Below are positions 1-64,000 of a stretch of 64,000 nucleotides of DNA, piece by piece. The notes beneath the pieces were generated by a model. It was not told the origin of the DNA and made no database searches. It worked only from the letters and a program-made list of their open reading frames with translations. Origin of the DNA: Gammaproteobacteria bacterium (GTDB lineage Bacteria; Pseudomonadota; Gammaproteobacteria; Eutrophobiales; Eutrophobiaceae); assembly GCA_965215365.1 (NCBI GenBank), contig CBDCDS010000003.1, positions 480,001-544,000 on the forward strand. The letters run 5' to 3'. The position numbers and the translations under genes are program-made. Every line of letters starts with the position of its first letter. The stretch's first letter is position 1.

Positions 1-1
1 G

Positions 2-289
2 ATGAACCACATTTCCTCCGTTGCGCTCATCCAAGAACCGATGCAACGCGCCGGGGCGGTGTGTAATGGCTGCAAAACGCGGTTCGGGCTGGCCGGACGC
101 GACAATAATACCCTGTTTTTTAAGTTCATCCAGCCGGTCTTCGATAGTCTGAGGAGGAGGTTGCGTGGGACGAATCTCGGCAACTGGCTCCCCGCGATAA
201 GATACGGTGACCGTTCTACCATCCCGAACATGGCGCAATACCTCAGAGAAACGCGCCTTGGCTTCATACGTTGAATAAGTAAGTTGCAT
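2..289 (-). CDS. Phd/YefM-family antitoxin (runs off window edge)
   Basis: Manual translation from ATG 289: MQLTYSTYEAKARFSEVLRHVRDGRTVTVSYRGEPVAEIRP, a typical Phd N-terminus; no stop before position 1. Confidence 0.75.
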   Translation of the reverse strand, partial: MQLTYSTYEAKARFSEVLRHVRDGRTVTVSYRGEPVAEIRPTQPPPQTIEDRLDELKKQGIIVASGQPEPRFAAITHRPGALHRFLDERNGGNVVH

Positions 290-305
290 GGTGTCGATAA
301 ACCTG

Positions 306-530
306 TCAACGCTCATTCATTTTATCCCTGCTGAACTTTCGCCCTCCTGTTGTGAGGCCCTTACGCAATGTCCGGATGGTCTCCAGCGCCGCTCTGCTTT
401 GTTGGGGAGAGCAGACATACTCTTGCAACCACAACCGGAATTGCTGGTTCAATGTCGTGTGTTCGAGCAGCGCGCGCCGGCGCGCAGTTTCAATCAACTG
501 TTCACTGGCGCTTAAGGTGATATTTTTCAT
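306..530 (-). CDS. Small RHH/CopG-like antitoxin-type protein
   Basis: MKNITLSASEQLIETARRRA...TLNQQFRLWL ribbon-helix-helix pattern, 74 aa. Confidence 0.6.
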   Translation of the reverse strand: MKNITLSASEQLIETARRRALLEHTTLNQQFRLWLQEYVCSPQQSRAALETIRTLRKGLTTGGRKFSRDKMNER

Positions 531-687
531 GTGCAACGACCGATGTGTGATTACACGGGTATAGTGTACACTGTTTTAGTGTTACAGAACATGTCCGCCC
601 ATCGAATGCGGTAAAAAAACAGCTTGTCGGCGCGCTGTAGCCGGCAGCGCCATTTGGTTATCTGCCGTCCGGCTTGAAACGAGACAG

Positions 688-1875
688 CTATTCAGGCTGC
701 GTCACCTGCTGCTCAATATACTTCATCAGCGAGGGGATGCCCGGAGTCCAGTTGCTCTCGTTATCGGGGTCGCCCTGCCAGATATAGCCGAGTTCATGCA
801 GTATTGTTTCAACCTCTTCCGGCGTCATCTCTGGCGGCAAATCGGCTTTGCGCAAAAGTTGTTCCAACTGGTGTTCAGAGAGTGATGAGTTGCCTGAGAA
901 GGCTGAGCCGAGAATCGTGGCAAGCGGAGCGAGCCGAGCTTCCTTGATCTCGTTGTAGCGGTCCCTGTAGAAATATTTTTTCCGGGTCTCGACTTCATTG
1001 TGTGCCAGCGCCGTTATGTGCTGGTCTATGCGCGTCCGACCGCGTTGTTTGAGCGCACCAAACAGCCTATCGCCCCATAACTGTACAAAATAAGGGTAGC
1101 CTTGCGTATCCCGCATAATGGCTTGCAGACAGTCTTCTTCACAGGTGATAGGGTATTTTTCCAGAGGCTTAATCAGGGCGTCTGCCGTATCCCGATACGA
1201 TAACAGGTTCGGGTAAAACCGCTCACTGCGCTCCCAGAAAGTGGCGCCCATGCGCTGCAACTGCTTTTGCAGCCCCGGCGTGCCGGCCAGGATAAGCAGA
1301 AAAGGCGCCGCCGCCCGTGTTTTCTGGCTTGCGTTCAGGAGCGTTCTACCGGTCTCAATATCCAGCGTGTGAGCCTCGTCAACGATGACAACCAACGGTT
1401 TTTTCATGCACCGGGCCGTTAATTCCTTAGCCACCAGATTGCGGAATTTTTGCTGCTGCGCGCCTCCCGCCTGCAACGTCAGACTCGCCTCACCGAGAGA
1501 CATTCCCAACGCTTCCGGGGAGACTGTTGCGTCTAGGGAGATTTGCAGGTCTTTTGCGAATTTCGTGCGCCAGTCATGCCTGACAAGCTGGTCCAGCAGT
1601 AACTCAGTAGTCGGAATTTCATCCGGCGTCAGCCAGAGCGTGTCGATAGTCCTTGCGTCGCCTTCCTTGATAAAGCGTTCAAACCAGCGCAGCAGCGCAG
1701 TTTTACCGTTGCCTCGGGGAGAGCAGACAATCACGTTGTTGCTGGGCGCGATTTTTTGTTGCAGGCGGGCCAAGCAAGTTTTCAGTACCCGTTGCTCCTG
1801 CTCCCGGCCCGTCAGCTCAGGGGGAATGATGCCGTCGCCGGGGTTGAAGGGGCTGAGTTGGTGTTGGAGAATCAT
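688..1875 (-). CDS. AAA+ P-loop ATPase (AAA_16-like) with probable C-terminal winged helix
   Basis: SPFNPG N-terminus, Walker A SPRGNGKT, Walker B VIVDEAH, TQGYPYFVQL motif. Confidence 0.75.
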   Translation of the reverse strand: MILQHQLSPFNPGDGIIPPELTGREQEQRVLKTCLARLQQKIAPSNNVIVCSPRGNGKTALLRWFERFIKEGDARTIDTLWLTPDEIPTTELLLDQLVRHDWRTKFAKDLQISLDATVSPEALGMSLGEASLTLQAGGAQQQKFRNLVAKELTARCMKKPLVVIVDEAHTLDIETGRTLLNASQKTRAAAPFLLILAGTPGLQKQLQRMGATFWERSERFYPNLLSYRDTADALIKPLEKYPITCEEDCLQAIMRDTQGYPYFVQLWGDRLFGALKQRGRTRIDQHITALAHNEVETRKKYFYRDRYNEIKEARLAPLATILGSAFSGNSSLSEHQLEQLLRKADLPPEMTPEEVETILHELGYIWQGDPDNESNWTPGIPSLMKYIEQQVTQPE

Positions 1876-1962
1876 GTTTGTGAATATTTATCGCAAACTG
1901 TCTGCCTGTGTGAATACTGATGAGTTCATTGCGGAGTATTTGCACAGTTAACGGAAACTATT

Positions 1963-2898
1963 TCATACAGGATTTGCCGGTTTGAAATTTCTATACTTGC
2001 CAGTTGTAATTCTCCGGCTTCTGTAAATTTCAACGATCCCTCTGGCTGAAAGATTTTCACGGTTCGGCTGAGGCCTTTGTAATTCATCAAGGCTAATTAG
2101 AGATGTTATAGCATCAATGCTCAACGGCGTTTTCCAGATTGGCCAAGTAAATAAAACACCTTTGTCTCGACTCTTTGAAAAGCCTGTCGTATGAAGTTTT
2201 TGTCCCATTGGCAGTGTGGGAAAAAAAGGCAGGGCTTCGATGGCAAGACGATTTGCGCCACGCATAGCTCGTATCGGGTCTCCTGCTGGCTCCTTCCAGC
2301 ACAGTGCGTACCTGCGATCATCAAATGGATCCCAGCGTAGGCTTGGCTTGGGGTCTAGATATTGCCAAGGTTCAAAAAGCGAAGACTGTAAATGTTCCGG
2401 TTCGGTATGTTCGACAAGTTTTCGCATAGAACCGATAAAATGTTGGTGTCCTGCCCCACTCATGGTCCGCAGGGCAGTATCCTGAATATTTTTGTCTCTT
2501 TGCGACACAGGCAGACTTTCACAGCCAAGGGCAGAAATAAAATCGGCGTACCGATGATCCGTAAAAATTGCCTTGTTCTGAGCATCATGGGTTATCCGGT
2601 AGAACTCCTCACAAGAGATTGTAAGATCATCATGCGGGAATAATTTGGCGGGATGTTTCTCTATAGCTCCTGACCCGAATGCGATCATCTGTATCAGTTT
2701 TTCCTCTGTAAGTGAAATATCCCCGGATATCACAGGAGACCAGCAACCTTGGTTCTGTTGCCAAAGCAGACGCCACTCACGTGGTGAATCCGTTTCACAT
2801 TCATTCACAACTCGCAATGTACCCAAAGCTGCAAGAAACGCCAACGGGTTGGCTCCATCGAGTCCGTTCAAAAGCAGTCCTGAACCTGCATCATTCAT
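1963..2898 (-). CDS. csb3: Type I-G (I-U) large subunit Csb3/Cas8g
   Basis: [44 protein letters not shown] motifs; start overlaps cas3 stop. Confidence 0.75.
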
Positions 2899-5800
2899 CG
2901 GCATCATTATGTGTCTCCTCCCATTCACTACGCCTCCAGTCTGCCAGTCGTAGCAAGGCTTCGAGCCATGCCAACCCCCACCAGCCGTAACGCCGCACCA
3001 TGCGCCAGTAACGATCCGCAATACCGGAGTCCAGACGTTCCAGACCAGTAGCTCCGCGCCATTGCAGGTGATGACCACGCAATTCAAAGCCAGCTTCTAC
3101 CTCCTGCTTATCAATGACAACCGGGGCGAAAGGGCGACAATATCCATGGTGGCTGGCAACCAAATGGAGAACCAAATCGCGTAACTCCTGATTTTCCGGC
3201 AGCAGTGTGGGGGCACTTTCTGCCATGCGCACGGAGAGTAGCTCATGGCGGCCGCCTATTGGATATTCGGAGTTTTTACGGGCATTTCTATCTCTGGACA
3301 TCCTCGCGGACTTGGCTAGTGGCTCGCCCGGCGGCAAGGAAGACCCACCATGCAACAACGATTGAAACCGGGGGTCTGCCTTGCCCACATCATGCAGCAA
3401 GCCAGCACAGGCAACGGCTTCAACCAGTTCACCGTCAAGGCCGCAAGCCATCGCGTGATGGCGGGCAAAACTTTCAACACCGGGGAGATGTGTACGGAGC
3501 CGTACAGGCTGGCCGTTTTTGTGCGAAATACCGGATGCGCTGACGTCATCCTCATCGCTGAAGCTATCAGCTTCGGAGGTGAGTTCAGGAATCAAGCGAC
3601 GGCCACGGATTACGATCTGATGGTCGCTAATAATATGGCAGGCCTGCTCCAGTTTTTGAGCTGGAAACTCCTCAATGAGTTCAGCGGCGACACTAGACAC
3701 CCAAGAGGGTTCCGGGGCATTGATAAGCACAGATAACAGCTCGCGCAATGCCTCGATTATTTCATCCGGGTCTTCATCATACCGCTGTTGCAGATTGTTC
3801 AGTAGTGAGCATGCGCTTTCTTTGATCTGATCGGAGACAGGCCAGTCGTTGACCAGTTCACGATGCAGCCGCAGAATGGGCTTTGCCCGGTTTAATCTGT
3901 AAGCCCTGTCTCCGACATCTGGGTTGGCGCCTTCGGGCAAGTCACCAAGCTGGTCCCGCGGGTGTGGGTGCCCAACCGGAATAACGATCACGTCTCCAGG
4001 GTGTATGTCTGCGGGGTCTGCCGTGATATGTTCCTGTTTTGTTTCGCGCCCGCGCCATCGGATTATATTGGCTCCATGAACTGGCGAGATTGCCTCTTCT
4101 ACGTAAGCGCCCGCCTGCGCTCCCTCCAGGTCAGCGCTATTATCCTCCTCGCCACTCCCGGCCAACCAGTGCTTAAAGACCTTGAACGGTACAGGCAATG
4201 ATTCGCTGCTGCTCGGCGGACATAGAACCAGTACATCAGTAGCCTCTTTTTGACCCGCGTCATCTGTTAAGTTAAGGTCAGCGCGCCAACACACTTGCAC
4301 ATCCGCTGCCCCCTCACGAGGCCCATGCAAGAACAAGGCAACGTCAGGTGATGGATTTGGTGCCGGAGAGGTCTGCGCCCAGCAATCAACATGGGCGGGC
4401 AGCATGACGGGAGCGTTCACGGACGGAGCATTCAACTCAGCCAAGGCGTCATCCGCCGGTAATTTTTTTTCAAGAAAAGCAATACCAAAATCGACGGTAT
4501 CGTTTTCATTCTTATTTTCCTGCAGCCATTGCCAGGTTTTGCTCAGGGCCGCGCCATATACAGGGTCACCCTCATTTTTTTTAGTTTCGGCTTGATCGGC
4601 TTGCACAAGTATCGCCGCCTTCGCTTCAATGTCTCTACCGGTGCGGTTCAAACGGCCAAAGCGCTGGCGCAGTGCGTCCAGGCTGGCACATTCGCTCACG
4701 AGACCGTCAAAGTCGAGGTCCGCGCCTACTTCAAGAGTTTGGGTAGCCACGACAATATAAGGTTCCGGCAATGCTCGTTGCGCGGATTGGTCAGACCGCA
4801 AAATCTCTAAATACTGCTGCACAACTTCTTTATCAACAGGACGCATACGACCTGTCAGCAGGGTCACGCATTCTTTGCGGTCCGGGCGACAGCATAGCAA
4901 TCGGGCGACTTCACGCGCGGTGGCTACTCTATTTACAAACACGACAACAGCGCGTCGTTCTTCATTGATCAATTCTATTGCTGCCTCAGTCAGAGCTTTG
5001 GCTAATTTCGTTATAGCCTGTGCCCTGCTGGCACCTTTAACCACGCCAAGTTTCGCAGGTTTGGAAGCTCTGTAACGACGCCCCAACGGATGTTCGGGAT
5101 CGCTTTTTTCCTCTGACAAATCTTCAAATACATCAGTAATCCCCGGGGGCGGAGTGGCGGACATGACGACAGGGTAGAAAGGCCGTGACAGGGGTTCATG
5201 CGCCCAGGTCTGATAGCGTTGTATTGCCTGTAATGTTTGCAAAAACGGACGGGCGCAATGGGCCTCGTCCAGCAGAATTAAACTGTCGTTAGCAACAAGC
5301 GCCGCGTAGATGGGGCAGATTTCCGAGCCTCTGCCATAAGCCCGGAACAACAAGCGGGAACCTACTTGATCAACGGTCGATGCAACTATCATGGGTTGCA
5401 GGGGGTTACGCGCCCATGCCTCTGATCGATACATCCCCCCGCGCAAAAGGTGAGCCTGCAAGGGTCTTTCTTTTTCAGCATCAAAGACTTGTCCGCTGGC
5501 AATAATTCGCAGGTTATCCGCTACACGTTTGAGTATCCCCTCTTTGGCCTGCTCCAGTTTTCCTGCTAGCCTTTGGGCGCGTGCGTATGCTTCATCGACG
5601 ATCACACGCCGGTCCACTACAAAGAATATCCGGCGCGGTGCGGTTAAAATCTGCTTGTTCACCATTCGTCCTGCCTGGCTTGCCAGTGAGAATAACGCTA
5701 TATCCATACAAGCCGTTTTACCGGATGCGGTTGGCAGTGCAATGGCGCCGGGCCAGGGCATCTCTGGAGTTTGTTTTTCAGAGGCGGGGGAATTAGGTTT

Positions 5801-5938
5801 GTCTTCCGCCCTTTCCGGCACATCTCCCAACACTCTGTTAGCCAGTTGTTGCTGCCAGGCGAACGGCGGCTTGTCCTCTCCCCAGAGGGCAGTAAAAAAT
5901 TCGGGGAAATCTGCCGGATTTAACTCTGCAGGGGACAT
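2891..5938 (-). CDS. cas3: Type I-G Cas3 helicase with C-terminal HD nuclease
   Basis: LPTASGKT, DEAH, SAT, QRFGRLNR helicase motifs; C-terminal LLHDVGKAD, RHE, SHHG, RLAD HD motifs (helicase-then-HD order typical of I-G). Confidence 0.92.
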   Translation of the reverse strand: MSPAELNPADFPEFFTALWGEDKPPFAWQQQLANRVLGDVPERAEDKPNSPASEKQTPEMPWPGAIALPTASGKTACMDIALFSLASQAGRMVNKQILTAPRRIFFVVDRRVIVDEAYARAQRLAGKLEQAKEGILKRVADNLRIIASGQVFDAEKERPLQAHLLRGGMYRSEAWARNPLQPMIVASTVDQVGSRLLFRAYGRGSEICPIYAALVANDSLILLDEAHCARPFLQTLQAIQRYQTWAHEPLSRPFYPVVMSATPPPGITDVFEDLSEEKSDPEHPLGRRYRASKPAKLGVVKGASRAQAITKLAKALTEAAIELINEERRAVVVFVNRVATAREVARLLCCRPDRKECVTLLTGRMRPVDKEVVQQYLEILRSDQSAQRALPEPYIVVATQTLEVGADLDFDGLVSECASLDALRQRFGRLNRTGRDIEAKAAILVQADQAETKKNEGDPVYGAALSKTWQWLQENKNENDTVDFGIAFLEKKLPADDALAELNAPSVNAPVMLPAHVDCWAQTSPAPNPSPDVALFLHGPREGAADVQVCWRADLNLTDDAGQKEATDVLVLCPPSSSESLPVPFKVFKHWLAGSGEEDNSADLEGAQAGAYVEEAISPVHGANIIRWRGRETKQEHITADPADIHPGDVIVIPVGHPHPRDQLGDLPEGANPDVGDRAYRLNRAKPILRLHRELVNDWPVSDQIKESACSLLNNLQQRYDEDPDEIIEALRELLSVLINAPEPSWVSSVAAELIEEFPAQKLEQACHIISDHQIVIRGRRLIPELTSEADSFSDEDDVSASGISHKNGQPVRLRTHLPGVESFARHHAMACGLDGELVEAVACAGLLHDVGKADPRFQSLLHGGSSLPPGEPLAKSARMSRDRNARKNSEYPIGGRHELLSVRMAESAPTLLPENQELRDLVLHLVASHHGYCRPFAPVVIDKQEVEAGFELRGHHLQWRGATGLERLDSGIADRYWRMVRRYGWWGLAWLEALLRLADWRRSEWEETHNDADE

Positions 5939-5948
5939 TCGCGGGTTG

Positions 5949-8324
5949 TTAATCCATGGGACGACACAGCCCGTATCCCTTGAACCGTCCGGCCCCGATA
6001 ATCACCGGCCCGTTCACGGGTTCGTCAAATACGATGAGCGCATGGCTATGGCTTTGTTTCCCATTATCTTTTTTACGAATCAACTTCGGATAGTCCCTGG
6101 CGTGGGGGACGCCCTCTACCATAGAAACGGAAGACAGCACTACTTCACGAGGCTCCAGCAATCCTGTATGTCTGCAAGCGTCTTTTACGCTGTCCGCTGC
6201 CTGTTCCCATTTATCTTTCCCATCAAAATGTCTGTTCAGGGCTACCGGCGTTACGCTTGCCCAGACTCGAGAGGGCCTAGTCCAGGTGCGCGCACGAAGA
6301 TTCTGCGGCGGGCGCTCTCGGGTTTCCAGTTCGAGGCTGCACTCAAACCATTGGCCGTCAAATAGGGTATGTTGGCGCGGCAGACCTGTAGCAGGGTCAT
6401 ACAGAAAAGTCTCAAGAGAGTGTCTGGCTGCTTGCGGGTCCAGGTTTACGGGCAAGACCAAGCCCAAACCCATAATTCGTCCTTCCGCGTGTTCGGCACC
6501 AACAAAAGGCAGTGGAATCAGTGCAGTGTGCGGCGTCTTAGAAGGTGATCCGTCTGTGCGATGACCACTGAACCACTCCGGTGGTGGCTGGTCAGAGCAA
6601 CAGACCATGAGCAGGCCGCGCAGGGCCATGGTAAGTTTAAGAGTTGCCGGTAGTGAGACGCGTTTGCCTCTTATGCTCAAGACGATAAAGCGAGGATCGA
6701 AGACGGAACCCTGCGTTATTGTGGATGATGGCTCACCCTGAGATTTGCTGTAACCCTGCCAGCGCCCCGGTCCGGGACGCTGTGTTACAGGCCGTTGCCC
6801 GCTGGGGAATCGTTCTTGCAAACGGTTCTCAAGCTGTTTTATGTGCTGTTTTTGCTCGCGAGGGCTTCGCCCACCACTTGCGCCATTTCCTGTTTGCTTT
6901 GCTGCAGCAATTCGATTTCGTATGGTGTCAATATCCGGGGAGCGACTGAGGTACCGAGCCTCCGATTGAGTAAGGCAGTCGAAGGCATGGCCGAAGTGCT
7001 CTCGCCACCATTTTTCAAGGATTGATCCGTGTCGTTGTTTAAGTTCATGTAATTGCTCCTGTGAAGGCGTTAATACAGCGGAGTAAGGCTTGCCGGTAAG
7101 TGCTACAGCGCCTATAACTTTTCCGCCCTTTTTCTCAACCCAACCACGCAAATTTGCCAGTGTTCCGCCTTGGCCTATGAAGTCATCCACCATGATATAT
7201 TCACATGCATGGTTGAGTTCACCAGTAAAGTTGGCCTGACGGCTAAGACGTCCATAACCATCTGCGCCTGTGTGTGATACCACATTTGCTTGTACCACAT
7301 TTGCTTCGTATTCTACTCCGAGTCTCTCACTTAGCAATCTTGCCAGGGCGATTGGAATCGCATTGATGCCCTCTCGTTCACGGGAATGCGCACTGACCAG
7401 CACTGGCTTGCCGTTATTACAGAATTCTGAAACCAGCATTTCTACTGATGCAATGCCATTATCATCAACCAAGTCGTTGACAAGATTAGTTGCAGCAACG
7501 GCATCTCCTGTTTTGGCATCGTGATACTCCGGGTGCTGCTTGGTTTGAGACTCGCCAGCTAATATGACTACGTCCGGAAAATCTCCCCAGGCGACCCTGG
7601 GCGGATGCTTCATAGACTTAAGGTCTGCTTTTGCTCGCGCTATTTCATTATCCAGATCATGGTAGGCAAACCATTCACTCTGGTTGCATGACTGAGCAAG
7701 TTGGGCGAGTCTGCCCTCGAAGGGAACGCGTAATCGGCGTTCGGCAATTTTATCGGTCGGTATCCAATGTGCCCTTATCTCAGCATCATTTTCCAGCCAC
7801 ACTTGTGTAAAAGAGGCGGAGTGTCCTATGTGAGTGACTTTTGCAGCTAGTTGCTTTAATGCCGCGTAATTTGAGAGCAACGACTCCGTATCGTTCCAGA
7901 TAAGGCGCACTGTGGGGTCTTGAGGGATAGCCACCGGAAAGCCACGAGGTTGTCGCGGCCTGTATTCCGGCAACAGAACCAGACCATCTTCCTTGAGTTT
8001 CTCCACAAATTCCTTTGGGGACAGCTTTTTCAAGCTGCTGGAGGCCGTTACTGTTTTTTTGCGTTCCCGGTCGTTAACCGGTACGTAACTGACTACATTG
8101 GAGCGGGTTGTATAATCCGAGGCGGCAATGGCAGGCGGAGGCAAACTTTCCAACCAACGCAGAGCCTCACCCTCAGCCGGGTCTTCACCGGTTTCGAACC
8201 AAGCTGCCGCCAATGCCATGAATACCCGGTCTGGATGTGGTGGCCACTCGGCCTGCTCTTTGCTGGCGCCATCGGCAGCAGCCATCGACCACCCGTTAAG
8301 GTAGTGGATGCCAAGGGCGAACAT
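5949..8324 (-). CDS. csb2: Type I-G Csb2 (Cas5-Cas6 fusion) with internal PRTase domain insertion
   Basis: N-terminal EWPPHPDRVFMALAA and YVPVND; C-terminal WASVTP and GPVIIGAGRFKGYGLCRP G-loop; central MVDDFIGQGGTL PRPP-binding loop. Confidence 0.88.
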   Translation of the reverse strand: MFALGIHYLNGWSMAAADGASKEQAEWPPHPDRVFMALAAAWFETGEDPAEGEALRWLESLPPPAIAASDYTTRSNVVSYVPVNDRERKKTVTASSSLKKLSPKEFVEKLKEDGLVLLPEYRPRQPRGFPVAIPQDPTVRLIWNDTESLLSNYAALKQLAAKVTHIGHSASFTQVWLENDAEIRAHWIPTDKIAERRLRVPFEGRLAQLAQSCNQSEWFAYHDLDNEIARAKADLKSMKHPPRVAWGDFPDVVILAGESQTKQHPEYHDAKTGDAVAATNLVNDLVDDNGIASVEMLVSEFCNNGKPVLVSAHSREREGINAIPIALARLLSERLGVEYEANVVQANVVSHTGADGYGRLSRQANFTGELNHACEYIMVDDFIGQGGTLANLRGWVEKKGGKVIGAVALTGKPYSAVLTPSQEQLHELKQRHGSILEKWWREHFGHAFDCLTQSEARYLSRSPDIDTIRNRIAAAKQTGNGASGGRSPREQKQHIKQLENRLQERFPSGQRPVTQRPGPGRWQGYSKSQGEPSSTITQGSVFDPRFIVLSIRGKRVSLPATLKLTMALRGLLMVCCSDQPPPEWFSGHRTDGSPSKTPHTALIPLPFVGAEHAEGRIMGLGLVLPVNLDPQAARHSLETFLYDPATGLPRQHTLFDGQWFECSLELETRERPPQNLRARTWTRPSRVWASVTPVALNRHFDGKDKWEQAADSVKDACRHTGLLEPREVVLSSVSMVEGVPHARDYPKLIRKKDNGKQSHSHALIVFDEPVNGPVIIGAGRFKGYGLCRPMD
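6839..7048 (-). CDS. Putative nested small ORF (69 aa) in an alternative frame within the csb2 PRTase insert
   Basis: AGGAG 7 nt upstream of ATG 7048; helical C-terminus ILTPYEIELLQQSKQEMAQVV. Confidence 0.4.
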   Translation of the reverse strand: MNLNNDTDQSLKNGGESTSAMPSTALLNRRLGTSVAPRILTPYEIELLQQSKQEMAQVVGEALASKNST

Positions 8325-8329
8325 GAGGT

Positions 8330-9550
8330 TTAGTCGGTTCCCTGAGCGCTTGCCAGCTTCTGACTACGCCGAACCAGTTCTACCAGCTCAGATGCCGGTG
8401 TCAATTCGATTTCTCCCTCCCATGGGAGACCAGCAGCTTTAGCTTCGACAATAGCCGCCTGCAGAAGATTAAGAGCGTCATCCGTGCCCAATTCATATTC
8501 TTGGGGAGTTTCTCCCGGACGATCGAGCAATTCCCAAACTGGCCCTTGTTCTGCAAATAACTGGCAGCGGGAACGAAGGTCAGTATCGACCCGCGCTAAA
8601 CTGCCTGCAGCCAGACCTAAGGCAGCCAAGGTAGTGCGGGCTGCCAAGTTTATCCCATGGCTGGAGTCCGCCGCATCGTTAACGGGAAAGCGCAGGCGGC
8701 GCAAGACCGCCAAGGATAAGGTCGTTGTCTGTTTTGCTTTTGTTATGGTAAATCCACCTCCATCGTCAGAAATGCTTGGGCGGATATTTCCGTGGTTTAC
8801 TTCTGATGGCTTTCCATCTTTACCTAGCTTTTTGGGCTTGGATTTTTCGGTTTTGCCAGCCCCATCTTCCAGAGTCCAATGCGGGGCATCGGTTACCGCA
8901 ATTCCTCGCGGGTACAGTGGCCCTGCGTCAAGCCGGATTTGAGCCGGGTCAAGACGACTGGATGTTTTCTTTCCCGAAATGGCATCATACCCCACAATTT
9001 CAGATACGATCGCCCTCTGAAATTTACATCCGAGCCCGCCGCGTGGCCCTGTCGAATCCCACAGCCCGAACACCAGAGCAGTAGGACAAAGTCCGAATAA
9101 ACCGGTGGCATCGCGTATATCCGCCGTGTCAAGCAGCCTGCCCCTATCTGACTTGCGAAAAATGGTGCCGTCCAGAAGGCTGTCGCGAAATAACGCGTCC
9201 GCTATGCGATGCGGCGCTTCGAGGCTGGTAACTGTGAATTTCTTGTCCAAATCCGGGTCAACAAAACGGGCAATCAGCAATGGAAGCTTTACTTTGCCGG
9301 TGCGATGAGCCTCAAGCAGGGCCAACTCCATACGGTTAGCCTGCGATTGCACTGAATCCAGCAGCACGCACTTTTTAACCTCCCCGGTTTCCGGGTCGAT
9401 ACGTTCTTCGGTTGCGTACTTTCCGCCCTCATAAGTCGGCGGAAAAACCTTGTCGCCCACACCCCCCGCGGGTTGATAGTCAGTTACACAACGAAATGCT
9501 GCAGCGTTTCCACTTACTGCCCCTTTCAAAGTTTCCAAGGTGATTTTCAC
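8330..9550 (-). CDS. csb1: Type I-G Cas7 (Csb1)
   Basis: GDKVFPPTY, VLLDSVQSQANRME, PHRIADA, PTALVFGLWDS motifs. Confidence 0.92.
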   Translation of the reverse strand: MKITLETLKGAVSGNAAAFRCVTDYQPAGGVGDKVFPPTYEGGKYATEERIDPETGEVKKCVLLDSVQSQANRMELALLEAHRTGKVKLPLLIARFVDPDLDKKFTVTSLEAPHRIADALFRDSLLDGTIFRKSDRGRLLDTADIRDATGLFGLCPTALVFGLWDSTGPRGGLGCKFQRAIVSEIVGYDAISGKKTSSRLDPAQIRLDAGPLYPRGIAVTDAPHWTLEDGAGKTEKSKPKKLGKDGKPSEVNHGNIRPSISDDGGGFTITKAKQTTTLSLAVLRRLRFPVNDAADSSHGINLAARTTLAALGLAAGSLARVDTDLRSRCQLFAEQGPVWELLDRPGETPQEYELGTDDALNLLQAAIVEAKAAGLPWEGEIELTPASELVELVRRSQKLASAQGTD

Positions 9551-9595
9551 AGATATGACTCCCGATTTAATACGCAGGCACTGTAGTACGCAAAC

Positions 9596-9604
9596 ATTAT
9601 ACCA
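9596..9604 (-). promoter_or_regulatory. Putative extended -10 promoter for the cas operon
   Basis: TGGTATAAT on the minus strand ~45 nt upstream of csb1 start. Confidence 0.45.
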
Positions 9605-9687
9605 CCCCCCCTGAAAATCTCTTGTAAATCAAAACGTGTTTTGGAACAGGCTGTTGTAGTGCCTTCGGGCCAACGCGCCTTCAATAA

Positions 9688-9700
9688 AATCAATCAGTTA
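9688..9700 (+). promoter_or_regulatory. IHF consensus site
   Basis: AATCAATCAGTTA matches WATCAANNNNTTR. Confidence 0.4.
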
Positions 9701-9735
9701 GAGAAATAAACCGTCGAAGTCGGGAGATATGCGGG

Positions 9736-10503
9736 TTAAACACAGAAGTGCAGCTCGAACTCTACATCTTTCTCGGTTTGCGCCGGTCGGGTTTTCAGGT
9801 CCGGTTGTTCTAGGAAGCGCACCGTAAGGCGATGTTTGCCGCCGCTGACTTCAGGAAAACATTTCAGTGAACGTTTGGTGATGACTCTGATTAACTTGTT
9901 GGTGGCGCCGGCTTCAACTGATTGCTGAAAAAAACCGTTCTTGGCAACTTCTTTCTGCGCTCTGGCGTTATTCCTGATCATATCCAGCGCCAGCTTGACG
10001 CTCTTGTGGATGAGCGACAGGTCCTCCTGCCATGCGCGCAGGCACTGTTGCCGATCACGCAAGGGCAGATTCAGCCAGTAATGATAAGCCGGCAGGTCAA
10101 AGTTGCAGGCGCCGCCCGCCAGGGAATCTTTCTGTCTGATGGAGGTAATCAGTTCGTCATTCTCCAGCGCCGCGCCCGGTTGGTAGGCATTAGCCCGTAA
10201 ACCTGTCAGGCATTCACTCAGATCCCCGAGAATCTGTTTGAGTTTGTAGGAGTCCACGTCAGGGTTGTCTGCCAGCCCCTTCAACATGGTCTGGCAACGT
10301 TCCAGCTCCCTGAGCAGGTCGGTTTTGATGTCGGCCCACTTCAGTAATTCATTCAGGTCGATCAGCAGGGAGACGAGCAGGCGCATATCAATAGCATCCG
10401 TGGAGCCCGAATAATAGTCCAACCGGCTGAATAAATCCTCGATCCTTAACAAGGCTCTGATGCTTTCATTCAGCGGATGTTCGTAGATCAGACTATTTGT
10501 CAT
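9736..10503 (-). CDS. zapD: Cell division protein ZapD
   Basis: YEHPLNE, GGACNFDLP, PEVSGGKHR motifs; downstream of coaE. Confidence 0.93.
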   Translation of the reverse strand: MTNSLIYEHPLNESIRALLRIEDLFSRLDYYSGSTDAIDMRLLVSLLIDLNELLKWADIKTDLLRELERCQTMLKGLADNPDVDSYKLKQILGDLSECLTGLRANAYQPGAALENDELITSIRQKDSLAGGACNFDLPAYHYWLNLPLRDRQQCLRAWQEDLSLIHKSVKLALDMIRNNARAQKEVAKNGFFQQSVEAGATNKLIRVITKRSLKCFPEVSGGKHRLTVRFLEQPDLKTRPAQTEKDVEFELHFCV

Positions 10504-10646
10504 GGTAATTCTGTCAAACGTCGAGGTCGCCTCACAAATCTGTCCGGAACAGATTTGGACATCCGCAGGATGCCCGCAGGGGGCGCCCCAAGGATGGGAC
10601 GTATCAAAAAATCAGAGAATACCCCGGACGGTTCAAATGAACCCGT

Positions 10647-11243
10647 TCAGAGGTTCCGGTATTTCTCATGCAGGCGTTCCACCTGGGTTTTCACAGTGTT
10701 AATACTACCATCGTTCACGATAATATCATGCGCGGCGTGCAGTCGCTGCTCCCGGCTGACCTGGGCGCTGATTATACTCCTGGTCTGTTGTTCCTCGGCG
10801 TGGTCCCGCAAGCCGACCCGCGCCACTTGCAGCGCCTCGGGCGCGTCCACCACCAACACGCGATCGACGGTTGTTTGGGCGCCGGTTTCCAGCAACAGCG
10901 GAATGCAAATAACACAGTAAGGATAATCTATTTGTTTTATAAATGCTTGAATTTCTTCACGTACCCGCGGATGAATAATCGCTTCTAAGCGTTTTTTCAG
11001 GGTCGGTTCGCAGAAGATCAGCTCACGTAGTCGGTGCCGGTCCAAGTTGCCCGCTTTATCCAGGCTCTGTGTACCGAACAGGGCAACCACCTCGTTGAAA
11101 GCTGCCTGACCGGGTTTTGTAATTCGATGGGAAATTTCGTCCGCGTCGATAGTGGGCACACCCAACTCGTCAAAACAGGTTTTAACGGTTGACTTGCCGC
11201 TGCCTATGCCGCCGGTCAAACCCACGCGCAACGGGGGGTTCAT
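10647..11243 (-). CDS. coaE: Dephospho-CoA kinase
   Basis: VGLTGGIGSGKST, IDAD, LEAIIHPRV; start overlaps pilD stop. Confidence 0.95.
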   Translation of the reverse strand: MNPPLRVGLTGGIGSGKSTVKTCFDELGVPTIDADEISHRITKPGQAAFNEVVALFGTQSLDKAGNLDRHRLRELIFCEPTLKKRLEAIIHPRVREEIQAFIKQIDYPYCVICIPLLLETGAQTTVDRVLVVDAPEALQVARVGLRDHAEEQQTRSIISAQVSREQRLHAAHDIIVNDGSINTVKTQVERLHEKYRNL

Positions 11244-12115
11244 AGCGCTTTCCCTGCGATCGCGTAGAAGTGAGCCAGCGCGTCCAGCCCCCATACCAGG
11301 TTCAGCCATCCCGCCAGGGCCAAGAACGGACCGAAACATATAGGCGCAGTGCGTGGCTGGCGCCGCCGCACTACCAGATAAAGTCCCACCAGCGCGCCCG
11401 TCAGGGAGGACAGGAAAATGATGGGAATCAGTGCTTCCCAGCCGCACCAGGCGCCCAGCATGGCCAGCAACTTCATATCGCCCCGTCCCAGACCTTCCCT
11501 GCCGGCTATGAGCCGGTAAAGCTGGTAGATCAGCCACAGTATGCCATAACCTGCCACCGCGCCGATCAGAGCCGAATGCAGGTCGGTAAACAGACCGAAC
11601 CCGTTGCACAACAAGCCCAGCCAGAGTAACGGCAGAGTGATATTGTCCGGCAGCAGTTGCCGGTCAATGTCGATGAAGGTCAGGACGATGAGTGCCCAGG
11701 TGAACAGGCAGGCAAAAAACGCTTGGGGGCCGAGACCGAACCTGATTGCAACGAGCAGCGTCAGCGCCGCGCACAACAGTTCCACCAGGGGGTAGCGCAG
11801 GGAAATCCGGTTACGACAGGCGCTGCACCTGCCGCGCAGCAAGAGGTAGCTGAGCACGGGGATATTTTCCATTACCGTAAGCCGGCGCGCACAGTGCGGG
11901 CAGGTGGAACCCGGTCGCAGCAGGTTGTAGGGCTGTGTCACGACGTGCGTGGCGGCGGGCAATTGAAGAAACTCGCAACACTCCCGGCGCCAGGTTTCCT
12001 CGAGCATGCACGGCAGGCGCAGGATGACCACGTTCAGGAAGCTGCCGATGAGCAGCCCGAGGATGCCAGCGGCGCTGTAAAAGAGGGGAGGGGGAATTTG
12101 CTGTAAGGTGTTCAT
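11240..12115 (-). CDS. pilD: Prepilin peptidase/N-methyltransferase
   Basis: GSFLNVVI.RLP, CPHC...CSAC, DIDRQLLPD, GRGDMKL, FGPFLA. Confidence 0.95.
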   Translation of the reverse strand: MNTLQQIPPPLFYSAAGILGLLIGSFLNVVILRLPCMLEETWRRECCEFLQLPAATHVVTQPYNLLRPGSTCPHCARRLTVMENIPVLSYLLLRGRCSACRNRISLRYPLVELLCAALTLLVAIRFGLGPQAFFACLFTWALIVLTFIDIDRQLLPDNITLPLLWLGLLCNGFGLFTDLHSALIGAVAGYGILWLIYQLYRLIAGREGLGRGDMKLLAMLGAWCGWEALIPIIFLSSLTGALVGLYLVVRRRQPRTAPICFGPFLALAGWLNLVWGLDALAHFYAIAGKAL

Positions 12116-12140
12116 GGTAATTGTGGGGACACAATAATCA

Positions 12141-12291
12141 GGGTGCCTCTAAAAATTAGAGGCACCCGTGCAGCATAAGGATGTGCTGCCATTTTTAAGC
12201 ACGTAAGTGCTTGAAAATGAAGGAAATGAAAAATCATACTTTTTCATTTCCGTCTCTAAAAATACCACGGAGGGTATTTTTAGAGGTCACC
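12141..12291. repeat. Palindromic MITE-like repeat (GGCACCTCTAAAAA-type ends)
   Basis: Hairpin gggtgcctctaa-aaa-ttagaggcaccc; ctctaaaaatacc...ggtatttttagag; ATGAAAAATCATAC.TTTTCATTT segment shared in inverted form with 24142-24213. Confidence 0.55.
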
Positions 12292-12451
12292 ATTATACAG
12301 AAAGTTGCCCTCCGGGCGACATGGCGCCTGACCGGACTCCCGCCGGCGCAGCAGTGGCTGGTACGCGGGAATAACAAGCGCCGGTCCCCACCATTCCCGC
12401 GCAAGCAGGCATCCGGCACAGCGATAGGTCGCCACACAGGCGACACCTTGT

Positions 12452-15028
12452 TTATGCGGCAGAGAAAGTCAAAGCGCCGGCTTCGGCATCCACATAAATG
12501 GTATCCGTATTATGAAATTTGCCCGCCAGCAGCTGCTTGGCCAGCGGCGTCTCCAGCTGGGTCTGCACCGCCCGTTTCAGCGGGCGGGCGCCGTACACCG
12601 GGTCATAACCGATATTTGCCAGGGTCTCTTTGGCCTGCTCCGAAAGGGTAATGTCAATATCCTGCTCAGCCAGCCGTTGTTGCAGCCGCCGCACCTGAAT
12701 ATCGGTGATGGCATTCAGGTGTGCGCGCTTGAGGGTGTGGAACACCACCAGGTCGTCTATGCGGTTGAGAAATTCCGGTCGGAAGCAGGTGGACACGATC
12801 TCCAGCACGGTAGTCTTCATGGTCTCGTAGTCGGCATCACCGGACAACTCCCTGATTTGTTCCGAACCCAGATTCGAGGTCATAATGATAACGGTATTAC
12901 GGAAGTCCACGGTGCGGCCCTGACCGTCGGTCAGGCGTCCGTCGTCCAGCGTTTGTAACAATACATTGAACACATCGGGATGGGCCTTTTCCACCTCGTC
13001 CAGCAGCACCAGACTGTACGGCCGGCGCCGTACCTGCTCGGTCAGCTGGCCGCCCTCATCATAACCAACATAGCCCGGCGGCGCCCCGAGCATTCTGGAT
13101 ACCGAGTGTTTCTCCATGTATTCGGACATGTCGATACGCACGATGGCGTCTTCACTGTCGAACAGGAAATCCGCCAGCGCCTTGCACAGTTCGGTCTTGC
13201 CCACGCCAGTCGGGCCGAGGAACAGAAACGAGCCGTTTGGCCGGTTCGGGTCGGCCAGGCCGGCGCGGGCGCGGCGGATGGCATCGGCCACGGCAACGAT
13301 CGCTTCCTCCTGTCCGACCACCCGCTGGCGTAACGCGTCCTCCATGTGCAGCAGCTTGTCCTTTTCACCCTGCAACATCTTCGCCACCGGTATCCCGGTC
13401 CATTTCGAGACAACCTCCGCAATCTCGTTTTCCGTGACCTTGTTGCGCAGCAGTTGCAGGGGTTCGGTTTCGGCTTGTTCAGCGCTTTCCAGTTGCTTCG
13501 CCAGCTCGGGAATAATGCCATACTGTAACTCCGACATGCGGTTCAGGTCGCCGCCCCGTTGCGCGGTTTCGAACTCCATGCGCGCCTGTTCCAGCCGTTC
13601 CTTGACCTCATGCGCGCCTTGCAGCGCGGCTTTCTCCGCTTTCCAGATTTCCTCCAGGTCGGCAAATTCGAGTTCAACCTGGTCGATGTCCTGCTCCAGG
13701 TCAGCCAGACGTTGTCTGGATGCATCATCGGTCTCTTTGTTCAGCGCCGCCTGTTCGATCTTCATCTGGATCAGCCGCCGTTCCAGCCGGTCCATAGCCT
13801 CCGGCTTGGAGTCGATTTCAATGCTGATACGGCTGGCGGCTTCATCGATCAGGTCGATGGCCTTGTCAGGCAGCTGCCGGTCGGTGATGTAGCGCTGCCC
13901 CAGCGTGGCTGCGGAGATAATGGCCGGGTCGGTAATCTGCACATTGTGATGCACTTCATAGCGTTCTTTCAGACCGCGCAGGATGGCGATGGTGTCATTC
14001 ACGTTCGGCTCGTCGATGAACACTTTCTGGAAGCGCCGTTCCAGCGCCGCGTCTTTTTCGATATGCTGGCGGTATTCGTCCAGGGTGGTGGCGCCGATGC
14101 AGTGCAATTCGCCCCGGGCCAGGGCCGGTTTCAGCATGTTGCCGGCGTCCATGGCGCCCTCCGCCTTGCCAGCGCCGACCATGGTGTGCACTTCGTCGAT
14201 GAACAGCACGATGCCGCCCTCCTGTTTTTTCAGGTCGCTCAGCACGGCCTTCAGGCGCTCTTCAAACTCGCCGCGAAACTTCGCCCCGGCGATGAGCGCG
14301 CCCAGGTCCAGCGCCAGCAATTGCTTGCCCTTCAGGGAATCGGGCACCTCGCCGTTGATGATGCGTTGCGCCAGCCCCTCGACAATCGCGGTCTTGCCCA
14401 CGCCGGGCTCGCCGATCAGCACCGGGTTGTTTTTCGTGCGCCGCTGCAACACCTGTATGGTGCGGCGGATTTCCTCATCGCGGCCGATCACCGGGTCCAG
14501 TTTCCCCTGCAGGGCCTGCCCGGTTAAATCAATGGTGAATTTGCCTAGCGCACCGCGGTTATGTTCGCTGTTCGGGTCGTTCACCTGCTCGCCACCGCGC
14601 ACCTTGTCTATGGCAGCCTCTATCTTGCGTTTTTCCGCGCCGCATTCCCGTAACAGCCGGCCCAGTTCGGATTTATCGTCCGCCGCCGCCAGCGAGAACA
14701 GTTCGCTGGAAATATATTGATCCTGGCGCTGTTGCGCGAATTTATCGCTGAGGTTGAGCAACCGCTCCAGCTCCTTGGACAAGTACACCTCGCCATCGTG
14801 ACCCTGGATCTGCGGCAGGTTCTCCAACGCCCGCCCGAGCCCCTGATGCAAGCGCGCAACATCCACCCCGGCCAGCCCCAGCAAATGGGTGGTGGCGCCA
14901 CCTTCCTGATCCAGCAACGCCGCCATCAGGTGCAGCGGCTCGATAAACTGATTATCACGCCCCAGTGCCAGACTCTGCGCCTGCCCCAGGGCCTGCTGGA
15001 ATTTGCTGGTCAGTTTGTCTACACGCAT
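12452..15028 (-). CDS. clpB: ATP-dependent chaperone ClpB
   Basis: Two AAA+ modules (GEPGVGKT; GPTGVGKT), middle coiled coil, GARPLKR. Confidence 0.97.
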
Positions 15029-15188
15029 CAATAAACTCCGGTAGTGTGTGACCTTATAAGGTATGGTCAATCAAAGCCGATTCAAGGATATCCAGAATAA
15101 TAGCTGACATAACAGGAACTCATAACCCGTATTCGTAATTCATCCCAGTCATTGAACTTCGGCTGTTTTTTTCCTGATAATCTCAGGA

Positions 15189-16097
15189 ATGAACGAAGTG
15201 ATTTCAGACAGTGCTATTGATAGACGGAATTGTTGGGTTAGAGAGTTGGCCGATCTCAGCGGTGATTTTGTCTCTGATTCTTCACAGGTTGAAGACAGAC
15301 TGTTGAGCGAAATTGAGAAGGAAGGCGCGCCTGCGTTGATTGATCACCTCCGTCTATGCTCTGCTATTCCTGAATCATACGGCATTAATTCCAGTGAAGA
15401 AAAGCTGTACTCAAAATACACTGATGCGATCTTATCTGCCAGTTATTCCCATATTGGACTGAACAGCACAGTATTGACCGAAAGAAGCGACTCGGCTGAC
15501 GTGGAAGCGGTAGCACAGGACTATAGTTTTATCGCGGACGCAAAGGCTTTCAGACTCAGTCGAACAGCAAAGAATCAGAAGGATTTCAAAGTTCAAGCTA
15601 TGGATAACTGGAAGCGAGGAAAGCCGTTTGCCATGATTGTTTGTCTACTTTATCAACTCCCAGTGCGCAACAGTCAGATTTATTCACAGGCGGTAGCCAG
15701 GAATGTCTGCATTTTTTCATATTCCCACCTGGCAGTTTTGTCCGGCTTCGCTGATAGTAACGGTGATGCTGTTGGCCTTTTGCACGAGGTTTTCAAAACC
15801 ATCCAAGCCATGAATCCCTCAAAAGACGCAAGCGTCTATTGGCAGGCCGTAAATCGTACCATGCACAGGTATGGAGGCATTATAAGCGGACTATGGCGGG
15901 ATGAGAAGATAGCGACACTGGAAAGCATTGACATCGCGAAAGATGCAGCCATGCAGTATTACGCGTCACAGCGTGAGCAGATTCTGAAGCTTAGCCATAA
16001 ACAGGCGATTGGTCAGCTGATCAAGATGAGCAAGATAGACAGCCGGATAGAGATCATCAAGTCCATAACGGGCAACTCAATAATGGAGTTGTCCTAA
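15189..16097 (+). CDS. HindIII-family type II restriction endonuclease
   Basis: EKLYSK...ADV...ADAKAFRLSRTAKNQKDFKV signature shared with R.HindIII; convergent with MTase. Confidence 0.85.
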   Translation: MNEVISDSAIDRRNCWVRELADLSGDFVSDSSQVEDRLLSEIEKEGAPALIDHLRLCSAIPESYGINSSEEKLYSKYTDAILSASYSHIGLNSTVLTERSDSADVEAVAQDYSFIADAKAFRLSRTAKNQKDFKVQAMDNWKRGKPFAMIVCLLYQLPVRNSQIYSQAVARNVCIFSYSHLAVLSGFADSNGDAVGLLHEVFKTIQAMNPSKDASVYWQAVNRTMHRYGGIISGLWRDEKIATLESIDIAKDAAMQYYASQREQILKLSHKQAIGQLIKMSKIDSRIEIIKSITGNSIMELS

Positions 16098-16153
16098 CCC
16101 GCAGACAGAACCAATCCGGCGCGATCTTCGCATCACCGGGTGAGATATGCGGG
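16098..16153. mobile_element. 56-bp MITE-like insertion with CCCGCA...TGCGGG termini and CTAA target duplication
   Basis: CTAA|CCCGCA...TGCGGG|CTAA. Confidence 0.6.
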
Positions 16154-17062
16154 CTAAAAGGCAATCTCAGACATCAGGCGACTTTTACAGGTCACGACAT
16201 ATTCCGGCTTGGCTTCAAAGCCTATGTATCGCCTACCAAGCTTTTTAGCTGCCACAAGCGTTGACCCACTCCCGGCAAACGGGTCCAAAACGAGGTGCCC
16301 GGAACGTGTTGTCAGTTCGATCAGTGCTTGCATCAGGCGAACTGATTTTTGGGTTGGATGTTGTCCGCCTTCGCGCTTATCCAGTCCGCACCGGATTATA
16401 TTTTCAGGCTCCTCAACATATCTCAAATAGGCATTTTCGTTGTACGCGCCGACACCATGCTTGAGCGCATTGTCAGCGATTGTTGTCCCGATTTTGTACG
16501 GCTTGGTAAACCACAGGATAGGCTCATAAGTAGGGCGCAAGTTACCCACTTTCCACCCCTGCCATTGTTCAGCTGATTCCGTATCGCCGCGCCGGGAATA
16601 GACAACACTTATCCGTTGCGCCCTATGTGCCGCGCGATCCCGTATCCAGGCAAGATTATCTTTCAGGTTAAATCCGGCATCTTCCATTGCGCAGATGCAG
16701 CGATGAGCCAGTCGCCTTCCGGCAAACACCAACACATTCGCACCAGGCGTCAATACACGGAACCAGTCTGGCGCCCATTGAGAACACCAATCCTGGTATT
16801 GCTTCGGAATATCCCTGTCAGCCTTAGACCACCCATTAATGGGCTTCCCGCGCCGCTTGAATACTGCCCCCGTGGTTTTCTGCGCCGGACTGGAACCAAG
16901 ATAAGCCGAGTTGGTATTTTCATGCAGAACATCCCAATCATCTGAGCCGATGCCGTAGGGAATATCACTCAATATCAGGTGGACAGATTCACTATCAACT
17001 TGCTCAATCAGTTTCAGGGAGTCACCCTGATAGATATTGTTATCTGCTAAAGTTGAATACAC
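16154..17062 (-). CDS. Beta-class amino DNA methyltransferase (M.HindIII-like)
   Basis: LILSDIPYG (motif IV), HPTQK, VLDPFAGSGST (motif I). Confidence 0.9.
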   Translation of the reverse strand: MYSTLADNNIYQGDSLKLIEQVDSESVHLILSDIPYGIGSDDWDVLHENTNSAYLGSSPAQKTTGAVFKRRGKPINGWSKADRDIPKQYQDWCSQWAPDWFRVLTPGANVLVFAGRRLAHRCICAMEDAGFNLKDNLAWIRDRAAHRAQRISVVYSRRGDTESAEQWQGWKVGNLRPTYEPILWFTKPYKIGTTIADNALKHGVGAYNENAYLRYVEEPENIIRCGLDKREGGQHPTQKSVRLMQALIELTTRSGHLVLDPFAGSGSTLVAAKKLGRRYIGFEAKPEYVVTCKSRLMSEIAF

Positions 17063-17212
17063 TGCGGCTCTGCTTCCTTTGGTTTCAATAATCGGGTAAC
17101 TATCCGCTCAAACGACCGCGCACCTCTTTTTCAGATATCCTTCTCTCTCAGGTTGCAGCCGGATACTTGTAATGCTCATATTTGCCTCCAGTAAATTTGC
17201 TCTGTACTTGCA

Positions 17213-18344
17213 TGTCCGGGTTCAGAAACAAGTGAGACTCTTTAGATAAAGAAATCGGGTAGTCTGTGTGTGAATTAATCTCAACTAATTGACACAGGAG
17301 GACTACCCGATGCAGATCAAAAGCCTGCGGGTGAAATCATATCGCAGTTGGCGCGTCGATGATACTACCGATGCTGACGCGCGCGGTCGTTTGAAGCAGT
17401 TGGAATTGGTTGCGACGTTACGCGAGGATGGGTGTGGTGAGGCGACGGCACTGGCAGCAGTAGGTTGGTCGAGGGCGACCTACTACCGTTGGTTGAAGCG
17501 GTATCGTGAACATGGGCTGAAGGGTCTGGGGTGTGGCTCTCGTGCGCCGCGGCGGCGGCGTGTGCCGCAATGGACGCGCCAGCACGAGCAGCAGGTCTTG
17601 CACCTTCGCCAACGTTATCCGTTATGGGGTAAGCGTAAGCTCTGGCGGGTGGGGGTGCGCGAGCAGGGCTGGACTTTGAGCGAGAGTACGGTCGGGCGCA
17701 TCGTGGCGAAGCTGGTGCGGCTGGGTCGGGTCAAGCCGGTGGCGTTTTACTATGGCCGGGTGAAGCCTAAGCGCCGCCGGGCGTTTACCCATCATGCCAA
17801 GCGCTGGCGCTACGGGATGAAGGCTAAGGCGCCAGGGGAGTTGATGCAGATAGACCACATGAGTGTCGGCTTCACGGACGGCATCACGGTGAAGGAGTTC
17901 AAGGCCGTCTGTCCGGTGAGCAAATGGAGTGCGCTGCGAGCCTACAGTCGGGCCACCAGTGGCAATGCCCGGCGCTTCTTAAAAGCGCTGCTCGGTGAGG
18001 CGCCGTTTCCCATCCGTTCTATCCAGGTCGATGGCGGCTCGGAGTTCCGAGATGAGTTCGAGCAGGCTTGCCAGGACTTAGGAATCCCCCTGTACGTGCT
18101 GCCCCCGAAAAAACCCGAATACAACGGCTGTGTAGAACGCGCCAACGCCACCAGCCGCTATGAGTTCTATCCGTTCTACGAGGGTCCACTGACCGTGGCC
18201 GCCATCAACCGCAAACTGGCAGAGTATCAGCAATACTACAATACCTACCGCCCGCATAACGGTATTGGTTTATTAACCCCAATGGAGTATTATCAACAAC
18301 TCACACAGCCTGCCTCTGAGTCTCATATGTATTGAACCTGGACA
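17213..18344 (+). mobile_element. IS481-family insertion sequence, copy 1 (1132 bp)
   Basis: TIRs TGTCCGGGTTCA / TGAACCTGGACA; inverted copy at 48297-49428. Confidence 0.88.
17310..18335 (+). CDS. IS481-family DDE transposase
   Basis: HTH SRATYYRW, PGELMQID, IQVDGGSEF, NGCVERAN, YNTYRPH; GGAGG RBS. Confidence 0.9.
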   Translation: MQIKSLRVKSYRSWRVDDTTDADARGRLKQLELVATLREDGCGEATALAAVGWSRATYYRWLKRYREHGLKGLGCGSRAPRRRRVPQWTRQHEQQVLHLRQRYPLWGKRKLWRVGVREQGWTLSESTVGRIVAKLVRLGRVKPVAFYYGRVKPKRRRAFTHHAKRWRYGMKAKAPGELMQIDHMSVGFTDGITVKEFKAVCPVSKWSALRAYSRATSGNARRFLKALLGEAPFPIRSIQVDGGSEFRDEFEQACQDLGIPLYVLPPKKPEYNGCVERANATSRYEFYPFYEGPLTVAAINRKLAEYQQYYNTYRPHNGIGLLTPMEYYQQLTQPASESHMY

Positions 18345-18475
18345 GGGGGCTTGTAATTATGATAATACGCTGCTATGATTGTTATTACCGCTGAGTTCCT
18401 CAGTGGGCTCTGCTGGTTGCGAACGCCAATAGGCGTTGTATCCGGCAGGTGAAAGCTCTTATGGAGGGCATAACA

Positions 18476-19093
18476 ATGATCGACAACTTCAGTTTTTTGA
18501 ACCCGGTCGTCCCGCAACTGGCCGACCTTCAAGCCTCGAATGAGGACAACACAGGTGTTGCTCCGGCCGACTCGAATGGTTTATTTGAGTTATTCTCCGG
18601 TGAGAAAATAACGGCAGAGCTTCTGGGTAGAGAAGCCACCCTGCAATTCACTTCCGCCAACAGGGTGGACTTTACCGATGACGGCAACACAGTATCGGGA
18701 AGCTATACCTTTGAGAAGACCGAAGGGGGTACGGCAGCATTGGAGCTGCACCTCGACAATGGCGACAGCTACAACATTAACCTCAAGTTCACCTCGGCCA
18801 CCAGCGTGAGCGTTGAGTTCCCCTTTATTGACGGGTTGGCGCCGGCGCCGACAGTCACTGACATTAAGGGCGACTTTCCGGCCTCGGACACCGATTCTGC
18901 TGTCCTGTACCTGGGGAGTTTGAGCGATGATGGCAGCTTGAATGTTGAAGGTGATGCTATGCCGGAAGAACTTGATGTCTACGGGTACGACGTGCGCGCT
19001 GAATCGTCGGATGCTGACTATTCGCCCGCTATCAACCTGTCGGATTTCAGCGAGTTCAACCTGGATCATGCAGATTTTATGTTTTTAGCTTGA
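18476..19093 (+). CDS. Hypothetical highly acidic beta-rich protein
   Basis: 205 aa ORF with GGAGG RBS, D/E-rich. Confidence 0.6.
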   Translation: MIDNFSFLNPVVPQLADLQASNEDNTGVAPADSNGLFELFSGEKITAELLGREATLQFTSANRVDFTDDGNTVSGSYTFEKTEGGTAALELHLDNGDSYNINLKFTSATSVSVEFPFIDGLAPAPTVTDIKGDFPASDTDSAVLYLGSLSDDGSLNVEGDAMPEELDVYGYDVRAESSDADYSPAINLSDFSEFNLDHADFMFLA

Positions 19094-19270
19094 AGCTGAA
19101 AGGCACCTCTGAACCTTGCATGAGCAGGGCGCCCTGCCGCACAGTGTGTACATTGAGACACGCCTGGGCGGCGGGGTGATTATGTATCAAAGTGCCATAG
19201 CTCTGTTTCTTCCCCATCCCTCCCCGTTCGTGTTATAACTACAGTTCTTCTCCAAAACGCGAGTCGCTCA

Positions 19271-20047
19271 ATGCAACACCTGACTGCTGATGATATTCTG
19301 GCAGATCTGGAATACTTCCCCAGGACGATGTGCCTGCCGTTGCGTTATAACAATCTGGGCAGTCCTTATGTGGCTTTTGCTGCCCGTCCGGAAGTCGTTG
19401 ATGCTTTGGTCAAACACCCTGTAATCAATGCTTTTCGGCGGGTGGTGCTGGATCCGGTGCGGGGTTTTATTCTACTGATGGCGCCCAGCGCTGAGCATGA
19501 ATCGCTGGCGGTGCATATTTCTGATGTAGTGCGCATTGCGGCCTCGGTGCTGAATCTGGATAGCGAAGATCTGCGGGCTACGCGCTGGCGGCGGCGAGGT
19601 GATCAGGAAAATACCGGCATAGAACCGGATTCGTGTTTTTACTTAGGCGACAATGCGGTGAATTATCTCAATGCCATAGATAAAGGCCAGAGTGAGGAGT
19701 TTATCGATGTGCATCCTCCGGATCTGGTTGTAGAGGTCACCGTCAGTCACTTTGATAACGAAAAGCAGGTGGCTTATCAGGAGCGGGGCGTACCCGAATA
19801 CTGGCAGATAAAGGCACAACGAAATGCTCTCCCGGAAGTTGATTTTATCGACCTTCAGACAAACAACAGCCCCAGGCTGTTATCAACGTCCAAGGCGCTA
19901 CCGGGGTTGACGGTGGCGGCTGTGCAAGACTGCTTGCAAGCAAGGCGTCGGGCGCGGCCCAGGGATTATGCTTTGGCTATTCGGCAGGCCTTGTCTGAAC
20001 ACGGCACCGTCCCGGTCCGCAGAGACGGTCAGGATACCCCTCAATAA
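19271..20047 (+). CDS. Uma2-family PD-(D/E)XK endonuclease-like protein
   Basis: MAPSAEHE, GIEPDSCFY, PPDLVVEV, YQERGVPEYW. Confidence 0.85.
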   Translation: MQHLTADDILADLEYFPRTMCLPLRYNNLGSPYVAFAARPEVVDALVKHPVINAFRRVVLDPVRGFILLMAPSAEHESLAVHISDVVRIAASVLNLDSEDLRATRWRRRGDQENTGIEPDSCFYLGDNAVNYLNAIDKGQSEEFIDVHPPDLVVEVTVSHFDNEKQVAYQERGVPEYWQIKAQRNALPEVDFIDLQTNNSPRLLSTSKALPGLTVAAVQDCLQARRRARPRDYALAIRQALSEHGTVPVRRDGQDTPQ

Positions 20048-20172
20048 CGGATATAAAAACCATCGAAACGCTACTTATTGAGAACAATCATGTTTCACGA
20101 GGCAACAAGCGACTTGGTGAGATATGCAGGTTAGAGGTGACCGTGCAGCACATCCCTGTGCTGCCCCACTGC

Positions 20173-20343
20173 TCAGGTAGAAGACTTGGCTGTCGATATG
20201 CCCGGCCGACATGGGTTGCGCTTGCCCTTGCGTTGCTTTTGTTGGTAATAGCGGCCTATCGCTTTGACATCATAATCAAAGCGTGACGCCGTCCGGTCTC
20301 GTATTTCCCGAACTTCTTCAACGATTGGATCTTTCCACGTCAT
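20173..20343 (-). CDS. Small protein typically coupled to PIN-domain toxins
   Basis: Manual translation MTWKDPIVEEVREIRD...FDYDVKAI, 56 aa; overlaps PIN gene stop. Confidence 0.55.
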   Translation of the reverse strand: MTWKDPIVEEVREIRDRTASRFDYDVKAIGRYYQQKQRKGKRNPCRPGISTAKSST

Positions 20344-20585
20344 ACGCAAACGTCGAGGAACCGGATACCCTCCAATGCAGTCAGCCGTGCAGCAGCGGCA
20401 TCCGGAGCACCTTGCGAAACCTCGTCCTTGACGACTTCAGAGGCAAATAATTCAAAGTGGCCCCGACGCGTCTCCCACCAATCACGGGTAATCACCTGAT
20501 GTCCTGCTGTGACAATATCCCGGCTCGGTCGGTTGGTCAGGTAGCTGATAAAACTTGTTTCCAGGTACACGCTGTTCTTAACCAT
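20340..20585 (-). pseudogene. Truncated PIN-domain (VapC-like) toxin
   Basis: SVYLETSFISYL...TRDWW...SEVVKDE; only 81 aa, C-terminal acidic residues missing. Confidence 0.65.
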
Positions 20586-20673
20586 GTACCATTATACCGC
20601 TTTTGGAAAACACAGCCCCTTTCAATTCCATCCGGTTCAATTCTCCGGTGAGAAAATAACGGCAGAGGTTCCC

Positions 20674-21627
20674 TCAACACTGTATCAGGGTCAGCAAGGC
20701 GGCCATATCTTCGGCCAGGGGCGCTTCCAGCGCCAGGGGGTGATCGCTCACGGGATGCCGCAATTCGAGCCGCAAAGCGTGCAGCGCCTGTCTGGGAAAC
20801 GCGGCAAGCGCCTCCCTGATCTCTGCGGCGGCGTTTTTTGCAAAGCGCTTCCTGCCGCCGTACACCGGGTCGCCGACCACAGGATGACCTAGGTGCGCCA
20901 GATGTACCCGGATCTGGTGCGTGCGTCCCGTTTCCAGCTTTATCCGCAGGTCGGTGCAGGTGGGGAATTTACCGACGATGCGGTAATGGGTTGTTGCCGG
21001 TTTGCCCCTGTCGGTGACGGCCATGCGCGTGCGCAGGGTCGGGTGCCGACCTAATGGTGCCTCAACCGTACCGCCGCTGATCAGCGTTCCATGCACCAGC
21101 GCCCGATATTCCCGGGTGACCTTGCGCTCGTGCAGGTCGCGCACCAGCCTGGTATGCGCCGCCGGGGTCTTCGCCACCACCATAATCCCGGAAGTATCCT
21201 TGTCCAGCCGGTGCACGATGCCGGCCCGAGGCACTTTTGCCAGCGGCGGCGCGTGGTGCAGCAAGGCATTGACCAGGGTGCCGTCCGGGTTGCCGGCGCC
21301 AGGGTGCACCACCAGGCCCGGCGCTTTGTTGAGTACCAGAATGGCCTCATCCTCGAAGATGATGTCAATGGGGATGGCCTGCTCAACCCAGTTTTCATGC
21401 CGATCATCCAGGGTCGCCTTGACCTCAATCAACTGCCCGGCGCCGACGCGCTCCTTCTGCCTGAGCCCGACACCGTCCACACTGACAAAACCATCCCTGA
21501 TCCAGCCCTGCAACCGCGCGCGCGAATGGCGCGGACACAACAACGCCAGCGCCTGGTCCAACCGCTTGCCATGATGCTGCTCTGGCACAATTACCGAAAA
21601 AATTTCCTGTCGATTGCAGTTATCCAT
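20674..21627 (-). CDS. rluD: 23S rRNA pseudouridine synthase RluD
   Basis: S4 domain, GIVHRLDKDTSG, LETGRTHQIRVH, RQALHA. Confidence 0.95.
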   Translation of the reverse strand: MDNCNRQEIFSVIVPEQHHGKRLDQALALLCPRHSRARLQGWIRDGFVSVDGVGLRQKERVGAGQLIEVKATLDDRHENWVEQAIPIDIIFEDEAILVLNKAPGLVVHPGAGNPDGTLVNALLHHAPPLAKVPRAGIVHRLDKDTSGIMVVAKTPAAHTRLVRDLHERKVTREYRALVHGTLISGGTVEAPLGRHPTLRTRMAVTDRGKPATTHYRIVGKFPTCTDLRIKLETGRTHQIRVHLAHLGHPVVGDPVYGGRKRFAKNAAAEIREALAAFPRQALHALRLELRHPVSDHPLALEAPLAEDMAALLTLIQC

Positions 21628-21696
21628 AAAAATTCTGTGTTAGTCTGTACCCTCTGTGTTGTGGGGCAGCTCTGAACAGTAGCGGCTCCTTGTGTT

Positions 21697-22806
21697 TTGT
21701 TCGTGAGCAGTATCGTGAAATTCCTTATCCAGTCTGTTGTCCTCGGTTTGGCCGGTGCGTTGGTTTTATTGTACCTGTTTCCCGGCTTGTATTCGGCGCG
21801 GTGGGGCGATGGGTCCGGGGAGGGTGTTGCTTCCTACAGTGACGCGGTAGCGGCAGTGGCGCCGGCGGTGGTGAATGTGTATGCCACCCACATCCACCGG
21901 CAGACGCTGCATCCGTTGTTTCGCGACCCCTTGTTCCGGCGGTTTTTCGGGCCGGTCCGGCCGAGTGAACGGCGTGAAAGTAATCTCGGCTCCGGCGTGA
22001 TTATGGACGAGCGGGGCTACCTGCTCACCAATGCCCATGTCATCAACAACGCCGATGAGATTCTCATTACCTTGTATGACGGGCGCCAATCACGTGCACA
22101 GGTGGTGGGGATGGACGCGGAAACCGACCTTGCCGTCCTGAAAACGGATTTGGACAACCTCCATATCGCACCGCATGGCGATTCCAGCAGGATAAGAGTG
22201 GGAGACGTGGTGCTGGCCATAGGCAATCCCTATGATTTCGGCCAGACGGTTACCCAGGGCATTATCAGCGCCAAGGGGCGTAACCGGGTAGGCATCACCA
22301 CATTTGAGAATTTCATCCAGACCGACGCCGATATCAACCCCGGCAACTCCGGCGGCGCGCTGGTGTCAGCGGCGGGGGAGCTGCTCGGCATCAATACTGC
22401 GATCATTTCCAACAGCGGCGGCTCGCAGGGCATCGGCCTGACCATACCGGTAGAACTGGCCCTGGACGTGATGCGCCAAATCCTGGAACACGGGCAGGTG
22501 ATCCGCGGCTGGATCGGCATCGAAGCGCAGATTATCCCGCAGGACGTCATTGATGCCATGAGCCTGGACCAGGGCGGGGTGCTGATCGTGGCAGTGCTGA
22601 ACAGAAGTCCTGCCGACCATGCCGGGATGGTACCCGGCGACCTCCTGCTCAGTATCGACGACCAACCCCTGTACAACCCGCAATATGCCATCAACCTGAT
22701 CTCACAGATAGCGCCGGGCGCTACCATCAAGGCCGAAATCCTGCGCGGCTGGAAAAAAGATACAGTCACCCTGCAGGTCGCCGAGCGCCCCTCCTTCAGG
22801 CGCTGA
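21697..22806 (+). CDS. degS: DegS/HtrA-family serine protease with one PDZ domain
   Basis: N-terminal TM, LTNAHV, DLAVL, INPGNSGGAL; convergent with hisD. Confidence 0.85.
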   Translation: MFVSSIVKFLIQSVVLGLAGALVLLYLFPGLYSARWGDGSGEGVASYSDAVAAVAPAVVNVYATHIHRQTLHPLFRDPLFRRFFGPVRPSERRESNLGSGVIMDERGYLLTNAHVINNADEILITLYDGRQSRAQVVGMDAETDLAVLKTDLDNLHIAPHGDSSRIRVGDVVLAIGNPYDFGQTVTQGIISAKGRNRVGITTFENFIQTDADINPGNSGGALVSAAGELLGINTAIISNSGGSQGIGLTIPVELALDVMRQILEHGQVIRGWIGIEAQIIPQDVIDAMSLDQGGVLIVAVLNRSPADHAGMVPGDLLLSIDDQPLYNPQYAINLISQIAPGATIKAEILRGWKKDTVTLQVAERPSFRR

Positions 22807-22811
22807 ATTGT

Positions 22812-24113
22812 TCATATTTTTTTGCCGCGCAGCGCCGCGGCGCCGGCGTGAGCCGTCAGCCCTTCCGCGTCGGCCAGTATCCTGGCAGTTTCAGCCAGAC
22901 GGGCGGCGGAAGCAGGGGTGCATTCGATCAGGGAGCTGCGCTTCTGGAAATCATAGACTCCCAGTGGGGATGAAAACCGCGCCGTTCTGCCGGTGGGCAG
23001 GACATGGTTCGGTCCGGCGCAATAATCACCCAGCGCTTCGGCGGCATGATGCCCGAGGAAGATGGCGCCGGCATGGCGAATGTCGGTAAGATAATCGTGC
23101 GGGTTTGCCACCGCGAGTTCCAGATGTTCCGGCGCCAGCCGGTTGACCAGGTCACAGACCTGCGCCGGGTCTGCGGCCAGGATCATGGCGCCGTTGCGCT
23201 GCAATGCCGTGCGGATGATGCCGGCGCGTGCCATGCCGTCCAGGTGGCGGTTGATGGCGGCTGCCACTCTGGTAGGCAGGGCCGGGTCGGTGGTGATCAG
23301 AATGGCGCGGGCGTCCTCATCGTGTTCGGCCTGGGCGAATAAGTCCATGGCGATCCAGTCCGGGTCGGCACTGTTATCGGCCACCACCACCACTTCGGAG
23401 GGGCCGGCGATCAGGTCTATGCCGACCGCGCCGAACACTAGGCGTTTGGCCGCAGCCACATAGCGGTTGCCCGGCCCGACGATCTTGTCAACGGCAGGCA
23501 CCGGCGCCGCGCCGTAGGCCAGCGCCGCCACCGCTTGCGCGCCGCCGATGGAGAAGAACCGATCGACCCCGGCGATGCGCGCCGCCGCCAGCAGCGCCGG
23601 GTTGAGGCGGTTGTCCGGGGCCGGGGCTACCATAATGATTTCCCCGACGCCGGCGACCCGGGCCGGTAGCGCATTCATCAATACAGACGAGGGATACGCC
23701 GCCTTGCCGCCAGGCACGTAAATGCCCACCCGCTCCAGGGGCGTGACGCGTTGCCCCAGGGTGGAGCCGTCCTGGTCCTGGTAGCTCCAGGACTGGCTGA
23801 TTTGATGCCGGTGATAAGCGCGGATGCGCGCTGCGGCGTCCTCCAGCGCGCCGCGCAGGTCAGGCGCCAGGGTTGCCAGGGCCTGTTCCAGCTGCGCTGC
23901 CGTTACCTCCAGATCGTTCGCGCCGACACTGCGCCGATCGAAACGGTTGGTATATTCCACCAGGGCGGCAATGCCGTTTTCCCTGACGTCGTGGAGGATG
24001 GCCGAGACCGTCTCCGTCAGCGCCGGATCGAGGACCTCACTGCCGGCCAGCAGTTGCGAGAAGCGGCCCTCAAAGTCAGGCTCGGCAGCCGACAGTCTGG
24101 TCATGTCGATCAT
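22812..24113 (-). CDS. hisD: Histidinol dehydrogenase
   Basis: GIYVPGG, DKIVGPGN, AGPSE, QAEHD, APEHL, GPNHVLPT. Confidence 0.96.
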   Translation of the reverse strand: MIDMTRLSAAEPDFEGRFSQLLAGSEVLDPALTETVSAILHDVRENGIAALVEYTNRFDRRSVGANDLEVTAAQLEQALATLAPDLRGALEDAAARIRAYHRHQISQSWSYQDQDGSTLGQRVTPLERVGIYVPGGKAAYPSSVLMNALPARVAGVGEIIMVAPAPDNRLNPALLAAARIAGVDRFFSIGGAQAVAALAYGAAPVPAVDKIVGPGNRYVAAAKRLVFGAVGIDLIAGPSEVVVVADNSADPDWIAMDLFAQAEHDEDARAILITTDPALPTRVAAAINRHLDGMARAGIIRTALQRNGAMILAADPAQVCDLVNRLAPEHLELAVANPHDYLTDIRHAGAIFLGHHAAEALGDYCAGPNHVLPTGRTARFSSPLGVYDFQKRSSLIECTPASAARLAETARILADAEGLTAHAGAAALRGKKI

Positions 24114-24207
24114 GCGTCTGACCTGGCCGGATCGGAACTGAAAGCAATCTCTGAAAATGCCCCCCATGGCACATAAGCAGAGACGGAAAATGAAAAGGTA
24201 TGATTTT

Positions 24208-24840
24208 TCATTCCCGGATGGCCTCCGCCAGACGGTTGATGAACGGCTTGATCTGTTTCCGCTTCATCTTCATGGAGGCCTTGTTCACGATCAGGCGAGA
24301 ACTGATGGCGGCGATGTTCGCCAACGGCGCCAGACCATTTTCTTTTAAGGTATTGCCGGTATCGACCAGATCGACGATCAGGTCTGCCAGGCCCAGTACC
24401 GGCGCCAGTTCCATGGAGCCGTACAGCTTGATGATCTCCACCTGTTGTCCTTTCTCGGCAAAATAGTTGCGCGTGGTGGTAACGTACTTGGTGGCGACGC
24501 GCAACCGGCCCGCCGGCGCCGGGGCGTTGTTGCGGCCGGCCAGCATCAGGCGGCAGCGGCCTATGTTCAAATCCAGCGGCTCGTACAGGTTGTCGCTGAC
24601 ACATTCCAGCAGTACATCCTTGCCGGCAATGCCGAGGTCGGCGCCGCCGTTGAGCACGTAGGTCGGCACGTCGGTGGCCCGGATCACGAGCAGTCGTATC
24701 CCGGCCTGATTGGTTTCGAGCACCAGTTTACGGGTGGCGCCGGGCTCATCCAGCGGTTGCACGCCAGCGCGCGCCAGCAGCGGCAGCGCCTCCGCCAGGA
24801 TGCGCCCCTTGGATACCGCAAGGGTCATGCCGTCTTTCAT
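24208..24840 (-). CDS. hisG: ATP phosphoribosyltransferase (short form)
   Basis: [37 protein letters not shown]; 210 aa. Confidence 0.96.
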
Positions 24841-24854
24841 AACACCGGGTTGCC

Positions 24855-26141
<1,287 letters not shown>

Positions 26142-26213
26142 TCATGCTGGCGCCGGCCGGAATCGAGTAGATAGAAAAACCCTCTGTAATGAAAGAGCGC
26201 CAAGATATGCGGG

Positions 26214-26468
26214 CTAGGCTATGACCCGCAGTTCGCTCTTTTTCTGCCATTCTTCCGGTGTCAAGGTCTGTATCGACAGCGCGTGTATGTCGGTTCCCAT
26301 CTTGTCGCCTAAGGCCTTATACACCAGTTGGTGTTGCTGCACCATATTTTTTCCGGCAAACACCTCACTGACTATGACTGCGGTAAAGTGGGTGCCGTCA
26401 CCGTCCACTTCGACCTCACAGTGCGGGACGCCAGCCTTAATCAGGTTGGCAATAGCTTCGATCTGCAT
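26214..26468 (-). CDS. ibaG: BolA/IbaG family protein
   Basis: GDGTHF, F.GK..VQQHQLVY, IHALSI; upstream of murA. Confidence 0.9.
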   Translation of the reverse strand: MQIEAIANLIKAGVPHCEVEVDGDGTHFTAVIVSEVFAGKNMVQQHQLVYKALGDKMGTDIHALSIQTLTPEEWQKKSELRVIA

Positions 26469-26488
26469 AACGTACTCTGCCGGGCGGC

Positions 26489-27121
26489 TCAGCGTTCGTC
26501 AGCCAATAACGACTGTTCCAGCTTGTCGTTCTTGTCCACGAGTTTCTGTATCAGGGTTTCCAGACCGTTATTGCGAATCTCCGAGGCGAATGATTTGCGG
26601 TAGGTCTCAACCAGACTGATTCCTTCAAAGGCGACATTCACTACCTTCCAGCCGTCACCATTGTTGTGCATGGTGTAATGGACCGGCGTAACGCCGCCAT
26701 CTGAGACGATCTCGGTCTTCACCATCACGATATTGGGTTTGGACCCGGTCAGTGTTTCCAGGTAGTTGACCTGCTCGTTGGAAAATCCCAGCACGGCCTT
26801 GGCGTAGGTGCGCACCAGCAGGTTTTGGAATTCAGTGGTAAAGACTGTGCGTTGTTCGGCGCTGGCCTCCTTCCAGTACTTGCCCAGGATCCACCGCGAC
26901 ATGTTGTTGAAATCGAACACGGGCAGGATCAGGTCATTGATCAGCTCATACACCGTCTCCGGTTGCGCGTCCAGCATTTCCCGTTCCGCGGTGATACGCG
27001 CAATCACGGTATCCACCGTAGTGAGGATGACGTCTTCCGGTTTGTCAGGTTCCTGTGCCTGCGGCGCCATGGTCAGTGTCGGCAGCAGGAACACCGCTAA
27101 AAGGCAAAGTTTCCGTTTCAT
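26489..27121 (-). CDS. mlaC: MlaC/Ttg2D periplasmic lipid-binding protein
   Basis: Signal peptide, FDF..MSRWILGKYW, LVRTY, WKV.NV..EGISLV. Confidence 0.85.
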   Translation of the reverse strand: MKRKLCLLAVFLLPTLTMAPQAQEPDKPEDVILTTVDTVIARITAEREMLDAQPETVYELINDLILPVFDFNNMSRWILGKYWKEASAEQRTVFTTEFQNLLVRTYAKAVLGFSNEQVNYLETLTGSKPNIVMVKTEIVSDGGVTPVHYTMHNNGDGWKVVNVAFEGISLVETYRKSFASEIRNNGLETLIQKLVDKNDKLEQSLLADER

Positions 27122-27249
27122 GATCTGGTATCTCCGAATTTAATGGGTCGGTAACGTAACCCCGTATTATATTTGAACCTGGTAATTGAGAAAGGGTTAA
27201 TTTGAAAAAGTTCAGTAGTTCTCGTTGACCCCACTTGTTCATATGCGAG

Positions 27250-29724
27250 TTAGAAAGGCCGGAACATCAGAATCAGCCTGGGCAGCAGGGTAAGCGCTGC
27301 TAACAGCGCGATGAACATGGCCAGCGCGGTGAGCAGGCCGAAATAGATGGTCGGAATGAAATTGGACAGCACCAGGATGGAAAAACCGATAATGATGGTG
27401 AGCGCAGTATAAAACACCGCGCGCCCGATGTTGGCATGGCAGTAGTACAGCGTGGCTACATAATCGGACTGGCTCGGATATTCCTCGCGGAACCGATAGA
27501 TGTAATGGATGCTGTTGTCCACCGCGATGCCGATGGCGATGGCGGCGATGGTAATGGTCATCATGTCCAACGGGATATTGAAGATGCCCATGAGCCCCAG
27601 AATGATGCCGGCGGCCAGAATGTTGGGCAGAATGCCGATGATGGTCAGGGCTACCGAGCGGAACAGCACCAGCAGCATCAGGGCAATACCCAGCATCACC
27701 ACACCTAAGGTCTCGATCTGCGACGTAAACAGGCTTTGCAGCATGTTGTTATACAGCACCATCATGCCGCTCACCTGAAACTCGTCCTCGTCCAGACCGA
27801 GTTCGGTGCGCAGGTCGGCGTCGATTTTTTCCAGGAACTGCTTGCGGCGCAGGTCGGGCAGGGAGTCCAGGACGCGCACATTGATGCGGGCTTCGTTGTG
27901 GTCAATGGAAATATACGGGTCGAGCAGTTGCTCCTTTAGCTCCTGCGGCAGTTTCTTGTTGATCACCGCCAGTTCAAAGGCATCGAACTCTTCGCCTTCG
28001 TTCAGGTCTTCGGCAATACGCAGCACCGAAGCCAGCGACAGTACCTTGCCGATTTCCGGCTGGCGCTCTAAGTAGTCATGCACGGCCTTGATGCGATCCA
28101 CCTTGTAGGCGGTAAACCAGGTGGCCGCCGGGTCTGCAGGTTCCGTATCAAAGCCGCCGAACAGGTCGTCCAGGTCGGCCAACTCAGCGTCTTCTTCCTG
28201 TCCTTCTCCGTATTCCCGCGCCGGGTCGAATTTTAAGACTATATCCAGCGGCGCGGTACCGCCCAGTTTATCGTCGATGAGTTTTAAGCCTTGGTAGATT
28301 TCCGTGGAGTCTCTGAAGTAGTTGACAAAGCTGTTTTCCACCTTCAACCGGGAAATGCCGTAAACACTGAGCGCGCCCAGCAGCAGCGCGATGACCAGCA
28401 CAACGGCGCCGGACTTTTCGGTGATGCGTGCCAGACTTGCGGTAAACGGCACCTGTTCCCTACCCGGCGCGGTGATCTTTTTGTTCAGGGATACCAGGAT
28501 GGACGGAAACAACAGGAATGACGTCATAAAGGTAACGGCCAGGCCCAGGGTCATCATCCAGCCAAAATCGATAACGGGCTTGATATCGCTGACTACCAGC
28601 GAGCCAAAGCCGATCATGGTGGTCAACGCGGTGTACAGGCAGGGCAGCGCCATACGGCGCACGGTATTCGACACCAGCTGCGCCTGCTCCTGCTCGGCAA
28701 AATCCCGGCTCAGCTGCCGGTAGCGCACGCACAGGTGCACATTCATCGACATGGTAAGGATGAGCATCAGGGAGATGAAGTTGGACGAGATCACCGTCAC
28801 CGGCCAGCCGGTCAGGCCCAGCAGCCCCATCATAATGACTACTGCGAAGATGCAACTGCACAGCGGCAGCAGCACAAACCGGGCCTGGCGAAAGATAATC
28901 GACAACATGATGACCAAAAAGGCAAACACGCCGGCGCCGAACGCCAGCAGGTCGTTCCTGATAAAGGTAATCATGTCGTCCGCGATCATGGGAATGCCGC
29001 CCAGATAGAGAACGCCCCGGTCGCGATACCGCTCCATTACCGCACGGGTGGCCGCCACGGTTTCGTGATTGATGCGGGTCACTTCCGCCTTGATCGACTC
29101 GTAGCGTTGCAGCAGGTGCGCCAGTTCCTGTTGCTCTGCGGCGCTTAAGCCGGCGCCGTCGCGCGGCCCCAGCAGTTCATTTTTTCTTTTCTGGATATCC
29201 GTGAAGAGCACGTTGTTTTTCAGGTTGACCTGCAACGCCGTGGTACCGGCATCCTGGCTGATGAGCAAGTCAAGAAATACCGGGCTGGCCAGCAGTTCTT
29301 CCCGCGCCCGTTGCCGGTCCACCTCGGGGTCTTCCAGGGTACGATAGTTGGTGGCCACCTCTGCCAGTTTCCCACCGACAATTTTTACCAACGGCGCGTC
29401 GATCAATGAGAACACCGAAGCGACGCCCGGTAGCTGTTCTAGGTCGTCCCGCAACCGGCGGATAGTGTCCAGAGAGGTATCAGCAAACAGGTCTGCATGG
29501 GGCGTGAAGGTAACCACCAGAAACTCTTCGGTGGCGTAGCGCTTGTTCACCTCGCGTAACGTGCGTAAATCCCGATCGCTCTCCAGGATCAGAGTATCGG
29601 TAGAGGCATCCAGCTTGAAATCCTTGGCGTGCCAGGAAAAGAAAGCAAACACGGCCAACAGCGCCGACAACACCAGTCGCGGCCGGCCGAGGATATACCT
29701 GTCGTAAATACTGGCAAGCATCAT
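27250..29724 (-). CDS. MMPL/RND-family transporter
   Basis: Two repeats of TM-periplasmic domain-5TM; IGIAVDNSIH, GFGSL motifs. Confidence 0.88.
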   Translation of the reverse strand: MMLASIYDRYILGRPRLVLSALLAVFAFFSWHAKDFKLDASTDTLILESDRDLRTLREVNKRYATEEFLVVTFTPHADLFADTSLDTIRRLRDDLEQLPGVASVFSLIDAPLVKIVGGKLAEVATNYRTLEDPEVDRQRAREELLASPVFLDLLISQDAGTTALQVNLKNNVLFTDIQKRKNELLGPRDGAGLSAAEQQELAHLLQRYESIKAEVTRINHETVAATRAVMERYRDRGVLYLGGIPMIADDMITFIRNDLLAFGAGVFAFLVIMLSIIFRQARFVLLPLCSCIFAVVIMMGLLGLTGWPVTVISSNFISLMLILTMSMNVHLCVRYRQLSRDFAEQEQAQLVSNTVRRMALPCLYTALTTMIGFGSLVVSDIKPVIDFGWMMTLGLAVTFMTSFLLFPSILVSLNKKITAPGREQVPFTASLARITEKSGAVVLVIALLLGALSVYGISRLKVENSFVNYFRDSTEIYQGLKLIDDKLGGTAPLDIVLKFDPAREYGEGQEEDAELADLDDLFGGFDTEPADPAATWFTAYKVDRIKAVHDYLERQPEIGKVLSLASVLRIAEDLNEGEEFDAFELAVINKKLPQELKEQLLDPYISIDHNEARINVRVLDSLPDLRRKQFLEKIDADLRTELGLDEDEFQVSGMMVLYNNMLQSLFTSQIETLGVVMLGIALMLLVLFRSVALTIIGILPNILAAGIILGLMGIFNIPLDMMTITIAAIAIGIAVDNSIHYIYRFREEYPSQSDYVATLYYCHANIGRAVFYTALTIIIGFSILVLSNFIPTIYFGLLTALAMFIALLAALTLLPRLILMFRPF

Positions 29725-29771
29725 AAGCGCTATGCTAAACTAGCGGGCAATCCACGTAAAGAGGTTTACCG

Positions 29772-30233
29772 ATGCGTCAATTTACCGCAACCTCTGAAAA
29801 CTCTCCTTCGGGCATTTTCAGACCTGCTCTTGGCTTCCTCATCCTGGCTGCCTGCGCGTTTTCCGTGACTGCGCAACAACGCACGCCGGCGCCGGAAAAT
29901 GCCGAGCTGTATTTCATCTCGCCCGCCGCCGGTGCCACCGTGTCAAGCCCGGTCACTGTGCGCTTTGGTCTCAGGCACATGGGGGTGGCGCCGGCCGGGG
30001 TGCTGATGGACAACACCGGGCACCACCACCTGCTACTGAATACCGACTTGCCGCGCCTTGACTTTCCCATTATCAGCGACGACAACCACTTGCACTTCGG
30101 TGGCGGGCAGACGGAAACCACCCTGGAACTGCCACCCGGCGAGCACACCTTGCAACTGCTGCTAGGCGACTTCGCCCACATCCCCCATGACCCGCCGGTG
30201 CTGTCGGAGCAGATTACGATAACGGTTGAGTGA
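29772..30233 (+). CDS. DUF4399 domain protein
   Basis: YFISP, GVAPAG, TGHHHLL, LHFGGGQTET, PGEHTLQL. Confidence 0.8.
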   Translation: MRQFTATSENSPSGIFRPALGFLILAACAFSVTAQQRTPAPENAELYFISPAAGATVSSPVTVRFGLRHMGVAPAGVLMDNTGHHHLLLNTDLPRLDFPIISDDNHLHFGGGQTETTLELPPGEHTLQLLLGDFAHIPHDPPVLSEQITITVE

Positions 30234-30272
30234 GCAACTCCCGTTCACGCAAGACATGGAGCGAGCGATTGA

Positions 30273-30455
30273 ATGATATACCGGTTAAACAAGGAGCATA
30301 TACAGGCAATGCTGCGGCACATCGGTCTGGCCATTATTATCGGCAGTTTGTTTTACGCAGTACTTGAAGAGGGTGATTTGCATGTTGCAATTCCATTCGC
30401 TACAGTAGGGATAATATCGGCGTTAGCCGGATCGCTGGAGAAAAAATATGATTGA
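30273..30455 (+). CDS. Small two-TM membrane protein
   Basis: 60 aa with two hydrophobic segments; GGAG upstream. Confidence 0.5.
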   Translation: MIYRLNKEHIQAMLRHIGLAIIIGSLFYAVLEEGDLHVAIPFATVGIISALAGSLEKKYD

Positions 30456-30567
30456 AATCATCACACACCCATTGATTGTTCTTGCGTCCATAGTGGTGAG
30501 TATTCTGATCGTAGCCCTGATCATTGCGGAGAAACAAGACAACAAACAGCCGCCGGATAGCAACTGA
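30448..30567 (+). CDS. Small single-TM protein (39 aa)
   Basis: Manual translation MIEIITHPLIVLASIVVSILIVALIIAEKQDNKQPPDSN; GGAG RBS; overlaps previous stop. Confidence 0.45.
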   Translation: MIEIITHPLIVLASIVVSILIVALIIAEKQDNKQPPDSN

Positions 30568-30581
30568 ACTGCCGGCAGCTA

Positions 30582-31187
30582 TCAGGCAAGCCGTATCTCC
30601 CCGCAAATGATACGGCTGATGGTTTCCGTGTACAGTTCATGCTCCAGTGCCAGTACGCGCCGCGCCAGCGTCTCCACCGTGTCTGACTTTTTTACCGCCG
30701 TCTTCCGCACTGCCAGCACCGGGCCGTTGTCGTAGATCGCGTCCACCACATGCACGGTGGCACCGGTAGTCCTAGCACCGGCGGCCAGCACCGCCTCGTG
30801 CACGCGCCGGCCGTACATGCCGGGGCCGCCGTAGTCCGGCAACAAGCCGGGATGGATATTGAGCACATGACCGGGGAAGGTTGCCAGCGTGACCGGGCCG
30901 ACCTTTTTCATATAACCCGCCAGCAGCGTCAGGTTGACCCCGTGTTTGAGCAGCACATCGACTATTTCCCGATCCAGATCTTCGGGGTCGGGGTGGGTGC
31001 GCCCGCTCAAGTGATAACAGGGGATGCCTTCATTGCGGGCGCGTTCCAGCGCGCCGGAATCCGCATTGTTGCTGATGACCACAACGGGGCTAGCTGCCAG
31101 CCGGCCGGCGCGACAGGCATCAATAATGGCCTGCATATTACTGCCATTGTGGGAAGCGAGGAAACCCAGGCGCATACTGTCACTCAC
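30582..31187 (-). CDS. purN: Phosphoribosylglycinamide formyltransferase
   Basis: ASHNGSN, LAGYM, LNIHPGLLP, GATVH.V...YDNGP. Confidence 0.93.
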   Translation of the reverse strand: MSDSMRLGFLASHNGSNMQAIIDACRAGRLAASPVVVISNNADSGALERARNEGIPCYHLSGRTHPDPEDLDREIVDVLLKHGVNLTLLAGYMKKVGPVTLATFPGHVLNIHPGLLPDYGGPGMYGRRVHEAVLAAGARTTGATVHVVDAIYDNGPVLAVRKTAVKKSDTVETLARRVLALEHELYTETISRIICGEIRLA

Positions 31188-32320
31188 CCGGCAACGGCAA
31201 ACCCCAGGCCGGACAGTGTCGCCGGCAAGCCCTCATCGGCATCGGGCAACACCAACCGCATATCGGCAAACTCCCGCCGCAACGGATAACCAGCCCGTAA
31301 CGACGTAAAATAATCACTGCGCGCAGCGGCTTCCAGGGTGCTAATTTCCTTGAGGGCCGCGCAATCTGTGCGCACATCGTAACAGGCCAGCGCCGCCGTC
31401 CTGACGGCCTCCATAGGGTTGCTGAATCCGGACAGGTACAACTCTGAGGGTTCCCCCTCGAATCCCATCCCGTCCGTCTTGGCCGGGGTCACGCCGGCCC
31501 AGGCGCAGACCTGTTCATAAACCCTGCGCGTGGCATTGAGTTTGGCCCGGGCGCTGTAACCGGCGATGTGCGGGGTAGCCAGCGCCACCCGCCCGAGCAG
31601 TTCGGGGTTGATATCAGGTTCATTATCCCACACATCCAGCGCCAGCCGGCGGTGCGGGTTACGGGCTGCAAACTCCAACAGTGCGCGCTCGTCCATGACC
31701 GCGCCCCTGGAGGTGTTGACGAGTATAACGTCTGGTTGCAGCCGTTGCAGAAACTCCCGGTCAACCATACCCACAGTGGGATACTCACCGCCCGTGGTCA
31801 GCGGCACCTGCAAGGTGATAATATCCGCAGCCAGTATCGGGTCAAGGTCGCGATAAGGGAAACGGCCGTCGGCGTCCCTGATAAACGGATCATAAACCCG
31901 CGTCGGTATGCCGAGCAGCCGCAACAAGCGTTGTAACTGCCCGCCGACGCAACCGCAACCGATAATGCCCACAGTGCTGTCTGCCAGCTCCGCACCGTCT
32001 TGTTCGGACAACACAAACAGACAGCTCAACACATACTCGGCCACCGCCCGCGCATTGCAGCCTTTGGCGTCAAACCAGGGGATGTTGCGGGCCTCGAGGT
32101 AGTCTGCATCCACATGCTCGACACCACTGGAGGCGCTGGCAACGCAGCCTACACGTGTGTCCTCCAGCAGGTTTTGGTCCACCCGGGTGACTGACCTGAC
32201 TACCAAGCAATCGGCGTCGCGCAGGTCGTCAACCGTAAACCTGTCCGTCAACGCCACCTCACCCAAAGTCGAAAAAAGCCGCCCGGCCCAGGGAATGGCC
32301 TTATCGATAACGATTTTCAT
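31184..32320 (-). CDS. pdxB: Erythronate-4-phosphate dehydrogenase
   Basis: VRSVTRV, GCNARAVAEY, GCGCVG, NTSRG, LDVW..EP, TPHIAGYS. Confidence 0.92.
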   Translation of the reverse strand: MKIVIDKAIPWAGRLFSTLGEVALTDRFTVDDLRDADCLVVRSVTRVDQNLLEDTRVGCVASASSGVEHVDADYLEARNIPWFDAKGCNARAVAEYVLSCLFVLSEQDGAELADSTVGIIGCGCVGGQLQRLLRLLGIPTRVYDPFIRDADGRFPYRDLDPILAADIITLQVPLTTGGEYPTVGMVDREFLQRLQPDVILVNTSRGAVMDERALLEFAARNPHRRLALDVWDNEPDINPELLGRVALATPHIAGYSARAKLNATRRVYEQVCAWAGVTPAKTDGMGFEGEPSELYLSGFSNPMEAVRTAALACYDVRTDCAALKEISTLEAAARSDYFTSLRAGYPLRREFADMRLVLPDADEGLPATLSGLGFAVAG

Positions 32321-32425
32321 CGGCCTCTGTTTCCTCAATGGACCGCCTGATTTTTTTCAGGATATTTCGATCTTTAATTCCCTTCAGGTCACGTTCAAAA
32401 CTCTTGCGGAATACTACTCTCACTC

Positions 32426-32629
32426 TTAACTCTCAAGAGATTCAAACACGGTTTCTCTTGATACGATTTCGGTTTGTTGGCCCGCGCGGACAGCTTCCGC
32501 AAACGCCAGATCTTCCAACACTTCTGCAAGCGCCTCATGCAGTAATGCGCGTTGCTCACGGAACGCTTCGGTCAACGCCTCCTTGAAAAGCCGTTTTAGC
32601 GTAGTTTCACTCAATTCAATCTGTGACAT
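32426..32629 (-). CDS. Small antitoxin-like hypothetical protein
   Basis: 67 aa helical; EVLEDLAFAEAV...VSRETVF resembles orphan antitoxins. Confidence 0.5.
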   Translation of the reverse strand: MSQIELSETTLKRLFKEALTEAFREQRALLHEALAEVLEDLAFAEAVRAGQQTEIVSRETVFESLES

Positions 32630-32659
32630 GACAATTCACCTTGTATCGGCCTGTGCATT

Positions 32660-33568
32660 CTACTCCTCTTTCTCCACCGGCATCAAGTCCTGTCGGCTGA
32701 TGCCCAGCGCCAGAGTCACCGGGCTGGCAACGTAAATGGAGGAATAGGTGCCGATGATAACCCCGAAAATCAGTGCGGTTGAGAACGGGCGGATGAGTTC
32801 GCCCCCCAGGAAGAACAGGGCGGTCAACACCAGCAAGGTGGTCAGGGAGGTGATCAGGGTACGGGTCAGGGTCTGGTTTAACGACGTATTGACCACCTCT
32901 ACCGGCGTGCCCTTGCGCATCCGCTGAAAATTTTCCCTGATGCGATCAAACACCACAATGGTATCGTTGAGCGAATAACCGATGACCGCCAGCAGCGCCG
33001 CCAGCACGGTGAGGTCGAAGTCCAGTTGCAGGACGGAAAAGAAACCGATGGTGATGATAATATCATGCGCCAGCGCCGCGATAGCACCCACGGAGAACCG
33101 GCGCTGGAAGCGGAATGCGACATAAATGAAGATCATGATCAACGCGTAGATCAGTGCCAGGCCGCCGTCTTCCTGCAAGTCTTCACCGACCTGGGGGCCG
33201 ACAAACTCCACGCGCCGGACTTCAACGGTCTGGCCAGACTGTTTCAGCACGTCTATAAGCTCGCCGCTGAGGTCGGCGCTGTTCTTGCCCTCGACTTCGG
33301 CCACCCGGATCAACACGTCTCTGGCAGAACCGAAATACTGGACTGCCGCATCACTGAACTCGGTGGCAGACAGCAGTTCCCGCACCTGTTCCAGTTCCAC
33401 GGTTTGTTGATAACCGACTTCCACCAGCGTGCCGCCGGTGAAATCGATGCCGAAATTCAGCTGTTGTGTGACCAGGGAGAACAGGGAAATGCCAAGCAGC
33501 AGGCCAGAGAAGACGGCGGCCTGCTTGCGCTTGCCCATAAAATTGAAATTGAAGCGTTGGGTTGCCAT
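32660..33568 (-). CDS. secF: Protein translocase subunit SecF
   Basis: GIDFTGG, VEFVGPQVG, GYSLNDTIVVFDRIRE, GTYSS. Confidence 0.96.
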   Translation of the reverse strand: MATQRFNFNFMGKRKQAAVFSGLLLGISLFSLVTQQLNFGIDFTGGTLVEVGYQQTVELEQVRELLSATEFSDAAVQYFGSARDVLIRVAEVEGKNSADLSGELIDVLKQSGQTVEVRRVEFVGPQVGEDLQEDGGLALIYALIMIFIYVAFRFQRRFSVGAIAALAHDIIITIGFFSVLQLDFDLTVLAALLAVIGYSLNDTIVVFDRIRENFQRMRKGTPVEVVNTSLNQTLTRTLITSLTTLLVLTALFFLGGELIRPFSTALIFGVIIGTYSSIYVASPVTLALGISRQDLMPVEKEE

Positions 33569-33571
33569 CGA

Positions 33572-35431
33572 CTAAATCACCAGCTTGCGCAGTTTTCGGC
33601 CACCGTAGATCAGGTTGACGATACTGCGCGTCACCATGATCGCGGTGAACATGGAGCAGACTATCCCCAAGGACAGAGTCACCGCAAATCCCTTGATGGG
33701 CCCGGTGCCGAAACTGAACAACACAATCGCAGCGAACAAGGTGGTGATGTTGGCATCGGCAATGGTGGTAAACGCTTTTTCATAGCCGGCGTGGATGCTG
33801 GCCTGGGGAGAGTTGCCGTTATTTAATTCCTCGCGGATACGCTGAAAAATGAGCACATTGGCGTCCACCGCCATCCCCACGGTGAGCACAATGCCGGCGA
33901 TACCCGGCAGGGTCAAGGTAGCCTGCAGCATGGACAGCAGGGCAATGATCAGCACCAGATTCAAGGCCAGGGCCACATCGGCGGCCAGACCGAAAGCCTT
34001 GTACCAGACCGCCATGAAGATCAGCACTAGGACAAAGCCGATCTGGACCGACAGGAAACCCCTGTCGATATTGTCCTGACCAAGACTCGGCCCCACCGTG
34101 CGCTCCTCGATGATCTCAATGGGCGCGGCCAAGGCGCCGGCCCGCAGCAGCAGGGCCAGATTGCGGGCTTCCTCGGTGGAGTCCAGGCCGGTGATCTGGA
34201 AGCGCTTGCCCAGTTGCTCGCGGATCGTGGCGATATTGATCACTTCCTCTATGGTTTCCCTGCGTTTTTGCAGTTCCCCATCCACTTCGACGGTTTCCGC
34301 CTTGTTTTCAATGAATACCACTGCCATGTTCCGCCCCACTTCCTCCGCGGTGGCATCGCTGAAGCGTTTGGCGCCCTTGCCGTCCAGGGTGATGGAAACG
34401 TTGGGGCTGCCGGAGGTGGCGTCGAAACCGGATGCGGCATCAATGATGTAGTCGCCGGTGAGCATGACCTGCTTCTTCAGCAGCACCGGGTTGCCGCCCC
34501 GGTCGTAATACAGTCGCGCCCCTGCCGGTACCCGGCCGTCCAGGGCATCTTGCGCGGAGTTGTCTTCATCGGTCATGCGAAACTCCAGCGTGGCGGTGGC
34601 GCCAAGGATGGTTTTGGCCCGGGCGGTGTCCTGTACGCCAGGCAACTGCACGACCACCCGTTCCAGTCCCTGTTGCTGGATGATCGGCTCAGCTACCCCC
34701 AGTTCGTTCACCCGCTTGCGCAAGGTGGTGATGTTCTGTTGCAGAGCGAGGCGGCGGGTTTCCTTCACGGCCGCCTCGCTGAGCCGTGCAATGACGGGAA
34801 ATTCGTCACTCTCCGCCGTGGGTTGTTCAAGCTCCAGATCGGGAAAGCCGTCCTCTATCCCGGTGATACCCAACCGCCGCTGTTCGGCATCCCGGAATCT
34901 TATCAACAGACCCTCATCCCGGCGCCGGGTAATGGTTTTGTAACGGATCCGCTCATCCCGCAGCTGCGTCCTGATATCCGAGACATAACGTTCTTCCGCC
35001 TTGGCGACGGCCGCTTCCATATCGACTTCCATCAGGAAATGCACGCCGCCGCGCAAATCCAGGCCCAGGAACATGGGCTCCGCGCGCAGTGCGCGCAACC
35101 ACTCCGGCGTTGCCGGCGCCAGATTCAGGGCCACGGTATAGGAACGTCCCAGCGCTTCCTTCACCACATCCTGGGCCTTGAGCTGGGTTTCTTCATCCTC
35201 GAACCTGACTACCAGATTGCCCTCTGCTACGGTAATATCGCCGTAGCCGATGCCGGCCGTATCCAAGGCGTCTTCCACCGAGTAGCGGGTGATGTCACTG
35301 ACCTCGGCGCCACGCGCCGCGGACACCTGCAAGGCCGGGTCCTTGCCGTAGATATTGGGTAACGCATACAGACCGCCGACCGCCACGATGATCAGGATCA
35401 GCAGGTATTTCCAGAGCGGATAGCGGTTCAT
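33572..35431 (-). CDS. secD: Protein translocase subunit SecD
   Basis: LGLDLRGG, RVNELGVAEP, VGPSLG, GMAVDANV, IKGFA. Confidence 0.96.
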   Translation of the reverse strand: MNRYPLWKYLLILIIVAVGGLYALPNIYGKDPALQVSAARGAEVSDITRYSVEDALDTAGIGYGDITVAEGNLVVRFEDEETQLKAQDVVKEALGRSYTVALNLAPATPEWLRALRAEPMFLGLDLRGGVHFLMEVDMEAAVAKAEERYVSDIRTQLRDERIRYKTITRRRDEGLLIRFRDAEQRRLGITGIEDGFPDLELEQPTAESDEFPVIARLSEAAVKETRRLALQQNITTLRKRVNELGVAEPIIQQQGLERVVVQLPGVQDTARAKTILGATATLEFRMTDEDNSAQDALDGRVPAGARLYYDRGGNPVLLKKQVMLTGDYIIDAASGFDATSGSPNVSITLDGKGAKRFSDATAEEVGRNMAVVFIENKAETVEVDGELQKRRETIEEVINIATIREQLGKRFQITGLDSTEEARNLALLLRAGALAAPIEIIEERTVGPSLGQDNIDRGFLSVQIGFVLVLIFMAVWYKAFGLAADVALALNLVLIIALLSMLQATLTLPGIAGIVLTVGMAVDANVLIFQRIREELNNGNSPQASIHAGYEKAFTTIADANITTLFAAIVLFSFGTGPIKGFAVTLSLGIVCSMFTAIMVTRSIVNLIYGGRKLRKLVI

Positions 35432-35490
35432 AACTTATTGATAGCAGAAATGTTTCATAAGGCAACAAGCGACTTGGCGAGGTATGCGGG

Positions 35491-35817
35491 TTAAAGTGTC
35501 TTTAAGGTCCCTTTGGGCAGAACTGCGGACACAGCCTGCTTTTGCACCTTGACCTCCGTCCCCTGGGCAATTTCTAGGACGATAAAATTATCCCCTACCT
35601 GATTGACCTTCCCCAGCACCCCGCCGTTGGTGGCTACCTCGTCCCCCTTGGCCAGATTGCCGACTAGTTGCCGGTGTTCCTTCGCCTGCTTCATCTGCGG
35701 GCGGATCAGGAAGAAATAGAATATGACAAAGAACAGCACCATCATCACCAGAAACGAACCGCCGCCTCCGGCTCCAGCGCCCTGTGCCCACGCGTCATTG
35801 ATAAAGAAATCGCTCAT
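35491..35817 (-). CDS. yajC: Preprotein translocase subunit YajC
   Basis: FYFFLIRPQ.K, KGDEVATNGG. Confidence 0.95.
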   Translation of the reverse strand: MSDFFINDAWAQGAGAGGGGSFLVMMVLFFVIFYFFLIRPQMKQAKEHRQLVGNLAKGDEVATNGGVLGKVNQVGDNFIVLEIAQGTEVKVQKQAVSAVLPKGTLKTL

Positions 35818-35864
35818 CGTTCCGCTACTTGCCCAAATAGGCGCATTGTATCACAGTCATGAAC

Positions 35865-36272
35865 TTACCCCTCCCGGTGCAGCTGCAACGCCACGGAGTT
35901 GATGCAGTAGCGCAAGCCGGTCGGTCGCGGGCCATCGGCAAATACATGGCCTAAGTGGGCGTCGCAAGCGCTGCACAGCACTTCCGTGCGTGGCCGGCCG
36001 AACAGGCTGTGGTCGGTCTCAGTCCTTACCACAGCGTCGCTTTCCGGTTCGAAAAAGCTGGGCCAACCGCTGCCGGAATCGAACTTGGCTGAGGAGTTGA
36101 ATAAAGGTTGTCCGCAACAGGCGCAACGATACATGCCGGTATCCTTGCAGTGGTTATACTTGCCGGAAAAAGGACGCTCGGTGCCCTTGCGCCGGCACAC
36201 CTCGAACTGCTCCGGCGTCAGTTCCTGCAGCCATTCCTGCTCGGTTTTTGCAATTTTGACTGTCTCGGACAT
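35865..36272 (-). CDS. msrB: Peptide methionine sulfoxide reductase MsrB
   Basis: [36 protein letters not shown]. Confidence 0.96.
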
Positions 36273-36371
36273 AGTTATACCCCTGTGCAAGCAGACAGGA
36301 TAACGGCATCATGTTACCGGATTTCGGCCTGTGTCGCATCCGCCATGGGATAGATTAATGATCAAACCGAA

Positions 36372-36716
36372 TTACAAGCCCATGACCAGCCTCAGCCCCG
36401 CATCCATCGCTGCAATATTCCGGGCGGATAACATGCCGACTCGCTCGGTCAGGAAGGATTTATCAACGGTGAGCACTTGCGACAGATTGAGCACAGAGTC
36501 TCTCGGCAGTCCGGCTTCGCGCTGTTTTAGTCGCACATTGCCTGGCGCTGCTGCCAAACGCAGATTTGAGGTAATAGTGGCAATGACCACTGTGTTGATG
36601 AGGCTTTCATTAAACTGGTTGCTCTGAACTATTGCAACTGGTCGCCGATAGCCTGGCCCGGCGCCTTGCGGAGTGGGGAGTGAGGCCCACCATACCTCGC
36701 CTCGACGCACTACCAA
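36372..36716 (-). CDS. MazF/PemK-family toxin
   Basis: RRGEVWW, RRPVAIVQ, ITSN, DSV...Q..TVDK. Confidence 0.88.
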   Translation of the reverse strand: MVVRRGEVWWASLPTPQGAGPGYRRPVAIVQSNQFNESLINTVVIATITSNLRLAAAPGNVRLKQREAGLPRDSVLNLSQVLTVDKSFLTERVGMLSARNIAAMDAGLRLVMGL

Positions 36717-36946
36717 TCTTCCTGCGGCAATGATGCCCACTGCATCTCAGCCAAAGTATCATCAACGCGGGAGGTCTCTTTGACATAAACCATATCAAGA
36801 GTATCTCGCACCCTGTCTTGTTTGTGCGCCTCAATGTACTTTTCCAGTGCATGACGAAACAGTTCGCTTCTCGACATATCCAAGCGTTTGGCCAGTGCTT
36901 CGACGCTATCAAATAATGGATCAGGAATGGAAATTGCTGTCTTCAT
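36710..36946 (-). CDS. RHH antitoxin (ChpI/MazE-like)
   Basis: MKTAISIPD.LF...EALAKRL.MSRSELF; overlaps toxin start. Confidence 0.85.
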   Translation of the reverse strand: MKTAISIPDPLFDSVEALAKRLDMSRSELFRHALEKYIEAHKQDRVRDTLDMVYVKETSRVDDTLAEMQWASLPQEDW

Positions 36947-36987
36947 GCATCAAGTATAACCTTAGTTATACTAAATTGTAAAGGTGG

Positions 36988-37109
36988 TGTCCAGGTTCAA
37001 TACATATGAGACTCAGAGGCAGGCTGTGTGAGTTAATCGAAATCACTTTACACACTTCACTACCCGATTTTTTGTCTATTCGAGTCTCACTTGTTGCTGA
37101 ACCCGGACA
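36988..37109 (-). mobile_element. 122-bp MITE derived from the IS481-family element
   Basis: Both IS ends retained (TGTCCAGGTTCAATACATATGAGACTC...GAGTCTCACTTG...TGAACCCGGACA), transposase deleted. Confidence 0.82.
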
Positions 37110-38496
37110 CCGCCATCGTATCTGCAAAGCTCAAGTGTTTGAGCAGGGCGTAATAATTGCGGATATTTTCCACAAACCGCACCGGTTCATCGCCCCTGGC
37201 AAAGCCGAAGCGCGTCTGTGAATACCACTTACGTTGCCTCAACAGCGGCAGGTTCTGTTTCACATCGACCCAGGCATCAGGGTTGCCGCCGTTCTTTTCG
37301 GTAATTGTTCTGGCATCTTCGAGGTGGCCGAAGCCGACATTGTAGGAGGCCAAAGCGAACCAGATGCGTTCCGGTTGCGGTATGCGCGCCGGCATTTTAT
37401 CCATCAGGGTAGCTAAATATCTGGCACCACCGTGGATACTCAGCACCGGGTCGAGACGGTCGCTGATACCAACCTGTTGCGCCGTTTGCAGTGTCAACAT
37501 CATCAGGCCGCGCACGCCGGTGGGTGAACGCGCGTTTTTTTTCCAATGGGACTCCTGATAACTGATGGCAGCCAACAGCCGCCAGTCAAAGCCAAGCTCG
37601 TTCCCCGCGCTCATAAAATAAGGCCTCAGCTCCGGCAATACCTCGTTGTAGCGATCGATGAAACTGCGCGTCTCAACGTAATCCAGCGAGTCCGCAAATT
37701 CATGGTCCTGTTCCAGCAGTACCGCCAGTTGGCCGTTGTCCCTGAGCTGTTGATGAAACTGTCGGATTGCCGTCATAAGCGAGTCGTCACCCGGCGCGCG
37801 TCTGACCGCCCAGCCCAGCGGCTCCGGGGCGCTCAGATTAAAGGCCACCCGCAGTTCCGGCAGGGAGATGCGCGCCCGGGCCACTTCGTGGGAACCCGCT
37901 ACCGCGTAGAGGATTTGACCGTGCTCTACCATTTCCAGCAGGCCGAAGCTGTCCTGCTCCTCATGCACTACCAGTTCTAGGTCCGGGGAATGGGAGCGCA
38001 GGCGTTCCAGATCCCCCGGCAGCAGGGCCTCGCCGGCGAGGTGCAGCTTGTGCGGAGCGACATCATCCAGCCTGGAGGGGCGTATGTAACCGTAACGGTA
38101 CACGACCTGCCAGGTCACCCACTGGAAACCTGGCCCATAAGCCAGCGGATCGCCCGGCGCCAAAGTCCGGTGCAGCCCGGCCGCGGCCAGGTCGGCCTGC
38201 CCGGACAGCAGCAGTTCCGTGACCTGCTTGCTGTCATCGGCCAGATTGAGTTTCAGGTCAACTTCCAGCCAGTCAGCGAACAGACTTGCCAGTTGATATT
38301 CCAGGCCGCGTTGTACGCCGGCGCCATTACGCTCATAAGTCGTCGGACTTACCACAGTGGCAACCTGCAGGGCGCCACGCGCACGGATCAACTCCAGTTG
38401 AGATTTTTCCTCAGCACAGCCCGACAGTAACAGGCAGACGCACAACCCCGGCAGCAACGGGAAGATTTTCGGTAACTGCTGCTTACGAACACGCAA
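37087..38496 (-). CDS. mltF: Membrane-bound lytic murein transglycosylase MltF
   Basis: Periplasmic-binding-like N domain; AAISYQESHW, GVRGLMML, ASYNVG.GH, GFARG.EPV. Confidence 0.9.
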   Translation of the reverse strand: MRVRKQQLPKIFPLLPGLCVCLLLSGCAEEKSQLELIRARGALQVATVVSPTTYERNGAGVQRGLEYQLASLFADWLEVDLKLNLADDSKQVTELLLSGQADLAAAGLHRTLAPGDPLAYGPGFQWVTWQVVYRYGYIRPSRLDDVAPHKLHLAGEALLPGDLERLRSHSPDLELVVHEEQDSFGLLEMVEHGQILYAVAGSHEVARARISLPELRVAFNLSAPEPLGWAVRRAPGDDSLMTAIRQFHQQLRDNGQLAVLLEQDHEFADSLDYVETRSFIDRYNEVLPELRPYFMSAGNELGFDWRLLAAISYQESHWKKNARSPTGVRGLMMLTLQTAQQVGISDRLDPVLSIHGGARYLATLMDKMPARIPQPERIWFALASYNVGFGHLEDARTITEKNGGNPDAWVDVKQNLPLLRQRKWYSQTRFGFARGDEPVRFVENIRNYYALLKHLSFADTMAVSGFSNK

Positions 38497-38523
38497 TAGA
38501 ATTGCATCCGGAAGAAAAGGAAT

Positions 38524-39153
38524 TCAAGAAAGAGCTGGCCTTGTGGAAGAAAAATCTCGCGGCACAAACCCCTCCTCATTAACGATACTGGCACTGTCGC
38601 CGGTGGCGCGGATGGCAAACAAGCCCTGGCGGATGACATTCCGTTGCACGCTCTCATCGGCCTTGAGATACGCCATGGCGCCATGAATGACCTTGCCCTT
38701 GTAGTCCGGGAAACAGGTGGTAAATTCCGTCAGGTCTTCAAGGAAGTCCTTGACCCCCTCCGGGTGCAGCGTGGTTTTGACTTCCACGACCACCACCTGT
38801 TCACCGTTAATCGCCAAGATGTCGTACTCATAGTTTTTGCCGTCATTGAGACGATTGATACGACCGAGGCGGCGGCTTTTGGTCTTTTGCACAGGGATGC
38901 CCCGGTCTTGCAGCATGGCGACCAAGTCGCCTTCCACCAGGCTTTCCATGAACGCCCCCCACTGGTTATCGAACGTGCCTTGCAACTGCTTCATGCGCCG
39001 GTCGGTATGCTTCATCTCCTGGTAAGTTTCCTTCATCTGCCGGTCAGTCTCCTTCATGCGCCGGTCAGTTTCCTTCTGTGCCTCGGCCAATTCCTGCAAG
39101 CTGGCCCAGACCGTTTCAAACGTAGCGGGTTTACGCGGCAATTGTTTTTCCAT
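38524..39153 (-). CDS. Coiled-coil PD-(D/E)XK protein, paralogue 1 (DUF3782-like)
   Basis: KETDRRM heptads then WG...E, EYDIL, VVVEVK motif. Confidence 0.75.
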   Translation of the reverse strand: MEKQLPRKPATFETVWASLQELAEAQKETDRRMKETDRQMKETYQEMKHTDRRMKQLQGTFDNQWGAFMESLVEGDLVAMLQDRGIPVQKTKSRRLGRINRLNDGKNYEYDILAINGEQVVVVEVKTTLHPEGVKDFLEDLTEFTTCFPDYKGKVIHGAMAYLKADESVQRNVIRQGLFAIRATGDSASIVNEEGFVPRDFSSTRPALS

Positions 39154-39263
39154 GACAGATTCCTCCTTATCGGTTTGGTTGATAGTTAACAGCAGCAGCC
39201 GGCCATGGACAGCCGGCTCGTAACAATACTAATGTACACGGGGTGAAAAAGCAAAGGGAAACT
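39154..39263 (-). promoter_or_regulatory. Repeated leader/promoter of the coiled-coil paralogues
   Basis: Near-identical at 46246-46355, 47180-47272, 48191-48296; TTGCTT-N17-TAGTAT, hairpin AGCCGGC-N8-GCCGGCT, AGGAGG RBS. Confidence 0.7.
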
Positions 39264-39460
39264 TCATTTTAGTCTCTTACGCCGCATCGATGAAATCCAG
39301 ACTTTTGAATGCCGGGGTCCCATTATCTTAAGACGATACCAGAAGGGTAAAAACCCGTTTCCTGCGTTTGGCGGATATTGTTATAATTCGGTACCATGCA
39401 ACTTCAATTCCGGTGTGGGAAACAAGGTGCGAATAGTCTTGCCTTCCACCTGCGCATGAT

Positions 39461-41458
39461 ATGAGTATTATTCTTCCAATCAATATAGAAGACCTGCTGC
39501 ACTGTCAGGGCGTAGAGTCTTCCCGCATTGAATTCAAGGCAGGCTGGGATGACGAAACAACGGGTGTTCAGGTTTTGAAAACGATATGCGCGTTTGCCAA
39601 TGACCTGCAAAACCTGAATGGCGGGTATATCATCATCGGCGTTGAGGAACGTGAGGGCCGCGCAGTTCTTCCTCCCAAGGGCATAGCACCGGGAAAAATA
39701 GATTACATACAGAAATGGATCAGAGGCAATTCAAATCGTATTGACCCGGAATTTCAGCCGGTGATGTCGCTGGAAGTTGTGTCGGGTAAGCATATCCTGA
39801 TTATCCGGGTGCCAGGGAGTAATGTACGGCCCCACAGAGCGCCGGAAGCTAACAGGGGAGGGGAAAGAAAATACTTTGTGCGCATTGGTTCCGAAACAGT
39901 GGATGCGGATAAAAATGGCGTCCTTGATGAGCTGATGCAGCTTACCGCCAAAGTACCCTTCGACGACCGTAGAGCGCTTCAGGCAACCACAGATGACCTG
40001 CGAGAAAGCAGGGTCAGGGAGTTTCTCAACGATATCCGCAGCGGTCTGTTGGAAGAGGAGAATACGAGAGAAATTTACCGAAAACTCCGCATTACTTCAT
40101 CTGCGAATGGCCATGATGTCCCCAAGAATATAGGCCTGCTGCTGTTCAGTGAAGACCCGGATATCTGGTTCCCGGGCACGCGTATTGAGGTCGTTCAATT
40201 TGCCGGTGATGCGTCGGGAAACATCATAGAGGAAAAAATATTTCGCGGTGGCATACATGAACAATTAAAAAATGCCTTGACTTTCCTGGAAACCATTTCC
40301 AGTCCGCACCTGGAGAAACAGGAACGTTCTTTCAGAGTGAAAGGGTGGGTCAGTTATCCGGTCCAGGCTCTGCGCGAGGCGCTTGTGAATGCCGTTTATC
40401 ATAAAAGCTATGAGCCATCGCTACAGGAGCCGGTCAAAGTCTATTTGTATCCGGGCCGTATGGAAATTACCAGTTACCCGGGACCGGTACACGGCATAGA
40501 ACCTGCACACTTTCATCCGAATTCTTCGGTGCCTTCTGCACCTGCCAGGAACAGGCGCATAGGTGAGTTTCTGAAGGAACTGCGTCTTGCTGAAGGCCGC
40601 GGCACAGGGTTGCCAAGAATTTACCGGGCAATGCAGGAAAACGGATCGCAGGCTCCCTCGTTCGACTTCGACCAGGGGAGAAGCTACTTTCGGGTAACGC
40701 TTCCCGCACACCCGGAATATATCGCCATTTCCGCCCTGAGAGATGCCGCCCACCTCAAGGCTCTGGGCAATGATGCCGATGCCTTCAGGCGCATCGAAAA
40801 TGCGTGGAAATCCCTTCCTGCTTCACCTTCGCTCACTGCGGAATACATCCGCCTGCTTGGCGCAAATGAACAACTTGAGGCCGCGCAAACAGCATTCTCG
40901 GAATTTAAGCAACAGGCGCCGGACAACTTTCACCATTTTGTTTCCAATGTCCTGATAGATATCCTGTTGGATGCCGGGCGCAAAGATGAGGCAAAAAAAT
41001 TGCTGGATCGCCAGCCCGCGTATCTGGCGAGTGCCGATGCCATGGACGCGGCCATCCTCGCTCGGCGGCTCCGCAACGAGGAAAAAGCCCACCGCTACTT
41101 TGAACGCGCCGGCGATGTCGTATTCAACGACATTCGCGCATTACACGAATTTGCTCAAGCAAAAATCAAACTGGCGCAGAAAACACCGAGAAACCGCCAA
41201 GGGCGTCAGCCATACTTGCGCCTGTTACGCGAAGCAAAAGAGTTGCTGGAACGTGCTGTGCAGATGGATGCCGGCCGAGTGCGTCATGCTTGGGCGTGGA
41301 GAGATTTAGGCAGGGTTAAAAAATGGCTGAAACATCCCACACACGAGGTAACCGCCGCTTACGAACACGCAATAGAACTGCATCCGGAAGAAAAGGAATT
41401 CAAGACAGAACTGGCCTTGTGGAAGAAAAATCCCGCGGCACAAACCTCGCATCATTAA
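39461..41458 (+). CDS. Schlafen/AlbA_2 + HATPase_c_4 (RecG-like C-term) protein with helical TPR-like tail
   Basis: ESSRIEFK, ICAFAND...GGYIIIGV, REALVNAV.H, RNRRIGEFL, EGRGTG. Confidence 0.82.
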   Translation: MSIILPINIEDLLHCQGVESSRIEFKAGWDDETTGVQVLKTICAFANDLQNLNGGYIIIGVEEREGRAVLPPKGIAPGKIDYIQKWIRGNSNRIDPEFQPVMSLEVVSGKHILIIRVPGSNVRPHRAPEANRGGERKYFVRIGSETVDADKNGVLDELMQLTAKVPFDDRRALQATTDDLRESRVREFLNDIRSGLLEEENTREIYRKLRITSSANGHDVPKNIGLLLFSEDPDIWFPGTRIEVVQFAGDASGNIIEEKIFRGGIHEQLKNALTFLETISSPHLEKQERSFRVKGWVSYPVQALREALVNAVYHKSYEPSLQEPVKVYLYPGRMEITSYPGPVHGIEPAHFHPNSSVPSAPARNRRIGEFLKELRLAEGRGTGLPRIYRAMQENGSQAPSFDFDQGRSYFRVTLPAHPEYIAISALRDAAHLKALGNDADAFRRIENAWKSLPASPSLTAEYIRLLGANEQLEAAQTAFSEFKQQAPDNFHHFVSNVLIDILLDAGRKDEAKKLLDRQPAYLASADAMDAAILARRLRNEEKAHRYFERAGDVVFNDIRALHEFAQAKIKLAQKTPRNRQGRQPYLRLLREAKELLERAVQMDAGRVRHAWAWRDLGRVKKWLKHPTHEVTAAYEHAIELHPEEKEFKTELALWKKNPAAQTSHH

Positions 41459-41918
41459 CGATGCCGATAGCGTCGTCTGTGGCGTGGATGACAAACAACC
41501 CTTGCTGTTCCGCATGTGCCTGTATGACCTCGTCCACGTTGAGGTACGCCACTGCCCCGTGGATCTTCTTTCCAACGAAGGGTGTCGCATGGGGCGGGAA
41601 CTTCTCCATGCTCTCAATAAAGAGTGCCAATAGCTCGGCGCACGAATCGAAGAACAGTTGTGTTACCACCACTTCTTTGTCGCCATAGGCTATGGGGTCA
41701 TCGTATCCAAAACTGACCCCGCCGGATGAACCGTGCATGCCACCTATGCCTCTAGGCAGAAACATGCCACGGGTAGCCATCAAAGCCTCGAGGTCTCCTT
41801 CCCTCAGGCTTTCTCTCAACAGATCTATCTCGGCCGGATAATTACATATTCTCCGCTCGTAATAGGTTGGTTTCACCCCCAAATCACTCGTCTTGAAATG
41901 TCTCTCAATTTTTTTCAT
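41400..41918 (-). CDS. Divergent/degenerate paralogue of the coiled-coil PD-(D/E)XK gene
   Basis: Shares ESL.EGDL, GKKIHGAVAYL, QGLFVI.AT but lacks heptads and the EVK motif. Confidence 0.5.
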   Translation of the reverse strand: MKKIERHFKTSDLGVKPTYYERRICNYPAEIDLLRESLREGDLEALMATRGMFLPRGIGGMHGSSGGVSFGYDDPIAYGDKEVVVTQLFFDSCAELLALFIESMEKFPPHATPFVGKKIHGAVAYLNVDEVIQAHAEQQGLFVIHATDDAIGIVNDARFVPRDFSSTRPVLS

Positions 41919-42023
41919 ACACTATTCCTCCCACTGGCGCTTAACAACACCAAAATTAACGCATATGCAATAGAAGGTAAAGAAAAATTTGCATACTTAA
42001 AAATTCCCCGGTAAGTTGTAATC

Positions 42024-43178
42024 ATGGAAGCGCAGCAGCCAAATATCCCTGTTGACGAGCAGGATGTTGAAGGTTTGGACACCCAAGGCGGCTCTTGGGG
42101 GGATTACCCCATTGATGCGCTCTTGATCCGGCATGAAACACGAACTGTCTTCGATGTTATACGGCGGATCGACAAAGGCAGTTACGTCATGGACCCTGAC
42201 TTCCAGCGAGATTTCATCTGGCCTGAGGATAAGCAAAGCAAACTCATCGAATCTGTGCTTATGCGGATTCCTCTGCCGGTCTTCTACTTGGCGGAGGACG
42301 GGGAAGGGCGTATGATAGTCGTAGATGGCCTGCAACGTCTGGCGACATTCAGGAACTTCACATCCGACGGTCTGAGACTACGCCTCCCGGACCGCCCCGA
42401 CCTGAATGGCAAAAAGTTCACCGACCTAGAGCCCAAATTCCAAAATCGCATCGAAGACTGTAACCTGATTTTTTACATCATTGATTCCAAAGCCCCTGAA
42501 CGCGCGCGCTTGGATATCTTTGATAGGGTCAACAGCGGTGTGCCGCTCAAGCCACAACAGATGCGCAACAGTTTGTTCATGGGGCCCGCAACTCTTTTTC
42601 TCAAAAATGAGGCAAAAACCGATATATTCCTGAAGGCGACAGGCGGGAGCCTGAATACAAAAACCATGCGCGACCGGGAATTTGTCAACCGCTTCTGTGC
42701 TTTCCAGCTATTGGGACCGGATAAGTACCGTGGCGATATGGATGTCTTTCTTGCGCGCTGCCTGCGCTACATGAACAGCATAAGTGAAACCGATTTGGCC
42801 CGGTTATCCACAGAATTGCGCAGGAGCCTTGCCAATAACTATTTGTTATTCAGACTACGAGCTTTCAGAAAGCACCCTTCGGAATTGCTTTGGCGAAGAG
42901 GCGTGCTCAACGCGTCGCTCTGGGACGTTATGTCCACCGGCCTGTCCCGTTACCCGGAAGCAAGCGTAAGCACTCATGCGAAACGCTTGAAGGAGGCTGT
43001 TCGTGATCTGTCTAAAGATGAGCGATTCAATGACGCAATCTCCATTGGCACAAACGATACCAGAAGGGTGAAGACCCGGTTCGATATGACGCGTGAAATT
43101 CTCGAGGATATTCTCGGTCCCCAAACAACCGGTTTTGCAACCGACCTGGTCGCTGATTCAGATTCAAATTTTTCTTAA
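42024..43178 (+). CDS. DUF262 (ParB-like) protein, Menshen NsnA-like
   Basis: PDFQRDFIW, KLIES..MRIPLP.FY, VDGLQRL, IFDRVNSG..L. Confidence 0.82.
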   Translation: MEAQQPNIPVDEQDVEGLDTQGGSWGDYPIDALLIRHETRTVFDVIRRIDKGSYVMDPDFQRDFIWPEDKQSKLIESVLMRIPLPVFYLAEDGEGRMIVVDGLQRLATFRNFTSDGLRLRLPDRPDLNGKKFTDLEPKFQNRIEDCNLIFYIIDSKAPERARLDIFDRVNSGVPLKPQQMRNSLFMGPATLFLKNEAKTDIFLKATGGSLNTKTMRDREFVNRFCAFQLLGPDKYRGDMDVFLARCLRYMNSISETDLARLSTELRRSLANNYLLFRLRAFRKHPSELLWRRGVLNASLWDVMSTGLSRYPEASVSTHAKRLKEAVRDLSKDERFNDAISIGTNDTRRVKTRFDMTREILEDILGPQTTGFATDLVADSDSNFS

Positions 43179-43189
43179 GGAGGTTAAAC

Positions 43190-44347
43190 ATGCTTACAGG
43201 GATAGACCTGAAACATTTCAAATGCTTCAAGTTATTGAAGCTGCCGTTAACCCCCCTGACCTTGCTTACCGGCGCCAACGCCTCTGGCAAGTCATCGATC
43301 ATCCAGGCCTTGGCACTGCTGCATCAGACCATGCGGGGACATGAGTGGTCCAAGCGTCTAATGCTCAATGGCGACACAGTAAGGCTTGGCGCCGTAGTCG
43401 ATGTAATAGACAAGGTTTACGGACGCAACTCCTGCGCTCTTGCCCTGCTGGATCGCGCAGCATATTGCAGGTGGGAATTTGCCGGGGAGCGGCACGCTAT
43501 GTCGATGGCAGTAAAATATGTCGGTGTCAGTGGCGTCGAAGTCATTGAAGAACCGGAGCCAGAAATGCTGCACCACCTGTTGCCTGAGACGGCGCGTCAA
43601 TATACTCACGGGTTAATCGAGAGTCTGCTCGGGCTTACTTATCTCACTGCAGAGAGGTTGGGCCCGCGTGAATATTATCCGCTAGAAGACTTCCAACTTG
43701 CGCCTGTTGTCGGACCAAGAGGTGAGTATGCCGTGAGCGCGCTCTATTCTGGTGGTGATGAACACGTTCTTGATGAGTTAGTGGTCGAGGAGCAACCGCC
43801 GACGCGGTTGCGTCAGACAGTAGCAAGAATGAACCATTTCTTCCCAGGTTGTGATTTAATGATAAACAAGGTTCCAAACGCCAATGCTGTAACGTTAGGA
43901 CTTCGCACCTCCGGTGATGCGGATTTCCATCGGCCTGTTCATACGGGATTCGGGTTGACCCAAGTACTCCCGATTATTGTAGCGGCCCTGTCCGCAGGGA
44001 AGGATAATTTGCTGTTAATCGAGAACCCAGAAGTACACCTCCACCCCGCAGGACAAGCAATGATGGGTGAATTTCTGGCCGAAGTAGCCGCGGCCGGCGC
44101 GCAGGTCATTCTGGAAACCCATAGCGACCATATATTGAATGGGGTCAGAAAAGCAGTGAGGAAGAAAAAATTATCCCCCGACGCCGTTGCCCTGCATTTT
44201 TTCCTGCCGCGCCAGGAGTGTGAAGAAAAAGGCGCTGCACAGGTACAAAGTCCGGTTATGGACACAGATGGAAATATCGATACTTGGCCGGATGGTTTTT
44301 TTGACCAGTTCGACAAGGACATGAACTACTTCGCTGGGTGGGGTTGA
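43190..44347 (+). CDS. ABC-type ATPase with DUF3696, Menshen NsnB-like
   Basis: GANASGKS, GFGLTQVLP, IENPEVHLHP, ETHSDH, WPDGFFDQ. Confidence 0.85.
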   Translation: MLTGIDLKHFKCFKLLKLPLTPLTLLTGANASGKSSIIQALALLHQTMRGHEWSKRLMLNGDTVRLGAVVDVIDKVYGRNSCALALLDRAAYCRWEFAGERHAMSMAVKYVGVSGVEVIEEPEPEMLHHLLPETARQYTHGLIESLLGLTYLTAERLGPREYYPLEDFQLAPVVGPRGEYAVSALYSGGDEHVLDELVVEEQPPTRLRQTVARMNHFFPGCDLMINKVPNANAVTLGLRTSGDADFHRPVHTGFGLTQVLPIIVAALSAGKDNLLLIENPEVHLHPAGQAMMGEFLAEVAAAGAQVILETHSDHILNGVRKAVRKKKLSPDAVALHFFLPRQECEEKGAAQVQSPVMDTDGNIDTWPDGFFDQFDKDMNYFAGWG

Positions 44348-44348
44348 C

Positions 44349-45311
44349 ATGGAGCTGTTCGCAAATGATCTTTCAATTCACCGACAATTTCGTGACATAT
44401 CATCGTTTCGTAAATCGTTGCAGGGACTTATGGATATGCGTGCCACTGCGAAGCGTTTCAGCCGGGAGGTATATTGCCATCGGGCGTTCTTGAATGCTGA
44501 GCCATTGCCTGGAGTGCCGATGCAACAAGCCTTGGGGCAACTTCGCGAAAGCGAACGGCGAGCCACGATCAATTGGCTGACGCGTGGTGGTCCCTTTTGG
44601 GATGATTATCGTCTCCACAGCGGCGACGACTGGTTGGAATGCCGAGGGGAAGTGGTAACTGACTCAGCCATAGGAGAAGCAGCGTATCGCAAACTTCACA
44701 ATGATGCTGAGAGTGGTTTGGTCAGCGTAACCCCATCCAAATGGAATTCCTCTCCCGTGGAAGTAATTTGGAGGCGGGAGGGCGAGGGGTTCGAAGACCA
44801 AAACACAGCACTCGAAAATTGGTGGGATGTCACTGCACTGGAAAACAATTTGCAGAATGCCCCGCTACCGATCAGGTCGTGGGATGATTTGCAATCGGCC
44901 TCAATCAGCCGCTTTCAAAGGCTGACTTTTGCTGGCGATTGCTTTGAGCCACTTTCCGGAGTTCCGTTCGCGAAGAGTTCGATGGAACGCATACTTGAAC
45001 TTTTCAAGACACTAAATCGCTATGCAAGCGCCTTTGATGCGGCTGGCAAACGCACCCCCGAAGGTCAACAGACTTACCAGAACTTCTTCACAGGGGGCGA
45101 GAACGCGTTGTTTTCCGATTCGACTGATCGAGAGAAAAGGGATTTTCGTAATGAGTTGACCTTCAAGCATCCGGACGACCCTGAAAAATCCTTGTTTTGT
45201 CCGTGGCATGGCAAGGAACGCCACAAAGTTTTGCGGTTACATTTTTCCTGGCCCATCCGGTTCCGTGAACCGGTTTATGTTGTATATGTCGGTCCGAAAA
45301 TTACCAGATAG
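44349..45311 (+). CDS. Third operon gene, putative effector (Menshen NsnC-like)
   Basis: Starts 1 nt after ATPase stop; C-terminal FSDST...F..WHGK...RLHF..YVGP pattern. Confidence 0.62.
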   Translation: MELFANDLSIHRQFRDISSFRKSLQGLMDMRATAKRFSREVYCHRAFLNAEPLPGVPMQQALGQLRESERRATINWLTRGGPFWDDYRLHSGDDWLECRGEVVTDSAIGEAAYRKLHNDAESGLVSVTPSKWNSSPVEVIWRREGEGFEDQNTALENWWDVTALENNLQNAPLPIRSWDDLQSASISRFQRLTFAGDCFEPLSGVPFAKSSMERILELFKTLNRYASAFDAAGKRTPEGQQTYQNFFTGGENALFSDSTDREKRDFRNELTFKHPDDPEKSLFCPWHGKERHKVLRLHFSWPIRFREPVYVVYVGPKITR

Positions 45312-45349
45312 TAAGACAGGCATGCTCCCCTCCATCGAAATAAGGAAAA

Positions 45350-45540
45350 GATTCGCGCGGGTAATTCCAACATTCGCAATCCGATTCTTGTTTCCTATGT
45401 AGCCAAGGGCCTGCTCCCGTATCACGGCCTTGGTTCCGGTATCAAACGCGCCCTAGAAGCATGGCCGCATATCGATTTCACGGATGACCGGGACGCTTGC
45501 CTGTTTACCGTAACCGTTCACCGCAAACAGGCAGCACTCA
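45350..45540 (+). pseudogene. C-terminal remnant of another HATPase_c_4/RecG-like gene
   Basis: Manual translation EKIRAGNSNIRNPILVSYVAKGLLPYHGLGSGIKRALEAWPHIDF; no start. Confidence 0.6.
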
Positions 45541-46245
45541 CCCAAACACCCGCGGCACAAACCCCTCCTCATTAACGATACTGGCGCTGTCGCCGGTGGC
45601 GCGGATGGCAAACAAGCCCTGGCGGATGACATTCCGTTGCACGCTCTCATCGGCCTTGAGATACGCCATGGCACCATGAATGACCTTGCCCTTGTAGTCC
45701 GGGAAACAGGTGGTAAATTCCGTCAGGTCTTCAAGGAAGTCCTTGACCCCCTCCGGGTGCAGCGTGGTTTTGACTTCCACGACCACCACCTGTTCACCGT
45801 TAATCGCCAAGATGTCGTACTCATAGTTTTTGCCGTCATTGAGACGATTGATACGACCGAGGCGGCGGCTTTTGGTCTTTTGCACAGGGATGCCCCGGTC
45901 TTGCAGCATGGCGACCAAGTCGCCTTCCACCAGGCTTTCCATGAACGCCCCCCACTGGTTATCGAACGTGCCTTGCAACTGCTTCATGCGCCGGTCGGTA
46001 TATTTCATCTCCTGGTAAGTTTCCTGCATCAGTTGCTCAGTCTCCTTCATGCGCCGATCGGCTTCCCGGGCATTTTCCTTCATGCGCCGATCGGCTTCCC
46101 GGGCATTCTCTTTTATAAGCCGCTCAGTTTCCCGGGCATTCTCTTTTATAAGCCGCTCAGTCTCCTTCTGCATCTCGGCCAATTCCTGCAAGCTGGCCCA
46201 GACCGTTTCAAACGTAGCGGGTTTACGCGGTAATTGTTTTTCCAT
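45538..46245 (-). CDS. Coiled-coil PD-(D/E)XK protein, paralogue 2
   Basis: Same N-terminus and nuclease-like domain as paralogue 1; 11-aa KENARE repeats. Confidence 0.75.
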   Translation of the reverse strand: MEKQLPRKPATFETVWASLQELAEMQKETERLIKENARETERLIKENAREADRRMKENAREADRRMKETEQLMQETYQEMKYTDRRMKQLQGTFDNQWGAFMESLVEGDLVAMLQDRGIPVQKTKSRRLGRINRLNDGKNYEYDILAINGEQVVVVEVKTTLHPEGVKDFLEDLTEFTTCFPDYKGKVIHGAMAYLKADESVQRNVIRQGLFAIRATGDSASIVNEEGFVPRVFG

Positions 46246-46504
46246 GACAGATTCCTCCTTATCGGTTTGGTTGATAGTTAACAGCAGCAGCCGGCCATGG
46301 ACAGCCGGCTCGTAACAATACTAATGTACACGGGGTGAAAAAGCAAAGGGAAACTCCAGAGTCCGAAAGTCCTGCTGTTCCGCCTCTCAATAAAGTGCGT
46401 TTCGACGTTGTATAAGCATATCAAGCACCAATAAGAAGTCAGGCCGTTGCTTACTTGATTGCGCGCCCTGCTGCGCCGGATCAACGTTAACGGCTGCGTA
46501 ATGC

Positions 46505-47179
46505 TCACCCAAACACCCGCGGCACAAACCCCTCCTCATTAACGATACTGGCACTGTCGCCGGTGGCGCGGATGGCAAACAAGCCCTGGCGGATGACATT
46601 CCGTTGCACGCTCTCATCGGTCTTGAGATACGCCATGGCGCCATGAATGACCTTGCCCTTGTAGTCCGGGAAACAGGTGGTAAATTCCGTCAGGTCTTCA
46701 AGGAAGTCCTTGACCCCCTCCGGGTGCAGCGTGGTTTTGACTTCCACGACCACCACCTGTTCACCGTTAATCGCCAAGATGTCGTACTCATAGTTTTTGC
46801 CGTCATTGAGACGATTGATACGACCGAGGCGGCGGCTTTTGGTCTTTTGCACAGGGATGCCCCGGTCTTGCAGCATGGCGACCAAGTCGCCTTCCACCAG
46901 GCTTTCCATGAACGCCCCCCACTGGTTATCGAACGTGCCTTGCAACTGCTTCATGCGCCGGTCGGTATATTTCATCTCCTGGTAGGTTTCCTTCATCAGT
47001 TGCTCAGTCTCCTTCATGCGCCGGTCAGTTTCCCGGGCATTTTCTTTCATGCGCCGGTCAGTTTCCCGGGCATTCTCTTTTATAAGCCGCTCAGTCTCCT
47101 TCTGCATCTCGGCCAATTCCTGCAAGCTGGCCCAGACCGTTTCAAACGTAGCGGGTTTACGCGGCAATTGTTTTTCCAT
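46505..47179 (-). CDS. Coiled-coil PD-(D/E)XK protein, paralogue 3
   Basis: Near-identical to paralogue 2 with one fewer 11-aa repeat. Confidence 0.75.
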   Translation of the reverse strand: MEKQLPRKPATFETVWASLQELAEMQKETERLIKENARETDRRMKENARETDRRMKETEQLMKETYQEMKYTDRRMKQLQGTFDNQWGAFMESLVEGDLVAMLQDRGIPVQKTKSRRLGRINRLNDGKNYEYDILAINGEQVVVVEVKTTLHPEGVKDFLEDLTEFTTCFPDYKGKVIHGAMAYLKTDESVQRNVIRQGLFAIRATGDSASIVNEEGFVPRVFG

Positions 47180-47305
47180 GACAGATTCCTCCTTATCGAA
47201 TTTGGTTGATAGTTAACAGCAGCAGCCGGCCATGGACAGCCGGCTCGTAACAATACTAATGTACACGGGGTGGCGAGGTAAAGAGGAAATTTACAAATAC
47301 AGCGC

Positions 47306-48190
47306 TCACTCAAACACCCGCGGCACAAACCCCTCCTCATTAACGATACTGGCGCTGTCGCCGGTGGCGCGGATGACGAACAGGCCCTGGCGTTCTGCAT
47401 GTGTTTTGGCAGCCTTGCTGGTTTTGAGGTAGGCCATCGCCCCGTAAATCGTCTTGCCCCGATGTTCCGGTTCGTAATACGTGTATTTGAGCAGTTTTTT
47501 CAGAAAGTGCTTGATGTCCGCCGCACACAAGGTGGTCTTCACTTCCACCACCACCACTTCTACCCCGTTAATCGCCACAATGTCAAACTCGAAGTCCTCG
47601 CCGTTGCGCTTGCCATAAGGCCTGGGATGGATGCGATCTACCAGAATATCCCGGCGTTGCAGCAGGGCTACGAGGTCACCCTCGACCAGGCTTTCCATGA
47701 AGTCACCCCAACGGTTGTCAAACCGGCCTTGCATCCTGTTCAGGCTTTTGTCCAGGCGCTGATCAGCCTCTTTCATCTGCCGGTCGGAGTCACGGGTCAT
47801 TTTGTCCAGGCGCCGGTCGGTCTCTTTCATCTGCCGGTCGGAGTCACGGGTCATTTTGTCCAGGCGCCGGTCGGTCTCTTTCATCTGCTGGCTGGTCTCT
47901 TTCATCTGCTGGCTGGTCTCTTTCATCTGCTGGCTGGTCTCTTTCATCTGCTGGCTGGTCTCTTTCATCTGCTGGCTGGTCTCTTTCATCTGCTGGCTGG
48001 TCTCCTTCACCAGCCGGTCGGTTTCCTTCACCAGCCGGTCAGTGTCCTTCATGCGCCGGTCAGTGTCCTTCATCTGCTGGCTGGTCTCCTTCACCACCCG
48101 CTCAGTCTCCTTCTGCATCTCGGCCAATTCCTGCAAGCTGGCCCAGACCGTTTCAAACGTAGCGGGTTTACGCGGCAATTGTTTTTCCAT
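47306..48190 (-). CDS. Coiled-coil PD-(D/E)XK protein, paralogue 4
   Basis: Same N-terminus, six tandem KETSQQM, divergent C-terminal domain EFDIVA..VVVEVK. Confidence 0.75.
   Translation of the reverse strand: MEKQLPRKPATFETVWASLQELAEMQKETERVVKETSQQMKDTDRRMKDTDRLVKETDRLVKETSQQMKETSQQMKETSQQMKETSQQMKETSQQMKETSQQMKETDRRLDKMTRDSDRQMKETDRRLDKMTRDSDRQMKEADQRLDKSLNRMQGRFDNRWGDFMESLVEGDLVALLQRRDILVDRIHPRPYGKRNGEDFEFDIVAINGVEVVVVEVKTTLCAADIKHFLKKLLKYTYYEPEHRGKTIYGAMAYLKTSKAAKTHAERQGLFVIRATGDSASIVNEEGFVPRVFE
47876..48001. repeat. 21-bp tandem repeat x6 (one heptad each)
   Basis: ctctttcatctgctggctggt repeated in tandem. Confidence 0.85.
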
Positions 48191-48296
48191 GACAGATTCC
48201 TCCTTATCGGTTTGGTTGATAGTTAACAGCAGCAGCCGGCCATGGACAGCCGGCTCGTAACAATACTAATGTACACGGGGTGAAAAAGCAAAGGGA

Positions 48297-49428
48297 TGTC
48301 CAGGTTCAATACATATGAGACTCAGAGGCAGGCTGTGTGAGTTGTTGATAATACTCCATTGGGGTTAATAAACCAATACCGTTATGCGGGCGGTAGGTAT
48401 TGTAGTATTGCTGATACTCTGCCAGTTTGCGGTTGATGGCGGCCACGGTCAGTGGACCCTCGTAGAACGGATAGAACTCATAGCGGCTGGTGGCGTTGGC
48501 GCGTTCTACACAGCCGTTGTATTCGGGTTTTTTCGGGGGCAGCACGTACAGGGGGATTCCTAAGTCCTGGCAAGCCTGCTCGAACTCATCTCGGAACTCC
48601 GAGCCGCCATCGACCTGGATAGAACGGATGGGAAACGGCGCCTCACCGAGCAGCGCTTTTAAGAAGCGCCGGGCATTGCCACTGGTGGCCCGACTGTAGG
48701 CTCGCAGCGCACTCCATTTGCTCACCGGACAGACGGCCTTGAACTCCTTCACCGTGATGCCGTCCGTGAAGCCGACACTCATGTGGTCTATCTGCATCAA
48801 CTCCCCTGGCGCCTTAGCCTTCATCCCGTAGCGCCAGCGCTTGGCATGATGGGTAAACGCCCGGCGGCGCTTAGGCTTCACCCGGCCATAGTAAAACGCC
48901 ACCGGCTTGACCCGACCCAGCCGCACCAGCTTCGCCACGATGCGCCCGACCGTACTCTCGCTCAAAGTCCAGCCCTGCTCGCGCACCCCCACCCGCCAGA
49001 GCTTACGCTTACCCCATAACGGATAACGTTGGCGAAGGTGCAAGACCTGCTGCTCGTGCTGGCGCGTCCATTGCGGCACACGCCGCCGCCGCGGCGCACG
49101 AGAGCCACACCCCAGACCCTTCAGCCCATGTTCACGATACCGCTTCAACCAACGGTAGTAGGTCGCCCTCGACCAACCTACTGCTGCCAGTGCCGTCGCC
49201 TCACCACACCCATCCTCGCGTAACGTCGCAACCAATTCCAACTGCTTCAAACGACCGCGCGCGTCAGCATCGGTAGTATCATCGACGCGCCAACTGCGAT
49301 ATGATTTCACCCGCAGGCTTTTGATCTGCATCGGGTAGTCCTCCTGTGTCAATTAGTTGAGATTAATTCACACACAGACTACCCGATTTCTTTATCTAAA
49401 GAGTCTCACTTGTTTCTGAACCCGGACA
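48297..49428 (-). mobile_element. IS481-family insertion sequence, copy 2 (1132 bp)
   Basis: Reverse complement of 17213-18344. Confidence 0.88.
48306..49331 (-). CDS. IS481-family DDE transposase
   Basis: Protein identical to 17310-18335. Confidence 0.9.
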   Translation of the reverse strand: MQIKSLRVKSYRSWRVDDTTDADARGRLKQLELVATLREDGCGEATALAAVGWSRATYYRWLKRYREHGLKGLGCGSRAPRRRRVPQWTRQHEQQVLHLRQRYPLWGKRKLWRVGVREQGWTLSESTVGRIVAKLVRLGRVKPVAFYYGRVKPKRRRAFTHHAKRWRYGMKAKAPGELMQIDHMSVGFTDGITVKEFKAVCPVSKWSALRAYSRATSGNARRFLKALLGEAPFPIRSIQVDGGSEFRDEFEQACQDLGIPLYVLPPKKPEYNGCVERANATSRYEFYPFYEGPLTVAAINRKLAEYQQYYNTYRPHNGIGLLTPMEYYQQLTQPASESHMY

Positions 49429-49789
49429 TCATGACATGCTGATCATGACCGAAGAAACCTTTGCGCCGATATTGCCGGTGATGGCCTTCGACACCGATGA
49501 GCAGGCTGTGGAACTGGCCAATGATACGATCTTCGGCCTGTCTGCGGCCGTGTTTGCCAACGAGGCCGAGCGCGCCCGGGGTATCGCCGCCAGACTGGAG
49601 GCCGGCGCAGTCAGTATTAACGACGCAGCTTTGACCAGCGTTATGCACGAAGGTGAGAAGCAGGCATTCAAGGCCTCCGGCATGGGCGGCTCACGCATGG
49701 GGCCGGCTTCCATCAACCGTTTTCTGCGGGCCAAGGCGCTGCTTGAGAATACTCAAGGGGCTTGGGACCCGTGGTGGTTCCCCACTTAG
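49429..49789 (+). pseudogene. Aldehyde dehydrogenase C-terminal fragment truncated at the IS end
   Basis: EETFAP, ANDTIFGLSAAVF, G.V.IND, FKASGMG; begins at IS boundary. Confidence 0.8.
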
Positions 49790-49802
49790 CGTTGTGCAAG
49801 CC

Positions 49803-50105
49803 TCACCACTGCCTACCGCCCACCCAGCTACCGACTACGCCTTTGAACTCCTGTATGCGGACTTCCTGCCAGAGACCGGCCTGGTAGTAGGGGTCGGCCT
49901 GGAGCATGGCGGTCGCCTCGGCAACACTGTCCACCTCGAAGATCAGCAAGCTGGCCACCGGCTCTGCACCAGCGGCTCCCATGACCGGCCCGGCCACCTT
50001 GATCCGGTCCTCAATGGTTTCAATATGCCGCAGATGCTCTTGCAACCCGCGCCGGCGGATGTCAGCGCCTCCTTGTACATCTTTGCAATAAACAGATACC
50101 AGCAT
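49803..50105 (-). CDS. YciI-family protein
   Basis: EHLRH...AGP...SLLIF...ADPY..AG. Confidence 0.8.
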   Translation of the reverse strand: MLVSVYCKDVQGGADIRRRGLQEHLRHIETIEDRIKVAGPVMGAAGAEPVASLLIFEVDSVAEATAMLQADPYYQAGLWQEVRIQEFKGVVGSWVGGRQW

Positions 50106-50121
50106 GATGCCCCCTGTCGAT

Positions 50122-50340
50122 TTATCTGTATTGGAAAAACAAGGCCGGACTGAGGTTAAATCGCTTGCTCAAGGCTTCAATGTGATCGCGTGTAAGACGA
50201 CGCTCACCGCGTAATATCCTGGATACCAGCGATTTGCTGCCAATTTCAGGCAGATCCGCCATGCCGAGTCGGTGTTGTTCCATAATGACTTTCAGCGTCG
50301 CTATGCCACTATCAAGCTTTTTAACTTGCTCATTAAACAA
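50122..50340 (-). pseudogene. HigA-type HTH antitoxin, C-terminal part
   Basis: LKVIMEQH...EIGSKSLVSRILRGERRLT..HI.ALSKRF; N-terminus missing. Confidence 0.65.
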
Positions 50341-50350
50341 CTTGAACTGA

Positions 50351-50548
50351 ATGCCGCCGAACCTGCGCCGGGCACACCAGACCCTCGACCGCGCCATAGA
50401 CCGCCTCTACCGTCACTCAGGCTTCGCCTCCGAACGCGAACGCGTCGAACACCTGTTCATGCTTTATGAGAAAATGCGGGTGCCGCCGGAAGTTAGTGTG
50501 AACGATAATTCGAAGCGGCATCGAGCAAGACATCCTTTAACAGAATAA
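50351..50548 (+). pseudogene. C-terminal fragment of an MmeI-like type IIL R-M enzyme
   Basis: MPPNLRRAHQTLDRAIDRLY...ERERVEHLFMLY. Confidence 0.7.
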
Positions 50549-50582
50549 GGCTACGATAAGGTAACCCCTAAAAAGGGGCATT

Positions 50583-50999
50583 TCATGCAACTCTCAATAT
50601 GCTTGACGAACCCGGGTCAATGGCGGCAAGCAGTTCATCGAATTTCTCTATCGTGGGAATACTTTTTCCGGTTTCATAACGGCCATAAGCATTGGGAGAT
50701 GACTGCCCCAGCCGGTCGGCGACCTGCCTGATGCTGAGGCCATTATCAACCCTCTTTTGCCGTAGGACCATAGCGAGTATCGGCCCTATCTTATTAGGAA
50801 TAACAAAAAAACTGTTATTTTGCCCCGGTTCGATAGTGACCTTGAACCCCTCAAGCTCGACAACGAGTTCAATGGCCTCTTGTGCCATTTCATAGGCTTC
50901 TTTTTTAGTTCTCCCCTGAGTAAATATGCCAATTTCGGGAATATCAACCCCCCATATCTTTTCACCTGCTTTTTTTTCCAGTTTTCCTTCAATCTTCAT
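50583..50999 (-). CDS. hicB: HicB-family antitoxin with C-terminal HTH
   Basis: P..GIFTQG.T..EA..MA.EAI; Xre HTH SIRQVADRLG...YGRYETGK. Confidence 0.8.
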   Translation of the reverse strand: MKIEGKLEKKAGEKIWGVDIPEIGIFTQGRTKKEAYEMAQEAIELVVELEGFKVTIEPGQNNSFFVIPNKIGPILAMVLRQKRVDNGLSIRQVADRLGQSSPNAYGRYETGKSIPTIEKFDELLAAIDPGSSSILRVA

Positions 51000-51186
51000 C
51001 AGCGCTACTCCCGATAATTTTTCTGACCTGATTAATGATAGCCCTTGCCGTGCCTTCCCTGATTTCCCGGTGTCTTGGGACGGGGAATTTATAACTTCCC
51101 TTGCCCCATATTTCATGCCTCCGGCCCTCTCTTTCAAGTTTGCACCCGAGCTTCCCAAGAACTTTTTCCAACTCTTTTTTCTTCAC
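50989..51186 (-). CDS. hicA: HicA-family mRNA interferase
   Basis: L..LG...REG.RHEIW...PVPRHREI..GTARAI. Confidence 0.85.
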   Translation of the reverse strand: MKKKELEKVLGKLGCKLEREGRRHEIWGKGSYKFPVPRHREIREGTARAIINQVRKIIGSSADED

Positions 51187-51332
51187 CGGGTGTTGTACAC
51201 AATATTGTGGATAAAGTCAATCGTTCGTTCGGGCCGCCCTTGATATCAGGCACCGCAACAGTCAGTCAGTTCAGGTTGTCACCAGTTCTGATGACATCGC
51301 GATGTCTGCATGGAGTTATTGCCTGAACATCT

Positions 51333-51698
51333 TCACGCGACCAATTTCATGTGTGCATCAATCACATCCCAAGGCACCTGTAATTCTCCTTTGGTGCCTC
51401 TTTCCAACAAGCCAACTTGTTCAAGCGCGCGGACATCGGCGTGAACGTTTTTATAGTCACGCTTGAGTTTTTTGGACAAGGCGCGGATGCTGCACAGGCT
51501 TTGCTGGCGTAACGTTTGCAGGACTTCCAGTCGCTTGGGTGACAATATGGACAAGAACATGGGCAAGTCCTCAAAATTCAGATGTATCTCTGGCTCTGTT
51601 ATCTGACCTTGCCGCGCGCGTTCCCATACCTCCACAAACCGTTCAAACCCGCGCCTGGGATCTTCTATGCCAACATGAATATGCTGTTTACGTATCAT
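51333..51698 (-). CDS. HTH antitoxin partner of DUF6516
   Basis: LSPKRLEVL...SIRALSK.LKRDYKNVHADV..LEQVGL. Confidence 0.75.
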   Translation of the reverse strand: MIRKQHIHVGIEDPRRGFERFVEVWERARQGQITEPEIHLNFEDLPMFLSILSPKRLEVLQTLRQQSLCSIRALSKKLKRDYKNVHADVRALEQVGLLERGTKGELQVPWDVIDAHMKLVA

Positions 51699-51981
51699 TT
51701 TCACCCCGTAGCTTTTCAATGTCAGCCATGAAGTCAACCACCAACTGCGTTATTGACACCCATTCATACATTTCTTCCCGCTCGTGATAATGGCGATGGT
51801 CTCCTTTTCCGCGCTCATTGTCATATCGAACCAGACACCTGCTAGGGTAGCCATAGAACAACCGATATTTCAATCCGTGCGGACGCTGGGAATCAGCTTC
51901 CACCAATTGCCATATCACCATCTCACGGATCGCGCCATCCTGATAGATATATTTATCCCGATAGAGTAATACCGCATCCAT
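51688..51981 (-). CDS. DUF6516 (TumE-like) toxin
   Basis: EMVIW, HGLKYRLFY, RYDNERGKGDHRH. Confidence 0.78.
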   Translation of the reverse strand: MDAVLLYRDKYIYQDGAIREMVIWQLVEADSQRPHGLKYRLFYGYPSRCLVRYDNERGKGDHRHYHEREEMYEWVSITQLVVDFMADIEKLRGENDT

Positions 51982-52160
51982 GTGGCTTAATATACCATAT
52001 AGCCGCAGACTAGGACAACTTGCCACTGACTGATGAACAAAGGACTGAGCTTGATCTACGTTTAAGCAGATAAAATCCAAGGCCGTGAAGCAGGTGATGT
52101 CGTAGCGGAAATAAAGCAAATAAAACAGACAAACGCTACTGAATAGAGTAGCATTTACCC

Positions 52161-52355
52161 ATGGGACGGGAAAAAAGGGACGGATACATTATTGAATGGT
52201 GGATTGGCGACCATTCTCCAAAACATGTGCATGTTTACAAGGACAGGCGGCAAGTAGCAAAAATAGTTGTCCCTGACATGAGGGTGTTAGGTGGAAAAGT
52301 AAACCGTAAATTGAGGAAAGTTATAGAGGAACTCATTGCGGAAGGCAAAATATGA
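52161..52355 (+). CDS. DUF4160-like toxin
   Basis: DH.PKHVHV motif, 64 aa. Confidence 0.65.
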   Translation: MGREKRDGYIIEWWIGDHSPKHVHVYKDRRQVAKIVVPDMRVLGGKVNRKLRKVIEELIAEGKI

Positions 52356-52801
52356 AATTCAAATCAGCTACCTTCTCCAACAGGAAAAAAGAAATTCACA
52401 TCGTTTATGCCTCGGGCAAAAAAGTGGTGGTCCATTATGGGTCCCTCGGCATTGCCGACCCGATAGCACAAATCCAGGTGGACGAGGAGACTTCAGGTAG
52501 AACCCTGAAAATTGAATTTGCCAATGGAAAAACGGATTACGTGCCTTACGATCAGCCTCTGTTTCTTGTGAAGGATCCTGAATACATGCTGCGCGACCAT
52601 ATTGAGAACATTGTTGCGCGAATTAACGAGGAAATGGACCGAAAAAAAATTTCCAGGAAATATCTGGCGCAACAGTTGAAGACCTCAGATAACCATATCC
52701 AAAGGCTGTTCAACCCCCGGCTCAGGAATAAAAATCTGCCCCAGTTGTATAAACTGGCGGCGCTGCTTGGTCTTGAATTTGAGATTTTCGTGAAGGTTTA
52801 G
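52352..52801 (+). CDS. Antitoxin-like protein with C-terminal HTH
   Basis: ATGA overlap with previous gene; SRKYLAQQLKTS...IQRL. Confidence 0.6.
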   Translation: MKFKSATFSNRKKEIHIVYASGKKVVVHYGSLGIADPIAQIQVDEETSGRTLKIEFANGKTDYVPYDQPLFLVKDPEYMLRDHIENIVARINEEMDRKKISRKYLAQQLKTSDNHIQRLFNPRLRNKNLPQLYKLAALLGLEFEIFVKV

Positions 52802-53215
52802 ATCAAGCACTAAACCGGCGAAGTCGGGATAAAAACCAATCGGCCACTGTACGGGGCCTTCTCGTTGGTGAATTTCCGGGATTTACTCGCTTGTCTGCGT
52901 GTTTGAGGGGTTAATCACCGTCAACGGATCGCCGATCAGGTTCTGCCCCGGGTTGCGTCTTTCCTTGCCGTTGCGCCCGCCTGCCCGGCCATGAGTGCCA
53001 GCACGATCGCCGCAATCAGATATTTCATGATTCTCTCCATTCGTTCACGTCGCCAAAGCCGCCTGATGAAAGTCCGTGCCATCAGGATCGCGCCATGATC
53101 CGTCGAAATGAACCTCGTAATCGGTGAATAATGAGTGTTTCATATCGCTTTTCCGTGTCCAACAAATGTGCATCAATAATCGAATTAATTCAGTGATTTG
53201 CGCCAGTGCCTGGCA

Positions 53216-53809
53216 CTAGCATGTGGGCTTCCATTGGGTATATCCCATGTCGAGGTATCGTTGGGGGAGCGTATCGTCATCCGTAACCTCGATTATTAAG
53301 TCAAGTTGGTCAGTGAGATTCAGGTCGCCGGGACCAATGTTGGTAATCCGCGTTGAAATAGTCATCCGTTGCACCGTGGCCCCCACATTGCGGCAGTTAT
53401 TGTCCTTGCTGGAGATATTGAATTCGATCTCACAGCCACTGCTCTCCAGACATTTGCCGGTCATCTCATCACCATCACCGAAACCGTCTCTTTCCGAATA
53501 CCCACCTCGAAAATCCACGGTGTCAATGCGATGCCCGCTCGGTTTGATGATGCTGATGGACGGCCGTGCGCCAGTGGAAAGACTAGTGCATTTGTACGTC
53601 AGCGGGAAACTAACGAAGTGGCCCTCCTCGGGGCTCAGCTTGTTTCCCTGAAAACTGTAGGTTCCCTCCCCCGACCAGACGTTACCGACAGTGATGCTGC
53701 ACTCCGTCTGCGTCTGCGCTAAGGCCGGCGCGGTCAGCGTCAGGGCCACCAGCGCGGCGGCGAGTGTCGTCAGAATGGATATTGTGAAAATTGAAAGCGT
53801 ATGTTTCAT
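53216..53809 (-). CDS. Hypothetical secreted beta-rich, Cys-containing protein
   Basis: Signal peptide ending ALA-Q; GGAG RBS; IEVTDDD near the C-terminus. Confidence 0.65.
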   Translation of the reverse strand: MKHTLSIFTISILTTLAAALVALTLTAPALAQTQTECSITVGNVWSGEGTYSFQGNKLSPEEGHFVSFPLTYKCTSLSTGARPSISIIKPSGHRIDTVDFRGGYSERDGFGDGDEMTGKCLESSGCEIEFNISSKDNNCRNVGATVQRMTISTRITNIGPGDLNLTDQLDLIIEVTDDDTLPQRYLDMGYTQWKPTC

Positions 53810-53850
53810 GATTTGCTCCTCTGGTTAATGGTCATAAGTATAAGCGCAAT

Positions 53851-54010
53851 TCATTCGAATGTCAAATCGATCCGGTTTTCATCGAGCACTTGGGTCTGCA
53901 GGACGTGCGGCAGGGCTTTGAGCCAGGCGCCGACGATGTAGTGCAGGCCGGCGCCCTCTAAGGCGCTGAGGTTATCCTCGCTCAGGATACCCCGGTCGGC
54001 GACGAGCACC
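53851..54010 (-). pseudogene. IS1634-like transposase fragment
   Basis: VLVADRGILSEDNL..L...GLHYIVGA. Confidence 0.6.
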
Positions 54011-54087
54011 GCGTCCTCGACCGGCTGATACACAACGCACACCGATTGACATTAACGGGCGAATCCATGCGCAAAAAGCAAAAGCTT

Positions 54088-54230
54088 TGTCCGGGTTCAG
54101 AAACAAGTGAGACTCTTTAGATAAAGAAATCGGGTAGTTAAGTGTGTGAATTAATCTCAACTAATTGACACAGGAGGACTACCCGATGCAGATCAAAAGG
54201 TAAGCGGGTGAAATCATATCGCAGTTGGCG
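54088..54230 (+). mobile_element. Truncated left end of the IS481-family element
   Basis: Matches ~17213-17353 with an early TAA in the transposase start. Confidence 0.82.
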
Positions 54231-54402
54231 GACTTTTTAACAGGTAAACGGTTTCCATCAACCCGTTGAAATGATCGAGTGACATGACCACGGCATCCTC
54301 AGCATCCCTGCGCGTAATGATGGTACAATCGGAGTCTTCAGCGACTTGATCGAGGACTTTTTTGAACTGATTCCTTGCTTCGGAAAAATTGATGACGCGC
54401 AT
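54214..54402 (-). pseudogene. YefM antitoxin truncated by IS fragment
   Basis: MRVINFSEARNQFKKVLDQV...ETVYLLKSP then IS sequence; no yoeB. Confidence 0.75.
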
Positions 54403-54557
54403 TAAATATCACCATACTTGTACTTTATATAGGTCAAGTATAGCCCTTGATATTGCATGCTGCAACAGTCAGTCAGTTTAAGAAGGCCGCCTGAGCGGTT
54501 GACAACAACCAGTCTTGGACTTAATATTTTGCATTTTGAATGCAAAATATTAAGTCA

Positions 54558-55790
54558 ATGAAGAGTAACCATACCTCTTATATCGAGCGCTCGCTGGAGC
54601 CGGTGTTACGTCAGGCCGCCGCCGAGTTTCCCGCTGTAGTCCTGACCGGGCCGCGCCAGTCCGGCAAAACCACGCTGTTGCGACACCTGTTCGGGGAGGA
54701 TTACCGGTATGTCTCTCTGGAACCACCGGATATTCGGCTGGCCGCTACTGATGACCCGCGCGCCTTCCTGGAAATGTACCGTCCGCCGGTCATCTTCGAT
54801 GAAGTGCAGTACGTGCCAAACCTGCTGCCGTATATCAAGGAGAAGATAGACGGCGACCGGCACAAGAGCGGTCAATACCTGCTCACCGGCTCACAGAACC
54901 TGCTGCTGGCGGAAAAGGTGACCGAGTCGCTGGCCGGGCGCGCGGCCATGTTGCGCCTGTGGCCCTTGTCGCGCCGGGAAAGGGAGGGTAATCCGCAGCT
55001 TGGCTTGCCCTGGGAATCCGGATGGAATCGGTCCCCTAAAGTGTCAGACGCGTTCGGCAGTCTGTGGCGGGCATTGCTGAGAGGCGGTTACCCAGAACCG
55101 GTGACACAGCCGCGCCGGAACCTCCGGTTATGGCATGCCAGTTATATCCAGACCTACCTGGAACGCGATGTGCGGACACTCAGGCAGGTGGGCGACCTGA
55201 CGCAATACCAGAATTTTCTGCGGGTACTGGCGGCGCGCAGCGCGCAACTCCTGAACCTGAGTGATGTCGCCCGCGACCTGGGCGTTGCAGTGAATACCAT
55301 CAAGGCCTGGCTCTCCGTGCTCGAAGCGACCTACCAGATTATCGTCCTGCGTCCCTACTTCGCCAACGTTGGCAAACGGCTTGTCAAAACCGCTAAAGTA
55401 TATTTCACGGACACCGGAATTCTCTGCCACTTAGCGGGCCTCAAAGACCCCGACCATGCGGCTGCCGGACCCATGGGCGGCGCCATCCTGGAAACGGCAG
55501 TGCTGATGGAACTTATCAAGACGCTGACCCACCGGGGCGCCGACCCGCAACTCTACTTCTGGCGAACCAGCGCCGGGACGGAGGTGGACTTTGTGGTGGC
55601 AGAGGGCGAAAAACTGGTGCCTGTTGAAGTCAAGCTGTCAGCCTCACCCCGCCCGGCAATGGGCTCTGCCATCGGGATTTTTCATGACGATTTCAGGAAC
55701 ACCGCACTCCCGGGATACGTAGTACACCCGGGAGACGCGTGTTTCCCCCTGCGCTCAGGTGTGACCGCGCTGCCGTTTGCTTATTTGTGA
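54558..55790 (+). CDS. AAA_14 ATPase with DUF4143
   Basis: GPRQSGKTT, DEVQ, LTGS, ESLAGR, GGYP, YLERD, EVDF..VEVK. Confidence 0.85.
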   Translation: MKSNHTSYIERSLEPVLRQAAAEFPAVVLTGPRQSGKTTLLRHLFGEDYRYVSLEPPDIRLAATDDPRAFLEMYRPPVIFDEVQYVPNLLPYIKEKIDGDRHKSGQYLLTGSQNLLLAEKVTESLAGRAAMLRLWPLSRREREGNPQLGLPWESGWNRSPKVSDAFGSLWRALLRGGYPEPVTQPRRNLRLWHASYIQTYLERDVRTLRQVGDLTQYQNFLRVLAARSAQLLNLSDVARDLGVAVNTIKAWLSVLEATYQIIVLRPYFANVGKRLVKTAKVYFTDTGILCHLAGLKDPDHAAAGPMGGAILETAVLMELIKTLTHRGADPQLYFWRTSAGTEVDFVVAEGEKLVPVEVKLSASPRPAMGSAIGIFHDDFRNTALPGYVVHPGDACFPLRSGVTALPFAYL

Positions 55791-56954
55791 TTCAGGGTGA
55801 CACTCAGTCATGAGCATCAGGTCATAATTTTTTGTAATAATCCCGGATTTTAACAGACATCATTTTTCTACGCGCTTGCAGAAATTCATCGAAACCATCG
55901 ATACGTAAATCAGTGTCTTGCTGAGGGATGCAATGCTGTGCAAGGTTATCCCGCAGGTTATCAGCATTTTTTATGCTGCCGTAGCAGGTTTTCCCAGTCT
56001 TGCATTGCTCCCACAATCGCTCGAAGTAAACCGCTGGTTCCGTGTCCCCGATGGCAATGTTGATCTCACCCTGCATCACAACATAATTGGCAATCTGGTT
56101 GTAGCGACCACGCTGTAAACCTTCTTTCTTCAGATAGTTCTTTGGAAAAATATGATGGATATGTGCTTGACCTTCCAAGAGATCGCGCACGCAGATGTCA
56201 CTCGAGAGAAAACCTCTATCATTGGCCTTCACCTGACTGGCCAGAAAAACATTGTAATACGGGCTGCTCGCCACCGATGTATCCATTTGCTGTGGCAATC
56301 CCACATCCCAGAAGGCATCCGAAAGCTCCGCTTGCTCCAACATATCAAGGTAAGAGGGTGCGCCCTGCTCATCAATATAGCGAATATCCTCACCGAATGC
56401 GGTTTCCGGAGAGCCGGTATATCTGGCAGTCAATACCGACATCACAAACCAGCGACGAACTAAAGTCTCAGGTTCTACACCCTGAGCACGCAACGTCAGA
56501 TAGAGAATATAAGCAAAATTAACCGTGTTCTGTGACCTTATCATTGGAGCATTTACAAACCCCGCAGAGCGAAGGATCATAATAAAGCGTTTGAAGTGGG
56601 TTTCGTTCATGTAACGTTTGACCGCTTCTCCCAGCTTAAAGAAACTGTTTTCTGCGATGACTTCTTCAAATGTGCGTGTCTCAAAGTTACGGCCTGATAA
56701 TAATGCGACCAGATCCTCTAGGCGCCCGCGCTTAAATTCCGAAGTAAACGCCACGCGGAGCATGTCTGTATAAGAGGGGTCATACAAATCTTCTTTCTCA
56801 TCCTTCAGCCACTTCATTGCCTGAAAATAATCCGTTCTGACGAAATCCTGATCCTTTGATAGTTGGTAACTACTCGCCCCCTCCCTCTAATTCTACTGAA
56901 TTTTTTGTCAAGGCGTCCTTGACAACATAGCGTCATGGCGTTATGTTGGTCGTC

Positions 56955-57635
56955 ATGGGGAATGCGTACCGAGGGTCGAAAGCCACGACGGGTCTGTGCC
57001 AGCCGCTCATTGCGATGATGCCGCCGCACAGTGTGTACATTGAGACACACTTAGGCGGCGGGGCGATTATGCAGCGCAAGCCGGCGGCGTTGCGCAACAT
57101 TGGGATTGATCTTGATGTGCGGGCGTTGGCGGGGTTTACGTGTAGGTATCCGGTGGAGTTGGTGCAGGGGTGTTGTCACCGCTGGTTGGCGACTTTTCCG
57201 TTTGACGGCACGGAGTTGGTGTACAGCGACCCGCCCTACCTGCACAGCACGCGCAAGTCACGGCACCGTTACCGGTATGACTACGAGGACTCAGACCATG
57301 AGGCGCTGCTGGCGTTACTGCAGGGGCTGCCCTGTGCGGTGATGGTGTCGGGGTATCCTTCGGCCTTGTATGATGAGGTGCTGGCGGGCTGGCGCAGTGT
57401 GTCCTTGCAGGTGATGAATCAGGGCGGGGTGGTGACCGAGCGGGTCTGGTTCAATTTTGTGCCGGACCGGGTGCACTGGGTGCGCTATGCGGGGCGCAAC
57501 TTCACGCACCGCCAGCAGGTCAAGCGCAAGGCTGAGAACTGGGGGCGGCGTTATCGTGACTTGCCCCCGGCCGAGCGGCTGGCGGTGCTGGCGGCGATGA
57601 TGGCGGTGGAGGCACAGTGCACATGGCCACGGTGA
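56955..57635 (+). CDS. Small Dam-like (D12 class) DNA adenine methyltransferase
   Basis: Y.GSK, YIETHLGGGAI (motif I), YSDPPY (motif IV), MVSGY, E.VWFNF. Confidence 0.82.
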   Translation: MGNAYRGSKATTGLCQPLIAMMPPHSVYIETHLGGGAIMQRKPAALRNIGIDLDVRALAGFTCRYPVELVQGCCHRWLATFPFDGTELVYSDPPYLHSTRKSRHRYRYDYEDSDHEALLALLQGLPCAVMVSGYPSALYDEVLAGWRSVSLQVMNQGGVVTERVWFNFVPDRVHWVRYAGRNFTHRQQVKRKAENWGRRYRDLPPAERLAVLAAMMAVEAQCTWPR

Positions 57636-59140
57636 ACAAGGCCTCATTGCGTGCGGAGTTCGAGGCCATCCGAATGCGTTTTAAGGCGTTGTGCGCCGAC
57701 GGCGCGCTGAGTCCCGAAGGGCGTGCGCTGTTCGAGTCGATGTTGCTGCTATTCGAGTTGCTGCTGGCGGTGTTCTTAGAGAAGACCACACCGAAGGGGG
57801 CGCACAACTCCAGCCTGCCCAGTTCCCGCACCGACCCCGATGACAGTGCGCGCACACGGCCCGGCAAGCAGGGCAAGGGGCCGCAGACCGGGACGGTGCC
57901 CAGCGCGTCCCGGCGCGTGGTGGCTCAGACCCGCACGGTGCCCGTGACCGGCTGCCGGGCCTGCGGGCATGATCTCAAAGGCACCGCCCCCACCGGCCAT
58001 GTGCGACGAGTCAAGGTCGATATAGTCTTCGAGACGACCGAGTTGACCATTGACGCCGAGATAAAAACCTGTCCGCGCTGTGGCACTGAGACCCACGGGG
58101 CGTTTCCCGATGACATGCCGGGGCCTTTACAATACGGCCCTGGCATCGTGGCTTTCGCCACGCACCTGTTAACGGCCCAAATGCTCTCGCTCAAACGTAC
58201 GGCGCAGACACTTCATGCACTGACCGGGCGCGCCGTCGCCGAGGCGACCTTACTGGCCTGGCTCACGCGGGTGCATGAGGCCCTGGCCGGGTGGGAGCGG
58301 GCGGCTATCGCCCGCCTGCTCACAGAGCCCGTGCTGCACGCCGATGAGACCTCCTTGCGCATCGACCGCACACAACACTGGCTGCACAGCACCAGTGCCG
58401 GGAACCTGGTACTGAAACACTGCCACCGCAAGCGGGGCGGGGACGCCCTCAAGGACATCGGCATCGTCCCCCGCTACGGCGGTGTTCTCGTGCACGACCG
58501 CTGGGCCAGCTACTTCGCCTATGACAACTGCGAGCATGCCCTGTGCGGCAGTCACCTGTTGCGTAACTTGGCCTTTATCGAGGACGCCCACGGCCATGCC
58601 TGGGCCCAACGTATGAGCCGCCTCCTGCTCAAGACCTGCCGACAGGTGCGCACACATAAAAACAAGGCACTCAGCGAGACCGACTACCAGTCCCTGCGCA
58701 CCCGCTACCGGACTATCCTGACACAAGCCAAACGGGAACTCCCCACACCCCCGAAACGGCTCACCGGCCAACGCGGACGGATTGCCCAATGTGAGGCACA
58801 AAACCTCCATGATGCCCTCGTCAAGTACGAAACCGAAGTCCTCCGCTTCGCCCGCGACCCCAACGTGCCGTTCACCAACAACCGCGCCGAACGCGATATC
58901 CGTATGGCTAAAGTCAAACAAAAAGTCTCCGGCTGCTTCCGAACCACCGCCTACGCCGACACCTACTGCCGCATCTCCAGCTACTTGCAGTCTATGACCC
59001 TGAAGGGCTACAATCCCCTCGCCGCCATCGAGATAGCACTCAAGGGAGACGCCGCCACCATGGTGGAAAAACCGCTCAAAAATAAAACGGTTAAGAAAAA
59101 CCAGATCAGAACAAGAGATCAGGGTAAGGGGGGCGAGTAG
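57623..59140 (+). CDS. IS66-family transposase (TnpC)
   Basis: NSSLPSS, CRAC/CPRC zinc finger, LHADET, LVHD, C.SHLLR, TNNRAERDIR. Confidence 0.92.
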   Translation: MATVNKASLRAEFEAIRMRFKALCADGALSPEGRALFESMLLLFELLLAVFLEKTTPKGAHNSSLPSSRTDPDDSARTRPGKQGKGPQTGTVPSASRRVVAQTRTVPVTGCRACGHDLKGTAPTGHVRRVKVDIVFETTELTIDAEIKTCPRCGTETHGAFPDDMPGPLQYGPGIVAFATHLLTAQMLSLKRTAQTLHALTGRAVAEATLLAWLTRVHEALAGWERAAIARLLTEPVLHADETSLRIDRTQHWLHSTSAGNLVLKHCHRKRGGDALKDIGIVPRYGGVLVHDRWASYFAYDNCEHALCGSHLLRNLAFIEDAHGHAWAQRMSRLLLKTCRQVRTHKNKALSETDYQSLRTRYRTILTQAKRELPTPPKRLTGQRGRIAQCEAQNLHDALVKYETEVLRFARDPNVPFTNNRAERDIRMAKVKQKVSGCFRTTAYADTYCRISSYLQSMTLKGYNPLAAIEIALKGDAATMVEKPLKNKTVKKNQIRTRDQGKGGE

Positions 59141-59911
59141 TTACGATAGTTGGTTGTATGCCTCTGGCGCAATAGCCAAGTGGCAAAAATAGTCAATACA
59201 TTTGCGCAGTTGATGACCATTGTATTTTTCACTTGATGCCATTTTCGACATAGCAAAGTCCGCTGCATTCAGCGTGACCCCCTTTGAATTAATACGAATA
59301 AAAATTTCAGCGACAGTTTCCACGTCCAGGTCATGGTTCAGGTCAATCAGGCCAATGGTATTAAAAACAATTGCCTGAAGTTTATTCATACGTTCGAAGA
59401 TTTCGTCCTTGTTCATATCGGGATTTTTCTCGCAGTATTCGTCAACTAAACGATTAATTTTAGTCTCTGGCGCGAATATCCTGGAAATATCTGCGATCCA
59501 TTCCCGGTCTCGACTTATTGCTGGATTGCGTACCTCAAATCGCTCGTTTTTAGGATGGAATGCGATGGCAATCGATACCTGTCTGTAGTCTTTGTTTATG
59601 ATCTGCTTCCCTTGTAATGCTGCCAGGAGCGCGGTCACGCGTTGCTGCCCATCGATCAGGACCCGCTTGCCTGAAGATGTAGTACCATCCTTTAAGCGAA
59701 TATCGGGACTCTGCCAGGCAATGATGTACCCAACAGGATAGCCCCAATAAAGAGAATCTATCAGGTCGCGCACCTTTGCAGAGTTCCACACAAAAGGGCG
59801 CTGGATTTCAGGAATTGCAATCTGGTCGGCATTCAGCCAAGCCAGTAAAACCTCTATAGAGTGGGAATTTACTGAATAACGTTGAATGGTCATGAAATTG
59901 CGAGCTAAAAC

Positions 59912-60892
59912 TCAGTCATGGGAATGGTGATGGTGCTTGTGGGTATGCCAGTGGCTTTGTTTGTGGCCGTCGGTGGTCGGTTCGTTGTTCGGGTAGTCCG
60001 GGCCGCGTACGGCTTGGGTTTGCTCGAAGTCTTCCGGGCCGTGCGGGTGGTTGTGGGAATAGCTGACCATCCACTTGTACAGTAGCGGGTCGCGCTGGTA
60101 AACCCGGGCGGCGGCGCGGCGTTGGTTCTGCTTCGGTGTGGACCAGGGGTTGTAGTGGAAGTGGTTGAACAGTTTCGAGTCGACCCGGCCGAGGGCGATG
60201 CAGCCGAATTCCGAGGCGAATGCGCCGTGGTTGATGTAGGCCGGGCGCCAGAAGTAGCCGCCGGTGGGAATCTCGCCGAACTGCATCATCCAGGAGGTGC
60301 CCCACAGGTGGTAGGATTCCTCGGCGCAGTCATGGTAGGAGATATTGTCCTGGTAACAGGCCGGCGACATGCAGTACAGGAATGTCATCGCGTGTGAAAT
60401 CGGGTTGTAGTTAAGCAGCTTAATCAGGATGCCGGTGGCCGTCGCCGGCTTGACGATGTTGCCGGGCGCCCAGGTGATGTCCAGGTAAGAATCGACATCG
60501 TGGTAGAGGTCGGTCTGGGCCAGGGGGTGGTGTTCGGTGGTCTCGACCAGACTGGGTTCGCCGGTGTTGTACATCATCAATACCAGGGCGCCCTGTGCGG
60601 ATTGAATGGCCGGCATGGCATAACCCGCCGGGACGTAGAAGTAATGCCCCTTGCGCACTGTGCGGCCGTCCAGTTGCAGCTCTCCCTCGATGACGATCAG
60701 CTCCCATTCCGACCAGGAAAACCCCGGTGTCTGGCTGTAGCCGCCGTCCAGTTGCACGGTCATGGTGCAGGCGCCGGTGTCGGTGTCCATGCTCAACATC
60801 TTGTAATGCAGGCCCCGGCCAAAGCCCGGCAGGCGCATGTTTTTAAAGGTTACGTCGCGATCGACAAAGGGTTCTATGTGTGGGCGCGCCAT
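59912..60892 (-). CDS. Tandem cupin (DUF4437-like) protein with His-rich tail
   Basis: Two cupin-like repeats, YHDCAEESY, GGYFWRP...HG; C-terminus HWHTHKHHHHSHD. Confidence 0.65.
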   Translation of the reverse strand: MARPHIEPFVDRDVTFKNMRLPGFGRGLHYKMLSMDTDTGACTMTVQLDGGYSQTPGFSWSEWELIVIEGELQLDGRTVRKGHYFYVPAGYAMPAIQSAQGALVLMMYNTGEPSLVETTEHHPLAQTDLYHDVDSYLDITWAPGNIVKPATATGILIKLLNYNPISHAMTFLYCMSPACYQDNISYHDCAEESYHLWGTSWMMQFGEIPTGGYFWRPAYINHGAFASEFGCIALGRVDSKLFNHFHYNPWSTPKQNQRRAAARVYQRDPLLYKWMVSYSHNHPHGPEDFEQTQAVRGPDYPNNEPTTDGHKQSHWHTHKHHHHSHD

Positions 60893-61080
60893 ATTGTTTC
60901 TCCATTGATCATTGCGGGGGCGAAACTGCATTGTACCCCCGGATTTCGGGGGATACCCGGCGTCTCCAAAAATCGGAGGCTTGTTTACGCCGGAGTGTCC
61001 CGGGTTAAATTCGAGGAACCTCTAATTCCTGGCCGATATGACGATGACGAACAACTTACGTATTATCGGGGTATGCCAGT

Positions 61081-61380
61081 TTAACCGTTGTCGTCACTGT
61101 CAACGCCGTACTTCCAGATCACCTGGTCTTCCCGGTCTTGCGGTTTGGCCGGCAGGTTCTCGCGTGCTATCTTTACCTTCTGGTCGCCGTCGGCATTAAA
61201 GCCGCGCAGTGAAATCCGGTCGAAAAATTCCTCGTACCACTTGGCCCGCGTGGGTGCCAGCTCGTGCATCTGCCGGTCGATCTTTGCAAAGCGCTGTTCC
61301 TGCTCGGCCAGTTCCTCGCGCACCCATTGTTCTTCCTCACTGGTGCGTTCGTGGTCGATAAAAAAATTTTTGAAAGTCAT
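61081..61380 (-). CDS. Hypothetical protein
   Basis: 99 aa, co-oriented with flanking genes. Confidence 0.6.
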   Translation of the reverse strand: MTFKNFFIDHERTSEEEQWVREELAEQEQRFAKIDRQMHELAPTRAKWYEEFFDRISLRGFNADGDQKVKIARENLPAKPQDREDQVIWKYGVDSDDNG

Positions 61381-61420
61381 GGTTTGCTTCTCTCAAAGTG
61401 TCAATGTCAAAAGGCCACTT

Positions 61421-63046
61421 CTAACCCGCCATACTGCGCCGGCCAACCGCCGCTAACGGATGTTCGGTTGTCCGGCATAGTTCCACCGTGCAGTTGAGTT
61501 TACCCGAATTTGTTGTCAATGGGTAGTTTACTATCTCTCGCCGCAGTTCATCCAGACCCGGGGCGGCCTGCCAGAACTCAGTGAGGCGGGCGTTGAGGTA
61601 GTGCGCCTCCAGGCGCGGCTCTCCGGGCAGGGCATGGGTGGCGTCGCGAGCATACCAGGGCCAGTACAACTGCCGGTCGCGTAACCAGTGCCAGGTTTGC
61701 AGCAGGTGCGCGCTGGCGCTGTCCGGCATAAAATCGGGGCGCAGCCGCGGCCAATCCCACTCTGCGGCCAGCGCCACATAATCCAGTGGCTCGACCAGCT
61801 TGAGCGCCGTGACCGCCGCGCCCAGCCGCCGCGCCAGCTCCACGGCAAGGGCCGCGCTGTCCTGCTCGGCCTGAATCTGCAAGCTGCTCCAGCCCAGAGT
61901 CTCGACCAGTTCTGCCAGATTATCGACGACCCCGCTGATGCCGCCCCGTCCGGCTGGCACCGGCTGTGATAGCCCGTGCCCCGGCAGGTCCGGGGCGATG
62001 ACGTGGCAGGACCCGGAGCGAGCAAGGGTTGCGGCAGACAGGGCGCGCTGGGAGCTGCCGACATCATGCAAGGCCAATACGGGAGGCTGTTGGGCAGCGC
62101 CTGCGGCCTGATAATGGCAGCGCCCGGAATCCAGCTCGATAAAGCCTCTGCCGGCGCGCCGGCGCGGGTCGGTGCGGTCAATGCGGCAATCCCGGCTGTG
62201 CGCCTGGGCCCTCTGTTCGGTAAAAATACGCCGGAAGCCCTGGGTCCGCTGTGCCCGGGTCGGGCCGCAATGCAGCATGGTGAAATGGTCCGGCCACTGC
62301 ACCGAGTCGAAGCGGTCGGTGTAGGGTTTCAAAATGCTGCCCTGCCAGCGCATGATGATGGTGGGTACGGTAATGGGTTGTACCCGCTCCATTGTTTCGT
62401 TGGCAAACGCGGCCCGGTAGGCCCGGTCGTAATCCTTGCCGGCGCGCAGGAAGTCCATAGCCAGCTGCTGCACCACCTCGGTATTGACGCCGCCACCGGG
62501 CAAGCGGGTTGCCGGGCCGGTCTGGTGCCAGGGGAAAAAGACGCACTGATCCCGGGCCATCGACCAGAGGCGGGTCAGGTGGCTGCCGGTTGGGTCCGGC
62601 GTCAGGTCCGGGAAGTAGCCACAGACGATACGGTCCCGTTCTGCGTCGGTGAAGTGCGCGGCGTTGTCCAGGATCAGGTAATCGACCCGCGCGCTATGGA
62701 TTTTGCTGAATTCAATCGCGATTTGTGCGCCCGTGGCCGTGCCGTACAGCCCGAAGCTGTGCAGGCCCAGGCCTTGGGTAAATTCATGCAGGGCAGCGAC
62801 ATAACCGGTCAAATCACTGCCGGGTTGCGGCAGCGGCTCAGACCAGCCGTAACCGGGCGTATCGGGGGCCAGCACGGTACAAAACTCCGCCGCCACCTCG
62901 AGGAACGGCAGCACGGCCGCAGACGACATGGGCGAGGCATGCAGCATGACCAGCGGCGGTCCTGCTCCGGCGCGGCGGAAATGGACCTGTTGCGGCTGTT
63001 CCGCACTGCCGATGTTGACGTAGTCCTGAGTGATATTCACGTTCAA
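61421..63046 (-). CDS. Tandem alpha/beta-hydrolase fold protein
   Basis: Two PDTPGYG.S / PDLPGHG.S motifs; GTATG at the nucleophile elbow. Confidence 0.78.
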   Translation of the reverse strand: MNVNITQDYVNIGSAEQPQQVHFRRAGAGPPLVMLHASPMSSAAVLPFLEVAAEFCTVLAPDTPGYGWSEPLPQPGSDLTGYVAALHEFTQGLGLHSFGLYGTATGAQIAIEFSKIHSARVDYLILDNAAHFTDAERDRIVCGYFPDLTPDPTGSHLTRLWSMARDQCVFFPWHQTGPATRLPGGGVNTEVVQQLAMDFLRAGKDYDRAYRAAFANETMERVQPITVPTIIMRWQGSILKPYTDRFDSVQWPDHFTMLHCGPTRAQRTQGFRRIFTEQRAQAHSRDCRIDRTDPRRRAGRGFIELDSGRCHYQAAGAAQQPPVLALHDVGSSQRALSAATLARSGSCHVIAPDLPGHGLSQPVPAGRGGISGVVDNLAELVETLGWSSLQIQAEQDSAALAVELARRLGAAVTALKLVEPLDYVALAAEWDWPRLRPDFMPDSASAHLLQTWHWLRDRQLYWPWYARDATHALPGEPRLEAHYLNARLTEFWQAAPGLDELRREIVNYPLTTNSGKLNCTVELCRTTEHPLAAVGRRSMAG

Positions 63047-63073
63047 CTCTCAGTAACCTCAGTCGCCATAATG

Positions 63074-63105
63074 TCCGTCATTCCTGCGCAAGCAGGAATG
63101 ACGGA
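63074..63105. repeat. REP-like palindrome
   Basis: tccgtcattcctgc-gcaa-gcaggaatgacgga; related partial copy at ~12392-12413. Confidence 0.65.
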
Positions 63106-63155
63106 TGAGATGCAATGGGTGACCATACTTCAGCGCCATGCAGACCCATTGCGCC

Positions 63156-64000
63156 TCACAACCCCAAGCTGCCGGGGTTGATGCGGTTGTCGGGGTCCAC
63201 GGCCTGTTTCAGTTGCCGCAGCAATTCCCAGTTTGCCGGTTTCAGCCCTTGTTTATAAGGGTAAGCCTTGCCGACCTGCAGGTGTACGGTGCCGGCGTCA
63301 CAGAAAAAGTCCAGCAATTTCTGTCTGATTTGCGCCACGGCCTGACGCGCGGCCGGGTTTTCCGCAAAGCCGGGCAGTTTTTTCAGCACGCCCGGTTGCA
63401 CGGTGTCCCGGTGAATTTCCGTCATGGCATCGGGCCAGAAGAACACCGGTTCCACCACGAAGCAGTGGGTCGAGACGGTGGCTAACAGGTAGCCGACGCC
63501 AATGCCCTCACGTTCCATGAGCTCCCGGTGACCGGACAATATCTTTTCCACGCCATCGATTATAGCCACGGCCCGGGAGTGGGGCGCCAGCGCGTGCAGC
63601 GGCGCCCAGCGCTCGCCACTGGGCCCGACGATGTTGTTGAGAGGAGTAAACGGGTTCGCCCTGAGAATTTTCGGGATGCTGTTTTCAAGCTCGCGCCCGC
63701 CGTGCTCCGAACAAAGCTGCCGGGTGCGCGCCAGCCCTTCGTCGGCTGCGGCGGCGCCGCTCTCCTCCACCATGACGTGCAAGGAGTAAGCCACCGCGTC
63801 CATAAACCCCCTGCCGGCGACTGCCGTTTGCAAACCATCCTTCACCGCGGCCAGCACGCTGCCGCTTGCTTTCACTACGCCGGCCAGGGCTTTCACGTCC
63901 TTGAGCAGGCTCTCGCGTTGCAGGCGTTGTTTCTGCAAAAAGGGATCAAAGCCGAAACACTCCATGGCCAGACCGGCGCGCGCGATGGCGCTCATGGCGC
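63156..64000 (-). CDS. FAD-linked oxidase, C-terminal part (5' end outside window)
   Basis: HLQVGKAY...LKQAVDPDNRINPG terminal motif. Confidence 0.8.
   Translation of the reverse strand, partial: AMSAIARAGLAMECFGFDPFLQKQRLQRESLLKDVKALAGVVKASGSVLAAVKDGLQTAVAGRGFMDAVAYSLHVMVEESGAAAADEGLARTRQLCSEHGGRELENSIPKILRANPFTPLNNIVGPSGERWAPLHALAPHSRAVAIIDGVEKILSGHRELMEREGIGVGYLLATVSTHCFVVEPVFFWPDAMTEIHRDTVQPGVLKKLPGFAENPAARQAVAQIRQKLLDFFCDAGTVHLQVGKAYPYKQGLKPANWELLRQLKQAVDPDNRINPGSLGL

What the first reader, a model, noticed from the sequence alone, without database searches (positions are those of the whole stretch)
6839..7060. Nested alternative-frame ORF with its own RBS inside the PRTase insert: possible antitoxin hidden in csb2
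Seen: CAGGAGCAATTAC-ATG (AGGAG, 7-nt spacer) opens a 69-codon ORF on the same strand in another frame. It overlaps the 3' end of the PRTase segment and stops near the downstream junction of the insert. Its C-terminus (RILTPYEIELLQQSKQEMAQVVGEAL) looks like a real amphipathic helix. Inference: the insert may be a whole PRTase toxin plus overlapping antitoxin cassette captured in frame, giving an addiction or safety module inside a cas gene.
Basis: partly seen in the sequence, partly recalled or inferred. Interest (0 to 1): 0.72.

Follow-up and report, generated by a model that had tools for sequence, protein, structure and literature searches.

The report
Hidden small gene inside PRTase domain
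A 69-codon reading frame hidden out of frame inside a CRISPR gene's enzyme insert is a real small gene, kept wherever this enzyme domain occurs, and its product probably binds and controls that enzyme.

Summary
On the minus strand, AGGAG (7060-7056), a 7-nt spacer and ATG (7048) open a 69-codon ORF (7048-6839). It lies in frame +1 of a 791-aa type I-G csb2 whose inter-domain linker carries a PRTase-like insert.

In this one sequence it is not above chance. Comparison with homologues settles it.
- I used 114 homologous PRTase loci, 75 after dereplication: csb2 fusions, solo genes, and phage MuF or polyvalent fusions.
- The +1 frame has 1 stop against 82.5 expected from synonymous shuffles. It is open in 74 of 75 against 18.9 expected. 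No other frame or region is depleted.
- An ATG and an SD-like motif are kept by biased synonymous codons.
- Synonymous variation collapses only over the overlap. In 18 csb2 fusions the ratio is 2.02 there against 1.27-1.32 elsewhere.
- No conserved RNA structure or Rfam match was found.

The peptide has a disordered N-terminus and a long helix. It is predicted to bind the PRTase domain (ipSAE 0.73, best control 0.00).

I put about 0.9 on a real overlapping gene and about 0.45 on a cognate inhibitor (antitoxin or immunity-like). Toxicity and translation are untested. I found no report of it in print.

The parts
7056..7060 (-). Shine-Dalgarno-like AGGAG, 7 nt upstream of the nested start. It is made by main-frame codons Q-E (CAG GAG).
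   Evidence: A GGAG/GAGG/AGGA core lies within -16..-4 of the ORF start in 50 of 74 homologues, against 0.084 of background windows. The purine-rich motif is kept even where the main-frame residues differ (QEQ, EEQ, EGQ, KEQ, GEQ).
7046..7048 (-). ATG start of the nested ORF, formed by main-frame CAT GAA (His426-Glu427).
   Evidence: The site-1 codon is xAT in 29 of 29 'group A' homologues, against a background T-ending share of about 0.5.
6839..7048 (-). Nested +1-frame gene: 69 codons plus TAA. It encodes a small protein with a disordered N-terminus, a short helix (22-31) and a long helix (42-68).
   Evidence: Frame open in 74 of 75 dereplicated homologues against 18.9 expected, and in 74 of 74 with 0 stops against 82 expected. 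The profile of 71 such peptides finds 720 cluster representatives at E<=1e-3.
6840..7025 (-). Stretch of strongest synonymous-site suppression in the host frame (Csb2 residues about 434-495).
   Evidence: sliding-window ratio 1.55-2.67 here against 1.1-1.7 in the other windows of the 791 codons. Searches show the same in 74 PRTase genes, with several invariant third positions.
6840..7604 (-). PRTase-like insert in Csb2 (about residues 241-495). It is homologous to stand-alone ~248-aa PRTases and to the C-terminal domain of phage MuF and polyvalent proteins. The DD and GQGGT PRPP-loop motifs are intact.
   Evidence: all 49 invariant columns are present in the window's copy. PRTase sequence and fold matches, weak but consistent; phrog_22413, E 1.3e-57. 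MuF, LPD22 and Pribosyltran in relatives.
5949..8324 (-). Host gene: type I-G csb2 (Cas5-like N domain, insert, Cas6-like C domain), 791 aa.
   Evidence: TIGR02165, E 2.8e-87. PF09609. Cas56g models in two stretches, 1-266 and 500-790.
8330..9550 (-). csb1/cas7g, upstream neighbour in the same operon.
   Evidence: PF09617, TIGR02570.
2891..5938 (-). cas3g, downstream neighbour.
   Evidence: TIGR02621, E 6.5e-210.
1963..3087 (-). cas8g / Cas3-adjacent I-G protein. The ORF start as listed is probably over-extended.
   Evidence: NF049934, match from residue 73. (Cas8g).

Best explanation
The 69-codon ORF is a genuine protein-coding gene overprinted in frame +1 on the last ~70 codons of a PRTase-like domain. 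Domain and small gene form one dual-coding cassette. The cassette occurs as a solo gene, as the C-terminal domain of phage MuF and polyvalent proteins, on plasmids, and here inserted whole into the Cas5-Cas6 linker of type I-G Csb2.

Ribosomes start internally at an SD plus ATG written into synonymous positions of the host frame. The product is a 56-78-aa protein whose helical part binds the N-terminal lobe of the PRTase domain.

I think it most likely acts as the domain's cognate inhibitor, that is an immunity or antitoxin-like safety catch. It would keep the enzyme silent in the producing cell, or on resting Cascade, until the partner is lost.

Shown: conservation of frame, start and SD, and synonymous constraint.
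Modelled only: binding.
Inferred: translation, inhibition, and toxicity of the PRTase.

My odds: real selected coding ORF about 0.9; binds the PRTase domain about 0.6; inhibitor rather than cofactor about 0.45.
For: (1) Open frame. In 75 dereplicated homologues (under 90% nt identity, out of 114 loci) the overlap has 1 +1-frame stop against 82.5 expected from 300 synonymous shuffles per gene. It is open in 74 of 75 against 18.9 expected.
- In the same genes the upstream +1 count is 517 against 456.7, and the overlap +2 count is 193 against 187.9.
- Six-frame control: only +1 is depleted (0 against 82). The antisense frames give 49, 137 and 125 against 55, 85.8 and 94.7.

(2) Start, in two configurations.
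- Group A: site-1 codon xAT in 29 of 29.
- Group B: ATG six codons downstream, made by His CAT (43) or TAT (2) in 45 of 45 (background CAT 0.50). The Arg before it is AGG or AGA in 35 of 43 (background 0.21), making TGAGG, which is a +1 stop plus SD.
- The Leu in xLTxSE is CTT (62) or CTC (12) and never one of the four stop-making codons (background 0.70).
- An SD-like core is present in 50 of 74 against 0.084 background.

(3) Synonymous constraint.
- Codon identity among synonymous pairs is 0.349 upstream (ratio 1.07) and 0.685 in the overlap (ratio 1.96); Mann-Whitney p 8.6e-19.
- Third-position entropy falls from 1.72 to 0.74 bits.
- In 18 csb2 fusions the ratio is 2.02 over residues 426-495, against 1.27-1.32 in the four other segments. 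It falls back right after the nested stop.

(4) In solo genes the ORF runs 4-73 nt past the PRTase stop in most loci. It is present in an Acinetobacter plasmid copy and in Moraxella phage Mcat8. In the phage only its 39-aa tail is annotated.

(5) Binding model: ipSAE 0.73, 0.75 and 0.73, best of 3 controls 0.00. That mark was reached by 58 of 80 solved complexes and 2 of 110 mismatched pairs. Contacts agree in at least 87% and the partner's pLDDT is at least 66. The interface is on PRTase residues 7-102, outside the overlap.

(6) Conflict context.
- MuF and LPD22/GNAT fusions.
- Neighbouring DNA methylases, ParB and Kinase-PolyVal.
- One predicted protein joins an MqsA antitoxin domain to the peptide module.
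- PRTase toxins with antitoxins exist: ShosTA (abstract of PMC11961720).
Against: - There is no direct evidence of translation. No RNA run was listed, and no Ribo-seq or proteomics is available.
- In the window alone, the SD plus ATG and the ORF length are within chance.
- 24 of 74 homologues lack a clear SD core near the first ATG, and one (L095) has its ATG elsewhere.
- The peptide matches no Pfam, NCBIfam, PADLOC, PHROG or PDB family and no fold. It has no antitoxin-type DNA-binding domain.
- The PRTase domain matches no PADLOC defence or toxin model, ShosT and retron effectors included. Its toxicity is unknown, and Iyer et al. call its role enigmatic.
- The binding result is a model made with my own alignments. 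The tool says its calibration then holds only roughly.
- The MqsA fusion is a single unverified prediction, and its cluster could not be inspected.
- Obligate co-occurrence fits a required cofactor as well as an inhibitor.
- The homologues are related, so the p-values overstate. The near-random wobble positions upstream (ratio 1.07) argue that this effect is small.
Confidence: 0.5

Rival explanations
1. The small protein is real and binds the PRTase domain, but as a positive partner. It would be a required subunit, folding or assembly chaperone, or specificity factor, not an inhibitor.
For: - It co-occurs with the domain in every context, in 74 of 75, and binding is predicted.
- There is no evidence that the PRTase is toxic, and it matches no defence or toxin model.
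- The modelled interface (residues 7-17, 45-67, 73-84, 95-102) does not list the DD/PRPP loop at 114-122.
Against: - In MuF and polyvalent fusions the enzyme is thought to be delivered into another cell (Iyer et al.).
- A separate, non-covalent activator would have to travel with it, whereas an inhibitor that stays behind fits better. This point is inference.
- The MqsA-antitoxin fusion points the other way, but weakly.
Confidence: 0.28
2. The +1 frame is read not from its own start but by programmed ribosomal frameshifting. That would give the PRTase an alternative C-terminus.
For: Of 20 representatives I fetched, 3 (P0132, P0206, P0236) are PRTase N-termini running into the +1 peptide.
Against: - The ATG is conserved in 29 of 29 and 45 of 45, with an SD-like motif upstream.
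- In group B a +1-frame TGA sits just before the ATG, so entry from upstream is blocked.
- There is no shared slippery site or 0-frame stop. Most database hits are free 55-100-aa proteins.
- The 3 fusions are as well explained by indels or assembly errors.
Confidence: 0.05
3. The constraint is non-coding: a conserved RNA structure, a regulatory or recombination site, or an antisense gene. The open frame would be a side effect.
For: Synonymous suppression by itself does not say what is selected.
Against: - RNAalifold on 30 of the 74 sequences gives no structure: -0.01 kcal/mol, 3 pairs and 0 compensatory changes.
- There is no Rfam match at E<=1.
- Stop depletion is specific to the sense +1 frame. 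Antisense frames are at or above expectation.
- The selected codons are exactly those that make an ATG, an SD and no stop.
Confidence: 0.04
4. It is a chance ORF, a by-product of composition and of the conserved host protein sequence.
For: Within one sequence it is unremarkable. Only about 6-10 sites in the overlap can make +1 stops, so a single sequence stays open with probability 0.03-0.68.
Against: - 74 of 75 are open against 18.9 expected. The summed log10 probability over the open sequences is -50.6.
- Codon choices at the start, the SD and the at-risk Leu are far from background.
- The constraint peak matches the ORF's borders.
Confidence: 0.03

Closest known systems
Phage lambda Rz/Rz1 spanin genes (recalled, not read here)
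   Same: A small gene lies in the +1 frame of a larger same-strand gene, and the two products bind each other.
   Different: Rz1 is a lipoprotein of the lysis machinery. Here the host frame is an enzyme domain. The pair moves as a domain-sized cassette into other proteins, a Cascade subunit among them. There is no sequence or fold relation.
comS inside srfA of Bacillus subtilis (recalled, not read here)
   Same: A short regulatory peptide is encoded out of frame inside a large gene and translated from its own internal start.
   Different: ComS acts on an unrelated pathway (MecA/ClpCP), not on the protein whose gene hosts it. It is lineage-restricted, whereas this ORF is kept across phyla, phages and plasmids.
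PRTase domain of polyvalent proteins (Iyer et al. 2017, PMC5512222; section 24 read, whole text searched for four terms)
   Same: It shows the same architectures: MuF fusions, polyvalent proteins, solo genes on phages and conjugative elements, and a catalytic DD motif.
   Different: The paper calls the role 'enigmatic'. It has 0 occurrences of 'overlapping', 'frameshift' or 'immunity protein'. A Csb2 fusion and the nested gene are not mentioned in what I read. Its File S2 on an external server was not seen.
ShosTA, a PRTase toxin with an antitoxin (PMC11961720; abstract read)
   Same: A PRTase-fold effector is paired with a protein that counters it, in phage defence.
   Different: - ShosA is a separate DNA-binding protein that acts indirectly (type IV).
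- Here the partner is a 69-aa overlapping ORF modelled to bind directly.
- The window's PRTase hits no PADLOC model at E<=0.01, ShosT included.
MuF polymorphic toxins with downstream immunity genes (recalled, not read here)
   Same: MuF N-domain with a variable C-terminal effector, followed by a small cognate protein gene. Relatives L118 and L119 have MuF plus this PRTase plus the small ORF.
   Different: There the immunity gene follows the toxin. Here it is overprinted on the domain's last ~55-70 codons, so it cannot be separated from it.
Type I-G Csb2 (Shangguan et al., bioRxiv 10.1101/2022.08.08.503147; passages read)
   Same: A Cas5-like N domain and a Cas6-like C domain are joined by a linker near residue 260. 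The neighbours are Cas7g, Cas8g and Cas3g.
   Different: The studied Csb2 has no insert. Here the linker carries a ~250-aa PRTase domain and a nested gene.
Internal translation of Cas11 from cas8 genes (recalled, not read here)
   Same: A second protein is made from an internal start inside a cas gene.
   Different: Cas11 is read in the same frame as Cas8. This ORF is in another frame and came in with the insert.

Membership tests
Same-strand overlapping (embedded) protein-coding gene | The alternative frame stays open across diverged homologues more than synonymous-codon expectation allows. | tested here: met
   74 of 75 open against 18.9 expected; 1 stop against 82.5. 0 against 82, and only in this frame.
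Same-strand overlapping (embedded) protein-coding gene | Conserved start codon with a ribosome-binding site. | tested here: met
   ATG in 29 of 29 (site 1) and 45 of 45 (site 2), and AGR Arg in 35 of 43. SD-like core in 50 of 74 against 0.084 background. One sequence (L095) has its ATG elsewhere.
Same-strand overlapping (embedded) protein-coding gene | Suppressed synonymous variation in the host frame, confined to the overlap. | tested here: met
   Ratio 1.96 against 1.07. Third-position entropy 0.74 against 1.72. Peak at Csb2 residues 434-495 only.
Same-strand overlapping (embedded) protein-coding gene | The product is detected (ribosome profiling, proteomics, tagged fusion). | not testable with these tools
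   No RNA holder was listed. No translation data are on hand.
Toxin-antitoxin or toxin-immunity pair | The larger protein is toxic when made without its partner. | not testable with these tools
   Needs expression assays. Context only: MuF and polyvalent fusions.
Toxin-antitoxin or toxin-immunity pair | The partner binds the toxin directly. | tested here: inconclusive
   The model supports binding: 0.73 against a best control of 0.00, with own alignments. This is a model, not a measurement.
Toxin-antitoxin or toxin-immunity pair | Genes are adjacent and co-inherited. | tested here: met
   Overlapping by construction. Present together in all architectures sampled.
Toxin-antitoxin or toxin-immunity pair | Homology of either partner to a known toxin or antitoxin family. 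| tested here: not met
   Peptide: no Pfam, NCBIfam, PADLOC, PHROG or PDB match. PRTase: no PADLOC model. One unverified MqsA-domain fusion.
Type I-G Csb2 (host gene) | Match to the Csb2 equivalog model, with I-G neighbours. | tested here: met
   TIGR02165 at 294 bits (cut-off 45), with Cas7g, Cas3g and Cas8g adjacent. A Cas1-containing 573-aa ORF lies just outside the window.
Type I PRTase fold / polyvalent-protein PRTase group (insert) | PRPP-binding loop with the acidic DD pair, and a PRTase fold. | tested here: met
   - D114, D115 and GQGGT are invariant.
- PDB profile hits to APRT at E about 1e-3 over the loop.
- The listed Foldseek hits are type I PRTases, PRPP synthetase, ComF or PRTase-related proteins, at E 1e-3 to 1e-2.
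- Pfam Pribosyltran was found only in a relative and below cut-off.
Type I PRTase fold / polyvalent-protein PRTase group (insert) | Conserved Arg after strand 2, shared with ComFC (Iyer et al.). | not tested
   The feature is named in PMC5512222 section 24. I did not map it.

The most novel reading that the evidence does not exclude
An enzyme domain carries the gene for its own inhibitor in a second reading frame. Domain shuffling then moves effector and safety catch together, into phage head proteins, plasmid polyvalent proteins and a CRISPR Cascade subunit. In type I-G Cascade the nested peptide would hold the Csb2-borne PRTase off until target recognition or loss of the labile peptide frees it. 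That would add a metabolic or abortive-infection arm to a Cas3-based system.
Probability: 0.15. Interest if true: 0.92.

Novelty: new variant of a known kind. Interest (0 to 1): 0.8.

Why it matters
- It adds a strongly supported, phylum-spanning same-strand overlapping gene in bacteria, phages and plasmids. Standard annotation misses it. It is unannotated in the plasmid record I looked at, and only its tail is annotated in the phage record.
- It gives the 'enigmatic' PRTase domain of polyvalent proteins a predicted partner and so an experimental handle.
- It shows a route by which an effector and its partner can be captured together by a cas gene. It also flags a type I-G variant whose Cascade carries an enzyme.
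- The family is large: 720 cluster representatives at E<=1e-3 for the peptide profile, 1239 proteins for the domain, and 169 plasmid records.

Tried and rejected
- Chance ORF: rejected.
- RNA element: no Rfam match and no consensus structure in 30 of 74 sequences.
- Antisense gene: the antisense frames are not depleted of stops.
- Frameshift isoform: unlikely (see rivals).
- Known family for the peptide: none in Pfam, NCBIfam, PADLOC, PHROGs or in a PDB profile search (best E 0.73).
  - Foldseek gave nothing at E<=1e-3.
  - The Atlas returned only 'hypothetical protein' clusters of 64-71 aa.
  - The search for homologous proteins with the peptide alone gave only 3 hits, because that tool needs shared exact words. 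The profile search reached much further.
- Locating the MqsA fusion (P0165) and a long-tailed form (P0254) on viral contigs: no relative found.
- CRISPR array: none in the window.
- Expression: no RNA holder was listed. Read laying was not used, because only contigs of unknown kind were offered and these cannot show translation.
- Literature: no paper found that joins Csb2 or type I-G with a PRTase, or that describes an overlapping ORF in this domain. Supplements are closed, and File S2 of Iyer et al. was not seen, so a mention there cannot be excluded.
- Rows dropped:
  - L121 had no hit covering the site.
  - L006-L011 were duplicates or fragments.
  - 39 of 114 loci were removed by dereplication.
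  - L110 has a disrupted main frame. It was kept and dropped.
  - L095 and L110 and two incomplete ORFs were left out of alignment A2.
Full report
WHAT IS THERE

The finding lies on the minus strand. Read 5'->3' on that strand, cAGGAGcaattacATG (AGGAG 7060-7056, ATG 7048-7046) opens a 69-codon ORF. It ends with TAA at 6841-6839. The ORF is frame +1 of a 791-aa ORF (8324-5949).

That host gene is type I-G csb2.
- It matches TIGR02165 at E 2.8e-87, PF09609, and PADLOC Cas56g models in two stretches, 1-266 and 500-790.
- csb1/cas7g lies upstream (9550-8330). cas3g (5938-2891) and cas8g (3087-1963) lie downstream.
- A Cas1-containing 573-aa ORF sits just outside the window.
- No CRISPR array lies in the window.

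Between the Cas5-like and Cas6-like halves sits a segment of about 250 residues (roughly 241-495). The studied Csb2 has a linker at that point, near residue 260 (passages of bioRxiv 10.1101/2022.08.08.503147).

This segment is homologous to stand-alone proteins of about 248 aa that sources name phosphoribosyltransferase.
- 1239 proteins match at E<=1e-3, and the 120 listed share 56-73% identity.
- The window's copy keeps all 49 invariant columns, including the DD pair and the GQGGT loop.
- Sequence and fold matches to solved PRTases are weak but consistent.

The nested ORF covers Csb2 residues 426-495, the 3' end of this insert. It stops where homology to solo PRTases ends.

IS IT MORE THAN CHANCE?

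Within this one sequence, no. AGGAG-N5-9-ATG occurs 12 times in the window against 8.15 expected. ORFs of this size are common in alternative frames: one search lists 69 of at least 60 aa in 16 kb.

I collected homologous DNA from four sources.
- Same-genus genomes: 6 of 61 genomes had a match.
- GTDB genomes: 22 loci.
- Metagenomes: 80 loci kept of 447 relatives.
- Viral contigs: 11 loci.

Of 115 loci, 114 cover the site. After removing sequences at or above 90% nt identity, 75 remain.

Open frame.
- I shuffled synonymous codons within each gene, 300 times per gene. This keeps the protein and the codon usage.
- In the overlap, the +1 frame has 1 stop against 82.5 expected.
- 74 of 75 sequences are open against 18.9 expected. 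The one stop, in L043, is the ORF's own end.
- In the same genes the upstream 150-160 codons show 517 against 456.7 in +1. The overlap shows 193 against 187.9 in +2.
- A six-frame repeat gives 0 against 82 for +1. The three antisense frames show no depletion.

Start codon. There are two configurations.
- Group A (29 sequences) holds all csb2 fusions, the window among them, and some solo genes. The ATG comes from a main-frame H, D, N or Y codon ending in T followed by GAx. This holds in 29 of 29, against a background of about 0.5.
- Group B (45 sequences) holds most solo genes and the phage fusions. The frame has a TGA two codons after that spot. A conserved ATG follows six codons downstream of site 1.
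  - That ATG is made by His CAT (43) or TAT (2) in 45 of 45. The background share of CAT is 0.50. Group A uses CAC there in 20 of 27.
  - The Arg just before it is AGG or AGA in 35 of 43, against a background of 0.21. This writes TGAGG, a +1 stop followed by an SD, 7-8 nt before the ATG.
- One sequence (L095) has its ATG elsewhere.
- An SD-like core lies within -16..-4 of the start in 50 of 74. In other windows of the same genes the share is 0.084.
- The Leu of the invariant xLTxSE motif is CTT (62) or CTC (12). It is never one of the four codons that would make a +1 stop. Those four make up 0.70 of Leu codons elsewhere in these genes.

Synonymous constraint.
- Among sequence pairs that share an amino acid, codon identity is 0.349 upstream. 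Expected from pooled usage is 0.325, a ratio of 1.07.
- So the wobble positions of these homologues are close to randomised, and the sequences are close to independent.
- In the overlap, codon identity is 0.685, a ratio of 1.96. It reaches 2.47 over the last windows. Per-column Mann-Whitney p is 8.6e-19.
- Third-position entropy falls from 1.72 bits upstream to 0.74 in the distal overlap. It equals first-position entropy there, and several third positions are invariant.
- In 18 full-length csb2-PRTase genes the ratio is 1.29 (Cas5-like domain), 1.27 (PRTase before the ORF), 2.02 (residues 426-495), 1.32 (linker after the nested stop) and 1.32 (Cas6-like domain). The peak matches the ORF's borders.
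- No Rfam family matches.
- RNAalifold finds no consensus structure in 30 of the 74 sequences.

I conclude that the frame is under selection as a coding frame, with odds of about 0.9. Translation itself was not observed.

WHAT THE CASSETTE IS

The small ORF is 56-78 codons long. One phage frame is open for 105 codons. In solo genes the ORF runs past the PRTase stop, by 4-73 nt in most loci. It travels with the domain in every architecture sampled.
- Solo genes beside N6/N4 DNA methylases (L046, L053, L072, L079), ParB (L053) and a polyvalent-type kinase (L095).
- A solo gene directly followed by a Cas3-like helicase (L031).
- C-terminal domains of MuF fusions (L118, L119) and of an LPD22/GNAT polyvalent protein (L111) on viral contigs.
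- 169 plasmid records and 3 phage records.

In an Acinetobacter plasmid copy (42.5% identity) a 59-codon ORF preceded by TGAGGG is present and unannotated. In Moraxella phage Mcat8 the frame is open, and GenBank annotates only its 39-aa tail.

This is the PRTase group that Iyer et al. 2017 described in polyvalent proteins (MuF fusions and solo forms) and called enigmatic (PMC5512222, section 24 read). That text has no occurrence of 'overlapping', 'frameshift' or 'immunity protein'.

A profile of 71 peptides finds 720 cluster representatives at E<=1e-3 and 194 at E<=1e-10. Most are 55-100 aa. I fetched 20 of them.
- 3 are PRTase-to-+1 read-throughs.
- 3 carry long C-terminal extensions with no Pfam match.
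- 1 joins an MqsA antitoxin domain (residues 1-130) to the peptide module.

HOW IT MOST LIKELY WORKS

AlphaFold2 with the 71-row alignment gives a disordered N-terminus, a short helix (22-31) and a long helix (42-68). Mean pLDDT is 73.6, and about 90 in the long helix. No solved fold matches.

The host-frame residues over the same DNA also fold into confident helices. Both frames therefore encode structure.

The complex model supports binding; it does not show it.
- ipSAE was 0.73, 0.75 and 0.73. The best of 3 controls was 0.00.
- That mark was reached by 58 of 80 solved complexes and by 2 of 110 mismatched pairs.
- The runs agree in at least 87% of contacts, and the partner's pLDDT is at least 66.
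- I used my own alignments, so the tool says these counts hold only roughly.
- The interface joins peptide residues 20-66 to PRTase residues 7-17, 45-67, 73-84 and 95-102. That is the N-terminal lobe, with its invariant E50, N55, V78, Q79 and N81. It lies outside the overlap.

Inference: the peptide is the domain's cognate partner. I favour an inhibitor, an immunity or antitoxin-like safety catch, at about 0.45. My reasons are these.
- The domain sits in proteins thought to be delivered to another cell. A separate polypeptide that stays behind suits an inhibitor.
- PRTase effectors with counteracting partners exist (ShosTA; abstract of PMC11961720).
- There is the single MqsA fusion.

A required cofactor or chaperone remains a serious rival, at about 0.28. 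In Csb2 the pair would ride on Cascade. Whether target binding or peptide turnover frees the enzyme is speculation.

AGAINST, AND LIMITS
- There are no translation data, and no RNA holder was listed.
- The peptide matches no family.
- The PRTase matches no PADLOC model.
- 24 of 74 sequences lack a clear SD core.
- The homologues are related, so the p-values are overstated.
- The binding result is a model.

NOVELTY AND VERDICT

Seven literature searches found nothing that joins Csb2 or type I-G with a PRTase, and nothing that describes this overlapping ORF. Supplements could not be read.

Embedded genes whose products interact (Rz/Rz1, recalled) and toxin-immunity pairs are known kinds. New here is a partner overprinted on an enzyme domain, so that both move as one cassette, into a Cascade subunit among other places.

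Interest is 0.8.

Noticed in passing
window 38976-48138 (minus-strand ORFs): There are 21-nt tandem repeats (families D1-D3, up to 17 copies) in several paralogous stretches. The same start context AGGAGGAATCTGTCATG occurs four times (39151, 46243, 47177, 48188, minus strand). This looks like a small family of genes with 7-residue repeats.
   Followed up: no
window 17296 (+), 49329 (-), 54172 (+): The identical 17-mer AGGAGGACTACCCGATG occurs three times. This suggests a multi-copy element such as an insertion sequence.
   Followed up: no
window 688-1875 (-): A 395-aa AAA_16/AAA_22 ATPase lies directly downstream of cas8g in the I-G operon. It has only a weak TRIP13 PADLOC hit. It may be an accessory gene.
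   Followed up: partly
window 1963-3087 (-) against 2891-5938 (-): The listed cas8g ORF overlaps cas3g by about 197 nt. The NCBIfam match starts at residue 73, so the TTG start is probably over-extended.
   Followed up: no
L031:2902-6458: A solo PRTase (257 aa) with the nested ORF is followed 2 nt later by a 922-aa Cas3-like helicase, with no Csb2 fusion in the stretch seen.
   Followed up: partly
proteins P0016, P0019, P0024, P0040, P0053, P0073, P0077, P0089: 8 of the 120 listed PRTase relatives are 456-475 aa and carry PF09609. These look like the Cas5-like half of Csb2 plus the PRTase, ending near the solo PRTase stop. Csb2 may be split after the insert in some genomes.
   Followed up: no
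protein P0165: A predicted 182-aa protein has an MqsA antitoxin domain (1-130; Pfam E 6.5e-14) followed by the small-peptide module. Its contig could not be fetched.
   Followed up: partly
L005 (G006:C1), flanks of the solo PRTase: The same-genus solo PRTase is flanked by two ~400-aa ORFs with similar C-termini. These may be transposases, which would fit a mobile cassette.
   Followed up: no
L127 (Moraxella phage Mcat8, KR093632.1 18224-19963): The 579-aa gene after the portal gene carries this PRTase domain at its C-terminus, which suggests a MuF-type head protein fusion, but the record annotates it as 'coat protein'.
   Followed up: partly
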